Positions 1 through 64,000 of a stretch of DNA of 64,000 nucleotides are shown here, piece after piece; position 1 is the first letter of the stretch, and every line of letters starts with the position of its first letter. The stretch comes from Antedon mediterranea (taxonomy: Eukaryota > Animalia > Echinodermata). A program made the translations under genes and the position numbers. The notes under the pieces were generated by a model that had not been told where the DNA came from, made no database searches, and saw only the letters and a list, made by a program, of their open reading frames with translations. The stretch lies in NCBI RefSeq assembly GCF_964355755.1, contig NC_092670.1:2470201-2534200 (forward strand), written 5' to 3'.

Positions 1-74
1 TCTTCACCAACTTGTGAATGCGTAGTGTATGTAATATCAAATTCTGTAAACTATATAATATTATAATTTTACAG

Positions 75-2577
75 GACTTAAATGTAAGCTTTTCATCATC
101 ACATGGAAATGAGTCGATGGGATGGATACCAGAAGAGGACAGTTCTTCTTCCTCTGAAGAAGAAATAGAAGTAGTAGATGATAATGTTACAGGAAAAGTG
201 ATAGTCAATGTTGATAGTGTGCTTGAAATGTTTAAGCGATGCCAAGAATGCGGTCAGAAGATAATATCAACAAATGTGTTATACAGGGGAGCAAAAATAA
301 TTGTACATTGGCAATGTACTGAATATCACTTTGGCAAATGGGAAAGCTGTCCAGATGTTCGTGGAATGGCAGAAATCAATTTACTTACAGCCTCTGCTAT
401 TTTGTACAGTGAAAACACATATCAAGCAATTAATAATTTTGCTAAAATTCTTGATATGCATTTTTTATCATCATCAAGTTTTTATCAAATTCAAAAATGT
501 TATTTGTTGCCAGTCATAAATGAAGCATATAAGGAACAACAAGATGTGATGATTGCCGAACTCATTTTAAGAAGTTTGGATAATGAGACTATCTCAATTT
601 TGGGGGACGCCCGGTCAGACTCGCCAGGGTATTCCGCAAAATATTCTACGTACTCTTTTATTGAAGAGAAAAGTGACAAAATTGTTGATGCTCGGCTGAT
701 ACAAGTGACGGAATGTTCCAGCTCAGTAGCAATGGAAAAGGAAGGTTTCATCAGAAGTTTAGAGTTTTTGTTGGGTCATGGCATCAACATCAAAACAATC
801 ACAACTGACAGATCACCATCAATCAGAAAAGTTATGAAGGACGAATACTGGGAGATATCACATCAGCTTGATTGCTGGCATGTTTGTAAAGGTATGATTG
901 ATACAGTAAAATAATTTTCTAACAAACTAAAACCAAATTAAATCCTTCATTTTTTTTACTCTCATCAGTATATAAATAAGCACCATATACATATTGTACA
1001 AATGAGCATTATATGAGTTTGCTCTAATCTATCTCATCTCGCACAGTGTAATTTCAATTGACACTTCTTCTAGTCTACTAGTGTAGCACCAGCGAGTACA
1101 GTATATACTGTAATCATGTTTGTAAAGTTCATAAATTGTTTTACTAATACTATATTGTATATTTTATCAAATATTTCAGGCATTAAAAAGAAAGTCTTGG
1201 CAAGTGGTAAAAAGAAGGGAAATGAGCACCTATTATTGTGGACCAAGAGCATAACAAACCATTTGTGGTTCTGTTGTGCAACTTGTAAAGGTGATGTCCA
1301 GGTATGACCACTAGTGAATTTTTTTTTCAATCGACAGGGGTGAAGAGGAAAAGCAAAAGTAATGAAACTCTCATCTTGTGATGTGCTTAACAAGCCCTGT
1401 CAATATACTGTAAACAAAACAAAAATATATATTTATGTACATCATCATATTGATAATTGATATATAAAATACTCAAAATTAAAAAATCAGTTCTGCTTTA
1501 TACTGTGTTTATTATTAATAAGTACTATATAATTAATACAGAAATAAAAATAAAGTTGTGTCCAATAAAAAATATTGCAGTACTATATAAACTGCTCTTA
1601 TACTAGTATAAAAGAAAAAAGAGCACCATCATCATCATTCTCTAAATTGAGCTTTACACTATTTTTTTACTAATGTTTAGGTACTCAAAAACAGGTGGAA
1701 ATCAATTTTAAATCACGTGGTAAATGTTCACAGATGGGAGGAAGATGGGATTGAGAATACCTGTGCACACAGTGCCCTAACAGAAGAAGAAGCAGAAAGC
1801 AAGATATGGCTAGAATATGATTCGCCAGCCTATGATGCTTTGAAAAAAATTGTACTGGATAAAAGATTAGATAATGATCTTGGTCAACTTGGAGAATTTA
1901 AGCATACTGGTGGGTGTGAAATGTTTTTTGTGTAGACAATAAGAATTAAACGTTAGTGTAAAACCCATTTTACTTACTCACTGCTCAATTCTTCAATTCA
2001 GGTACCTTAGAGTCCTATCATGCCTCGTACACCAAGTTTGCCCCAAAACGAATTCACTTTCATTATGGTTCTATGCAAGGCAGGACTCAGCTAGCAGTTA
2101 TAGATCATAATGCTAATGTTGGCAGGAAACAGGCACAAACAATTGCAGGTAATACTTATAATGCATGTAATAAAATAATAAGACACTTTAAGTTAATATA
2201 CAACATTTTATTATATTCTCTGTTCACCCATGTCTAAACTGTCTAGTCCAGCTACATAATAGGCCTATTAAAAATGATTTGTTTTTCTGAATTTAATTGT
2301 AGGTGATATTCGATACAAAATGGTTTGCCCAAAACGGGGCGATGGATCATGGTCTGCCAAAAAAATTTATGAAGCTAAAAAATATGATTACGTTGTTGAT
2401 CTGGTTGAGAAGACGCTACAGAGACGAATGGACCCAGGTATAAGGTACAAATATACAGAATCTGCAGTGCCTCTTCCAGAATTACCAAAAAACATCTCAA
2501 AGCAGGAACAACCTTCTAAAGATTTATTAATAAATGAATATTGTCAAAGAACCGAGCAAATTATGGATAATCAGTAG
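75..2577 (+). CDS. Kolobok-type DDE transposase, 5' incomplete; exons 75-891, 1180-1301, 1681-1909, 2002-2148, 2303-2577
   Basis: GT-AG junctions join in frame (HVCK/GIKKK, GDVQ/VLKNRW, KHT/GTLESYH, TIA/GDIRYK). Motifs: GDARSDSPG, ITTDRS, LDCWH, LESYH, APKR, DHN, plus CxxC...CxxxH near the N-terminus. Stop TAG ends at 2577. Confidence 0.85.
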
Positions 2578-2646
2578 ATGATTATGATGGTGATGATTTA
2601 AATACTGTTGTTATACAAAGTTTATTTTTCAGTTTAATCGAACAAA

Positions 2647-3623
2647 TTATGCATCATCAGTAGCAGGCCAAGAAAAACCTTTGTATGTTCCATCAGGTGA
2701 AGGAAACTTTTCTCTAATTTTCTTGACCAAACAAGCTGGCAATACCATTCTGTTCTTGTAGCCTAGTTTTTCACCTTGTAGAATCCATTGTAGTACCACT
2801 CTGTAAGCTACAAGGCGGTATTGTCTGATAATTTAAAAAAATGAATGACTTTAGCTAAGTCTGTTAAAAATAAAAAGTGCCATGTTTTCTATATTTTGTT
2901 TTACTCACTGCTTGTTGATATCTAGTATTCTATATAGTAAATGGTTATTAGAGTGACTTTTGAAAACATGGTCATGCAAAACAGATTTAGTGGTCAAATG
3001 TATTTTTAAAAACAAAATATATTCTTGTGCTTATAGAGTAGTTCTCTTGAGTTTAACACAATGGAACTAGCGGCAAAATGAATGTATTATGTAGAAAGAA
3101 TAAAAAAAATAAATAAAGGAAGAAAGATATCTTGAATAAAAAACCAAAAGCCTTACTCATTATTTAGTTGGCCATGAAGGCCCCTTGGTTTCGGAAATTG
3201 TTTCCAGTTGTGTCGATGACTTCGAAAAAATGTTGTCAAAACACTTGTATTTAAGTGTGCTTCAAGATCACAATGAGATGTAATGCACCGTAATAATAAA
3301 TCGTCATCTTTTTCCATTGGAGTTGTAGTAGGCCTCTCTCTCTCTAACAAAGACAATGTTTGTTGAACTTCATTGCAACATACACATTCGTCTTCCGTTG
3401 CCATTGGTGTACAAAAACCACATGTACACCAAAAACTGTCATTCAGTCTACTTACTAAAGCTGTTGGTAGGGGTGCAACTGCACTATTATTCTTCTCCTT
3501 TCTTCTGCGCTCTATCTCGGTTGGTGAGTATTGTGGTTCAAATAAATATGGTCTTGGAACAGAATAAAAAATATCGTCGTCACTTCCATACTCTTCTTCT
3601 TCTGTTTCATGCACTTCAGCCAT
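2647..3623 (-). CDS. KolX / P2X7 cytoplasmic ballast-like Cys-rich protein; exons 3623-3157 and 2824-2647
   Basis: Exon 1 has PYLFEP, WCTCGFC..M.TEDECVCCNE and CITSH. Exon 2, absent from the ORF track, reads QYRLVAYR...RMVLPACLVKKIREKFPSPDGTYKGF, matching the P2X7/nanor ballast pattern. The phase-2 intron is GT-AG. Confidence 0.85.
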
Positions 3624-5689
3624 GTTTTATCGTTATATGTGTCTATGATGAAATTAAATGAGAGTATTAAATTGGGCTATATTAAATACCGATTTGATAT
3701 GCACTGCCTAGTAGGCCCTGGGTCTACCTAGTAGTATTCAATCCATCTGCCTAACCCTTCCTCTAGCTGGGCACAATATGATTATGAGTGAGGATTTCGA
3801 GTAAAATATTATTAATATTATTATAATAAGTTCATGAATTTTTAGGCGTTCATAAACGGCGGCCATGCCCCACCCATGCCATGGCCAAAGGCCCAAAATA
3901 ATCAGACCCACTCTAAGCTAGTAGTAGAGTACTACTAGGCCTAGGCTGGTACTAGGTAGGCATAGTACTATACTAGGCTCTTGCGCATATCAATTAGTAG
4001 CCTATTTATTATAGGCCTAGCCTAGTAGAATAGGCTTACCCAGACTCCTACTAGGACTAGGCTAGGCATATATATAAAAGAAAACAGCGGCAGCAGAGCC
4101 AGAGGGGACCTAGCTAGGCCTAGGTTAGGCCTAGTTTTGTTTTCCAAAATTGAAATTACGAGACCCTGACACAAAAACAAACATAATCTAATTTTTTTTT
4201 TAAACTTACGTGATAAGCCCACGATCAATGCTAAAAAACTTGTCTGGAAAAATTACAATTATCTCACACACACAGTTTACCACATCACCACACGTCACAT
4301 ACACACCACCACCACACAGCAGCAGCAGAGAAAAAGTTTTGAGTCCGATATGGTTGAATGATTCCAGAACGTCATACGTCATGTTTCTACTAGCTACTCT
4401 TCGGGTCCCATAGACAAGTCTCGCAAAGCGCGAACATTTCTAGTAAACACACTTTTTAAATAAATCGTAAAAAATATAAAAGTTGAATTGTTTTATTGTT
4501 TGTTTTGTCTATCTGGATATTGAAGTGTTTCTTCAAAATACCAGGAAAACATTTTGGCAAATTTAAGTAATTTAAAAGGTTAAATAAGCAATTGAAGTGA
4601 CGGTACCTATCTATTGTATGGTAACAACAGCGAAAACTCATTAAGTAGATTATGCGATGCACCTGTGACGTCACAGCAATTTACGGCGACGGCTGTACGG
4701 CGAGCGCGTGCGGCGATATCCTCGATTTCGCGATGGTTCTGAAATCATATGTATACCCCTAATACGTTTTTAAAATATGGTCCTCGGTACAGTTGTCCTT
4801 TAACGTGCTATTATGATATATTATAGGCCTAATAATCAATCGATACTGTACAAGCGTATCTAAATAGATTCGTGTATACACTCATCATGTTGTTTATTTT
4901 TATGTAACGATTGTTTTTTCATTCAAGTCATATCGTGTCAAATTTTACTTTTACAAAAGTGCCCAAACTACGGTTCAAAAATCTGAACGACAGTCTTCAA
5001 CTTTCGATAAACAATAATTGTTATAGCGACACACTCATCAAATGACTGCAATGTTTGTTGGCATTTCGAGCGTGTTCACTCACATGTCTCTCGAACATAG
5101 CAGAGTGAAAATAATATTTTGTCACACCCCTGCGCCTAGATCCGGTAGACCCGAGAGATGGACAATCCCTCTTTACTATTTAGCAGGTAGCGGAATGATT
5201 CAGCCCTCAGCTCAGAGGATCGTGGTGCATTCCCCTCCTATAGCACGTGGTTTCAGCAGCAACGCACAGACTTCTCTCTGAGCGGCGTGCCAAAGACATT
5301 TTTGACATTCCATTCTCTAGGAACAACACGTGTACCTCTCTCGCAAATAAGGTGAACAGCGATTGCCAGGACAATTTCAATAACTGGCGGTGAATAAAAG
5401 GTAACTGATATGCCGATCCAATAACATGCCGCAAAGAAAAAAATTGCGACAGAATTCTGGAGCGCGTGTGAAAAAAGACTTACGTCCGACAATTGTAATA
5501 CTAGGCCTAAAATTAAACTTTAGCTAATATGCTTAGCCCTAACCTAGATAAGAGGCCTATGTAGAAAATAATTTAATCAATTTTGATAAAATAATAATTG
5601 GTGTAATATTTAATAATGATACACTATTCCTGTTTTAGTAAGCTAGGTATATTACGAACGATTTTTATTTATTGTTGTCCATGTACGTA

Positions 5690-6530
5690 CTAATAAACCT
5701 GGCGCTAGTTTCCTTCGCTTGTATTTTTACTCCAAATTTGATAACTAACTTTATCGTGTGAATACCACACCTTAGAAGTATACCTCATGAGTACTTTAAT
5801 GAAAGAATCACATAAAAAGTAACAAATAAATCCTTAAATTAATGATTTTACAGGCGTGTTTCTCGCACACTGTTCGCGAATTTCACTTATTCAATGTTCA
5901 ATATTTTTGTTTCTATGGAGCGCCAAAAGAGCAACGATAATAGAGGACTAAAACTCAGTGGAATGCGTCAATTTCTCATGCATTTATTGGTGAAAAACAC
6001 GTTTTATTTCAATATATTTGTTAATTTGTCAATAAAAATGTTGTAATATGTTACTGCTGAAACTGTTCTGTTTTCAAAGAATAATAATCGATCCTAAATC
6101 AACATCACTACCTAGTCTAGACCTAGGACATCCTACTAAGGATATTATGATGAATTTTTCTATTTTATTCTTTAAAAGGTTAACGAAACCGTGTACATTA
6201 TCAACAGTAACATTTTTCCTTACTGACAGTGACAAAATCTATTGAAATTGTACTTAATTTTCACCAAATAATGCGTTAAATATAAATGGATTCCACAGAG
6301 TTTTTAGCCCTCTAAATAATTTTGCTCTTTTGGCGTTCCATAGAAACCAAAATATTGAACATTGAATGTGCAAAATGCGAGAAAAACAACGTCTGTAAAA
6401 TCACCAATTTAATGGATTTATTGTTACTTTTATGTGATTTTTCTTCATTAAAGTAGGCCTACTAATTCTAAGCTGTGGTATTCAGGATAAAGCCTTGGTT
6501 AAATTACAAGGCAGGTGCAAAAGGAAACTA
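5690..6530. mobile_element. Palindromic (foldback) non-autonomous element core
   Basis: About 5700-6000 is an imperfect reverse complement of about 6260-6530 (TATGGAGCGCCAAAAGAGCAA vs TTGCTCTTTTGGCGTTCCATA). The same arms occur inside the MITE at 28996-30079. Confidence 0.65.
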
Positions 6531-6719
6531 GCCTAGCGGGCCTAGGCCTAGGCTACTTCAATTTCGGTGATTTCCTGCCTTGCAATTTTGAGAAATGATA
6601 AAATGATGCCTCGCATTTTTTGATGATGGTAAAACGATGCCTCGCATAAATTTCTGAATTGCCTCGCATGCCTTCCCTGCCTCGCGTGCCTCGCTGCCTC
6701 GCACTTTGTTACTACTACT

Positions 6720-7090
6720 TTGTTAATGGCGCAAACTACATATGCTTTGCTCTAAAATTGTAGATGCCTCCAAAAACGAAACTTTAAGGTCCACCATTTA
6801 AAATGGCCGCCATGGAATCAAAATTTTAGTTATACCAATGTGACCCATTACCATATAATTTAAACCTAAAATCAGAACTATAGGTGCCTTTTTAGCAGAG
6901 ATATACCTGGAAAGTGAAAATCTGGGGTCCGCCATTTTGAAATCCAAAATGGCGGCTTTCCCCTGACCAAATTTTGTGCAACCCTTCCATTTCATGTTTT
7001 TGACACCCTAATGAATAACTGTGCAAAGTTTCAAAATGTTATCACAATTTGAAAGATTTGCCTAAAATATGCACCTTAACATGCCTACTA
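6720..7090. mobile_element. Terminal fragment of a DNA transposon, possibly Academ-like
   Basis: GCCATTTTGAAATCCAAAATGGCGG subterminal palindromes and an end reading ...CCTTAACATGCCTACTA (TAG...CTA type). No partner end was seen. Confidence 0.35.
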
Positions 7091-7174
7091 ATACAAATTA
7101 TAATGTCCATGTGTGTTTTTCTATTATATATGCACCCCAAAGTTTATTCCTATATGTTATTCATTGGGTACCAA

Positions 7175-10100
7175 AGATTCAGCCAATTGATGTTGTCAAC
7201 TTTGTAGTGCATTTATGATTTTATAAACAAAATAATAAATGCTTTAATTGATTGTTAAATATTTGTTTTTGTTTCATTTTCAGAGATACTAGGGATAACG
7301 AGGCAAAGAAAGTAAATAACTATGAAATCGTACTTGTTTTTAAAAGGCAAAACATTGCCGAAAATTGTTTTTTGCCATCAAAATTACACCCTCTGTTGGT
7401 GAATGCATGAATTACGAAAGTTTTCAAAATAATAAGATGCATATAATTATGTTTGTCAGTAATTTATCGCACCGCGGCTTTAGCCAGCTAAAACCCTAGA
7501 GGCTAGGACATAATCAATATATTACTAAAAACCGTAATTTTTAAAGTTCATATATTTCCCTACTGAGGAAGAAATTTATGAATCCTGGACGATTCGGCCC
7601 TAAGATGATTCGGCACAGGACGATTCGGCCCACTTTTGGTTGTTTAACAATCCTTATTTTTATTGATATTGACAATGTTCATATATTATATAACTTACTA
7701 AAAAACATAATTTTATAAGCAATTTATTCGAAAACTTTTTTTTTGTGAATTCGCCAACAGAGGGCATAACTTGTTTACATCGTTCGCTTAAAAAATGATC
7801 ATTTTCGACAATGTTTTCAAAATGTTTGCTTTATTGCATCTTTTTCTCTAGTAGTAATATCCCATAGTCTCTCTGAAAATAAAGTTTAGGGAAAAAAGCT
7901 TATTTTATGATTATAAATGCATATCAAAACCAATAAATTTAAGTGTGCCGAATCATCTCAGGGCCGAATCATCCCTTGCAGAATCGTCCCAGGGCCGAAT
8001 TGTCCCGCTACCGCAATTGATTACTTAGTTCGTGGCCAAAAGCAATTATTTTTGGTGATTTTTTTACCCTATATTTCGAAAACTACAAGTCAGATTTTAA
8101 TACTTCTTTCTTTATTTTAATATTGATACAAAATAATAACAGGTAATGTAGTTATTAACTTCTACTGTTGCATCGTTATCCCTAGGTAGTAGGCCTGGGC
8201 CTATATAGTACAGGTAAGTGGGCCGGGTCATTAGGGAGTTAATTATGCTCCTACAACCCTGGAATATGTACATACAGTACTCATGGCTTAATCAATGATA
8301 TAGTTTACTTTATGATTATATTTTTGTTCTGTACAGTAGGTCAGACTATATTTACACAAAATGTTTACTATTGTTGATTGTTAAGCAAAAATAATTGATA
8401 TAATAAATCGTTATATCTGAAGAAAGAACAATGATTAAAAATGTTATTTAATATTTCTTGTTTAATATATTAACATTGGAACAATAACATTATTAAGGCC
8501 ACAGTCTACTGTAAAAACACTAAAATTTACTAATTTTGATGTAAATACATTTTTTACATGTTGGCAATGTTTAAATATCCCTCTTTTTTAAAACGCCGAA
8601 AAACCTTTAAAATCCATTGTTTTCATCCAAATTTTCAACACAATGATCATAAAAGCTATTTCAACAAGCTTATAAAAATGAATAATTTATATATTATAAA
8701 TAGATATTACTCTTTCTGGCCTAATAGATAGTGTGTGGAGTTCCACCTTAAAAAACTTGACATACGGTATACATAATATGCATCTATCATTGTGTATGAT
8801 TAAAATATAAAACAAACTTGTTGGAATTTCCTACTCCCCTCATCATCGACATCTTTAAACACTGTGTGCCATAGTTTGTAATAACAACCACTAATAGTTC
8901 ATTCAATTAACTATTTAAATAATTGTTGTAGATAATGCTATTCTTATTATAGTAGGTCTACACCAATCATGTGATTTGAATAAAAACGAAAATAGATTCC
9001 TTTTGTAGGCCTACATTTTTATCAAAATAGTGGAACTAGTTACATCACGTCATCAAAAAGAGTGTACCATAAAATAACAGGATACTGATTCAGTCATTTT
9101 AACATTTTAATAACTAACCTTAATTTCTTTGTGGTCTTACAGTGAAAATTAGTACCTGTTTCCTCCTATAGGTCAGTCATATACAGTACAGGTGATATAA
9201 GCTGTGGGTGCAGTGCATATTGATGTTATTAAATTTTATGATGCCTAAAATCACTCAGCCATGAACTTAGTTATAATAACAATGCAATTGCTGTTTATAC
9301 AATTTCTATTGGACCCTGCAAATATGAAACGCCAGAGAAGTATTAATTTATAATAAATTAATAAATTCCAATTTCATCAAAAGTAGCAGCAGTTTTGTGT
9401 TTAAATGATTTTTAGTTTATACTATATTATCAGCCTATCATGTCTGAATTAGGAAGAATAAGTTATGGCATCCATGAATGACGTTCTTTCTAATGCAAAC
9501 TTTGATAACTGTACAAATAACGGAGTCAATGGTTGAACAAACAACAAGTATGAAACGCCAAAGAATTAAACAGAATTGATTACAAGCAGACTGTTTAACC
9601 ATGGACCTATAATTATAAGTCCATGCTTTAACTGTGTACTAAAAATCAAAGTATGTTTTTATGAGGAGTAAAAGTAATGTTCCCAAAAAGTTTGCTATCA
9701 TTTGTTTATTTATGATTTAGTTCTTGATCATATAAACTTCAGTAGTATGAACTGTATGCTTTATGCTATCATTCTAAATTAAGAGATTAAGAGATATGGT
9801 ATCGAGGTACAACCAATGCATATGATTGACACGTTCTATCCAATGAAAGCCTTTATGTACAATGATTAAACAGTCATGTTAATAATAGAACGATTCTAGC
9901 AATGTTATATGAACAAATAACATATGAAACGGCAAAAATATTAACAGAATTCATTTACAAGCACCCAGGTTAACTGTGTACTAAAAATCAAGCTTTTATA
10001 AGAAAATTTTCCCCAAAAGCTTGCTCATTTGTTCATTTATGATTTAGTTCTTATAAACCTTGGTATGATCAGTATGTCTTATTAATCAGCCCGCTCTCGT

Positions 10101-11830
10101 TTAACAAAGTTAAATCATTTTTTCTACCAATCCATACACAATTTTCCCAAACTATCTGAATTGTTAAAAGCTGAATGATAATTTTAATTATAGGTTATTT
10201 CAGTTTGAAATATAACATTTTTCGTCTCAAATGTGCAATAAAAATGTACTGATTTCGTTAAGTGGTACTTAATTAGGTTTGACTAATCAATCAGGGATTT
10301 TTTTTTTTTAAATAGCCATTTTTCAGTGTGTGCATTTTTTTGATATTGAGGTTTTTAATTTTCTACAAATTTTCTTCCGTTTTTCAAAACTTATCGGCTT
10401 ATTTGTGTAATATGTAAAACAAGTGCCTTTTGTTTGGGACTTTAAAATGTACGTCAATGACTAGTTTTCCTAATTATTAGAGGTAGAAATAGCACCAATC
10501 AAAATTCCTTGCACACGCTTTCTTAACCCATTTGTTGTATGTGGGATGCAATAGTGACATTATAGATTGACATGATATATTCTATTAATTAAATAAAATA
10601 AAATTCGAAGATTTTTTATAAAATAGGCCTAATTTAGTTTTTTAATTTAATAACTTAATTATTAACTATTTTAATGATTTTTTATATTTTTATAATATGC
10701 AATGCTTAAGAAATAATTATATATTTTACTTTGCAATATTAATATCAATTTTATTCAAATGCAAACACAACTACCAGTTCCTGAGTGCAATTTCTCTTAC
10801 ATGTGCAATATTCCATTATGTACAATTTTTGTTATATATCTTTTTCCATTTTTCTTTTGTTATGTAATGATATTTAACTGACATTGAGATGATCTGTTAA
10901 AACCAAAACATCAAGTTAAGCTACAATAAAAATCATTGAATTATTAAAAAAAAATATTATTGTTTAAATAAATTTTATGTTTCTTTAAGAGATGTACGGT
11001 ATGCGACAGAGGTGGGATTCTCGAGCCCACTAATAGTAAAAAAAACTTTAGTAATACAGATGGGTAAAGTATAGTGGGAGGAATTGAGGTCAGCCTTACA
11101 AAATTTAAAATGATTATTGTAATGAAAATCCTTTTAAACAGCATCAATCTGTGTTCAGTCAGCCGGCCCCAACTATGATTGGGGCTGCTCAGTGGATGGA
11201 CATGTAGGTTTAAAAAGAAAACATTGTATCAGAGTGCCATTTCCAGGCATCTAGATGTCCATATTCCCACAAATTTACACACTTTTTAGCACTGATAGAC
11301 CAAGGTGTGAAAGTTCTGCCTTTTTTTTTTGCTGTTAATTAGATCAATGTGTCTAAATATGCAAGTTGTCTGTATGTGTACAGCAAAGCTTCTGTGTGCA
11401 CAATTATCATAGTACGTGTAATTGTTTAAGAGTGTGTATGTAACAGTTTCTCTTTAGTGTCAGGAGGAGAGTGAGAGTGAATTCATCAATGATTATTAGA
11501 TTAATTGCAACAAAGGCTATATTATACACTAATGCCATCACGTGTTTTATAATGTCATTTTCAACAGCGCCACCAATGATTTGTAATATACAGTAACTTT
11601 GTGTTGTATCTTCTAGTTGTGTTCCCTTTCAATGTTTGTTTATTTGTATTCATAGATAAATAAATGTCATAAATCCCATAAATAGACCTAAAAGTTGATA
11701 AGCAAACCAAGAATTCAAGTATGTTTAATTATGAAATATATTGAGGTAAAGAAGACTAATTAATGACAAGTAAAAATACAAGTGTGTAAATATACATTAT
11801 TTCAACCAATCATTGTCAATATTGTAGTTT
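7175..11830 (+). repeat. Segmental-duplication block A (non-coding), homologous to 58600-63265
   Basis: Several direct matches: 7235-7450 with 60245-60470, 8790-9300 with 60500-60990, 9100-9520 with 59590-60050, 9298-9960 with 61945-63265, and 11670-11825 with 60065-60220. Confidence 0.85.
7585..8013. mobile_element. MITE with repeated subterminal motifs
   Basis: GACGATTCGGCCC-type repeats at the left (7588-7631) are mirrored by GGGCCGAATCATC/GGGCCGAATTGTCC repeats at the right (7945-8013). Confidence 0.55.
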
Positions 11831-12368
11831 TCATAATGATAACAGGCCTCAATTTATGCATAATATATCTTGTAAATGGTGGATACCTGTAACATTTACA
11901 AATTGCAAATTAATTTATATTTCAACTTTTTTACAATTTTTTTTACACATTAATTTATACACAATATATAATTTGTTTCACTTTTATTTACAAAAATATA
12001 AGTATTTTATCCTTATTTATTTATAGCAATCAAATTTACAAAAATACAAAAAAAAAAAATTAACAAAAAAGTAAATACAAAAATAAGACTACTTCAGATA
12101 ATAGGAGGAAAGTAACCTGGGTTACATAATAATCAAATCAAATATGTAGAATACATATATATATATATTGTAACATGCAGTTGAGTGTACTTTGGTTCAA
12201 AACTATATGACCCAATCATGTGACCCAAGACAAACATATACTGACAAGATGGGAAATTCTAAAATCTTGATGCATAAATATACAATATAAATGTTCATGC
12301 CCTAAAAAACTGTAGATACAAATAAAATTTGCAGGAAAAAAAAATATGAGTGTAGGATATAGTAAACA

Positions 12369-15300
12369 AATATACCTTGAGAGTTTCTGGTTTAAACTAT
12401 GAGCAGACTTACCTCCAAAGAAGTACTATTCACTAATATACCTTGAGAGTTTCTGGTTTAAACTATGAGCAGACTTGCCTCCAAAGAAGTACTATTCACT
12501 AATATACCTTGAGAGTTTCTGGTTTAAACTATGAGCAGACTTGCCTCCAAAGAAGTACTATTCACTAATATACCTTGAGAGTTTCTGGTTTAAACTATGA
12601 GCAGACTTGCCTCCAAAGAAGTACTATTCACTAATATACCTTGAGAGTTTCTGGTTTAAACTATGAGCAGACTTGCCTCCAAAGAAGTACTAGTTACTAA
12701 TATACCTTGAGAGTTTCTGGTTTAAACTATGGGCAGACTTACCTCCAAAGAAGTACTATTCACTAATATACCTTGAGAGTTTCTGGTTTAAACTATTGGC
12801 AGACTTACCTCCAAAGAAGTACTAGTTACTAATATACCTTGAGAGTTTCTGGTTTAAACTATGAGCAGACTTGCCTCCAAAGAAGTACTAGTTACTAATA
12901 TACCTTGAGAGTTTCTGGTTTAAACTATGGACAGACTTGCCTCCAAAGAAGTACTAGTTACTAATATACCTTGAGAGTTTCTGGTTTAAACTATGAGCAG
13001 ACTTGCCTCCAAAGAAGTACTAGTTACTAATATACCTTGAGAGTTTCTGGTTTAAACTATGAGCAGACTTGCCTCCAAAGAAGTACTAGTTACTAATATA
13101 CCTTGAGAGTTTCTGGTTTAAACTATGGACAGACTTACCTCCAAAGAAGTACTAGTTACTAATATACCTTGAGAGTTTCTGGTTTAAACTATGAGCAGAC
13201 TTGCCTCCAAAGAAGTACTAGTTACTAATATACCTTGAGAGTTTCTGGTTTAAACTATGGACAGACTTACCTCCAAAGAAGTACTAGTTACTAATATACC
13301 TTGAGAGTTTCTGGTTTAAACTATTGGCAGACTTACCTCCAAAGAAGTACTAGTTACTAATATACCTTGAGAGTTTCTGGTTTAAACTATGAGCAGACTT
13401 GCCTCCAAAGAAGTACTAGTTACTAATATACCTTGAGAGTTTCTGGTTTAAACTATGGACAGACTTGCCTCCAAAGAAGTACTAGTTACTAATATACCTT
13501 GAGAGTTTCTGGTTTAAACTATGAGCAGACTTGCCTCCAAAGAAGTACTATTCACTAATATACCTTGAGAGTTTCTGGTTTAAACTATGAGCAGACTTGC
13601 CTCCAAAGAAGTACTATTCACTAATATACCTTGAGAGTTTCTGGTTTAAACTATGAGCAGACTTACCTCCAAAGAAGTACTAGTCACTAATATACCTTGA
13701 GAGTTTCTGGTTTAAACTATGAGCAGACTTGCCTCCAAAGAAGTACTATTCACTAATATACCTTGAGAGTTTCTGGTTTAAACCATGAGCAGACTTACCT
13801 CCAAAGAAGTACTAGTTACTAATATACCTTGAGAGTTTCTGGTTTAAACCATGAGCAGACTTACCTCCAAAGAAGTACTAGTTACTAATATACCTTGAGA
13901 GTTTCTGGTTTAAACTATGAGCAGACTTACCTCCAAAGAAGTACTAGTCACTAATATACCTTGAGAGTTTCTGGTTTAAACCATGAGCAGACTTACCTCC
14001 AAAGAAGTACTAGTCACTAATATACCTTGAGAGTTTCTGGTTTAAACTATGGACAGACTTGCCTCCAAAGAAGTACTATTCACTAATATACCTTGAGAGT
14101 TTCTGGTTTAAACTATGAGCAGACTTGCCTCCAAAGAAGTACTAGTTACTAATATACCTTGAGAGTTTCTGGTTTAAACTATGAGCAGACTTGCCTCCAA
14201 AGAAGTACTATTCACTAATATACCTTGAGAGTTTCTGGTTTAAACTATGGACAGACTTGCCTCCAAAGAAGTACTATTCACTAATATACCTTGAGAGTTT
14301 CTGGTTTAAACTATGAGCAGACTTGCCTCCAAAGAAGTACTATTCACTAATATACCTTGAGAGTTTCTGGTTTAAACTATGGGCAGACTTGCCTCCAAAG
14401 AAGTACTATTCACTAATATACCTTGAGAGTTTCTGGTTTAAACTATGAGCAGACTTGCTCCAAAGAAGTACTATTCACTAATATACCTTGAGAGTTTCTG
14501 GTTTAAACTATGAGCAGACTTGCCTCCAAAGAAGTACTATTCACTAATATACCTTGAGAGTTTCTGGTTTAAACTATGGGCAGACTTGCCTACAAAGAAG
14601 TACTATTCACTAATATACCTTGAGAGTTTCTGGTTTAAACTATGAGCAGACTTGCCTCCAAAGAAGTACTATTCACAAATATACCTTGAGAGTTTCTGGT
14701 TTAAACTATGAGCAGACTTGCCTCCAAAGAAGTACTATTCACAAATATACCTTGAGAGTTTCTGGTTTAAACTATGGGCAGACTTGCCTACAAAGAAGTA
14801 CTATTCACTAATATACCTTGAGAGTTTCTGGTTTAAACTTTGAGCAGACTTGCCTACAAAGAAGTACTATTCACTAATATACCTTGAGAGTTTCTGGTTT
14901 AAACTATGAGCAGACTTGCCTCCAAAGAAGTACTATTCACAAATATACCTTGAGAGTTTCTGGTTTAAACTATGAGCAGACTTGCCTACAAAGAAGTACT
15001 ATTCACTAATATACCTTGAGAGTTTCTGGTTTAAACTATGAGCAGACTTGCCTACAAAGAAGTACTATTCACTAATATACCTTGAGAGTTTCTGGTTTAA
15101 ACTATGAGCAGACTTGCCTCCAAAGAAGTACTATTCACAAATATACCTTGAGAGTTTCTGGTTTAAACTATGAGCAGACTTGCCTCCAAAGAAGTACTAT
15201 TCACAAATATACCTTGAGAGTTTCTGGTTTAAACTATGAGCAGACTTGCCTCCAAAGAAGTACTATTCACTAATATACCTTGAGAGTTTCTGGTTTAAAC

Positions 15301-16652
15301 TATGAGCAGACTTGCCTCCAAAGAAGTACTATTCACTAATATACCTTGAGAGTTTCTGGTTTAAACTATGGGCAGACTTGCCTCCAAAGAAGTACTATTC
15401 ACTAATATACCTTGAGAGTTTCTGGTTTAAACTATGGGCAGACTTGCCTCCAAAGAAGTACTATTCACTAATATACCTTGAGAGTTTCTGGTTTAAACTA
15501 TGAGCAGACTTGCCTCCAAAGAAGTACTATTCACTAATATACCTTGAGAGTTTCTGGTTTAAACTATGGGCAGACTTGCCTCCAAAGAAGTACTATTCAC
15601 TATTATACCTTGAGAGTTTCTGGTTTAAACTATGAGCAGACTTGCCTCCAAAGAAGTACTATTCACTAATATACCTTGAGAGTTTCTGGTTTAAACTATG
15701 AGAAGACTTGCCTCCAAAGAAGTACTATTTAAACTATGGGCAGACTTGCCTCTAAAGAAATACTATTTAAACTATGAGCAGACTTGCCTCTAAAGAAATA
15801 CTATTTAAACTATGAGCAAACTTGCCTCTAAAGAAGTACTATTTAAACTATGAGCAGACTTGCCTCCAAAGAAGTACTATTTAAACTATGAGCAGACTTG
15901 CCTCCAAAGAAGTACTATTCACTAATATACCTTGAGAGTTTCTGGTTTAAACTATGAGCAGACTTGCCTCCAAAGAAGTAGTAGTCACTAATATACCTTG
16001 AGAGTTTCTGGTTTAAACTATGAGAAGACTTGCCTCCAAAAAAGTACAAGTTACTAATATACCTTGAGAGTTTCTGGTTTAAACTATGAGAAGACTTGCC
16101 TCCAAAAAAGTACAAGTTACTAATATACCTTGAGAGTTTCTGGTTTAAACTATGGGCAGACTTGCCTCCAGAGAAATACAAGTTACTAATATACGTTGAG
16201 AGTTTCTGGTTTAAACTATGAGCAGACTTGCCTCCAAAAAAGTACAAGTTACTAATATACCTTGAGAGTTTCTGGTTTAAACTATGGGCAGACTTGCCTC
16301 CAGAGAAATACAAGTTACTAATATACCTTGAGAGTTTCTGGTTTAAACTATGGGCAGACTTGCCTCCAGAGAAATACAAGTTACTAATATACCTTGAGAG
16401 TTTCTGGTTTAAACTATGGACAGACTTGCCTCCAGAGAAATACAAGTTACTAATATACCTTGAGAGTTTCTGGTTTAAACTATGGACAGACTTGCCTCCA
16501 GAGAAATACAAGTTACTAATATACCTTGAGAGTTTCTGGTTTAAACTATGGACAGACTTGCCTCCAGAGAAATACAAGTTACTAATATACCTTGAGAGTT
16601 TCTGGTTTAAACTATGAGCAGACTTGCCTCCAAAGAAGTACTATTCACTAAT
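12369..16652. repeat. 66-bp minisatellite, about 65 units, with a 38-bp deleted sub-array at about 15728-15915
   Basis: Unit AATATACCTTGAGAGTTTCTGGTTTAAACTATGAGCAGACTTGCCTCCAAAGAAGTACTATTCACT repeats head-to-tail. Confidence 0.97.
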
Positions 16653-17009
16653 ACTATTACTATTAATATTCCCATACCAATGGTTGAACCAATTCTCCAA
16701 AATAATACCTCCCCCGCCCTATGGTGGGGCATTAATGTTCAACTGGCTCTCTTTATAAACAAAAACCCAAGTTAACTTCCCTTGCAAATAATTACTTTAT
16801 ACAAATAAGATAATTCAATACTGAAGTTGACAGCATATTCACAAAACCACTAAAATTATCCTATTCCAATGGTTGAGCAGATTTAGCTCCTATTATGGAA
16901 TATCTCATGTGAATGGTTGATCTAAATCCTCAGAGTGCTATGCCTACTATTATTATTATTGTAAATTAAGAAAGCCTAACATAAGTTATTTATGCCTTGC
17001 AGAAGGATT

Positions 17010-17762
17010 AGAACACGATAAGATCTAACTTGGGTGACTGAGGTGGGACCCCTACATTTAACACATTCAGACTAGGTGGGTACTAGAACATAAGATAAGA
17101 TCTAACTTGGGTCACTGAGGTTGGACCCCTACATTTAACACATTCAGACTAGGTGGGTACTAGAACATAAGATAAGATCTAACTTGGGTCACTGAGGTTG
17201 GACCCCTACAATTAACACATTCAGACTAGGTGGGTAATAGAACATAAGATAAGATCTAACTTGGGTCATTGAGGTGGGACCCCTACAATTAACACATTCA
17301 GACTAGGTGGGTACTAGAACATAAGATAAGATCTAACTTGGGTCACTGAGGTGGGACCCCTACATTTAACACATTCAGACTAGGTGGGTACTAGAATATA
17401 AGATAAGATCTAACTTGGGTCATTGAGGTGGGACCCCTACAATTAACACATTCAGACTAGGTGGGTACTAGAACATAAGATAAGATCTAACTTGGGTCAC
17501 TGAGGTGGGACCCCTACATTTAACACATTCAGACTAGGTGGGTACTAGAACATAAGATAAGATCTAACTTGGGTCATTGAGGTGGGACCCCTACATTTAA
17601 CACATTCAGACTAGGTGGGTACTAGAACATAAGATAAGATCTAACTTGGGTCACTGAGGTGGGACCCCTACATTTAACACATTCAGACTAGGTGGGTACT
17701 AGAACATAAGATAAGATCTAACTTGGGTCACTGAGGTCAAACTCCTACATTTAACATATTCA
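17010..17762. repeat. 77-bp minisatellite, about 10 units
   Basis: Unit AGATAAGATCTAACTTGGGTCACTGAGGTGGGACCCCTACATTTAACACATTCAGACTAGGTGGGTACTAGAACATA (for example at 17401 and 17478). Confidence 0.95.
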
Positions 17763-17862
17763 GGCATAGTGGTATTAGTAACCTACGAACCCTAACACAC
17801 AAGCCCAACAGAGTAAAGTCCTATTTCTATCCTAGTGTAGCATTAGGATAACGTATCTCAAC

Positions 17863-18300
17863 GTATCGGTTTCTATTCTAGTTAGTCTTTTTCTAGCCTA
17901 GAATAACGATTTGAAACGTATCTCTTAATTTCAATTTTAGGGAACACCCTAAAATATCGGTTTTCAACGAATCACTGATAGCAAAGCCTGTACTAATTCA
18001 CGTATTTCACTAGCGTGATAACAGAGTACGACACAATAGCTTTGTTATCTTTGTTTCTTAGTAGTTCCACTGGGGAATTCTAGAAATGTATCAGTTTCTA
18101 TTCTAGTTAGTCTTTTTCTAGCCTAGAATAACGACTTGAAACGTATCTCTTAATTTCTATTTTAGGGAACACCCTAAAATATCGATTTTCAACGAATCGT
18201 TGATAGCAAAGCCTGTACTAATTCACGTATTTCACTAGCGTGATAACAGAGTACGACACTTAGTTTGTTTTTTTTTAGTAGTTCAATTCAGGAATTCCAG
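17863..18300. repeat. About 225-bp tandem duplication just downstream of the stop codon of the large gene
   Basis: GTATC(G/A)GTTTCTATTCTAGTTAGTCTTTTTCTAGCCTAGAATAACG occurs at 17863 and 18088, with continued identity. Confidence 0.9.
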
Positions 18301-18512
18301 GAATTCTTCAATTTGTTTAAATTAATTAAACACACAACAGTGTTACGAAAAGAAGTAATGATGATTTTAGGTTTTAGGTATGTTGAACAACCTATACCAT
18401 TATCCGAGAGGGTGGTGATATGGATGTTAAAGTTCTGTTTGTAATGTTTTCCTCTGTTCGGAGAGAGAGATTATTGTTTGTGTTTTGTGTAGTCATTGAG
18501 GGAATGGAAATA

Positions 18513-19075
18513 TCAATTATCTAAACTTGTCAATGCATTAACTTCATTAATCATTTCATATTCCCTAAGTTTCTCAATGAATTCATTCATCTTCTCTCCT
18601 TCTGTGAGATACCCTTCCATTTCTAATCTTAGAATTAAAGAATACGGATCAGTTACTTCACTAATGCCATAAAATCGTCCAATGGTTTTCATGTTTTTAA
18701 AGCTTACCTTTTTACAAAATTTTAACAATTTTATACGATGATCTGAAAAGGTTTCAATTTGAACATCTTCAAATTTTGGTACATGCCATTTTGGCTTTAT
18801 CACTTCTTCAACACCACCCATCCCACACAATTTAATCAATTGGATTAGAACACGTATGTCAGTACATTTGATAACTCCAGGAAGGATAAGCAAGCTAATT
18901 AGTTCATGTGTATTTTCCGCCCCCTGGATATCGAAAAGTGTCATTTCACAATTCGGCCTATTCATGAAGTCGCTAATCACCATTTTCATCTTGTTTAAAC
19001 ATTTTCCTCGGCCATGTGTGTCACACCAATTAGATACCCCTGTTATCAATTCGTTGAAGTCCGGGCGTGACAATT
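18513..19075 (-). CDS. Terminal exon: C-terminal tandem DED-like pair
   Basis: FNELITGVS...MKMVISD...ELISLL...GVIKCTDIRVLIQLIKLCG, then SDHRIKLLKFCKKVS..NMK...YSLILRLEMEGYL. Acceptor TTTTAG ends at 19076. Confidence 0.65.
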
Positions 19076-22000
19076 CTAAAACAAAGATAGTAGACGAGTT
19101 TATAAATTTTAAATGACGTATTTCTCGTAGTGTGAATGGTGAATTTGACCATTAACTCCAGATTCATATCATTTCATAGGATAGGCCCAGCTGATGTACA
19201 CATTTAATTTTGTAAAAAGTGTCGTCGACAATATATATATTTCCAATACATTTACTGTAATTCAACCAATGTAATTGAGGTATTGGGCAGAGTCAGAGTC
19301 AAAACCTATACAGAGATAAATTAATTGCCTTTTGGAATTAGTTTGAACACTGATATGAGGGTATGTTCAAATCCATGGAGTTATGCTTTCATATCACAAG
19401 CAAGGTTATATTATAATTATCCTCTGAAGTGTCAAGTTTCCGGTATGCAAGAGTAAATTTTATTTCAAAATCATTGGTGCATGACTTTCATATCGTAAGT
19501 GTTGTACACTAATCTTGTACCTCAAGCTGTAGTAACAAACAAAAGGTCATTATTGTATCAGGTGGCTTCTACCAATCTTTTACTGGTTCAGACTGCATGG
19601 AATCCTATGTCGTGTATAATACGAACACAACCCTGTAGGTCTAAATATGCCCTGAATGCTTCTTCAAACAATGCACAGTAATTAATGTCAAAGAAAACAA
19701 TTTAAAGGAGGGACAAACTGGTTTGAAAACATGAACAATGCGCAAATTAAAATTGTAATGTCTCAATTTACAAATTGTGACAATTGCCACCACTCAAATG
19801 TTACATTTGAAAAAAATGCATTGAAAATTGTCAACAAGTGTGTTCATTCAAGCCAAATTGAATTTATATTAGGAAATTGTAACATTTGTAATTTTAAATA
19901 CCTGTTAGTTTTATTTGTTTTTCTTTAGGTCTTTCCTCCACAACATTCTTCTGAAACTTATCAGCAAGATCTTTTTGTCCATGTTCTCTTAGAGCCTCAC
20001 ACAATACATCAAGTTGATTCAGTTTACTACTAATGTTCCTCCAAAATTTCAGAATTTCTTCTGGAGATTTCATAGTTGTAACTTCAGACAATTCCAAGCC
20101 CAAAAGAACACCTAACTGTTCACAGTTAACAGTTTCTTCAGATACTTTCCAAATAATTGAATCATCCACATAACCTTATAAAATAGCAAAAATTAAGATA
20201 AATTCATCCAACAGTAAATGAATTGATTAAGTTTTCAAATATATGATCCTTCAATTTAGAATGTCATAATAAAATCTACAAAATCATTACCTTGGAGATG
20301 AGACTGTGGCGGTATAGCTGTAAAAATAGATATGTATTTATCAACAAAATGTTCACAAAGTATTATTTGTTTGAAGATTGTTATTAGTTATTACAAGTTC
20401 TACAGTATGTTATACATATATTATTAAAAATGTACCCAAACTGTTTATTCTTAAAATTTACTTACATTCAACATCAGTCTGTGAAGTAGCTATAAAAAAG
20501 AAATAAATATTAATTTATCAATAAATGTAATTTCATCTTATATGGTATTACCATAGCGAAACGTATTGTTGCATTAATGTGCATATGGCTGAAAAAATAT
20601 TGTACCGTCCATTTCCCAATTTTTAATTAAATGCTTTTTATTTTAATATTAAGAACAGTAAAATATTTGACAAAGCAATAAATCTGGTTACTTACATCTT
20701 GGTATTACTTTATTTCCAAATAATTTACGGTAAAGTTTCACTTTCATTTGATTGCTTCCACAAGGTAACACATCTTTGTCAAACTCGCGAATAACATGCA
20801 TGTGAGCATTTTGAATGTTTGGACTACATGCACAAGGGATGTACATCCTTACTTCAAGACCTCGTGCTCCAGTCTGACTGAACACTTTTAATTCTGTTTG
20901 AAGGAAACGAAGCACCTAAAAAATGGCATTTTACAAAATGTTTAAAATACTGGAAAATATAAAATCAATATTCTCAATCAATATTACTATGAAAATTGAA
21001 TCCTAAACAAATGTTGAATAAATGCAAATTATTTTAACAATGGTGGCCTTTTATTATAGGATAAAAAGTACTTATTATATTAAAACACTTTATTTATATT
21101 ATTTTTATGAATAGTTTTAAAGTAATATTCCTAATGAAATCTTTCATAGATTGTTCACTCATAAATATTTAGAACTAAAATTAATGTATTCTGTATATCT
21201 CTTTTGTTTGTTACCACTATTTACTATTACCTTCTTACAGACTTTAGGCTGTGGTTTCTCATCTTTTGTACGCTGCCGTTTTTTTTGCTTATCAGTATTG
21301 AAGCTCTTTGTTCTGACTATTGTTGTCTACAATATCAAAATGATAAAAATTGTTAGTGGTAGTTTTTTAAAATTTATTATTTCAATTTTATGTGGTGGAA
21401 ACAATTATAAATCTCACTCATTTTAATATTGTACAATATATACACTTTAAAATTCTTGAGCTTTTCCAACTTGTATCAATTATTGATATAAAGTTTGCGA
21501 TACACCACGTATATTAGTTTCTATTGAGTTTCTCAAAGTTTCGATCAATATGCTTTGAACGTCCTCAGGAGTCACAATGCAGGAAGTCCAGGAAAGTGGG
21601 AATATAAGTGAAATAGGTTGGGGCTGGTGTGAAAGCTACACATTTACCTGTAACATACGACAATGCTTAATGGTAGCCACATATAAAATGACTTGATGAT
21701 TGGCATCAATGTTCAATTCTACATGCTCATAGGATAGGTGCCCAATTCCATAGTCTTCCATTTGAAATTTCTCAATGAACTTTGTTGCAGCACGTTGGAA
21801 AAGATCGTCTGGAAGATAGCTACCAAAATCATGAAATAGAGAAATTGCACGCTTTTCTTCAAATTTAGGTGGTTGTGAGGCATGTGGTTTCAAACGTGAA
21901 AGAACGTAGAACATTTTTTCATTATTCTGTGTAAACAAAAAATTATTTAAAAACTAGTAGATCTGTAGGCTATATATAGGCTAGAAAATTAAAATATTAA

Positions 22001-25000
22001 TATGACATTAGTATCAATACCTTTGTATTTTTTTGTTCACACACTAATCCAAACTTTTGCATGAGAGACACAAAGAATGTTAATGTCTCATCAGAATCAC
22101 AGATCTTCTCCCACAGATGTTTTAGCAATCCACCTTTTAAAATGCCTTTTTCCAGCATCCTCCAAGCTGGTCTCATAGCTGGTACCTATTATTTTACAAA
22201 AATAGAATATAATTAAAATTTTAATTTATTAATTCAGAGTAACATTGGTAGGCCTATAATTGATTTTTTTTTCTGTTCTAATATATAAACATCTCATGAC
22301 CTGTAGGCTATGTTTTGTTTGTCTTTATTGCAGTTCACAATATTTATGGTAAGCAGAATGACAAAGTGGATTTGTAGACTCATGTCTGCCAAAGCTACTC
22401 AGGCCAAGTTGAAATAATGTATTGATCTTTGAGTTCATATGATTGTATGATGGGTACCTATATCTCAGAGAAGTTATTTCCAATCAAAATTTCAAACATT
22501 TATTAAACAAATTTAATTTTGAAGCATGTCATTATGTTGCTGCACGTCAGTATGCAAAACATTGTTTTGTATTGAAATATATTTATTGCTAACCATATCT
22601 TTATTGTCTATGACAGTGATGATTGTCTTAAACATGTCAACTAGTTGCATCAAATCTACAACTATTATATCTCTTAGTGCCTCATCATCTGGGTAATAGA
22701 GAATCACGCCGATGTCATGTAAATACTCAAGCAGAACTTTGTGACCTTCTGTTACTTTACAGACTTCTTTGAGTACTTCATCTTGAATCTGTTAAAAAAA
22801 TAGATTGATTAAAACCATATGACAATTCTAAAACAGATGACAAATTTCGTTTTTGTAAAAGCACAAGTTAACGGAGTACTTACTCGAACGTTTCGATCTC
22901 TATCAGAGATCCTTCTCAACTGACTGCGGAGTGTTAATGCAGCTTGGTCATTCTTGACGTCATCTGTTGATGACGTTGTACGCCTCCGGTTGTAGGTTGG
23001 AGGTTGTGCGGGGCTCGGCCAGGTGATGTGTCTATCAAATCATTGTACAAATGCGAGAGTTCGTGGGCTCCAGTGTCCCGGTTCATGGTCTTCTCTTTAT
23101 TTCTCCTTATATGTAATGATTCTCTAATCTGTCTGTCTTTGCGTTTAGGCTCTTTGGTTAAGATGGTAGCCTCCCAGTTCGGTACATGATTGTGTTTTAT
23201 GACATGTTCTTATAAACACGCTTGTGGACAGAGCTGAGAAGGTAGTGGGAGATATGGATTTGAGGAAAGTTGAGATGGATAACATCAAGAAAGCGTTACA
23301 CAACTGCCAGTATCCAGAGTGGTCCTTCCAGAGAGTTATGGAAAACCGAAAAAGGAAAAAGAACAAAGGACACGAACCACAGAAGGAAAAGATCAAGATG
23401 CGAGGTAGCATAGGAATCCCCTATGTAAAAGGAATGGCAGAAAGAATACGACGCACTCTCTCCTATCACAATGTCGGAACCTATTTCCTACCCCAAAATA
23501 AAATCAAGAATAGCCTCGTCCACCCAAAAGATAAAATCGAGAAGATGGATACATGTGGAGTAATCTACGAAGTCACCTGCCGCAACTGTCCACAAGTTTA
23601 TATTGGGGAAACAGGAAGGGCATTACAAACACGAATTAATGATCACAAAAAAGATGTTACAACAAACACGGGGGGAGTAATGACTAGGGCCTCCAGAACA
23701 TCCACATCTTCGATCATACACAAATCTGCCATTACAGAACATGTCATAAAACACAATCATGTACCGAACTGGGAGGCTACCATCTTAACCAAAGAGCCTA
23801 AACGCAAAGACAGACAGATTAGAGAATCATTACATATAAGGAGAAATAAAGAGAAGACCATGAACCGGGACACTGGAGCCCACGAACTCTCGCATTTGTA
23901 CAATGATTTGATAGACACATCACCTGGCCGAGCCCCGCACAACCTCCAACCTACAACCGGAGGCGTACAACGTCATCAACAGATGACGTCAAGAATGACC
24001 AAGCTGCATTAACACTCCGCAGTCAGTTGAGAAGGATCTCTGATAGAGATCGAAACGTTCGAGTAAGTACTCCGTTAACTTGTGCTTTTACAAAAACGAA
24101 ATTTGTCATCTATACAAAATCGAAGCTAAATGAAATTCTTTCAAGAATTCTAAAACAATTATAATAAAAAAACAGTTTATTTAATATACTATCAATTTTC
24201 AAATAGTCTTCTGGATTACAAAACCTGCTCTGAAAACATTGTGTACTAGTATATTTAGAATGTAATTCCTCTATTTTTTATATTTTCCCAACTTTAATGT
24301 AACAGTACATAGTTATAAATACATACTATAGAGATTTAACTTTATATATCAAGTACATCTACTGGTGAATATGGTAGTTGACTGAAAGCTTAATATATTT
24401 ATTTATTCTGTCTTTATACTGAACTAGATGGTACGCTCGCTTCGCTCGCGTACCATCTAGGTCGTGCCCACAGATGGTTCTCGAATACATAATAATTTCA
24501 GCGTTAAAAAACTGGCGATTTCAAATGTACGTACCGCAAGACCATAATACATGTCGTGTACAGGAACGAATAAATAGACACTGTGATTTATGTACTCAAC
24601 TAAAATCAGCACCCTATTACTTCCGAAAGAGAAACTTGTCACAAATAAGACCAATTGTTTAAGTCAAATTTAAACAAACTTAATTTGTGTTTTGTATGTA
24701 ACATTAGGGTTGAGGGATGGGGAAGAGGATGGGTGCAAAGAGGAACAATGTTAAAATATATTCTTTATCCATTTAGTAACGAAATATTAATTGCTTTCAT
24801 GTTTTACAAATAATATACCACTAAACACAGTAAAACATTGCGATGTAATACTTTGTTGAAACTATCACCGTCCTAGTCGATTGAAATAGTACAGCACATG
24901 TAACGATACATCACTACGACGTGTATATGTTTATAATATAATGTAAAACAATTTGTGAAAACCACCTCTATTCGGGGAAAATCATAAATTCGATTTAATC

Positions 25001-28000
25001 GTCAATAAATATTAAATTATCTAACTCAACTTAATTAGTAGGCCTAATGGTTTTCAATTGTTTCTTAGAGCCAATTCATACTTAAGTTGGTTCCTACCCT
25101 ACCCACCAAAGTTGTTCTGCGTTTAGGGCATGTGATGTACCGTAGGCCTATTCTCTACTGGTTTTACAACGCTACTCATGCCAGTGAGGGAAAGGTGATG
25201 ATGTGGGTGGTTTAACTGCAATAATAAAGATTTGTACATAATATACGGCGAGTGAAAACGCTAGCTCATTATCCGTTTAAAAAAAAATTATATCCAACCT
25301 CTGCAGCACAGATTGAAAACAAAAATGGATCGAATTTCGAGTATACAGTACTGTACTTGCCTTTATATTACGACGCCTGAGGGAATAGACACTTGTGAAA
25401 CAGAGATTGGAATGTTCCATTCATCGCAAATCAATACATTTGTATAATCGTATATTAAATCTATCAAAATAGTATTTTTTTAAGAAAATCGGCCTGTCTT
25501 CAACATTATGATGCTGTACTCTAGCTGTTCAACCAGTTTTCAGCTATTAAAAACAATTATCATAGGAGGAGATAGGAAAATGCGAAGCCTCCTCGTATTT
25601 TTGTGGCGGGTATTTTTCAAGATGGACATCCATTAGACAGTGTATACCACGATCGGAAAACACCCCTATTTGGGGCAAATCGTTGAACCTAAATTCGTTT
25701 TAATCGTCAATAACTAATTACCTAACTCAATTTAATTAGTAAACAGGGTTACATCAGATGGTTAAAATCAGTACCGAAAGTATGAACCAACTTTATATAC
25801 CATCGAGTAGAAATTCTAGAAATAAACCGAGATTTACCGAATTTTGCCCTTACGTAAATTTATATATAGATGACACTTTCAGTGCTAAAGCATTGATTTC
25901 CAAAGTGGTTCAGTAGAGAAAAATTAACAATATAATAAATAAAAAGTAATTTACATTAGTAGACACATTTACAAAAAGGTAACTATCTACAAAACATACA
26001 GTATATATAAAAAAAATGGAGGGAATTAAAGGTAAAAGGTACTTAATCAGTAATAATATTAAAATCAATCCAAAATATTATTTTGGATTGAATTTTTAAA
26101 AAGTGTCATAGATTTAATATAAAAAAAATAATTGTTTTATTCAGGCCTAGGATTTTAATGAGGAATTTTATTTTTGTGCCTTAATGCTATGTGTGATTAT
26201 GCTATTTTCACTACAACCATCTGTATGCAAATTTGGTGGAATGGTTATGTAACCAGCCTTTCAACTAATAACAATAGTTTCAGTTGACTAACAATAGAAC
26301 AGCAATGCCAAAAACAAACCTCCAAAATTTAATGGAGTGGTCCTTGACTACATATCTATCTGTATTTTCATTTTGGTAAAGGTCTTTCAATAACTTTTGA
26401 GTAATCCTGCTAACAAACAAACAAACCGACAAACAAACAGACACATGCGATTGACTACATAAACCTCCTTGGCGGAGGTAAATAATTGATTGGTAAGAAA
26501 ATGTTAATATGAACCTATAGATGGCTATAAATTTACCTCTTACATCACACCACCTGTACATTTTCAGATGATTAAAAAGTAGCAATGTATACCGAAAATG
26601 GAGATCTGACTAATCAATATAGAAAAAATACTGTAAACCTTATTTGTGAATCTTTCTTTATAAAAGAAATTGCCACATTATTAATAATTCATTCAATTAT
26701 TAATATTGAACGCTATTGTCTATAAATTCTTGCACCTAACCTCAGAAGTTGGTAAATAGATGTGCTTCTTTCTGCTGTGGATTTCTTGTTGAACTCGCAG
26801 CCATTTTATTGGCAAAGTGCGAATCATTTTCTTTGACAAATCCAGTATTTGTTTCATGATGGCAGAAGCATTGCTCTGTTCAAATGGTACACTGTTTTCA
26901 ATGGTAAAAATAGTTGAACACACCATAGTTTCATATGGTTTGTCTTTTAGGGCTTCCCAAATTTTATTTTCTATTTCTTTAACCTGAAAGAAAGAAATAC
27001 ATTTGGTATGTAGTTTCTAATATTTCTTATTTTAATCAGATTAATTAGAATAATCAGACTATTTATATAGTGATTGCTAAACGTTGTGATCCAGTTTTAG
27101 GATTAAAAAAATAGAAGATTGAATCCACTGCCTATGAAAAAAGTTTCTGCATTGTTGTGTCATGGTGATTTCTCTATGGTAGAGTCAACTCACCTGTTCT
27201 TTCCTTTCTTCTTCAGTTCCTTTAAGGCCATTTAAATGTGTACCTATCAGTAATACAGGAGGACAAGGCTGACCATTTATCTTTGCGTCAGGTCTACTGT
27301 TTGTGTATATAGACTGAATCCAAGAAAGAATGAACTCCAGATTTGTCATTCGATGGTCATAATTGTTTCCCTAAATTTTATAAGTATATATGATAACAAA
27401 AAAATGTTTGTAGAACACTCAATTTTAATTTCTTTGATCATGTATAATACTGTATACAACAATTGAAAAAAACGTAATTGTTCAATCTATTGTTATTCAT
27501 TTATTCAGTAATGGAGGAAAAGAATGTTCATTTATTAATGTAGTTTGTGTTGAATTGTCTATGGATAAAAAGATGTGAGAAGCTAATTGATAAGTCTTAA
27601 AACTTTAAGATGTGTTCAGAGCAAAGGTATACATTTTTCACTATAAAGCAATCACAATCAAGGAATTGAAAATAGTGTTTAAAAACTAATAAAATTCAGC
27701 TTACAGTTGTTGGATCCAAAACTTTAGCTTGGGCATCGAGATCATCACAAAGGTTGAATACTACGCATACAACAGCAAAAGATACCATGAAGATCTATGA
27801 GATCAATTAAACAGTGTATTAAAAAAATGGTGAATATAAAAAAATGCTTGATTATCAATGGAAATGCAGTGTTTGTTTTTCATAGTGTTTTAATTTTTAG
27901 ATTAAAAAAATAGCTGAGTCTAGACTACTACTAAATTTATTACAGGTTTGCCATATGATAGATATTTGTTGCTAGAATTCATAAGAATAATATTTTACTT

Positions 28001-31000
28001 GTTTATTTTTTTACTACTGTATATTAGTGTTGTCTTATTAGAGGAATTGTGGGGAATATAGTTATATTACCATGCTGGGTCATGCAGGCTCCATGCCGGC
28101 ATCAGGTAAAATATCCAGTATATACCAGCTGAAAGTTGGTATATACTGGATATTCCGATCCCTGCTGTAGATAGTTATGCTGGTAACGATACAGGCAGTG
28201 GCATAACGCAGAGGCCTGATGCCCCTGGATTAGGAACCCCAGGCCCTCCAAGGCTGGAGGCCTAGGGCGTTTTTAGCCCTTTTTGACATATTTTAATGCC
28301 TGTATTTTCCTCTGGACACTGCCCAGGGCCCCCACATGCTCCGGGGCTCCTGGTTTTAGCCAGTGAGTGTTCATAGCCATTACGCCACTGGATGCAGGCA
28401 TCATTGGTCTCTTGAATTTGAATTGGTTGTTGTTTTTTGGCAGTTGGTGAGCATTCAATTATTTCCCTGTTTACCATTCAGAATCTCCTCCTGAATGCTA
28501 CCAATGATCTGAGCATTTACACTACCATTCAAAATATCTCCCTGAATTTTTATTTATTTATTTATTTAGGTTTAAAAAACACATACAAAACAGCAGCCAT
28601 TGGCTGATAACGTTTGTTTACAATCAATATACATATATAATTAAAAGTAAAAGAGGCACAATTACAAACAGCATAGAAAAATAACTATATATTATAAAAC
28701 ACAAAATACAGTATTATTCGTTCATAAAATTGAGTACGTCATTATTATTATTATTATTTAAGATTATTATTAGTATATAAATTATTAAAATTATTATATA
28801 AAAGGTCGAAACGGCATCGAGAAAGTGAGAAATAATCATGGAAATCAACCCATATCAGTTAGCATTAATAAACTTAACAATCGTAGGTATGGCAGACCTT
28901 TGGTATCGTTCAGTTTTACACCTGGGGGGGAAGGAGACTTCCGGTACTAGTTGTATTAGACCTAAGGGTTCTCTTCTGCCCGCGGCAAGGAGGTAGGGTG
29001 TCACGAAAGCTCAGACCACGAAAGCTCAGACCCCAAGACCTAAGATCACGAAAGCTAAGACCCAACACCTAAGATTACAAATACTAAGATATACTACAGC
29101 TTAAAAACAATACTTGTTTATCCATACATAATTTTAAACACAGTAGGTTTCATTTATTACCATAAATATAATTTAATACTACCGCAAAACATAGATAAAC
29201 TCACATTATTTTCGCCCGTTGAGTAAATGTATATTTTTTCTTTACAACAAACAAACTTGACGGGTTGTTTGTTGGTATATATTTACTCCATTGTGTTGGT
29301 TCAGAGGATGTTTTTCTTACGCACCTGCCTTTCTTGTATTTTGACTCCAAATTTGTTGGCTAACTTTATCCTGAACACCACACTTTAAAATTAGGACTTA
29401 TAAGTACTTTCAGAAGGAGAAACACATAATAACAAATAAATAAATCCTTTAAATTGATGATTTTACAGATGTGTTTCTTTGTATACTGTAATACTAATGT
29501 AACTCCTCGAGCTACCCATGCTCAATGTTTTTGTTTCTATGGAGCGCCAAAAGAGCAACAATAATAGTACAAGTATAAAAACAGAAAGAAAACGAAACAA
29601 AAAAACTTATCATGATTTTTAAATTAAAATTTATTTGCCAGTATTTATTTCTTCGTACTTACATGATTATACTATTATCATTACAATTTTAATTTTACAT
29701 TGTTCCATCCACACTGTAGATGGACTCCACAGAGTTTTCAGCCCTCTATATAATTTTTGCTCTTTTGACGTTCCATAGAAACAAAAACATTGAACATGGC
29801 CCATGGGGTAGGCCTACTGTACTGTAGGCTAGTCATTTTGTGTGCGAGAAAAACGTCTGTAAAATCATCAATTTAAAAATGTATTTGTTACTTTTTATGT
29901 GATTCTTTTTCATGAAAGTGCCAATTCTAAGGTGTGGTATTCAGAATAAATGTTGGGAGTTAAAATACAAGGCAGGTGCGAAAGATAAATATTTGTAATC
30001 TTAGGTGTTGGGTCTTAGCTTTCGTGATCTTAGGTCTTAGGGGGTCTGAGCTTTCGTGGTCTGAGCTTTCGTGACACCCCAAGGAGGTAGCATGTCTCGA
30101 AAACAGTTGGACTTAAGTAACCCCCTCCCAAAGGACAACACAAGAGTGTCTCTCCTTGCCTCGAGAGAAGGTAACCCTGTAACCTCTAGGGCATTGTCAT
30201 AGGAAATGTAGGTAGCACCTAACATTATTCGACATGCTCTTTTCTGGATGGTCTCAATGCTGCTGGCCATTTTTTTGGTAATAGCACCATGCCATACCTG
30301 GCAAGCGTATTCCAAGATGGGCCTATAATACTGGCATTTTGCTTCCACGCCTGTGAGAAAAGGGCTTTATGTACTTACCCGCTGCATCACATGATAAATT
30401 TGTTGTCCTCCGAAATCCCAGATGTTCATCACAAACTTGTCGCTAGTCACCTTGTCATCACTCCCTTCTTTCTGAAACTCAACTATTAATTTTTCAATTT
30501 CTGACGGAATCTTTATCTGGTCATCTCTTCCTTCTTTCTCAATCTCTATCTTTGAAGGAATCTTTGTCTGGAGTTTTTCTTTCTCTATATATTCATTAAA
30601 ATAAATTAAAATTAAACATCCAATAGCATGTTTAATATGTATGTCATTTTTCTAGGCCTTTTATTAGGATAATTTATTTTAGGATTCTAATTATTTTAGC
30701 AATGGTGATTATAATTATTAATTAATATAGAAAAGTGCATTGTTAGCCAAGATCCCAACAGAATAACACATTGTCTGATGATTTCAGGTTCCAAATTAGC
30801 TTCCCTAATAATTCTACTCGGCTTTTCGTTCCCTACTCAAAAAGAAGAGTTGTCGATATAGTGCCTTTGCAATTGCCACGTATCTTGAAAGCACTCTTCG
30901 TCAATTAGTGAGGATGGAATTTTAAGATATTCGTCTTTCATTGAATTTGTTTTGAGGATTTTTGTATAATATTTATTTTGTTTAATACTAATATACAAAT

Positions 31001-34000
31001 ATAGTTAACAGAGCTAAAGCTAACAGAGGTGCCTTGAAAATAGGTCTGGTTGTGTTTTAGACACAAAGGCCCATAGTTTTAATGAAACAAAGTTTGAAAA
31101 AAAATTTGAAATAGGCAAAGTATATAAAACATTAAAAGACACTAACTGTTCTAAAATCTTTAATTAAATTAATCCACCTTTTCCATCTTAAATCAAATAT
31201 GAAATTCCAGGCCACAAGTCAAAAACCCATGTAAAAGTCAGTGCTTAGTTTTGGTAGAGCAGACAGTGAAATATTAGGTGAAATGTAATAATAATGCACT
31301 TAAAATTCCTATTAACATTTTTACTTACCGTCATCCATTTGGCTTTCTTCTGTTTTAGTTGATTGTGCTGGATTTTCTTTCTCCATATGTTTCACAAGTG
31401 TTTTTTGGGGAGAATTTTCATTGCCAGAAGGCTGTTTTGCTGATGCTGTTGTAACCTCTGCTTGTAGCATACTATTCTTGTTATCAGAAGCATTTTCTGT
31501 TGATGCTGTTTCACGTTTTTCTTCTCGCACATCACCATCAGAACCATTTTGCTTTTCTTTCAGTTGTTTTGCCACATTTCTAGCAACTGTTTCCTCATAC
31601 ATTTCAGAAGCTTGAGCTTTAAAAAAATAAAAATTGATTTTGTATATTATACTTGGATACTATGAATATGTTAATTATTATTAAACATTTTAAAAGGAAG
31701 AAACACACATATCCATGGTAATTACAGAATAAATCTAGTTCTGTGTTGTACCAAAAATAATTTAGGTAAAAAGAAGCAAGGTAAAAAGAAGCAAGGTAAA
31801 AATGGTATCAAATTATTTTAAATTTGTTTAAATTAAAGCAGTAATCAAGAAATTGTATGTAAAACAGATTATTATATAAATAACATCCATAAAACATGAC
31901 AATATAACTTCATAATCAGATTAAAGAATTAAGGAATTTCTGTGAAGCAGCTTTCATCAGATAGCTGACAGCGCAGCAAGAAAAATATGGGAGGCTTTGT
32001 CAAAAAAGAAATGTTTGCAAACGTGTGTTGATAAATGTTGGCTAGTTTCGTAAGTATACTTCTTTAAAAAAAATTCAATTTCCAGTAAGCAGAACAATAA
32101 ATGCAAAATAAACATGGGCGGATGGAGTACCATGAAAATTGCCAATAGTACAAACAATTAAGCACTATCAAAGTGGCTCTCCAATACTTCAAACCAAAAA
32201 AATATATAAGGGTAAGGGGGTTAACAGTATTAAGTTTCGAATAGTACTTGGAATCCAGCACAACACATTTTTAAACAGGATAAAATGGAACAAGTCTGGG
32301 ACAAAGTCTTTGGTGCTAACTGGGTTAATAATTTAGTATTTTGCATCTTTTTTTGGTTTAATTTGCATGTTAATGTATACTTTCTGTTTCTTGCCATATT
32401 GTTTCATCTGCATCATCTTGAGAACACACTGTTTTTGTTGTTGCTATGGCATCAGTTATTTCATGCTTTGATTTAAAACTACAGAAAAAAATGAATATTA
32501 TTATTTCACTTCAATAGCCATACAATATATATAAACCCATCTTAATCATTCAATGTTATTCAAGTCAGCCTTTTGGGATTATATTAATATTATTATTAGT
32601 GTATTTATAACAAAAATGAATATACAAAGAGTAATATTTTTCAGTTGGCTCATAAAGTATGTTTTGGTGTCATCAGTTAATTAAAAGTAAATTCCCATAA
32701 ATTGATAATGATAAAATGCCTACAATTGAGAAGAATATGTTTAAATGCATATTAAAACTAAAATGTACACATAGATTATGTCCCGAGAGTCAAGATAGAT
32801 TTTCAACTCAAACCCCTCTCATTATACTTTAATAGTAGTGATATTTGGGGGAAAGCAAATATTTTTGGTTTTTTTAATTATTTGTCATTCAGAGCATTGG
32901 GGTCTTGGTGTATGTTTTTTTTTCTGTGGTCATTTAATAAATTGTTTTAAACAACATTGATACCACAATTTTCTTACCTTTTCCTTAGTAATGAATTAAT
33001 AGTAGAAGTTTTTCCTACTCCCTCAAGACCTACAAAAATAACTCTGCCTTGTTTAACTTCAGTTTTCCCTTCTTCCAGGGCTTCATTGAATGCTCTAACT
33101 GCTTCTGGTCCTCGAGCCCGTATGTCAATTGGAGTGGAATCTTGAAAAAATAAGTATTTAATAGTAGTTTTACAATAAAGTTATTATATATTTATTATTA
33201 CTATGCATTCATATTGGACACTTAATTAATACCGCTCACTTTTTTAAATCTTTGTAATCCTTGTTAATTTGCTTTTAGAATGATTTTATAATACACAATT
33301 TGTATTGGTTATTTAATTAAAATAACCGATACATTTTATTTTGTAAATAACAGTTGATAATAATAATATAAAATAGAATACTTTAAAAAATACCAATATC
33401 TTACCATCAAAGTTGCTGAGCCTTTGTAATATACTTGGATGCTGTAACATTGTAGTAGTACCAAGAAAACCTACTGCAACCTCTCTTGCCACCTTTAGAT
33501 TCTTACTTTCTCTTATCATCTTCCATTCCTTATCATCCAAAGGAGTAAGTAGTTGCCTTACATCTCCTGTACTTTCACTCTCTGTGTGTTCACTTTCACA
33601 TAATTTACACAAGTAAAATCCTACCAATAACTCTGCTATCAACTTGTGAAGAGGCATGAATATCTTACCAAAGTTTCTTTTGTTAGAAATCAGTGCTTTA
33701 TCATAAACAAATCCAAGTTTCAGGGCCATTTCCGCCATGTCGAAGTTACCTGCAGCTACTAGATTAATTCTGCTTATTGAAAGTTGATTTTCTTTCAAGC
33801 TGTTATACATACACTTTCCTAACAAAATCATAGCGTTTACATATTCAACTGGAGCGTATTCAAATTTATAAATATGTTTAGATGTTAGATATTTAACATT
33901 AAACTCATTCAAAGTACAGCGAATTATTTCTTTAAAAAGGTCAGCATTGTTTTCAGGAAGACTTCGACGGTCTTCCCACAGTACACAGATCGTTTGAAGG

Positions 34001-35171
34001 AACATTGGATTTTTGCACATTAAATATACTTCTGGATGTTTTTGCCTGGCCCATGTGCCAATACCTAATTCTTCTCTGAGGGATTTTCCCAATTCTGGTT
34101 TTCCAAAATACTCAAAGTGTTTTTCAATATACACGCCTATGCTCTTGTCATTAAATCCCTTAACCCTTACATGTACATCACATGCTTTTATGAATTCATC
34201 TATGTTTTCTGATATTGATGTAAATATCACACTACAATAGTTCCTCTTGAAAAGATGGATTAAGCTTTGATTATTAAATCTTAATTCATCTAATCCATCT
34301 AGTAGCAGCACAATCTTATGATCATTTTTATAGATGAATCGTTTAATCAAAGATGAATCTTGTGGGAGTTCTGTGTTCAAAATAAAATCTGTCATATCCA
34401 GTTGCTTCGCAATCAGATCAATGATGCTTTCACCTCTTTCTAAATCTCTAACCCTTAAAGGAAACACAATTTTACCTTTAATTGATAATGATAATTGCCT
34501 TAATATTGTAGTTTTACCAATTCCTCTTTCACCATCTATAAGAGCTATACATCCATGTGTGGAGCTGATCACATCTACCACTTCTGTTAATGTTGTTGGT
34601 TTGCAGCCTTCATTGTTTTTAGTTTCTTTGCGTAGTTCCAAATCAGTGAAACACATCTGCGACATGCTAACATTGTATCTACCAACCCTTTTTTCTGGTG
34701 TAAATGTACTGGCCCGACTGCAGAATTCCTTTTGTCTTTGAAACAGATATTGTTCTATCTTTACTAAATACAAAAAAAAATTTTTTGCTTGATTAAACTA
34801 TAATATTTAGTATCGTTTTATTAATTCTTTTTTTATTTATGTGGTATTTCATAAAGTTAATTCCTCAAACTATTATTTCTTTTAAATAATTTTAATTATC
34901 TAACTTAAATTAAAAGTTTATTGTAATGATTTTTGTTACGCAGTCGTACATAAGCTTTATAGAGTGAGTGTGACCCAATATAATTTATAGAAATAAAAAA
35001 TATAAAACCGCAATTAAAAATATGCTCAAACAAGGGCAGAAAACAAAGAAAATATGATTTTTACAAAGCATTTTTAGGATAATAAAAATTAAGTTCCACT
35101 TTAGAGTAAATAATATTGATCTAAAATTTTGTTTGAGTGTGAAAGTGGAATTATTCTATTAAAAAATTTTA

Positions 35172-35250
<79 letters not shown>

Positions 35251-38200
35251 TATAGATATAAAGTAATGAATTAGTTTAGTAGTTCAAGGCTACCAAATAT
35301 CTATAGTTCTTGTTAAACTTTGTTATACAACAGAAGTAGATGATACTTTCTAAATGTATTACCTTCGCTCTCCATCTTACTCAGTGCTCCTTTTGAAATG
35401 GATGCTATAGTTAGATAAACATATTTTTTTAATCAATTGCTGTTTATAGATGTATGTAGGTTATTATTTAAGATAGTTAGGTAGTAAGATAGTTAGTACT
35501 GTATTTGTTCAAAAAAGTTAATAAAATACCATCATCCGTATTACTTCTACAGTGTAAGGGAATTCTTCGTCCCACTCTGATATTTACCTATTCTAATTAC
35601 ATAATAGTAGTGTAGTCGTAGTTAAGAGTAGACGTGTACTAAATCACTCTCTGTAGCCTCACTACATTCAGCCTCACTACGCGGTGACAGTTCAAATTTC
35701 CCGCAGGACAGTTGTTGTGTTAGGGCACTCCTGTAGCCTAGCATTTACTTGCCGGTGTTTGTCTGCTGTACATGTACGTATTAATACACCATCATGGCCG
35801 GAAAGAATACAAGGAAAGGTGGTAAAAAGGACAGCGGTAAGGAGTGTTGCGAACTGAACACTGATACAGCACCTATCATTGATGTGGAACCGCTTACTAT
35901 TATTGTACAAAATGAAATTTCCAATATAATTAAAGGAAATACGAGTATTTTCAATGACCTAGCCGAGAAAATTGCGAGCATTGTTAAACACCAGCTGATT
36001 GAAAGCATTACACAAATTGTAACGGATGCAGCAATTGAAGCAATACGTTTCGAACTTGACGATACTAAAGATCGTCTCAGCAAAGTAGAACAACAGGTAG
36101 AGAACTTACAAAATGAGCTAGATGAAGCAGAACAATATTCAAGAAGGAACTGTTTGATTATTCAAGGAATAGAAGAGAAACAAGGTGAGATAACAGACAA
36201 TATAGTTTTGGATTTGTTTAAGAAAAAGCTAAGCGTAGAAGTAGATAAAACATGCATAGACAGGAGTCATAGATTGGGGCCAAAAGTTAAGAAAAACGGA
36301 AGAGCAAGAGGAATAATAGTAAAGTTTAGTTCGTATAATGTTAGAAATGAAGTATATAGAGCAAAGAAAAAATTAAAGGGGAGCCATATCTACATTCATG
36401 AAAACCTTACGAGCAAAAGATCAAGTTTACTACGTACTGTAAAGCAAAACTATGCATCAGTGGTATCTGCAGTTTGGACACAAGATGGTCGCATACATAC
36501 CATAATCACTGGCAGTAACGAGAAAGTTGTTTTATCCAGAACTTCCGATCTTAAACAATTACCTAAATGTAAAAGGTAATGTGTAAGAGAATTTTAAATG
36601 TCCTAAAATTGTATTTTATGTAGATAAGATGATTTTAGATTTTATTTGTAACGCATGTAATAAACCATTTAAACCAATTCAATTGTTAAACGAACATCGT
36701 ACGGGAAGCCTTTTAGACAACGACGTAGACGACGCTGAATTACGTAACGACTCTATTGTTTATCCTGCTTTTGGCATACTATGCAAATTATGCGAGATTG
36801 ATTGTACAAAGGGTTTTAAAATTGGTCATTTAAATGTCAGAAGTCTCTATAATAAGGTGGACCATGTTCGGAGTTTACTTTCGGAATGCCGTTTCCATGT
36901 TTTAGGAATTAGTGAAACCTGGCTAGATCAAAATATACATAATAGTGAACTTGCAATCCCAGGATACCTATTAGTTAGAACAGACAGAAATAGACACGGA
37001 GGTGGGGTGGCTATCTATGTAAACGAAAATGTTGATTTTGATGTCATTGACTTTGGTGAAAATACAATTGAATCGGTATGGATAAAAATTAAGCCGGTTA
37101 ACACTAAACCGTTCGTTATAGGTAATGTTTATAGACCACCAAATTCGTGTACTGGATTTGTTGATATAATGCATGATCAAATATCTTTTATACTAGATAG
37201 TATAAGAGAGATTATTGTTGTTGGTGACTTAAATTGGAATATATTTGATAGACAGCATTCTCGGAACATTAAAACCCTCCACCAAATTTTCCAATTAAAC
37301 CAGTATATTAAAACTCCAACGCGCGTAACGGAAAACAGTAGTAGTTGTATTGATTTAATTTTTTCAGATAGGGATGACTTTATAAGCAAAACTGGAGTTG
37401 TACCAATTGGAATTAGCGATCACTCATTGATATATGTAATACGTAAAAAAATTAAAATAAAATTGCCCCCGCGTATTTTACATACGAGAACCTTCCGGAA
37501 ATTTAACGAAGATATGTTTATTTCTGATCTTGCATCTGCTCCGTGGAGTATTTGTGAGGCGTCCGAGGATGCTGACGAGGCTTGGGACATTTGGAAACAC
37601 ATTTTTACTGATATTTGTGATATTCATGCTCCTATGGTGACGGTCAGGAGGAGGGGAACTGATATTCCATGGCTTACAGACGAATTTGTTTCCCTTTCTT
37701 GTGACCGTGATTATTTAAAACAAAAAGCCGAAAAAACTAAGAACATAGATGATTGGAATTCTTACAAAAAGGCAAGAAATAAATTAAATAATTTGTCTAA
37801 ATCACTAAAACGCGACTATATAAATAATAAATTAAAGGATAATGTTAATGACACTAAAACATTATGGAAAACCATGAAAGACTTTTTACCCAATAAAAAG
37901 AAACAAACTAAAACAACTCTCAATGTAAACGGTAATGAAATAAACAATCCAACTGATATTGCTAATCATTTTAATAAATATTTGTGTTCAATTTATAATG
38001 AACTTGCATCCCATTTTAATGACAACCAAAACGATATTACCGTTGAATCGTTATCACAATTTCAACAACGTTTCAACTTTAAAGATATTAATGGAAATGA
38101 AATTGAAGCTTTGTTGGAAAAGTTAGAAATTGGAAAAGCTACTGGAATTGATGGGATTTCCGCTAGGTTACTTAAAATTGCATCTTCACAAATTTCTCAA

Positions 38201-40452
38201 AGTCTTGCCTTTTTGTTTAACTGGTCATTAAGATCTGGTGTTATTCCAAGTGAATGGAAATGTGCTAAGGTTACTCCGCTTTATAAAGGAGGATGTTAAC
38301 ATGAACTTAACAACTACCGTCCAATATCTGTTATACCTATTGTTATGAAAGTTTTTGAAAGATGCATCCATAATCAAGTTATGAATCATATAAATGAGTT
38401 TAAATTATTATGTAAAAATCAATCTGGTTTTAGGTCGTTACATTCAACTTCTACTACACTGATAGATGTATGCAATTATATATATAAAAATATTGATAAT
38501 GGCTTGGTAACTGGAGCAATTTTTCTTGACCTAAAAAAGGTAGACCACAATATTTTATTACGTAAATTATGCACCTTTGGAATGATAAACACTGAGCTTG
38601 CATGGTTCAGTAATTATTTAAAAAATCGCAAACAATTTGTTAATTTTAATGGAAAAAAATCTGAAATTTTAAATGTCATCTATGGGGTACCACAAGGCTC
38701 AATTCTTGGCCCTTTGTTGTTTATTTTATGATGATGACTTACATGATAGTGTGGATGGGATTTGTAAAACAGTCCTCTTTTATGCATGTAAATCAAATGA
38801 AGAGCTTACAACAGTTTTAAGTGAACAGTTGGAAAATGTAAAACAATGGTTAGATAAACATAAATTAACTCTAAACATTGATAAAACCAAATACATGCTT
38901 TTTGGTACTCATGCACGTGTTAATAAAACAACAGATGAAACAGTAATTTTTGATAACATTCCGATTGAGAAAGTTGAAACGTTTAAATACTTGGGACTTA
39001 CATTTGATGAACAACTCTCATGGAAAGTACATATTGATTCTATATGTGCAAAACTATCAAAAATTCTACATCTATTTTATAGATTGAAAAGTTTTACATC
39101 TCCTAAAATTATTAAAAAATTATACAATGCTCTATTTTTATCACATATTGACTATTGTTCAACAGTCTGGGGTACTGGTTCAAACGCCCATATTTTAAAA
39201 TTGCAAAGGGTACAAAATAGAGCTGCACGATTAATACTAGGTGCTGATATTCGAACTCCTGTTAGACAAATGCATTATGATTTAGGTTGGCTAACAATTA
39301 AGACAAGAATTGAATATCATACAATTTGCACAATATTTAGATGTTTACAAGAATCTGTACCTTCATACTTATGTGATGTTTTGCAATATATTAGTAGTGT
39401 ACACAATATTCAAACCAGAAACTATGAAAATAATCTGTTGTAATTACCCAGATGTAACCTCGAAATATACAAACGTAGTTTTGTTTATTATGGAAGTTCA
39501 CTCTGGAATGGCCTACCTTATGAATTAAGAAAACAAAACAATTATAACCGTTTTAAATCACTTGTTAAGATTCATTTATTGTTGCCGGTTGTCTAGGATG
39601 GTTCCAGTGAAATATATTTAAATATGGTATAAAAGTTATAATAATAATGAGAACATGCATTGAAGTTTAAGTTTTAGTTTAAGTTTAGTTTAAGTTGTTT
39701 GTTTAAATGTGCCGTAGGGCCCCTCGGAAGAGCAGTTATTTTATTACTGAGAGGGCTACCCTACTGAAAGAAAACGAAATAAATAAATAACATGTTGATG
39801 ATCTATACACCTGTAGGCTATAAAAAGGATAGAATTATACATATTAAAATATTTTCAAAAAAAAAAAAATACTCCAGGTAAGTAAAATTATTTTACCCTT
39901 TATTAATTTATTTGCAGCCATTTGGTTGAGCACTTTAGCAAATCTTTCAGTTTTCTCTGGTGTACTATCTATTAGCTTTTCTACCTCCAGAAAGAACACA
40001 AAATCCCATATATCGTTATAATTACTGGAATCTTCAGTATAAAATGCAGCAATTCTAGGTAACTCTGATCCTCCGACATCTCTAAGACACTCAAACAGTT
40101 TTCTACGATACAGTGTTATTAACCTTTTACCACTGGTGGCATTGTATCCAGTGGTGTTTTGCTTATATTTTTCAACCAGCTTCATGGCTGCATCCAGCCC
40201 TGTCAATTCAGATATCTCTAACAAAATTTCCACATCATTAGAGGAGAAATGACCTTGAATATGCAATTTTGAAAGTAATTGTAATGCTGTTGTGCTATCT
40301 GTCAACAACGTGGAAACACTTAGTGTATTGTATAAAAGACACCTTAACCATTTGTATTTCCCTCCAGAATAATGTCTACTAAATTCGTCTAGTAAATCCT
40401 TGAATCTGTCTTCTTGACACGCCTCTTTGAGACTGAAGAATGACAAGTGCAT
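18513..40452 (-). CDS. Multidomain DED-DED / NACHT / Roc / COR / Death / DED-DED protein (NLR-ROCO hybrid), about 1687 aa, 19 exons: 40452-39897, 35404-35363, 34763-33405, 33140-32978, 32478-32381, 31616-31329, 30584-30379, 27794-27705, 27370-27194, 26983-26741, 22788-22594, 22185-22021, 21926-21648, 21326-21231, 20915-20696, 20489-20466, 20317-20291, 20174-19902, 19075-18513
   Basis: All 18 introns are GT-AG with compatible phases, and the total of 5064 nt is one open frame ending in TGA at 18515-18513. The true start is uncertain because there is a strong acceptor at 40433/40432. Confidence 0.82.
19902..20174 (-). CDS. Exon: Death domain
   Basis: VSEE..NCEQLGVLLGL...EILKFWR...LDVLCEALREHGQKDLADKF fits the Death-domain consensus (LGxxLGL, LxxW, LxxALxxxxxxDLA). 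Symmetric phase-1 exon. Confidence 0.8.
20696..22788 (-). CDS. Exons encoding the COR domain and a Cys/His-containing C-terminal extension
   Basis: LLEYLHDIGVILYY...LRDIIVVDLMQLVDMFKTII; GILK..LLKHLW...LMQKFGLV; FYVLSRL...YLPDDLFQR; then CAC...H.H...PC. Confidence 0.85.
23224..24012 (+). CDS. Penelope-like ORF 3' part: RT thumb/linker plus GIY-YIG endonuclease (truncated)
   Basis: L..CQYP, IPYVKG, HPKD, GVIYEVTCRNCPQVYIGETGR...RINDH, SAITEH, R.IRES..I, MNRDTG. Confidence 0.92.
   Translation: MDRAEKVVGDMDLRKVEMDNIKKALHNCQYPEWSFQRVMENRKRKKNKGHEPQKEKIKMRGSIGIPYVKGMAERIRRTLSYHNVGTYFLPQNKIKNSLVHPKDKIEKMDTCGVIYEVTCRNCPQVYIGETGRALQTRINDHKKDVTTNTGGVMTRASRTSTSSIIHKSAITEHVIKHNHVPNWEATILTKEPKRKDRQIRESLHIRRNKEKTMNRDTGAHELSHLYNDLIDTSPGRAPHNLQPTTGGVQRHQQMTSRMTKLH
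24021..24072 (+). ncRNA. Candidate minimal hammerhead-ribozyme-like motif in the Penelope pLTR (mirror copy at about 22875-22926, minus strand)
   Basis: TTGAGAAG, stem GATCTCT-gat-AGAGATC, GAAAC, gttcga, GTA. The core deviates from CUGANGA and stem I is unclear. Such motifs are typical of PLE pLTRs. Confidence 0.45.
24422..25871 (+). mobile_element. Helentron/HINE-like non-autonomous element
   Basis: Starts with hairpin ACTAGATGGTACGCTCGCTTCGCTCGCGTACCATCTAG and ends TATATATAGAT. A related start occurs at 63267. Confidence 0.45.
26225..26482 (-). mobile_element. Fragment of a DINE/Helentron-like repeat (TTACCTCCGCCAAGGAGG family)
   Basis: AAACCTCCTTGGCGGAGGTAA plus a (CAAA/CAGA)n tract. Same family as 62429-63022. 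Confidence 0.55.
26741..33140 (-). CDS. Exons encoding the Roc GTPase domain and the start of COR
   Basis: P-loop RVIFVGLEGVGKTS (33140-32978), switch I HEITDAI (32478-32381), switch II NIWDFGGQQIYH (30584-30379), VCVVFNL (27794-27705), WIQSI...PPVLLIGTHLN (27370-27194), FTIEN...LPIKWL (26983-26741). Confidence 0.9.
28196..28390. mobile_element. hAT-like MITE
   Basis: TIRs CAGTGGCATAA / TTACGCCACTG, with an 8-bp near-identical TSD GATACAGG / GATGCAGG. Confidence 0.75.
28550..30362 (-). mobile_element. 3' fragment of a non-LTR retrotransposon (CR1/L2-like group), split by a MITE
   Basis: RPILEYACQVWH...IETIQKRACRIMLG...LPSLEARR...FRDMLPP resumes beyond the MITE as ...PRCKTERYQRSAIP. A (TAAA)n tail lies near 28550-28568. 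Confidence 0.8.
28996..30079. mobile_element. MuDR/foldback-like MITE nested in the LINE fragment
   Basis: TIR GGGTGTCACGAAAGCTCAGACC / GGTCTGAGCTTTCGTGACACCC, an exact 10-bp TSD CAAGGAGGTA (28986-28995 and 30080-30089), and long internal inverted arms. Confidence 0.9.
33405..34763 (-). CDS. Exon: NACHT (STAND) NTPase with helical and winged-helix subdomains
   Basis: Pre-NACHT FTDLEL, Walker A IALIDGERGIGKTT, Walker B VLLLDGLDE, VRVKGF, CKNPMFL, LGKCMY, and winged-helix PLHKLIAELLVGFYL. One 1359-nt exon, phase 1 at both ends. Confidence 0.92.
35177..35247. repeat. (TA)n microsatellite
   Basis: About 35 TA units. Confidence 0.97.
35794..36579 (+). CDS. LINE ORF1 (coiled coil plus RRM-like, L1 transposase_22-type)
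   Basis: EQYSRRNCLIIQGI.E, IDRSHRLG, R.IIVKF, IYIHENLT, VWTQDG.I. Confidence 0.9.
   Translation: MAGKNTRKGGKKDSGKECCELNTDTAPIIDVEPLTIIVQNEISNIIKGNTSIFNDLAEKIASIVKHQLIESITQIVTDAAIEAIRFELDDTKDRLSKVEQQVENLQNELDEAEQYSRRNCLIIQGIEEKQGEITDNIVLDLFKKKLSVEVDKTCIDRSHRLGPKVKKNGRARGIIVKFSSYNVRNEVYRAKKKLKGSHIYIHENLTSKRSSLLRTVKQNYASVVSAVWTQDGRIHTIITGSNEKVVLSRTSDLKQLPKCKR
36629..39596 (+). pseudogene. LINE ORF2 (AP endonuclease plus reverse transcriptase), inactivated
   Basis: HLNVRSL, ISETWL, YRPP, GDLN, SDH; then NYRPIS, QSGFR, GVPQGSILGPLLF. Premature TAA at 38297-38299, a frameshift near 38728, deletions of the AFDT and YADD motifs, and another stop at 39441-39443. Confidence 0.9.
39897..40452 (-). CDS. 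Exon: N-terminal tandem DED-like (death-fold) pair
   Basis: FKDLLDEFS...LRCLL...ALQLLSKL....FSSNDVEILLEISELTG, then YRRKLFECLRDV...L...WDFVFFLE. This is the helical pattern of two DEDs and parallels the last exon. Phase-1 donor at 39896. Confidence 0.65.
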
Positions 40453-40519
40453 AAATAAATTGACCTACAATATCTCGGATAATAACAGTTTGTTTAACAT
40501 TAATTTTGTTACGTTTAAC

Positions 40520-42050
40520 GTAACAATCACAATTAATTAGGTGATCATTTAGAATAAAATGATCACCTATTGTTATTGTATGAAATCTTTATTCTTACGA
40601 TTCTTCTTTATTTCCGTCTGTACAGATTTTGTGTAACAAATATCTCAAAAAGTTTAATGTCAATGATTACCAAAATTTCACAATGTCTTTCAAATATTTT
40701 AACTTACCAGTAGTTCTAATAAGCTTTTCAGCGTGATCACTCATCCGTGACATCATTTATACGCCATTTTGTGAAAACACATTATCAATCATATCTCCAT
40801 AATTCATTATCACATATTAATGAAATTCACTACACGTAAACTTCAGGTCAAGGATAAAAATATTAGCAAATAAAAACGCACGCGCATGTAGGATCATGCG
40901 CGTGAAATCGCGCGTTAACAATTTAAAAAGCTCAAAATTAAGTTTTGATCAATTTAGAAAGCGTAAAAAATACCATTTTTTTTGTAAAAATTGCATTCTA
41001 CTCATCTTCCTTAGTACATTCACCAAATTTGAGTCCATTTCGACTTAAAATAGTGCTGTACGAGCACGCTAAAAATGACAAAATGCGCACATTAATTGTA
41101 CAAAAGTGCTAAAAATGGTAAAAATTAAGGCCTTTTTAAAATGAATATAACTTTTCAGAATGGAAGGTGACCCCCAATTTTTTTAACTTATTATTATTAT
41201 AAATGTATATACACATTAGACGTACAAAATAGTATGACGTCATCATTTGGCCACATAAATTTTTTAAATAGGGTTTTTTCCTCTTTTGTCATAGACCACC
41301 ATATTCAACAAAGCGCAACTCGCTTATCTGTGATCGATTTTCTTTTAATTTTTAATATATTCTACCTCAACCAATTATGTTACTTATTTACTGTATGAGT
41401 TTCCAATATATTCATTTTGATGACCGTCATCGCGTCTTAAACTTTGAATAACGGTGGTTATGTAATTTCACCTACAACGTATATTTGAATACCTTACAGC
41501 TCTTCTGAATTAAAGTTTGACCTTGATGTTTATAACTTATTATGAGAGCTGGTGAAATGTAGATATGAATTCACATAAAAACTAGATTTGAACTCGTCAC
41601 TTTGACGAGTTAGTTATCCGTACGACAAACGCCAAGTGCACGTCATACGTTGGAATTTTGCACACAGAAAAAGATCATGGCATTATGACCTTATAACAAA
41701 ACGAAGAGTGCCAGAGGCCTACTAGGTCCCTGGATAAGTTGTTTACCACAATTTAACGCGTAGTTAAATTACACGCACAGTAAAATAGCCAATCAGAACC
41801 TAGTCTTATTTGGCCTGCTACATTATTGAAATAGGTAGGAAATAAATGATTTGGGCTATACCATTCCGTTACAGTCAAAATAAACAGGAAAATCTGAATA
41901 CATATTACATACAGTGTAGAATAGGTGAAATTACGGGACCCGCCATTTATTCCAATTTTTAACATGGCAACGGTATCAAAATGAAAATCTAAGATAGCAA
42001 TTTCTGAATCAACGTGTAGAAGAAATTTGAATACGTAAAATATAGATGCG
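40520..42050. mobile_element. Cluster of Helentron-like non-autonomous repeats
   Basis: ACTAGATTTGAACTCGTCAC start at 41581, matching 47773. 40590-41130 is a diverged reverse-complement relative of 48340-48920. Confidence 0.5.
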
Positions 42051-42399
42051 CGTTCTTTTAAATTTTATTGATTTATTTATTTATTCAATTTCTGCCATAT
42101 ACATAACAAAGAAGACAAAAACAATTATAAAAGGAGGCACGGAAAGACCAAACAGGTGCTATACACCTATGCTAGTTGGTCAACTCAGAACAGAGAAAAA
42201 TAAATAAAATTACGTTCTACAAAAAAAGCATCGACAAGTAAGCGACCAACTACACACATTTTCAATATCAAAATTATTTTAAAAATAAATATTGAGATAA
42301 TTAAGTAATTTGGTTTTAAAAGAACTAACAGAAATATTTAAGTTGCGGATTTCACTGGGTAAGTTATTCCAAATGTGATGAACTATGACACAAATATGA

Positions 42400-44290
42400 A
42401 AATACGACTTTTATATTCAACTGGCCATTTTGAAATTCAAAATGGCCATTTTTTTAAAATGTGTTAAATTTCTTATTAAAACGTGTGTAAGTTAAATAAA
42501 ATTAGATTGAAATACACAAAATGATATTCTTATGACAACAACATGGTGATTAACACAAAATGTTGACCATCAGGAGGTCTACAGTACTGACAGTACACTT
42601 CTTCATATTAAAACATCTCATAAACTTCTTCAGTTAAATGACAACTAACTCTGCCAAAGTCCTTCAATGAAATATTTCTAATCTTGAATGCGATACAGTA
42701 ATTTGACCTTCCTTCGTTTTCTACTACTGTATCCATCAAACTTCCACAGACTGATCTGCAATCCCAACAAGCTTGTTCAGAAACAAATTGGCAAAAAAGT
42801 ACTGTAAAAGTCACCTGTATTCACCGTCATATTTTTGGCCAATATTCATCTTTTTCTTAGGATCCCATATAGACAGTTTGCCTTCTACAAGACTTTTACT
42901 AATGCCTCAAACATTTTCTGTCCAATTTCATCATGCCATGGCCAACAAACACCTTTGTGCGAATTGCAGCATTCTTCATTAATCAGGATATCATCTCTCT
43001 TTAAATGTTGGCTTTCAAACTCATCAACTAGATTTGCCAGCTCTGATGAAATCAATAATTTGTGTTATTCCAATGATACCACGCTCAATGACCCTGATCA
43101 ATTGATGTAAATCCAGCAAGTCCCACACATACATGTCCTCTCATAAACTCCAATATCTGTAATTTGTTTCAGTAATCTGTTGAAATTGATACAGCGGAAG
43201 TAACCGGTCGTAGTTCAGGTGGTCAAGAGCGAAGAAATATTTGATAAAAGCATGTGTACTTTCCATGTGTGCAGATATCGTTTTTTTGTGTCTCGGACAT
43301 ATATAGGGATATAGTTTAACCACATCATTTAGATTTCGTCGACTCTCTGTATTCAAGTTAATATCTTTATGATCAGCCTCTTTCAAACAAAATGATATTT
43401 AACTTAGAATCTCTTTCTCCGTCTACACTTGTAGAAGCAAGTTGTAGAGAGAAAGCAGAATTAGTGTGCTTCTTTCCTTCCTTCGTTTTCTACTACTGTA
43501 TCCATCAAACTTCCACAGACTGATCTGCGATCCAAACAAGCTTGTTCAGAAACAAATTGGCAAAAGTACTGCAATACTTCATTTCACCGCCAAATAATCT
43601 CTATAGGAGTCCTCTTTTACTTTGATAAGTTTGTCACCTGTATTCACCGTCATATATATTTTTTGCCAATATTCATCTTTTTCTTAGGATCCCATATAGA
43701 CAGTTTGCCTTCTACAAGACTTTTACTAATGCCTCAAACATTTTCTGTCCAATTTCATCATGCCATGGCCAACAAACTAACACGTTTGTGCGAATTGCAG
43801 TATTCTTCATTAATCGGGATATCATCTCTAAGATATTTGTGTCAGTGGTTGTATAGGTAATACAAGTTCAGTTTCAACAGAAGCAGTGCCCTCAACACTA
43901 TTTTCAGAATGCTACATTTCCAAAAGCCATATAGTTCACCGGGTCGACATAATAATTGCTTCTTGATGTCATCTCTGTCCACCTCCACTCATCTCGGGCA
44001 AGAGTCATCACCAGGCATTTTTGTCTTTCCCTAGTACATGAGTTTTTATACCACAACCATGTGCACTCATCAAACTAGTGTATAATGGTGGTCTATCTGT
44101 AGGGGTATATTGCTATGTAATTCAATGTCTGAACCTTCAGGGCCATAGTCACCAGTATGGTTGGTAAGTTTTCAACCTGTCAACTTTTGGCAGAAGCTTG
44201 AAGGAAATAAAGATACAGCTCATTCACAAGGTTATTCATAGGCAGCATTAACTCCTACTTCTCATCTTCTACAATCTCAACCGATTTCAT
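42400..44290 (-). pseudogene. Decayed Academ-like transposase fragments with an internal duplication (about 42707-43000 repeated at about 43477-43830)
   Basis: FIKYFFALDHLNY.R.LP motif (43141-43386 ORF) amid frameshifts, and the subterminal palindrome GGCCATTTTGAAATTCAAAATGGCC at 42423. Confidence 0.55.
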
Positions 44291-44294
44291 TAGG

Positions 44295-46503
44295 TGCTTT
44301 TGTGTAACCAAGTTTTTTCGAAAATCACAAAATGGTCTAAAACGTCTCCAAATGCGATTTGAAGCTATTCTAAGCACTTTTGTGTTTTTATGTTAACAAG
44401 TTTTTTCGAAAATCACAAAATGGTCTAAAACGTCTACAAATGCGATTTGAAGCTATTCTAAGCACTTTGGTGTTTTTATGGTAACAAGTTTTTTCGAAAA
44501 TCACAAAATGGTCTAAAACGTCTCCAAATGCGATTTGAAGCTATTCTGTATACTTTGATGTTTTTATGTTAACAAGTTTTTTCGAAAATCACTAAAACGG
44601 TCTAAAACGTCTCCAAATGCGATTTGAAGCTATTCTAAGCACTTTGGTGTTTTTATGTTAACAAGTTTTTTCGAAAATCACAAAATGGTCTAAAACGTCT
44701 CCAAATGCGATTTGAAGCTATTCTAAGCACTTTGCTGTTTTGTGTGAAAAATTTTTGTCGAAATGCTCAAAATGGTCAAAAACGTTTTTAAATACGATAT
44801 TAAGCTATTTTGTGCTGTTTGATGTTTTTGTGTCAAAAGTTTTATCGAAATGCTCAAAATGGTCTAAAACGGTTTCTAATGTGATTTTAAGCACTTTGAT
44901 GTTTTTTTGTTAACAAGTTTTTTCGAAAATCACAAAATGGTCTAAAACGTCTATAAATGCGATTTGAAGCTATTCTAAGCACTTTGCTGTTTTGTGTGAA
45001 AAATTTTTGTCAAAATGGTCAAAAACGTTTTTAAATACGATATTAAGCTATTTTGTGCTCTTTGATGTTTTTGTGTGAAAAGTTTTATCGAAATTCTCAA
45101 AATGGTCTAAAACGGTTTCTAATGTGATTTTAAGCATTTCGACAAAAATTTTTCACACAAAACAGCAAAGTGTACAGAATAGCTTCAAATCGCATTTGGA
45201 GACGTTTTAGACCATTTTGTGATTTTCGATAAAACTTGTTAACATAAAAACACCAATGTGCTAAGAATAGCTTAAAATCGCATTTGGAGACATTTTAGAC
45301 CATTTTGTGATTTTCGAAAAAACTTGTTAACATAGAAACACAAAAGTGCTTAGAATAGCTTCAAATCGCATTTGTAGACGTTTTAGACCATTTTGTGATT
45401 TTCGAAAAAACTTGTTAACATAAAAACACAAAAGTGCTTAGAATAGCTTAAAATCGCATTTGGAGACGTTTTAGACCATTTTGTGATTTTCGAAAAAACT
45501 TATAAACATAAAAACACCAAAGTGCTTAGAATAGCTTCAAATCGCATTTGGAGACGTTTTAGACCATTTTGTGATTTTCGAAAAAACTTGTTAACATAAA
45601 AACATCAAAGTGTACAGAATAGCTTAAAATCGCATTTGGAGACGTTTTTGACCGTTTTGTGATTTTTGAAAAAACTTGTTAACATAAAAACACAAAAGTG
45701 CTTAGAATAGTTTCAAATCGCATTTGGAGATGTTTTAGACCATTTTGTGATTTTCGAAAAAACTTATAAACATAAAAACACCAAAGTGCTTAGAATAGCT
45801 TCAAATCGCATTTGGAGACGTTTTAGACCATTTTGTGATTTTCGAAAAAACTTGTTAACATAAAAACATCAAAGTGTACAGAATAGCTTAAAATCGCATT
45901 TGGAGACGTTTTTGACCGTTTTGTGATTTTTGAAAAAACTTGTTAACATAAAAACACAAAAGTGCTTAGAATAGTTTCAAATCGCATTTGGAGATGTTTT
46001 AGACCATTTTGTGATTTTCGAAAAAACTTATAAACATAAAAACACCAAAGTGCTTAGAATAGCTTCAAATCGCATTTGGAGACGTTTTAGACCATTTTGT
46101 GATTTTCGAAAAAACTTGTTAACATAAAAACATCAAAGTGTACAGAATAGCTTAAAATCGCATTTGGAGACGTTTTTGACCGTTTTGTGATTTTCGAAAA
46201 AACTTGTTAACATAAAAACACAAAAGTGCTTAGAATAGTTTCAAATCGCATTTGGAGATGTTTTAGACCATTTTGTGATTTTCGAAAAAACTTGTTAACA
46301 TAAAAACACCAAAGTGCTTAGAATAGCTTCAAATCGCATTTTGAGACGTTTTAGACCGTTTTGTGATTTTCGAAAAAACTTGTTAACATAAAAACATCAA
46401 AGTGTACAGAATAGCTTCAAAATGGTCAAAAACGTTTTTAAATACGATATTAAGCTATTTTGTGCTCTTTGATGTTTTTGTGTCAAAAGTTTTATCGAAA
46501 TGC
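44295..46503. repeat. 88-bp satellite array with an internal inversion and a 264-bp higher-order repeat
   Basis: Unit AACAAGTTTTTTCGAAAATCACAAAATGGTCTAAAACGTCTCCAAATGCGATTTGAAGCTATTCTAAGCACTTTGGTGTTTTTATGTT is forward to about 45138, reversed about 45138-46418, and forward again to about 46503. Confidence 0.95.
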
Positions 46504-46759
46504 ACAATGGAAAAACTTTGGAACAAATCTCTGCCTTGGATACCTACCTGAACTATCTCAGATGTACCGCGAAATGTAAATTTGATAACAGTTTTCACTA
46601 TTACGATATTGTTCCATATTTCTTTCTTAGGAATATATTATAAAGAGTTTTAAAACAAAATTTCTGATTTCATCGGTAGATTTTCAACTCAATTTCAATT
46701 GTACGCGGTCAAAGTAATTTCCGGGTTCACGATGAGTTCACAGGTTCACCTTGCAACTA

Positions 46760-47150
46760 CACAATTATACTATTTGTAATAGAATTCATCACACTGTTAA
46801 CTACAATTTACCAAGCATTTGTTATTATTTTTTACCACTTTTCATATCTATTAGAGGATTTTATTTGATAATAAATGTTACAATATTATTAAAACTAAAA
46901 AATCCCTCGAATAAGCATCTCTCTCAAATGAACTTTGCCTCCGCCATCCTATAAGGGCCCTACAAAACAATAAACACTATACTTTAAAATGTTATTAATC
47001 ATCTAAGACACTGTGAAACAGAGTAGGTTTTTTTTTTTAATGGTAACCGACAGAAAACGTACAAAGAGAACGTCATTCTAAAACCTTTTTACCCGAGTCA
47101 TTATCATTCCGAGAACCATCGTTTACACTCCTTGCCCACCCTCTAGTTAG
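46760..47150 (-). repeat. Dispersed repeat, inverted copy of 63267-63680
   Basis: CATTATCATTCCGAGAACCATCG and TTACCAAGCATTTGTTATT are reverse complements of 63317-63338 and 63606-63624. Confidence 0.75.
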
Positions 47151-47259
47151 ACGTAATTGTTGTTGAATATTTGATATAAATTGGTACGTAAGTTGTTCCA
47201 TACTTTTGCAACTCCAACTTTGAACGATTAGTTAAGACTCTTAAGAGTCATAGTGGGGT

Positions 47260-49042
47260 ATTATATATCTGTTATATAGAGAACATTGACAACTTTAGAC
47301 AGCCTTATATAAATCGCGCGAAAAAAATTGTTTTCAACGCTACATGCGCACCGCGCGCGTAAAATATTGGGCGCACATGGAAATTTTTTACATGCTCAAA
47401 ATTACATGAAACGCGTAGAAAGTTGATTAGAAATTGATTTTTCGCATTTTAAAATTGTAAACGTGCATGCGCGCGCAACTTCGTGTGAAACATGCCATTT
47501 TTTTTCCACAGTCAGTTAGCGCAAGATATAAATTAAACTTTTGTTAAGTTTCAATTTAAATTGTTATATGGTGTTCGATCTATGTTAAATACGCGAAATT
47601 CGTAAAAACGCGCGTAAGTCATGTTGCGCAACTCTGTCGTCATTCACAATAGGAAGTGCACAACTTCACGTGAATGCCCATATGTTGACAAAGTTATGAA
47701 ATGTTAACTTTACACGTTTTAGAGATACGCTCTGCACAAAAATGACAGAAAGAAAGAAGAATACAGACCAAACTAGATTTGAACTCGTCACTACGGACGA
47801 GTTAGGTTATCCGCAGCGCAAAAGCCACGTGCACGTCATACGTTAGAATATTGCGCGCAGAAAAACGATTATGCCATTGAAAAAATGTTAGAGCGCTCTC
47901 TATTTTGTGTCAGGTCAAAGTGTATACGGTATACACTATACTGTATACGTACTACGTACAGTTCAGAATAGGTGAAAATAAGTGACCAAAGTTATTGACA
48001 CTTTTGAACATGATGACGTCATAACAATTTTTAAAATGGTGAATCATGCGAAAGATAATTGATTGACCTAGACAATATAAAGAAATGGAGGGCAATGGAA
48101 TACGGATAAGTGGAGATGCGCTCTATTAAATGTGATGAGCTATGACAAAAGAGAAAAGAATCCAATATTTTATATTCGAGTGGCCATACGATGACGTCAC
48201 AATGTCCGGTTAGCTATATTGATTCATGATTCGATATCTACAACTCATCTACTTCCAGAATATGTAATTTAAAAAAAGTTCACCACGTAGTTTAGAATCT
48301 ATGACTGTTTAAAAAAAGGCATAATTTTCACAAATTTTTGTACATTTTCATCAAAAACGCGCGCAAATTTTTCAATTCTACGTGCTCGTATGACGTGATT
48401 TTAAGTCGGAATTGTTTGAAAGTTGGTAAAATTACTAGAAAAGGCTGAAAAAACAAAAATCAAGCAAAAATAGATGTTTTTTGCGCTACGTGCGCACGCA
48501 CGCGTAAAAAAAATGCGCACCCGTGGGAATTTTTGAAATGCTCAAAATTACATGAAACGCGTAAAAAGTTGATTAGAAGTTGATTTTTCGCTTGTTGAAA
48601 TTTTAAACGCGCGTGCACGCGTAACTTTCTGTGAAACATGCCATTTTTAATCTATAGAACGTTTGCCCTTGATATAACTTAAATTTTCACCAAGTGTTAT
48701 TACAAAGTGACTTTTATTTTTTATCCTATGATCAATCATTGAAATTCATAAAATCGCGCGTAAGTCACGTTGCGCAACTCTGACGTCATTCAAAATATGG
48801 AGGTGCACAACTTCAGGTAAATGTCCATATAATGACAAAGTTATACAAAAGTTATATTCATAAGCTATAGGGGATATGCTGCTCACAAAATCAGGGAAAG
48901 AAAGAAGAACAAAGAAGATGATGAAAAAAAAAAGATATTTACAATCACATGGGTTATCCTGCAACTAAGTTGCGGATAACCAAAAAAAGATGATGAAACA
49001 GGACAGTTACAAGGAGTTATCCGCTGAATGCGGATACCTAAT
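47260..49042 (+). mobile_element. Tandem Helentron/HINE-like elements (partial copy plus complete copy 47772-49042)
   Basis: 5' ACTAGATTTGAACTCGTCAC..GACGAGTT hairpin, an (AAG)n tract, and 3' hairpins GGTTATCC..GGATAACC and TATCCGCTGAATGCGGATA. 47320-47765 resembles 48470-48915. Confidence 0.55.
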
Positions 49043-49640
49043 TAAGCCTATCGGATGTTGTGATATGGCCAGTTGAATTTAAAAAGTAGTTTTTTCATCT
49101 CTTTCGTCACATTTATAACAAATTTCTTCCAAACCTTATATTTTTTTGCTCAATTCATTATCTTTCGAAATTGTCATCTTCAAGTTTATTTTGATAACGT
49201 CATCATACCAAAAAATTAGAACATGGTGTGGTTCCCGTAATTTCACCTATGTTACACTGTATATAGATATACAGTACACTGTACAGTATATATTATGTTC
49301 TATGACACAAAATAGGCACCAATCAGCACCATAAGCACCAGATAAGAGGATTGCATAAATCAATATTTTGCGGTCATATTTAACGTACGTACTTTTTTTT
49401 TAAAAATTAAATCTCACAGAGAAATTCGCAGTAAGATATTCGAGGCCTAATTTAAAAAAAAAATAAATAAATAAAAATGGTACATTATTGAGTGTTTTGT
49501 TTGTCTATGGTGAAAATAAAAGTGGATTTGTTTCTGCTGTCAAAAAGACAAAAGGGACATCCAAGTTCATCAACTCAGTGATTAGCATATTTTTATTGTG
49601 CTATTTGTAGGCTATCTGCCCACCAACTGATTCACGTATA

Positions 49641-50482
49641 CCGTATATTTCGGTGTATAAGTCGCACCTGTGTATAAGACGCACCCCCAACTGAGAGTAA
49701 AATATCGGTATTTTTTATATCGTCGATGTATAAGACGCACCTTATATTTCACCAAAACATCATTTTTTTAAATTTTAATCAATATTATTGTAATAATATA
49801 TTTTGTTATATCTACAACGGCGTCCTTTATTTAGGTTTTTTCTTACCTAGGCTCGGCCGCGCCCAGCCTCAATAAGTTCTTTCTAACTTGTTATTCATGA
49901 GTTTCGCCGCAACATCGAGTGCATGACCGTGTGTGTAACACGCACGTGTGTGGGCTAGCCTCGCTCGATCATTTCGAGAGGGCGCACGTTTTCACGGACA
50001 ATCGTATTCGATTAGTATCTATGTATCCGAGAAGTGTGTACGCTAGGTCCATGCTATAATCACCTGGAGAATATACTAGTCGAATACCGTACACCATGTG
50101 GCCACCAAAAGAAGGGCTTGCGCTTGGGGTACGGCGATCGTGCGTATAACTACTGTATAAATAAATACTATTCCAATCGTACATAAACGTTTACAAATGA
50201 AATTTTATCGGAGCGCCATAATGAACAAATCTTTTCATCATATTTAGTATAACATCATGCTAAAATTACTTGAAAACTAGGCAGAAGCAGGTTGCCGTTA
50301 CGTTAGTTAGTTACTGTAGCTAGGCCTAGCCTACTCAGGCCTAGCAAACGAGGTGACGATAGCCTAGGCCTATATGTACAATCTGTGTGGTGAGGCATTT
50401 ATGTTCGGTGTATAAGACGCACCCTTAATTTAGAGGTCAAATTTGCGTGTCAAAAGTGCGACTTATACACCGAAATATACGG
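49641..50482. mobile_element. Tc1/mariner (pogo/Tigger-like) MITE
   Basis: Perfect TIRs CCGTATATTTCGGTGTATAAGTCGCAC / GTGCGACTTATACACCGAAATATACGG flanked by TA on both sides, with internal TATAAGACGCAC repeats. Confidence 0.9.
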
Positions 50483-50514
50483 TAGATGAGTGGAAATAGA
50501 CTTTTCAGTCAAAC

Positions 50515-52557
50515 AACTGCGTTAATTCCTGGCCAGTATACTGATTGTCTGGCTCTCAGTCTGGTCTTCTCAGTTCCTTGGTGTTGTTTGTGGAGTATGT
50601 TTAGGATTCTTGGTCTCATCTCTTTTGGTATGATGATTCTGGAGCCTTTGAGAATTCTACCATCGTGTATCGCTAGTTCGTATCTATGTTGCCAATACGC
50701 ATGTGTAGTGTAGTTTCGTTACACTGGTTTTTTTCGTTTGGCCAGCCATTCAGTATAATTTTGCTGAGTTCTTGTAGCATGTTGTCTGCTGCGGTTGATT
50801 CTTTTATTTTATCTAAGACGAATGATTTTGTATCAGTCAGTTCGTTAATCTGGACATCAAGATCAGGAATTTGAAATGTTCTCTGATTAGTGTCTATGCA
50901 GCGCGAGAGGCAGTCTGCTATCGGGACTTCTTTGCCTGGTACATATTTGATTGTGCCTTTGTAATCCTGCATTTGCAGCATCAGTCGTTGGAGTCTGCTT
51001 GGCATTTTTTAGATGTCCTTCTTGGCGATGTCTTCTAATGGTTTGTGATCAGAGCAGATTGTGAATTCGCGTCCAAACACATAATATCTGAAGTGTTTTA
51101 TGGCCCATACGACAGCTAATGCTTCTCTCTCAATGTTACTGTAATTTTTCTCTGCAGGAGTTAGCGATTTTGATGCGTAATGTATTGGTTTATCTTGTTG
51201 CATGAGCACTGCTCCAATGCCTTTCTTTCATGCTTGCATCACATTGGATTGTGATCTCTTTCCTGGCATCAAAATAAGCGAGGACTGGAGTGTTTATGAT
51301 GGCGTCTTTTATGTTGTCGAGCGCTTTGTCATGGCTCGTTGTCCATTCATATACTGCATCCTTCTGTAGTAGCTTCCTTATAGGCTCTGTTAGATGGCTC
51401 AGCTTCGCAAACTTGGACAGATATTGTACTAGTCCCAAGAGCGATTGCAATTCATGTTTGTTGGCAGGTGCTTTTAGGTTCTGTATTGCTGTTACCTTTG
51501 CTGGATCGGGTGAAATTCCTTCTTTGCTGAGTACATGTCCGAAGAGCTTGACGTTTCGCTTGTTAATTTGGCACTTATCAGGGTTTAGTTTGATGTTTTC
51601 CTTTCTACATGCTTTCATGACATCTTGTATGGCCTTCTCATGTTCATTACTAGTTTTGGCTGCTATTAAGATATCATCTTTGATGCAGAAGACATTAGGA
51701 ATATTGCCAAATATGCCATCTAGGTCCACTTGGAAAACGTCTTGTGCAGATATCAGTCCAAACGGTAGTCTTGTGAAACAAAATCTCCTGTAAATTGTAC
51801 TGAATGTTGTCAATAGTTGTGATCTGTTGGTAAGTGGTATATTCCAATACCCGCTTCGGAGGTCTAGCGTTGAAAAGTAATTCGCCTCGCGCAGATCTGG
51901 GAGTATGTCATCTAAGGTTTTCGCGTAGTAGTGTGGTATTTTCACAGCCTTATTGAGGTCATGAGGATCCAAACAAATACGGAGTGTTCCGTTCGGTTTT
52001 GTTACGAGTACGATGTTACTGACCCAGTCCGTTGGTTTGCGCACTTCCTTTATGATTCCTAGGTCAGTTAATCTGTTTAGCTCATTGGGTAGCGGTATCT
52101 TCAGTGCCTCTGGCGTTCTTCGGGCTGGCTTTATGGTTGGTTCCGCATCTTGTGTTAGTTCGATATCATATTCATTCTGGATTTTTCCTACTCCTTTGAA
52201 TGTCTCGTGATTTTCTTTAATGAGTTGCTCTTTTGTTGTGATGTTTTCACACTCTTCAATATCAAAGTTTGTGCAACAGTTTTGCTCTTTCTCACATGGG
52301 TATCGGACAATGTTTAGCTTGCAGCATAGATCATGGCTGATCAAGTTGTTACCTTTCTCGGTTATGATAAACTCCACATTGTTCAATTTCATCCGATTGT
52401 GTTCAACACTACGTGCTGAAGCTTTGCCAAGGTTTTTGATTGGTATGTTTCCATAGCCTGTGAGGTTTACTGGCGATTTCTCAGTTTGATGACGGGGACC
52501 AAATAGAGCTCTGTATGTGCTGTGATTTAGTATATTTTTTCGCGGCACCTGTGTCAA
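50515..52557 (-). pseudogene. Gypsy pol (protease C-part, RT, RNase H, integrase N-terminus), frameshifted
   Basis: LRICLDP.DLN, LDLRSGYW, RLPFGL, IKDD, CDAS, YASKSL...YSNIEREAL, SDHKPL, split over four ORFs. Confidence 0.9.
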
Positions 52558-53530
52558 CTTTCGCTTTAAGGCGTATGCTCTGTTGGTGGTCGGTTCTAAC
52601 TATTATGACAGCGTATTTTACACCTCTGGTTGATCTGCTTTCGCATGTATCAATGTTAATCACGTCAAGGTCAAACCCGTAGTTTGCTGGGTCATCGAGG
52701 TCATATGCGGTCGTCTGTATTTCATGCGCATGTCTGGGGTTCTTTTGCCCAGACAAGCATTTCTTGGCCCAGTGGTTTCGTTTTCCGCATTTTCTGCATG
52801 ACTGGCCATACGCTGGACACTGTCTTGGTTTGTGTACCGTTCCACAGTTTCGGCACTCTGGGCTCCCAGATGCGTTAGTGTTTTTGTTTTGCTTTTTGTG
52901 TTTGTTGTATTTAGGCTTGTTGTAGTTTACTGCCTCTACTTTGCTGTTAGTCTCGTGATCCAACGCTTTTAATTGCTTGTCTGCTGCCTCGCTGATTCTC
53001 AAACTTTCTAGTGTTGTTTTCAGATCAGTGTTTTTGTCTTTTAGACGAAAGATTCTGGCTTTCGCAGCCGCGTCAGAGCATCCTATTACTAGTTTGTCTC
53101 TTAGCATCTCGTCTTCTTTCGTATCAAACTTGCATTCTTCTGCCAATTGTCTTAGACGGACAAAATATTGGTCGATGGTCTCGCCAGTTTCTTGTTTTGC
53201 CGTGTAAAATCTGTGCCGTTCGTATAGAACATTCCTTGTGGGCTTAAAATGTTCCTGTACCTTTGCTAATATTGTGTCATGGTCTGTCATTTCTGCGTCT
53301 GTGAGCCCTAATGTTTTTAGTCTCTTACGGCAGTCATCTCCCATGATTGATTTTAGTGTAGCAATTTGAATGTTAGTGTTCTTTTTGTCAAGGCCTACAG
53401 CAATTCTGTAATCTACCCAGGCCTCCTTGAAAGTTATCCAAGCCTTCTCTAGGTTACCGCTTCCCGCAAAGGTCATTGCCTTTGGCGGTGGGATTGCGTA
53501 AGCCATGATATGGTGTACGTCGTTGTACAA
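52481..53530 (-). CDS. Gypsy gag (two Cys/His knuckles) plus start of the aspartic protease
   Basis: ERHRF...Q..GETIDQY...LR.LA..CKF, LRDKLVIG, CRNCGTVH...CPAYGQSCRKCGKRNHWAKKC, KVDTGA. Confidence 0.9.
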   Translation of the reverse strand: MYNDVHHIMAYAIPPPKAMTFAGSGNLEKAWITFKEAWVDYRIAVGLDKKNTNIQIATLKSIMGDDCRKRLKTLGLTDAEMTDHDTILAKVQEHFKPTRNVLYERHRFYTAKQETGETIDQYFVRLRQLAEECKFDTKEDEMLRDKLVIGCSDAAAKARIFRLKDKNTDLKTTLESLRISEAADKQLKALDHETNSKVEAVNYNKPKYNKHKKQNKNTNASGSPECRNCGTVHKPRQCPAYGQSCRKCGKRNHWAKKCLSGQKNPRHAHEIQTTAYDLDDPANYGFDLDVINIDTCESRSTRGVKYAVIIVRTDHQQSIRLKAKVDTGAAKKYTKSQHIQSSIWSPSSN

Positions 53531-53692
53531 CGCTACTCACGGTTTCACGTTTTTTATTTGTTGGACGCCTCACTGCGACGTTCTCTCGGCGCTCTGTCGG
53601 CGGTGCAGGGGTTAGCTAGCCTAGCTGACTTTCTCGTTATTTTACGCAAAGGAATCTTGATTAATTCTCCTGTCCTTTGGTCGGGGTCACCA

Positions 53693-53872
53693 TGTTAAGT
53701 TATGTTTTCACTATGTTATAGATACTGAAACTAGAGACAGATGTAAATACAAATAAAGACTGTTATTTTATTCAGCTCAAGAAGTCGTGTCTCCATAACA
53801 ACCTCGTGTCTCTCGTGCGCCCTCTATATCTTCTAGAAGATCATATTAATTATTTAGTACAATAATGTAACA
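53693..53872 (-). repeat. Gypsy 5' LTR (180 bp), followed by a tRNA-Trp primer binding site at 53692-53680
   Basis: TGTTA...TAACA termini and AATAAA inside. Immediately followed by TGGTGACCCCGAC, complementary to the tRNA-Trp 3' end. Confidence 0.85.
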
Positions 53873-53935
53873 ACTAACTTTTAGAAAACTGTATCGGCTG
53901 CCAAGGGTCGCTGTCATTGATAAAAATAAATAAAT

Positions 53936-54738
53936 ATGGAACGCCGTTTACGGAACATTTCGATGATATGAATTTTATGACGCGATATGTGAATGAAATG
54001 CATCGATATGAATTAAATGGTGCGATATATGAATGAAATGTGTTGAATTGAATGCTTTGAATTGAATATTTTGAATGAAATGTTTTGAATGAAATGTTTT
54101 GAATGAAATGTTTTAAATGAAATGTTTTGAATGAAATGTTTTGAATGAAATGTTTGAATTGAATTGAAAAGTCAAACTATTGGTGGCGTATGTCATTCTC
54201 GCTCGCGATTATTTTCTCAACCTCTTAGGCCTAAGCCTGGGTACCCTCATCTCCTTTCTTCCACGCTGCCTTTACAGAGAATCCTAACAGACCTGGGTTC
54301 GGAAATATGTATTCCAATGTTTCAGGTCTGTTAGGGAGTCTCTGTAAAGGATTCATATTGATGACAGCGTTGAAAGGGGATGAGGGTACCCATGCTTAGG
54401 CCTATTAAGAGGTTGAAAAAAAATCGCGAGCGGGAATGACATACGCCGCCAATAGTTTGACTTTTCAATTCAATTCAAACATTTCATTCAAAACATTTAA
54501 TTCAAAACATTTCATTCAAAACATTTCATTCAAAACATTTCATTCAAAACATTTTATTCAAAACATTCAATTCAAAACATTTCATTCAAAACATTTCATT
54601 CAAAACATTCAATTCAAAGCATTCAATTCAAAACATTTCATTCATATATCACGCCATTCAATTCATATCGATGCATTTCATTCACATATCGCGTCATAAA
54701 ATTCATATCATCGAAATGTTGCGTAAACGGCGTTCCAT
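53936..54738. mobile_element. Foldback MITE (whole element palindromic) with 14-bp internal tandem repeats
   Basis: ATGGAACGCCGTTTACG...CGTAAACGGCGTTCCAT ends, (GAATGAAATGTTTT)n mirrored by (AAAACATTTCATTC)n, and flanks AAATAAAT on both sides (possible 8-bp TSD). Confidence 0.88.
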
Positions 54739-55409
54739 AAATAAATGTTGATTTGATTTAAGTTTAGAGCGAATGATTTTCGTATGTATTTCCGACTGTT
54801 GTGCTCTTTCTCTATTTTAAGTAATAAAAGCCAGAATGCGCCCTCTCTTGTTGGGAGTGAAAATACGGAGATAAAATGTTATAGCGCCGCCATCGCTAAG
54901 AGAAAAAAGTTAATACGCATGCGTAAGCAAGCATTTTTTGTCTTAAGACATAATTTGCTGCCCTCTAGAGTTTAATTTTGCGCATGTGCAAAGTAAAATT
55001 TACCTAAGACAATTTTTCTGCTAAGACATTGCTAAGACGGTTTGATAAATAAGATTAAGTTATTTGCTTAAGCACTTCTTAAATATTTCACCTTAAGCAA
55101 AAATATAAGCAAATATTGATAAATGCCAACCCTGAACTATTACTTTAATCCATTTAATAAAAGAAGGACCAAATCCAAATTTTGGATTTTTTTTGCGTTT
55201 TTAACATTAAATTTCTGTTTACCGAATCAAACGCTTTTGCAAAATCGAGGAAAATTAAGGCGCCGGGTTTGTTTTTGATAGTAAAATAAAGTATATCTTC
55301 TACAAGTCTTATGTTTCCACCAAATCTTCCAGTAATGTAACCTTTTTGATCAGAATGTATAATAGTTGATATTACTTTTTGTAAGCTGATTGATAGAACA
55401 TGAGCTAAT

Positions 55410-56470
55410 ATCTTTTATATAACACCTAAATAAATTCCTGTCATTTGATTGAACGATTGTGGGTCACATGGCGTGCAATAGTACGCACTATTAAACGATC
55501 GTTTAATAGTACTTTTTGAAACATTTTTGTGTACGAAAAAAAAACGTCTCGCGGATGAAAAAAAATCTAGTACACAAATTATCCTATGATATGGCTCTGT
55601 ACTGTGAAATACAACAGCGTCACCTGTCGTCTGGCCTCAGTTTCGTTTTTCTTTTAAACATTTGTGTACGAAAAAAAAACGTTTCGCGGATGAAAAAAAA
55701 ATCTAGTCGCCTACACAAATTACCCTATGATATGGCTCTGTACTGTAAAATACAACAGCGCCACCTGTCGTCTGGTCTCAGTTTCATTTGTAAACACCAC
55801 CGCAAGATATGCAACAGCAGCAGATATTTGTGTATGATTTGGACATTATGTACTATTTTCATTCAAAAAGGCATTTAAATTAGCTTTAGATCGTTTTTAG
55901 GATTTTGATTAATTAATGGGGACATCCCTACAAGACGTGGAATTGTTGGAAAAACCATAATTAGCTTAGATAAGTTCCAATTGTCTGTCGAAGTTTTGCC
56001 TTTCAGCCAAGCTAGCCTAGACTTTAGTACTACACTAGGCTACTACTAGGCTAGGTCTAGCCTAGGCCATGCTAGTATTAGGCTAGGCCTAGCCTAGGCG
56101 TTTTAGCCTTGCTAGGCCTAGGATTGTTTGGTCGTTTGTTGACATAATTAACACAAAGTAGGTGTGTTTACGAAATCCATATGAATATAACATTTAATAT
56201 AAAATTATTAAAAACCAAATGTTACTGTTTTTAATCAATGTGAATGAAATGTAGTAGTAACTAGGCCTAGTAGGCTTTGGCTAGGGCTACCTTTTATTTG
56301 ATTCAAATTACAAGAATTTATTTAGATGTTATATAAAACAAATAATAAATGTTTTGTATTCGTGTAATGGTACAAATAATGGCACTCGGCTCATCGCCTC
56401 GTTGAAATATAACCTTTCATCATTCACCTCGTGCCATTATTTGTACCATTACTTGTACCATTACACTCAT
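55410..56470. mobile_element. Non-autonomous repeat with subterminal inverted repeats and an internal duplication of about 140 bp
   Basis: TTTTATATAACACCTAAATAAATT (55413) vs AATTTATTTAGATGTTATATAAAA (56315). 55518-55645 is repeated at 55656-55785. Confidence 0.5.
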
Positions 56471-56479
56471 AAACATTCA

Positions 56480-57570
56480 TTATTTGTATAATAATCTACA
56501 TTAATGAGTGTGATAGGTCGCCAGTTTTCTAACTTCTCTCTTTGTCCACTTTTGAAAAGTAATTGAATTATACCTCTCCTTTGTGAATTTGAAAGTATAT
56601 TGTTGTGATAGTTCAGAGCTGTACACAGCATTTCTTTTATATGGTCCCAAAACTTTCTGTAAAATTTAACACTCAAGCCATCAGATCCTGGGCTTTTATA
56701 AGGTGCATTTTTAAAACAGCATTTGTGCATTCATCAACTGATAATAATCCCTCACATTTAGTATAGTCATCAATTGAAAGTTTGCTTACATTTGATCTGT
56801 GTAAGTACTCATTAATTTTATGATCAGGGATATTTTTTTTTGCATATAGCTGTCTGAAGAAACTTACTTCTTCCTTTAAAATTTCAGATGTGTCTGATGT
56901 GTATTTTCCATTACTTTTTAATACTGAAGTAATGTGTTTTCTTTTTGCGTTGGATTTTTCTAATCCTAAAAAGAATTTAGTGTTTTTTTCTCCCTTTTCA
57001 AACCAGTCCAATCGGGATCTAATTTGGGCGCCGTGTGCTTCAATTGAATATATATCATTAAGCTCTTTCTGGATGTTGCTTAATTGGATATTTGTTTCAT
57101 CATCATATGCAATATCAAGTTTATTTGTTAATTATTTGACTTTTTTTGAACAATTCTTCTTTATTAACTTGTCTTTTTTGTTTCTTTTGTTTACAATATG
57201 TGCTAGAAAATGTTTTGATCTTAACTTTTAGGTATTCCCAGAGGAGGTCCGGGCTAAGATTATTTTCATTATTTTTTACATTTTTAATTATTCTGATTAT
57301 GTTTACATTGTAATCATTATCATTTAAAATGCCGTTATTAATTTTCCAAAGTCCAGGACCTTTTTCTGCTTGGTGGTTTACAATTTTAAGAGAGATTGCT
57401 TGATGATCAGAACAGATAGATGGTCTAATGTCGCAATACACAATTTCACCGTTTTTATAGAGGGCGTTCGAAACACACCAAAAATCTAACCTTCTGTATG
57501 TTTCTTTTCGTTTCCACGTATACTGAGTTTTGTTTTTGTGGCATTGTCTCCATATGTCAAACGTTATTGA
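56480..57570 (-). pseudogene. Decayed L1/Tx1-type LINE ORF2 fragment
   Basis: RLDF, SDHQAI...GPGLWKIN, WEYLK, W.EKGEKNTKFFL.LEK, KSPGSDGL...FYRKFW, L.NWRPITLINVDY across frameshifted ORFs. Confidence 0.88.
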
Positions 57571-58844
57571 TGTTAATAAATTACAAAGTTAGTTTTCATA
57601 AATAGAATTTGTTTACATTTTTATAAAATGTTGTTATTATACAAATTTTTATAAACATTTCACAAAAAAAAAACCTTTTATGGCCAATAGTTTTTGAGAT
57701 TATAGAAATGTGTACTACCAGTACAGGTCAAATGTCAATAAAAAGATTTTAAGTAATTTTCTTGAAAAAGTTCTCATTAGACTGAATAGAAACTTATACC
57801 TTTAGATTAATTTGAGCCCTATTTAAAGTTTATCTAACTGTTAATTATGGAGTTATATCATATGTAGGTCAAAGGTAAAAAATTCCAAAAATCATACTTC
57901 AGGCCATTTTTGGACAAACTTTTTCAACAAATATTAATATGCATCTTCTAAATAATTTGACACTAAAATTATTTCATTTAATCTAAGCATTGCAAAGATA
58001 TTATTTTGACCATTTTGTTTTCAATGGGTCAGAGGTCAAAGATGAATTTTAGAAATTTGACAACATGAGTTTTTATAACCAGCATGCTTCAAATATTCAT
58101 AAAATGCAATGTTTACACTTTCCCCATGATTTGCACACAAAAATACATAGGGAACTGAACTAACTATTTTAAATTTTAAAAAGCCCTTTAAATGCATCTG
58201 TTTCCTAATGTGTAACTCCTCATTCCGATTTTATGTGAAGCGCTATATAATTGAAATAATAAAAATAATTTAAGGAATGATGAATAATGATAAAAGTGAT
58301 TCCATTACCTGCATACATGTTGTAAATTCAATTTTCTATCTTCATTTCTGAAAATTATGAAATTGTTTATTGTATTAGTTTATACTGTAGGGTAATGTCA
58401 AGCTCTTTATGATAGTCACAAAATTTCCTGTAGTCCTAATCATAACTTTATTAATAAGCTGACCAAAAATATTTGCAGACCAAAAGTTAAAAAATTAAAA
58501 AGTAAAAGTGGAGTAAACATGAGAACCAATTCTTATTAACCAATATAGCCAGAATATAATAATTTATTTATAGCCTTAATATCCATATTTGTATGCAGTA
58601 TCCTATTTAATTCAAGCATATGAAATATATTGAGATAAAGAAGACTGAATGACAAGTAAAAAAACACTGTAAATATACATTATTTCAATCAATGTTATAT
58701 TTTTGTATATTTTTTTCAATTTATTTTGTGCCTATGATATATATAAACACATCAGGCATAGGACATTAATTCTAAACCGCCCGGTGATATACTGAAATTA
58801 ATTAATTTGAAACGATAAAGATGATGAAATCTGTGAGAATGAGT

Positions 58845-58925
58845 AAAAGTCGCCCCAACCGAGACTCGAACCCGGAACCATCTGCTTGATACAGTATGCA
58901 GATGTCCTAACCATTGGGGCTTTCA
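58845..58925 (-). repeat. tRNA-derived (SINE-head-like) sequence
   Basis: The minus strand has a B-box GGTTCGAGTCT and a TGGTTAGG A-box remnant. The cloverleaf is disrupted. Confidence 0.5.
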
Positions 58926-61900
58926 TGGTATTGTTCAAACTTGATTGGCTGTCGACTCTCAAACACTCTCGGCATGGTATGGCGGAACAGCACTAGTCCC
59001 TCAATTGTACTATATATACAATTTTTCAGAAATTAATATATATATTTTTTTGGCCCTAATGAGCTTTTGTATACTCCTGTCATCAGTTATTGACATCTTT
59101 ACACATGATTTGTAATAAATCACCAATTAGCTCTTTAAATATTATTGTGTAGTAAATGCTATTCTTTATGATAGGCCTAACATCAATCATTGTTATGAAT
59201 AAAAAGAACGACTTATGTAAATGTTTATCAAATGGTAGAAGATATGTCACACCAAAAACAGTGCATCATAAAATAACTACTGTACTAAAAAAAGAACTTT
59301 TAAAATTACACCAACTCAATTGACCCATGATGAATACGAATTAGCAAGTAATATTTTCGAAAAACAGTGGCAAATATTTCTGACCATGGCATGGAAGAAA
59401 CGAAATGATACATATAATACAATTCCTTCTCAAACTTAATTTATACATTTTCTTAGTTTTTAATCTTTCTTAGTCATTTTTTTCTAGTATATATAGTGTG
59501 TGTGTGTATTATTTTTCACTGTTAACTTGTTGCACATCTCATTGAGATTGTGCCTCTGATTTAAAAGAGATACAATAAAAGTTTAGTTCAACATTTTAAT
59601 AATTAACCTTAATTTATTTGTGGTATTATAGAGAAAATTAGTACCTGTTTCTTCCTAATGTAAATCTTACACTATAGCACGAGCCCGAGCACGAGTCAGT
59701 CATATACAGTAGGTGATACAAGGTGGGGCTGCAGACAATGCATATTGATGATTTTATTCAATTTTGTGATGCCTAAAATCACTCAGCCATGACCTTAGTT
59801 ATAATAACAATGCAACTGCTGTAAGTTTATACAATTTCTATTGGACCCTGTAAATATGAAACGCCAAATTCACTGCTAAATTAAAAACTAAATTTAATCG
59901 AAAGACAGCAGTTTTGTTTTTTCAATGTTTCCTTAGTTTATGTTATATTATCAGCCTATTATGTCTAAATTAGAAAGAACAAGTTTTGGTATCCATGAAT
60001 GACGTTCTTTACAATGCAAGCTGTGATAACTGTGCAAACAACGTATAGTCTATGGATTGGCATAAATCACATAAATAGACCTAAAAGTTGATGAGCAAAC
60101 CAAGAATTCAAGCATATCTGTTAAATTATGAAATTATATTGAGGTAAAGATAAGACTTAAAGACAAGTAAAAACCTGACTGTTAATATAGATTATTTCAA
60201 CCAATCATTGTCAATATTGTCATAGTTATCAGATGTGATTATGATTAAATGCTTTAATTCAAATATTTGTTTTTGTTTCATTTTCAGAGAGACTAGGGAT
60301 AAAGATGCAAAGAAAGTAAATAACTATGAAAATCTGACTTGTTTTTTAAAAGGCTAAACATTGCCGAAAATGATCATTTTTTTGCCATGCGAACAAATGT
60401 CAACAAAATTACACCCTCTGTTGGTGAATGCATAAATTACAAATATTTTCAAAATAATAATTGCATATAATTACGTGTATAATAATAATAATAATCATAA
60501 TGTATGATTAAAATATAAACCAAACTTGAATTTACCTACTCCCCTCATCATCTTTAAACACTGTGTGCCATGGTTTGTAATAACAACCACTAATAGCTTA
60601 TTCAATTAAGTATTTAAAGTTGTTGTTGATAATGCTATTCTTATGATAGGCCTACATCAAAGATTGATTTGAATAAAAACGAAAATAGACTTCCTTTTGT
60701 AGGCCTATATCAAATAGTGGAACTAGTTACATCACATCATCAAAAACAGTGTATCATAAAATAACTACTAAAAAATCAGTTTAACATTTTAGTAACTAAC
60801 CTTAATTTCTTTGTGGTATTACAGAGAAATTAGTACCTGTTTCCTCCTAATGGAAGGGTCAGTCAGTCATATACAGTAAGGTGATATAAGGTGTGGCTGC
60901 AGACTATGCATATTGATGTTATTCAATTTTATGATGCCTAAAATCACTCAGCCATGAACTTAGTTATAATAACAATACAATGCTGTTTATAATTTTAATA
61001 CACCTAACACTTGGAAGTGACTATCATGTGTTCAGTAAAGAAACCCATCTAATACTTGATAAATTTTGCAAAATATATGCCAAAAGAGCATGGAAAAAGC
61101 GCTCCGCAATTATCAATTAATAGATCTAGAGATTGTACCAGATTTCCGTTCTGTAGGCCTATTGCAGAGTAAGACTTGCATAGTGTAAATTTCTGTTGTG
61201 TTTTTTTTTTTTTTTTTTTTTGTATCAGTTGATTTTAAAATGCCTTGTCATTCATTTATTTCTTATGTTTAACTTTATACTGTAATTTGTTAATTTTGCA
61301 AATGTAATTTCTGTTCATTTTAGGCCTTTTATTTATATCTGTATTTTGTATCATCATTGTAAACAACACTTAACGGCTGCATGGAGACTTTAAATTTATA
61401 TTTACAAAACTTTAAAAACACAATTAAATCAGGATTATAATTTGAGGTATAATGGTTAATAAAACACTAAAAATAAGATTAAATATTAAATTAGGAAAAT
61501 CGAAATAATAATAAAAATAATACTACTTTAACTAAATAACAAATAAAGATCATAACTCATAACATAATTAAATGATATACAGTATTAACAAGAACATAAA
61601 TAATAAAATAATAATAAACAATATAATATTTAAATTTAATGACATTTTTAATAATAGGTCTAATAATATCTTCTTTAAAAATAACATATTAAAAACATTG
61701 ATAATAATACTAATAATAAATAATAACACTCCATCAATGTTAAGTATTGTACTTTTTGCTCTTTAGTTTCTTTTGTACAATCCGTTTTCTTCATTTAAAT
61801 GTTTTTTTTGTCTTTTATTTTCTCTTTATACTTTTATTTAGCCTTCAGGCTGACATAATGTATGTAATATATGTAAGAACGCACCGTCCAGAAGAACCTG

Positions 61901-62428
61901 TGCCGCCGATTTAAAGGCGTATGTTCAATAAAGTTATTATTATTATACAATTTCTATTGGACTCTGCAAATATGAAACGCCAGAGAAGTATTAATTTATA
62001 AGAAATTTACTGCTGGACTAATAAATTCCAATTTCATCAAAAGAAGCTGTTTTGTTTTTTAAATGTTTCCTCAGTTTATGCTATATTATCAACCTATCAT
62101 GTCTAAATTGGAAAGAACAAGTTATGGTATCCATGAATGACGTTCTTTACAATGCAAGCTTTTATAACTGTACAAATAACGTAGTCAATGGTTACAAGCA
62201 TTTGATATTGTATTGTTAATAATAGAACCATCCAAGCAATATCATGGACCTGGTTATATGAACAAATAACAAGTATGAAACGCTAAAGAATGAAAAAGAA
62301 TTGATTACAAACACACTGTTAAACACCATGGACCTATAAATTATAGGTCCATGTTTAACTGTGTATTAAATCAAGTATGTTTGTTATGAGGAGTAAAAGT
62401 AATGTTCCCCAAAAGTTTGCTATCATTG

Positions 62429-63022
62429 TTACCTCCGCCAAGGAGGTTATGTTTTCACCCCTGTATGTTTGTGTGTTTGTGTGTGTGTGTGTGCGTGTGT
62501 TTGTGTGTGTGTGTCTGTGAACAGCCTGGAGGCCACAGTTTTTATCTGATTCTAACCAAATTTGGACACAATGATCTATGCCCAAAAAGCTCGGACGAGT
62601 TCGAATTTGAGGGGGAAAGGTCATAGGTCAAGGTCACAACTAACAAAAAAACTATTTTACTGCCTAGAGACCACAGTTTTGATCCGATTCTCACCAAACT
62701 TAGCCACAATGATCAATGACACATCATATAATTGTGGTTAAATTTTGAAGGGTCAGGGTCAAAAAAAAAAAAAATAAAAAATAAAAAAATAATAAAAAAA
62801 AAAAAAACCCTCAGTGGGACTTGAACCAGCGATCTCAACTGTGAGAGGCTGGATACATAACCATTACACCACACTGTCATCCACAACTTTGTAGTGTGCA
62901 GTTAACATTATTTACACTTAGAACTAATAAAAAAAAATGTAAAAAAAAAATATTCAGGGGGCATTTTATGTTGGGGAATTTTACAGTAGGCGGAGGTTTG
63001 TACTCTCGGAGTACCCTCTAGT
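62429..63022 (+). mobile_element. DINE/Helentron-like element carrying a tRNA-like segment (62808-62872, minus strand)
   Basis: TTACCTCCGCCAAGGAGG...(GT)n...GGCGGAGGT...CTCTAGT. It is absent at the homologous site near 9697-9715, so it is an insertion into a T-rich site. Confidence 0.7.
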
Positions 63023-64000
63023 TTATTTATGATTTAGCTCTTGATAAAAACTCAGTAGTTTGAACTGTATGCTTTATGCTATCATTCTAAATTAAGAGAT
63101 TAAGAGTTATGGTATCGAGGTACAGCCAATGCATATGAATGATGCGTTCTATCTATTGATATTAATTGTATTGTTAATAATAGTATAATAATATAAACGA
63201 TTCTAGCAATGTTATATGAACAAATAACAAGTATGAAACGCCAAAGAATTAAAAAGAATTTATTTACACTAGAGGGTGAGCTCGCTTCGCTCGCTCCCCC
63301 TCTAGGAAGTGTAGACGATGGTTCTCGGAATGATAATGTTCTCCTTATACGTTTTCTGTCGGTTACCATTATTGAAAATGCTTGACATTCGTAAAACTAA
63401 ACTACTTTGTTTCACAGTGTTTTAGATGATTAATAACATTTTAAAGTACAGTTTTTATTGTTTGGTAGGGCCCTTTGGGAAGGCGGAGGTCATTTGAGGG
63501 AGGTGCTTATTCGAGGGATATATGTTAAATTTTGTAGTTTTAATAATATGGTAACATTTATAATCAAATGAAATCCTCTAATAGATATGAAAAGTGCTAA
63601 AAAAGAATAACAAATGCTTGGTAAATTGTAAATAACAGTGCGGTGAATTCTACTACAAATAGTATAATTGTGTTGTTATAAATATGTGGGTGGACGTTTA
63701 TTAGATAGTTGGGTTGGGGGGGGGGGGGGGGTTATTATTCAAAGTGATGTTTAATTGGAGTGGCGTTTATTCAAATGAATACCATCCTAATAATTATTAA
63801 TACATTATTTAATTTAATCATCTTTTGAAACTAACTGCCGTGACAGAGTGGGCCCAAGAAAGAAGACATTACGGCTTGCAACATGGGCAGACATCTCGGT
63901 CCTAACGGGACACAGGAAGATAGCCTACAGTTATTCCTGCAAGCTTACTCAATAAAACTCAGCTATCGGGATTTCACTCGAAAAATGTCTTATCATCAAA

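Follow-up and report, generated by a model that had tools for sequence, protein, structure and literature searches.

The window analysed here, a stretch of 64,000 nucleotides from the crinoid Antedon mediterranea (NC_092670.1, positions 2,470,201 to 2,534,200), carries on its minus strand a gene model of 18 exons running from 40432 to 18513 (Table 1), with a single terminal stop. An AG acceptor is found at every exon and a GT donor at 17 of 17 internal exons. A pseudogene is unlikely, as the predicted reading frame stays free of stops over 1666 codons across the 18 exons. From residue 724 onward, i.e., over its last 943 residues, the product is identical to the RefSeq protein P0001 of A. mediterranea, which is not independent support because the record probably derives from the same assembly. 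The RefSeq model begins downstream of the P-loop and switch I exons, and the joining of the first four exons to the gene is a prediction from exon phase. The model of a duplicate locus, P0037 (XP_071946662.1), does connect the end of the NACHT exon with the P-loop and switch I. P0037 is the product of a very recent duplication: it is identical to P0001 at 941 of 943 residues (99% over the shared part), with a different and shorter NACHT part. The weak donor at the switch I exon, together with the later RefSeq start, may point to a shorter form lacking G1 and G2 or to a split gene model. No start exon was found upstream of the DED-like exon, and no match to the NACHT stretch was reported in RNA data.

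Table 1. Features of the Roc-COR gene in the window, in order of the protein.
Feature	Position	Strand	Basis or remark
DED-like exon	39897..40432	-	Pfam DED 0.029, below cut-off; about 31% identical to DED-bearing P0003
NACHT exon, Walker A GERGIGKT, Walker B LLLDGLDE	33405..34763	-	PF05729 1.5e-12
P-loop exon, G1 GLEGVGKT at 33030-33007	32978..33140	-	motif and frame
Switch I exon, HEITDAI with G2 Thr; weak donor GTATAC (32381-32376 edge)	32381..32478	-	motif
Exon of disordered insert within Roc; start of P0001 model	31329..31616	-	RefSeq comparison, structure model
G3 exon, WDFGGQ at 30420-30403	30379..30584	-	motif
Switch II / beta-4 exon	27705..27794	-	joint to G4 exon in X8 contigs (a relative)
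G4 exon, 59 codons, 177 nt, AG..GT	27194..27370	-	100% identical to P0001
G4 motif GTHLN (GGT ACA CAT TTA AAT; Asn codon AAT at 27232-27230)	27230..27244	-	sequence; alignment with LRRK2 GTHLD
Exon with G5, Roc end and COR start	26741..26983	-	gene model
G5 Glu-Asn codons GAA AAC in TIENS (Glu at 26899-26897)	26894..26899	-	Glu at place of Asn in LRRK2 G5 NAT
Five COR exons: 22788-22594, 22185-22021, 21926-21648, 21326-21231, 20915-20696	20696..22788	-	COR-A
Death domain exon	19902..20174	-	PF00531 6.7e-5, above cut-off
Last exon, helical domain and stop codon	18513..19075	-	repeated in paralogue P0004

The predicted protein consists of a DED-like domain, NACHT, Roc, COR, Death and a last helical domain, for which neither a Pfam match nor any similarity to the DED-like exon was found. 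COR follows directly on Roc, with the exons in one frame. On P0037 both domains are above the Pfam cut-off (Roc 3.1e-12, COR-A 8.3e-15), whereas on one exon of the gene COR-A reaches 2.1e-7, below the cut-off. Regarding the motifs shared by Roco proteins, G1 (GxxxxGK[ST]), the switch I Thr and G3 (DxxG) are all present. The Roc stretch of P0037 was modelled with AlphaFold2 at a pLDDT of 76, its insert being disordered. In VIA comparisons the first rows for the Roc model are LRRK1 and LRRK2 (Z 18.4-18.8), tied within 1 with RagD and Rab32; the LRRK2 match has Z 18.8 and rmsd 4.1 over 197 aligned residues, the LRRK1 match Z 18.6 and rmsd 2.7 over 179. LRRK1 and LRRK2 rank first in Foldseek, and for one relative searched in the ESM Atlas Roc/COR clusters alone were returned. 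The modelled domain is a small-GTPase Roc fold.

As in NLRs, a NACHT domain is found. Its exon shares a reading frame with that of the Roc P-loop (34763-32978, minus strand), giving two P-loop NTPases per protein; no LRR was detected by Pfam on the 10 exon-bearing frames or on P0037, and NACHT leads straight into Roc. Since NACHT and Roc-COR also occur together in P0154 and P0171, the fusion is not unique. Other Roc-COR partners vary among P0003, P0006, P0007, P0060, P0085, P0089 and P0106, where DED repeats, caspase, TAZ/KIX, Macro, kinase, Ras, fibronectin III and CARD domains can be found, a predicted diversity suggesting active domain shuffling. The DED, caspase, Death, TIR, CARD, Macro and NACHT partners of the relatives probably indicate an immune or cell-death role.

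Several mobile elements and repeats lie in and around the gene. A LINE-like element (35785-39443, plus strand) with endonuclease (PF03372) and reverse transcriptase (PF00078) similarity across several frames is located antisense to the gene, within the intron that separates the DED-like exon from the NACHT exon. Other introns hold a GIY-YIG fragment of Penelope-like type (23203-24012, plus strand) and a high-copy fragment (30040-30366, minus strand) that resembles a LINE end and has no Pfam match. Elsewhere in the window, an LTR retrotransposon (51190-53536, minus strand) shows gag-like and reverse transcriptase/RNase H regions in two overlapping frames, and a Mutator-like transposase fragment is found at 18-914 (plus strand; PF20700, 2.1e-6). 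Tandem arrays occupy 12369-16653, 17017-17763 and 44298-46421; their units measure 66 bases (about 51 plus 12 copies, 95-97% matches), 77 bases (about 10 copies) and 88 bases, the last forming two adjacent arrays in apparently opposite orientation.

The preliminary description of this DNA drew attention to the G4 motif, read as GTHLN, next to an intact P-loop and WDFGGQ. All these letters are present on re-reading, on separate exons. The canonical G4 pattern [NT]xxD ends in an aspartate, and the motif found here ends in Asn. In a profile of 75 relatives, GTHLN aligns with GTHLD of human LRRK2; the Asn therefore occupies the position of the G4 Asp, in agreement with the placing of the change at the guanine-specificity position. 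The motif is not a chance match: the pattern of two hydrophobic residues followed by [GA]TH occurs three times when the window is read in all six frames, and just one of these lies inside the Roc gene model.

The Asn is also a natural state, as had been proposed. It is common to the near-identical duplicate P0037 and to many paralogues, and the alignment of these, which had been called for, shows it to be fixed rather than private: GTHLN recurs in P0037, P0002, P0003, P0004, P0006 and P0023, P0005 has GTHFN, and two Anneissia proteins have GTHRN. Besides the duplicate locus, eight of the nine other distinct-locus Asn rows are other genes, P0024 and P0025 being from another species (Anneissia). 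A private change is thus ruled out by the wide occurrence of Asn among relatives, and a sequencing error or rare allele is very unlikely given the same Asn in P0037 and in the paralogue proteins. Reads from four runs of one sample were compared as contigs. A contig of run X1 (depth 104.5) spans 26882-27234, ending two bases past 27232, too few to count as bridging the codon, and has one other letter, at 27066, among the differences listed (40 of 250 rows). Exons are covered several to thirty times as deeply as introns, which is what a gene family would give. Contigs of run X8, from a related organism, comprise exons only and join 27361 to 27704, in a record outside which the codon 27232-27230 lies; members of the family are therefore apparently spliced there.

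A profile of 14 crinoid proteins retrieved 6844 representatives at E 0.001 or better, the best 150 of which were examined, a sample tilted to near relatives. Among the 125 of these 150 with an aligned G4 Thr, position 4 of G4 is D in 64, N in 25, E in 15, G in 7, R in 6, K in 4, A in 2, and H and Q in 1 each. The crinoid clade holding the gene (26 rows, support 100) has 9 G, 8 N, 6 E and one each of H, R and D. Proteins with Neuralized and/or TIR together with Roc and Death number 11 among the matches listed; Asn is found in 8/11, Asp in 2/11 and Lys in 1/11. The Asn carriers include proteins of Branchiostoma (amphioxus), Asterias (sea star), Octopus, Saccostrea (oyster), Tubulanus (nemertean) and the rotifer Didymodactylos, and the other states include Asp in Physella and Lys in Strigamia. 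G4 Asn is also found in brittle-star and Patiria proteins, and G4 Asp in a relative from Actinia. This distribution, from octopus to amphioxus, argues for an old bilaterian state, as judged with a quick, unrooted tree whose deep forks are weak.

What had been overlooked is the partner of this residue. The Glu of TIENS aligns with the Asn of the LRRK2 NAT motif (passages of bioRxiv 10.1101/2019.12.24.888222), which is the first G5 position. Judged from the sequences compared, Asn at G4 is an old subfamily state paired with Glu at that position. The pairing was counted in 144 proteins, i.e., a set of 181, of which 167 aligned to the core, minus two isoforms and the rows without the G4 Thr or either column. 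Glu stands at G5 position 1 in 61/76 rows without the G4 Asp vs. 7/68 rows with it, and an acid of either kind (D or E) in 75/76 vs. 56/68, in counts that share ancestry. The exceptions to the pairing are the seven rows with G4 Asp and G5 Glu, and 14 rows that have lost the G4 Asp and carry G5 Asp. In the crinoid clade, P0015 is both the sole G4 Asp row and the sole G5 Asp row, the other 25 having Glu. The one non-acid row without G4 Asp, P0075, also lacks DxxG and has Asn for the G4 His; it is likely a true pseudo-Roc.

On a comparative tree of 141 rows, built with the trait columns removed and three distant rows omitted, the two traits require at minimum 12 and 11 changes. The likelihood ratio in a Pagel-type test is 19.6 (p 6e-4), and none of 27 simulated nulls is as high; the null fits had a single start where the data had three, so that the null may be understated. 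Independent pairs (n=10) changed the same way in 3.9 cases, the opposite way in 0.4 and showed no difference in 5.7 (median p 0.25). This is not significant, so that much of the signal may come from a few clades. An evolutionary link between loss of the G4 Asp and gain of the G5 Glu is nonetheless likely from these comparisons. G5 position 1 is already Asp in 49/68 rows with G4 Asp, and hence an acid there may be structural.

The rest of the nucleotide site is preserved. DxxG is found in 68/71 covered rows without G4 Asp vs. 62/64 with it, and the rows without it keep the G4 His in 73/76 and the G5 Asn in 71/76. Of the rows without G4 Asp in alignment A2, 35/37 carry the switch I Thr; conservation of G1 in A2 is no test, because its rows were picked for the P-loop. 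Loss of the P-loop Lys, the switch I Thr or the G3 Asp would mark a pseudo-GTPase; all three are present in the gene and kept in its relatives.

In the textbook G domain guanine is read by the G4 aspartate, and the first G5 position (Ser145 in Ras) packs against this residue beside N1 and N2 of guanine. The reading preferred here, at a probability of roughly 45%, is that the G5 Glu reads the guanine edge and that the protein is a low-affinity GTP/GDP switch. The polarity of the G4/G5 pair would be swapped, the longer acid at G5 reaching N1/N2 and the amide at G4 holding it. With Glu reading the base, the G4 residue would be freed to drift, as it does in the echinoderm expansions, where it is G, E, H, R or K. 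The product would then act as a nucleotide-gated scaffold through which death folds signal; its family is lineage-expanded and probably immune. The residue pair, the open frame, the Roc fold, the bilaterian spread and the kept phosphate-binding motifs, all observed, are consistent with this.

A similar arrangement is presumably that of Toc33/Toc34, in which G4 ends in Gln and the Glu of a Glu-Asn G5 binds guanine. The gene and Toc34 would then both have a non-acid residue in the fourth place of G4 and Glu in the first place of G5. Unlike the gene, Toc33/Toc34 belong to another GTPase clade, and the solution could at most be convergent. No statement on the guanine contacts of Toc34 was found in the passages of PMC2173378, PMC8640212, PMC5084822, PMC12973003, PMC3994019 and bioRxiv 10.64898/2026.03.28.715002. 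Toc34 is not among the 50 VIA matches listed, which excludes nothing. Against Glu as a guanine reader, SpoIVA has a G5 Glu, elsewhere in the motif, that favours ATP (passages of PMC7952092).

Compared with other Roco proteins (LRRK1/LRRK2, DAPK1, CtRoco, MbRoco2), the gene shares the Roc-COR tandem, the G1-G3 motifs, the fold and, with LRRK2, a THx-type G4 (THLD in LRRK2). It differs in the Asn that ends G4, in a G5 of Glu-Asn-Ser instead of the Asn-Ala-Thr of LRRK2, in a long insert, predicted to be disordered, that separates switch I from G3, and in having NACHT and death-fold domains, neither kinase nor LRR being found. G4-G5 motifs vary in general among Roco proteins (passages of PMC6337361). 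Nearer are the Neuralized-Roc-COR-Death-TIR proteins, an architecture described from centipede, oyster and Aplysia in passages of PMC5094078 and PMC9334734 that do not mention the G4/G5 change. They share the Roc-COR-Death core and, in 7/11, the motifs TH[RK]N at G4 and [IV]E at G5; the gene, in contrast, lacks TIR and carries DED-like and NACHT exons where these proteins have Neuralized. No description of the Asn/Glu pair in Roco proteins was found in the passages of the mostly open literature covered (PMC8195603 among others), although supplements and alignment figures could show the motif.

A possible but more doubtful explanation is a pocket without strict guanine reading in an enzyme that would still be an active NTPase, base-tolerant or ATP-preferring in the manner of YchF/OLA1 and SpoIVA. 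The eight different non-Asp residues at G4 position 4 (125 of the best 150) and the kept phosphate motifs speak for it, as does the use of ATP by YchF and SpoIVA with an altered G4 (passages of PMC10144078 and PMC7952092). These GTPase-fold ATPases resemble the gene in having lost the G4 Asp naturally while keeping the phosphate motifs; they belong to other clades, the Glu of SpoIVA is third in G5 where that of the gene is first, and their ATP use has been measured, that of the gene product being putative. Irga6 D186N still hydrolyses GTP (passages of PMC3042988), so that weak, tolerant binding can be functional. The G5 acid in 75/76 rows without G4 Asp and the Asn in 8/11 of the old Neuralized/TIR group, however, resemble a kept arrangement and not drift. 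That the bilaterian-wide death-fold/TIR branch of Roco proteins rebuilt its pocket (G4 Asn plus G5 Glu) for a nucleotide other than GTP, either ATP or a deaminated purine such as XTP or ITP, is unlikely. It would, if true, be the first non-GTPase among Roco switches, and the crinoid paralogues would be retuning their pocket residue by residue.

Emptier sites have also been considered. The preliminary description allowed for a fast-exchanging Roc or a pseudo-GTPase; the former stands as something already true of ordinary Roco proteins, with affinities of 0.5-55 micromolar (passages of PMC6337361). From such a level a further large drop could empty the site, leaving a nucleotide-free scaffold in which NACHT or the death folds signal, and the RefSeq model of the locus does start past the P-loop and switch I exons, several paralogue models lacking G1. 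These exons are nevertheless present, in frame and included in the model of the duplicate, DxxG is kept in rows without the G4 Asp at the frequency given above, and the phosphate- and Mg-binding residues are kept, so that a pseudo-GTPase fits poorly and is quite unlikely. A natural xanthine-nucleotide switch, comparable to the engineered Ras D119N, EF-Tu D138N and Irga6 D186N, is highly improbable. The shift from guanine toward xanthine attributed to the D-to-N change does occur in engineered Ras and Irga6 (passages of PMC7952092 and PMC3042988), and the gene has the same residue at the G4 acid position, the commonest non-Asp state (29/77 rows). Even so, Irga6 D186N combines a nine-fold XTP preference with better GTP hydrolysis (PMC3042988, same passages). 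The xanthine specificity suggested for this Roc is a poor match to its close paralogues, in which G, E, H, R or K can replace the Asn; of these, the G, E, H or R of sister paralogues cannot form the Asn-xanthine contact. Unlike in the engineered proteins, G5 is changed too, being Glu-Asn-Ser and not of the usual Ser-Ala type, and Glu would be expected to repel the 2-oxo group of xanthine. Moreover, XTP is scarce in cells. Mixed cases, e.g., paralogues differing among themselves, may take the remaining probability.

The gene is by its predicted product a Roco protein gene whose base pocket has been rebuilt subfamily-wide, the family and its domain architectures being already known. With regard to the wider family, an old animal Roco branch that replaces the G4 Asp along with G5 is a natural test of how a G domain keeps or alters its base specificity, for which close paralogues offer natural Asp/Asp, Asn/Glu, Gly/Glu and Glu/Glu versions of the two residues. 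G4 alone is poor ground for labelling such proteins XTPases or dead.
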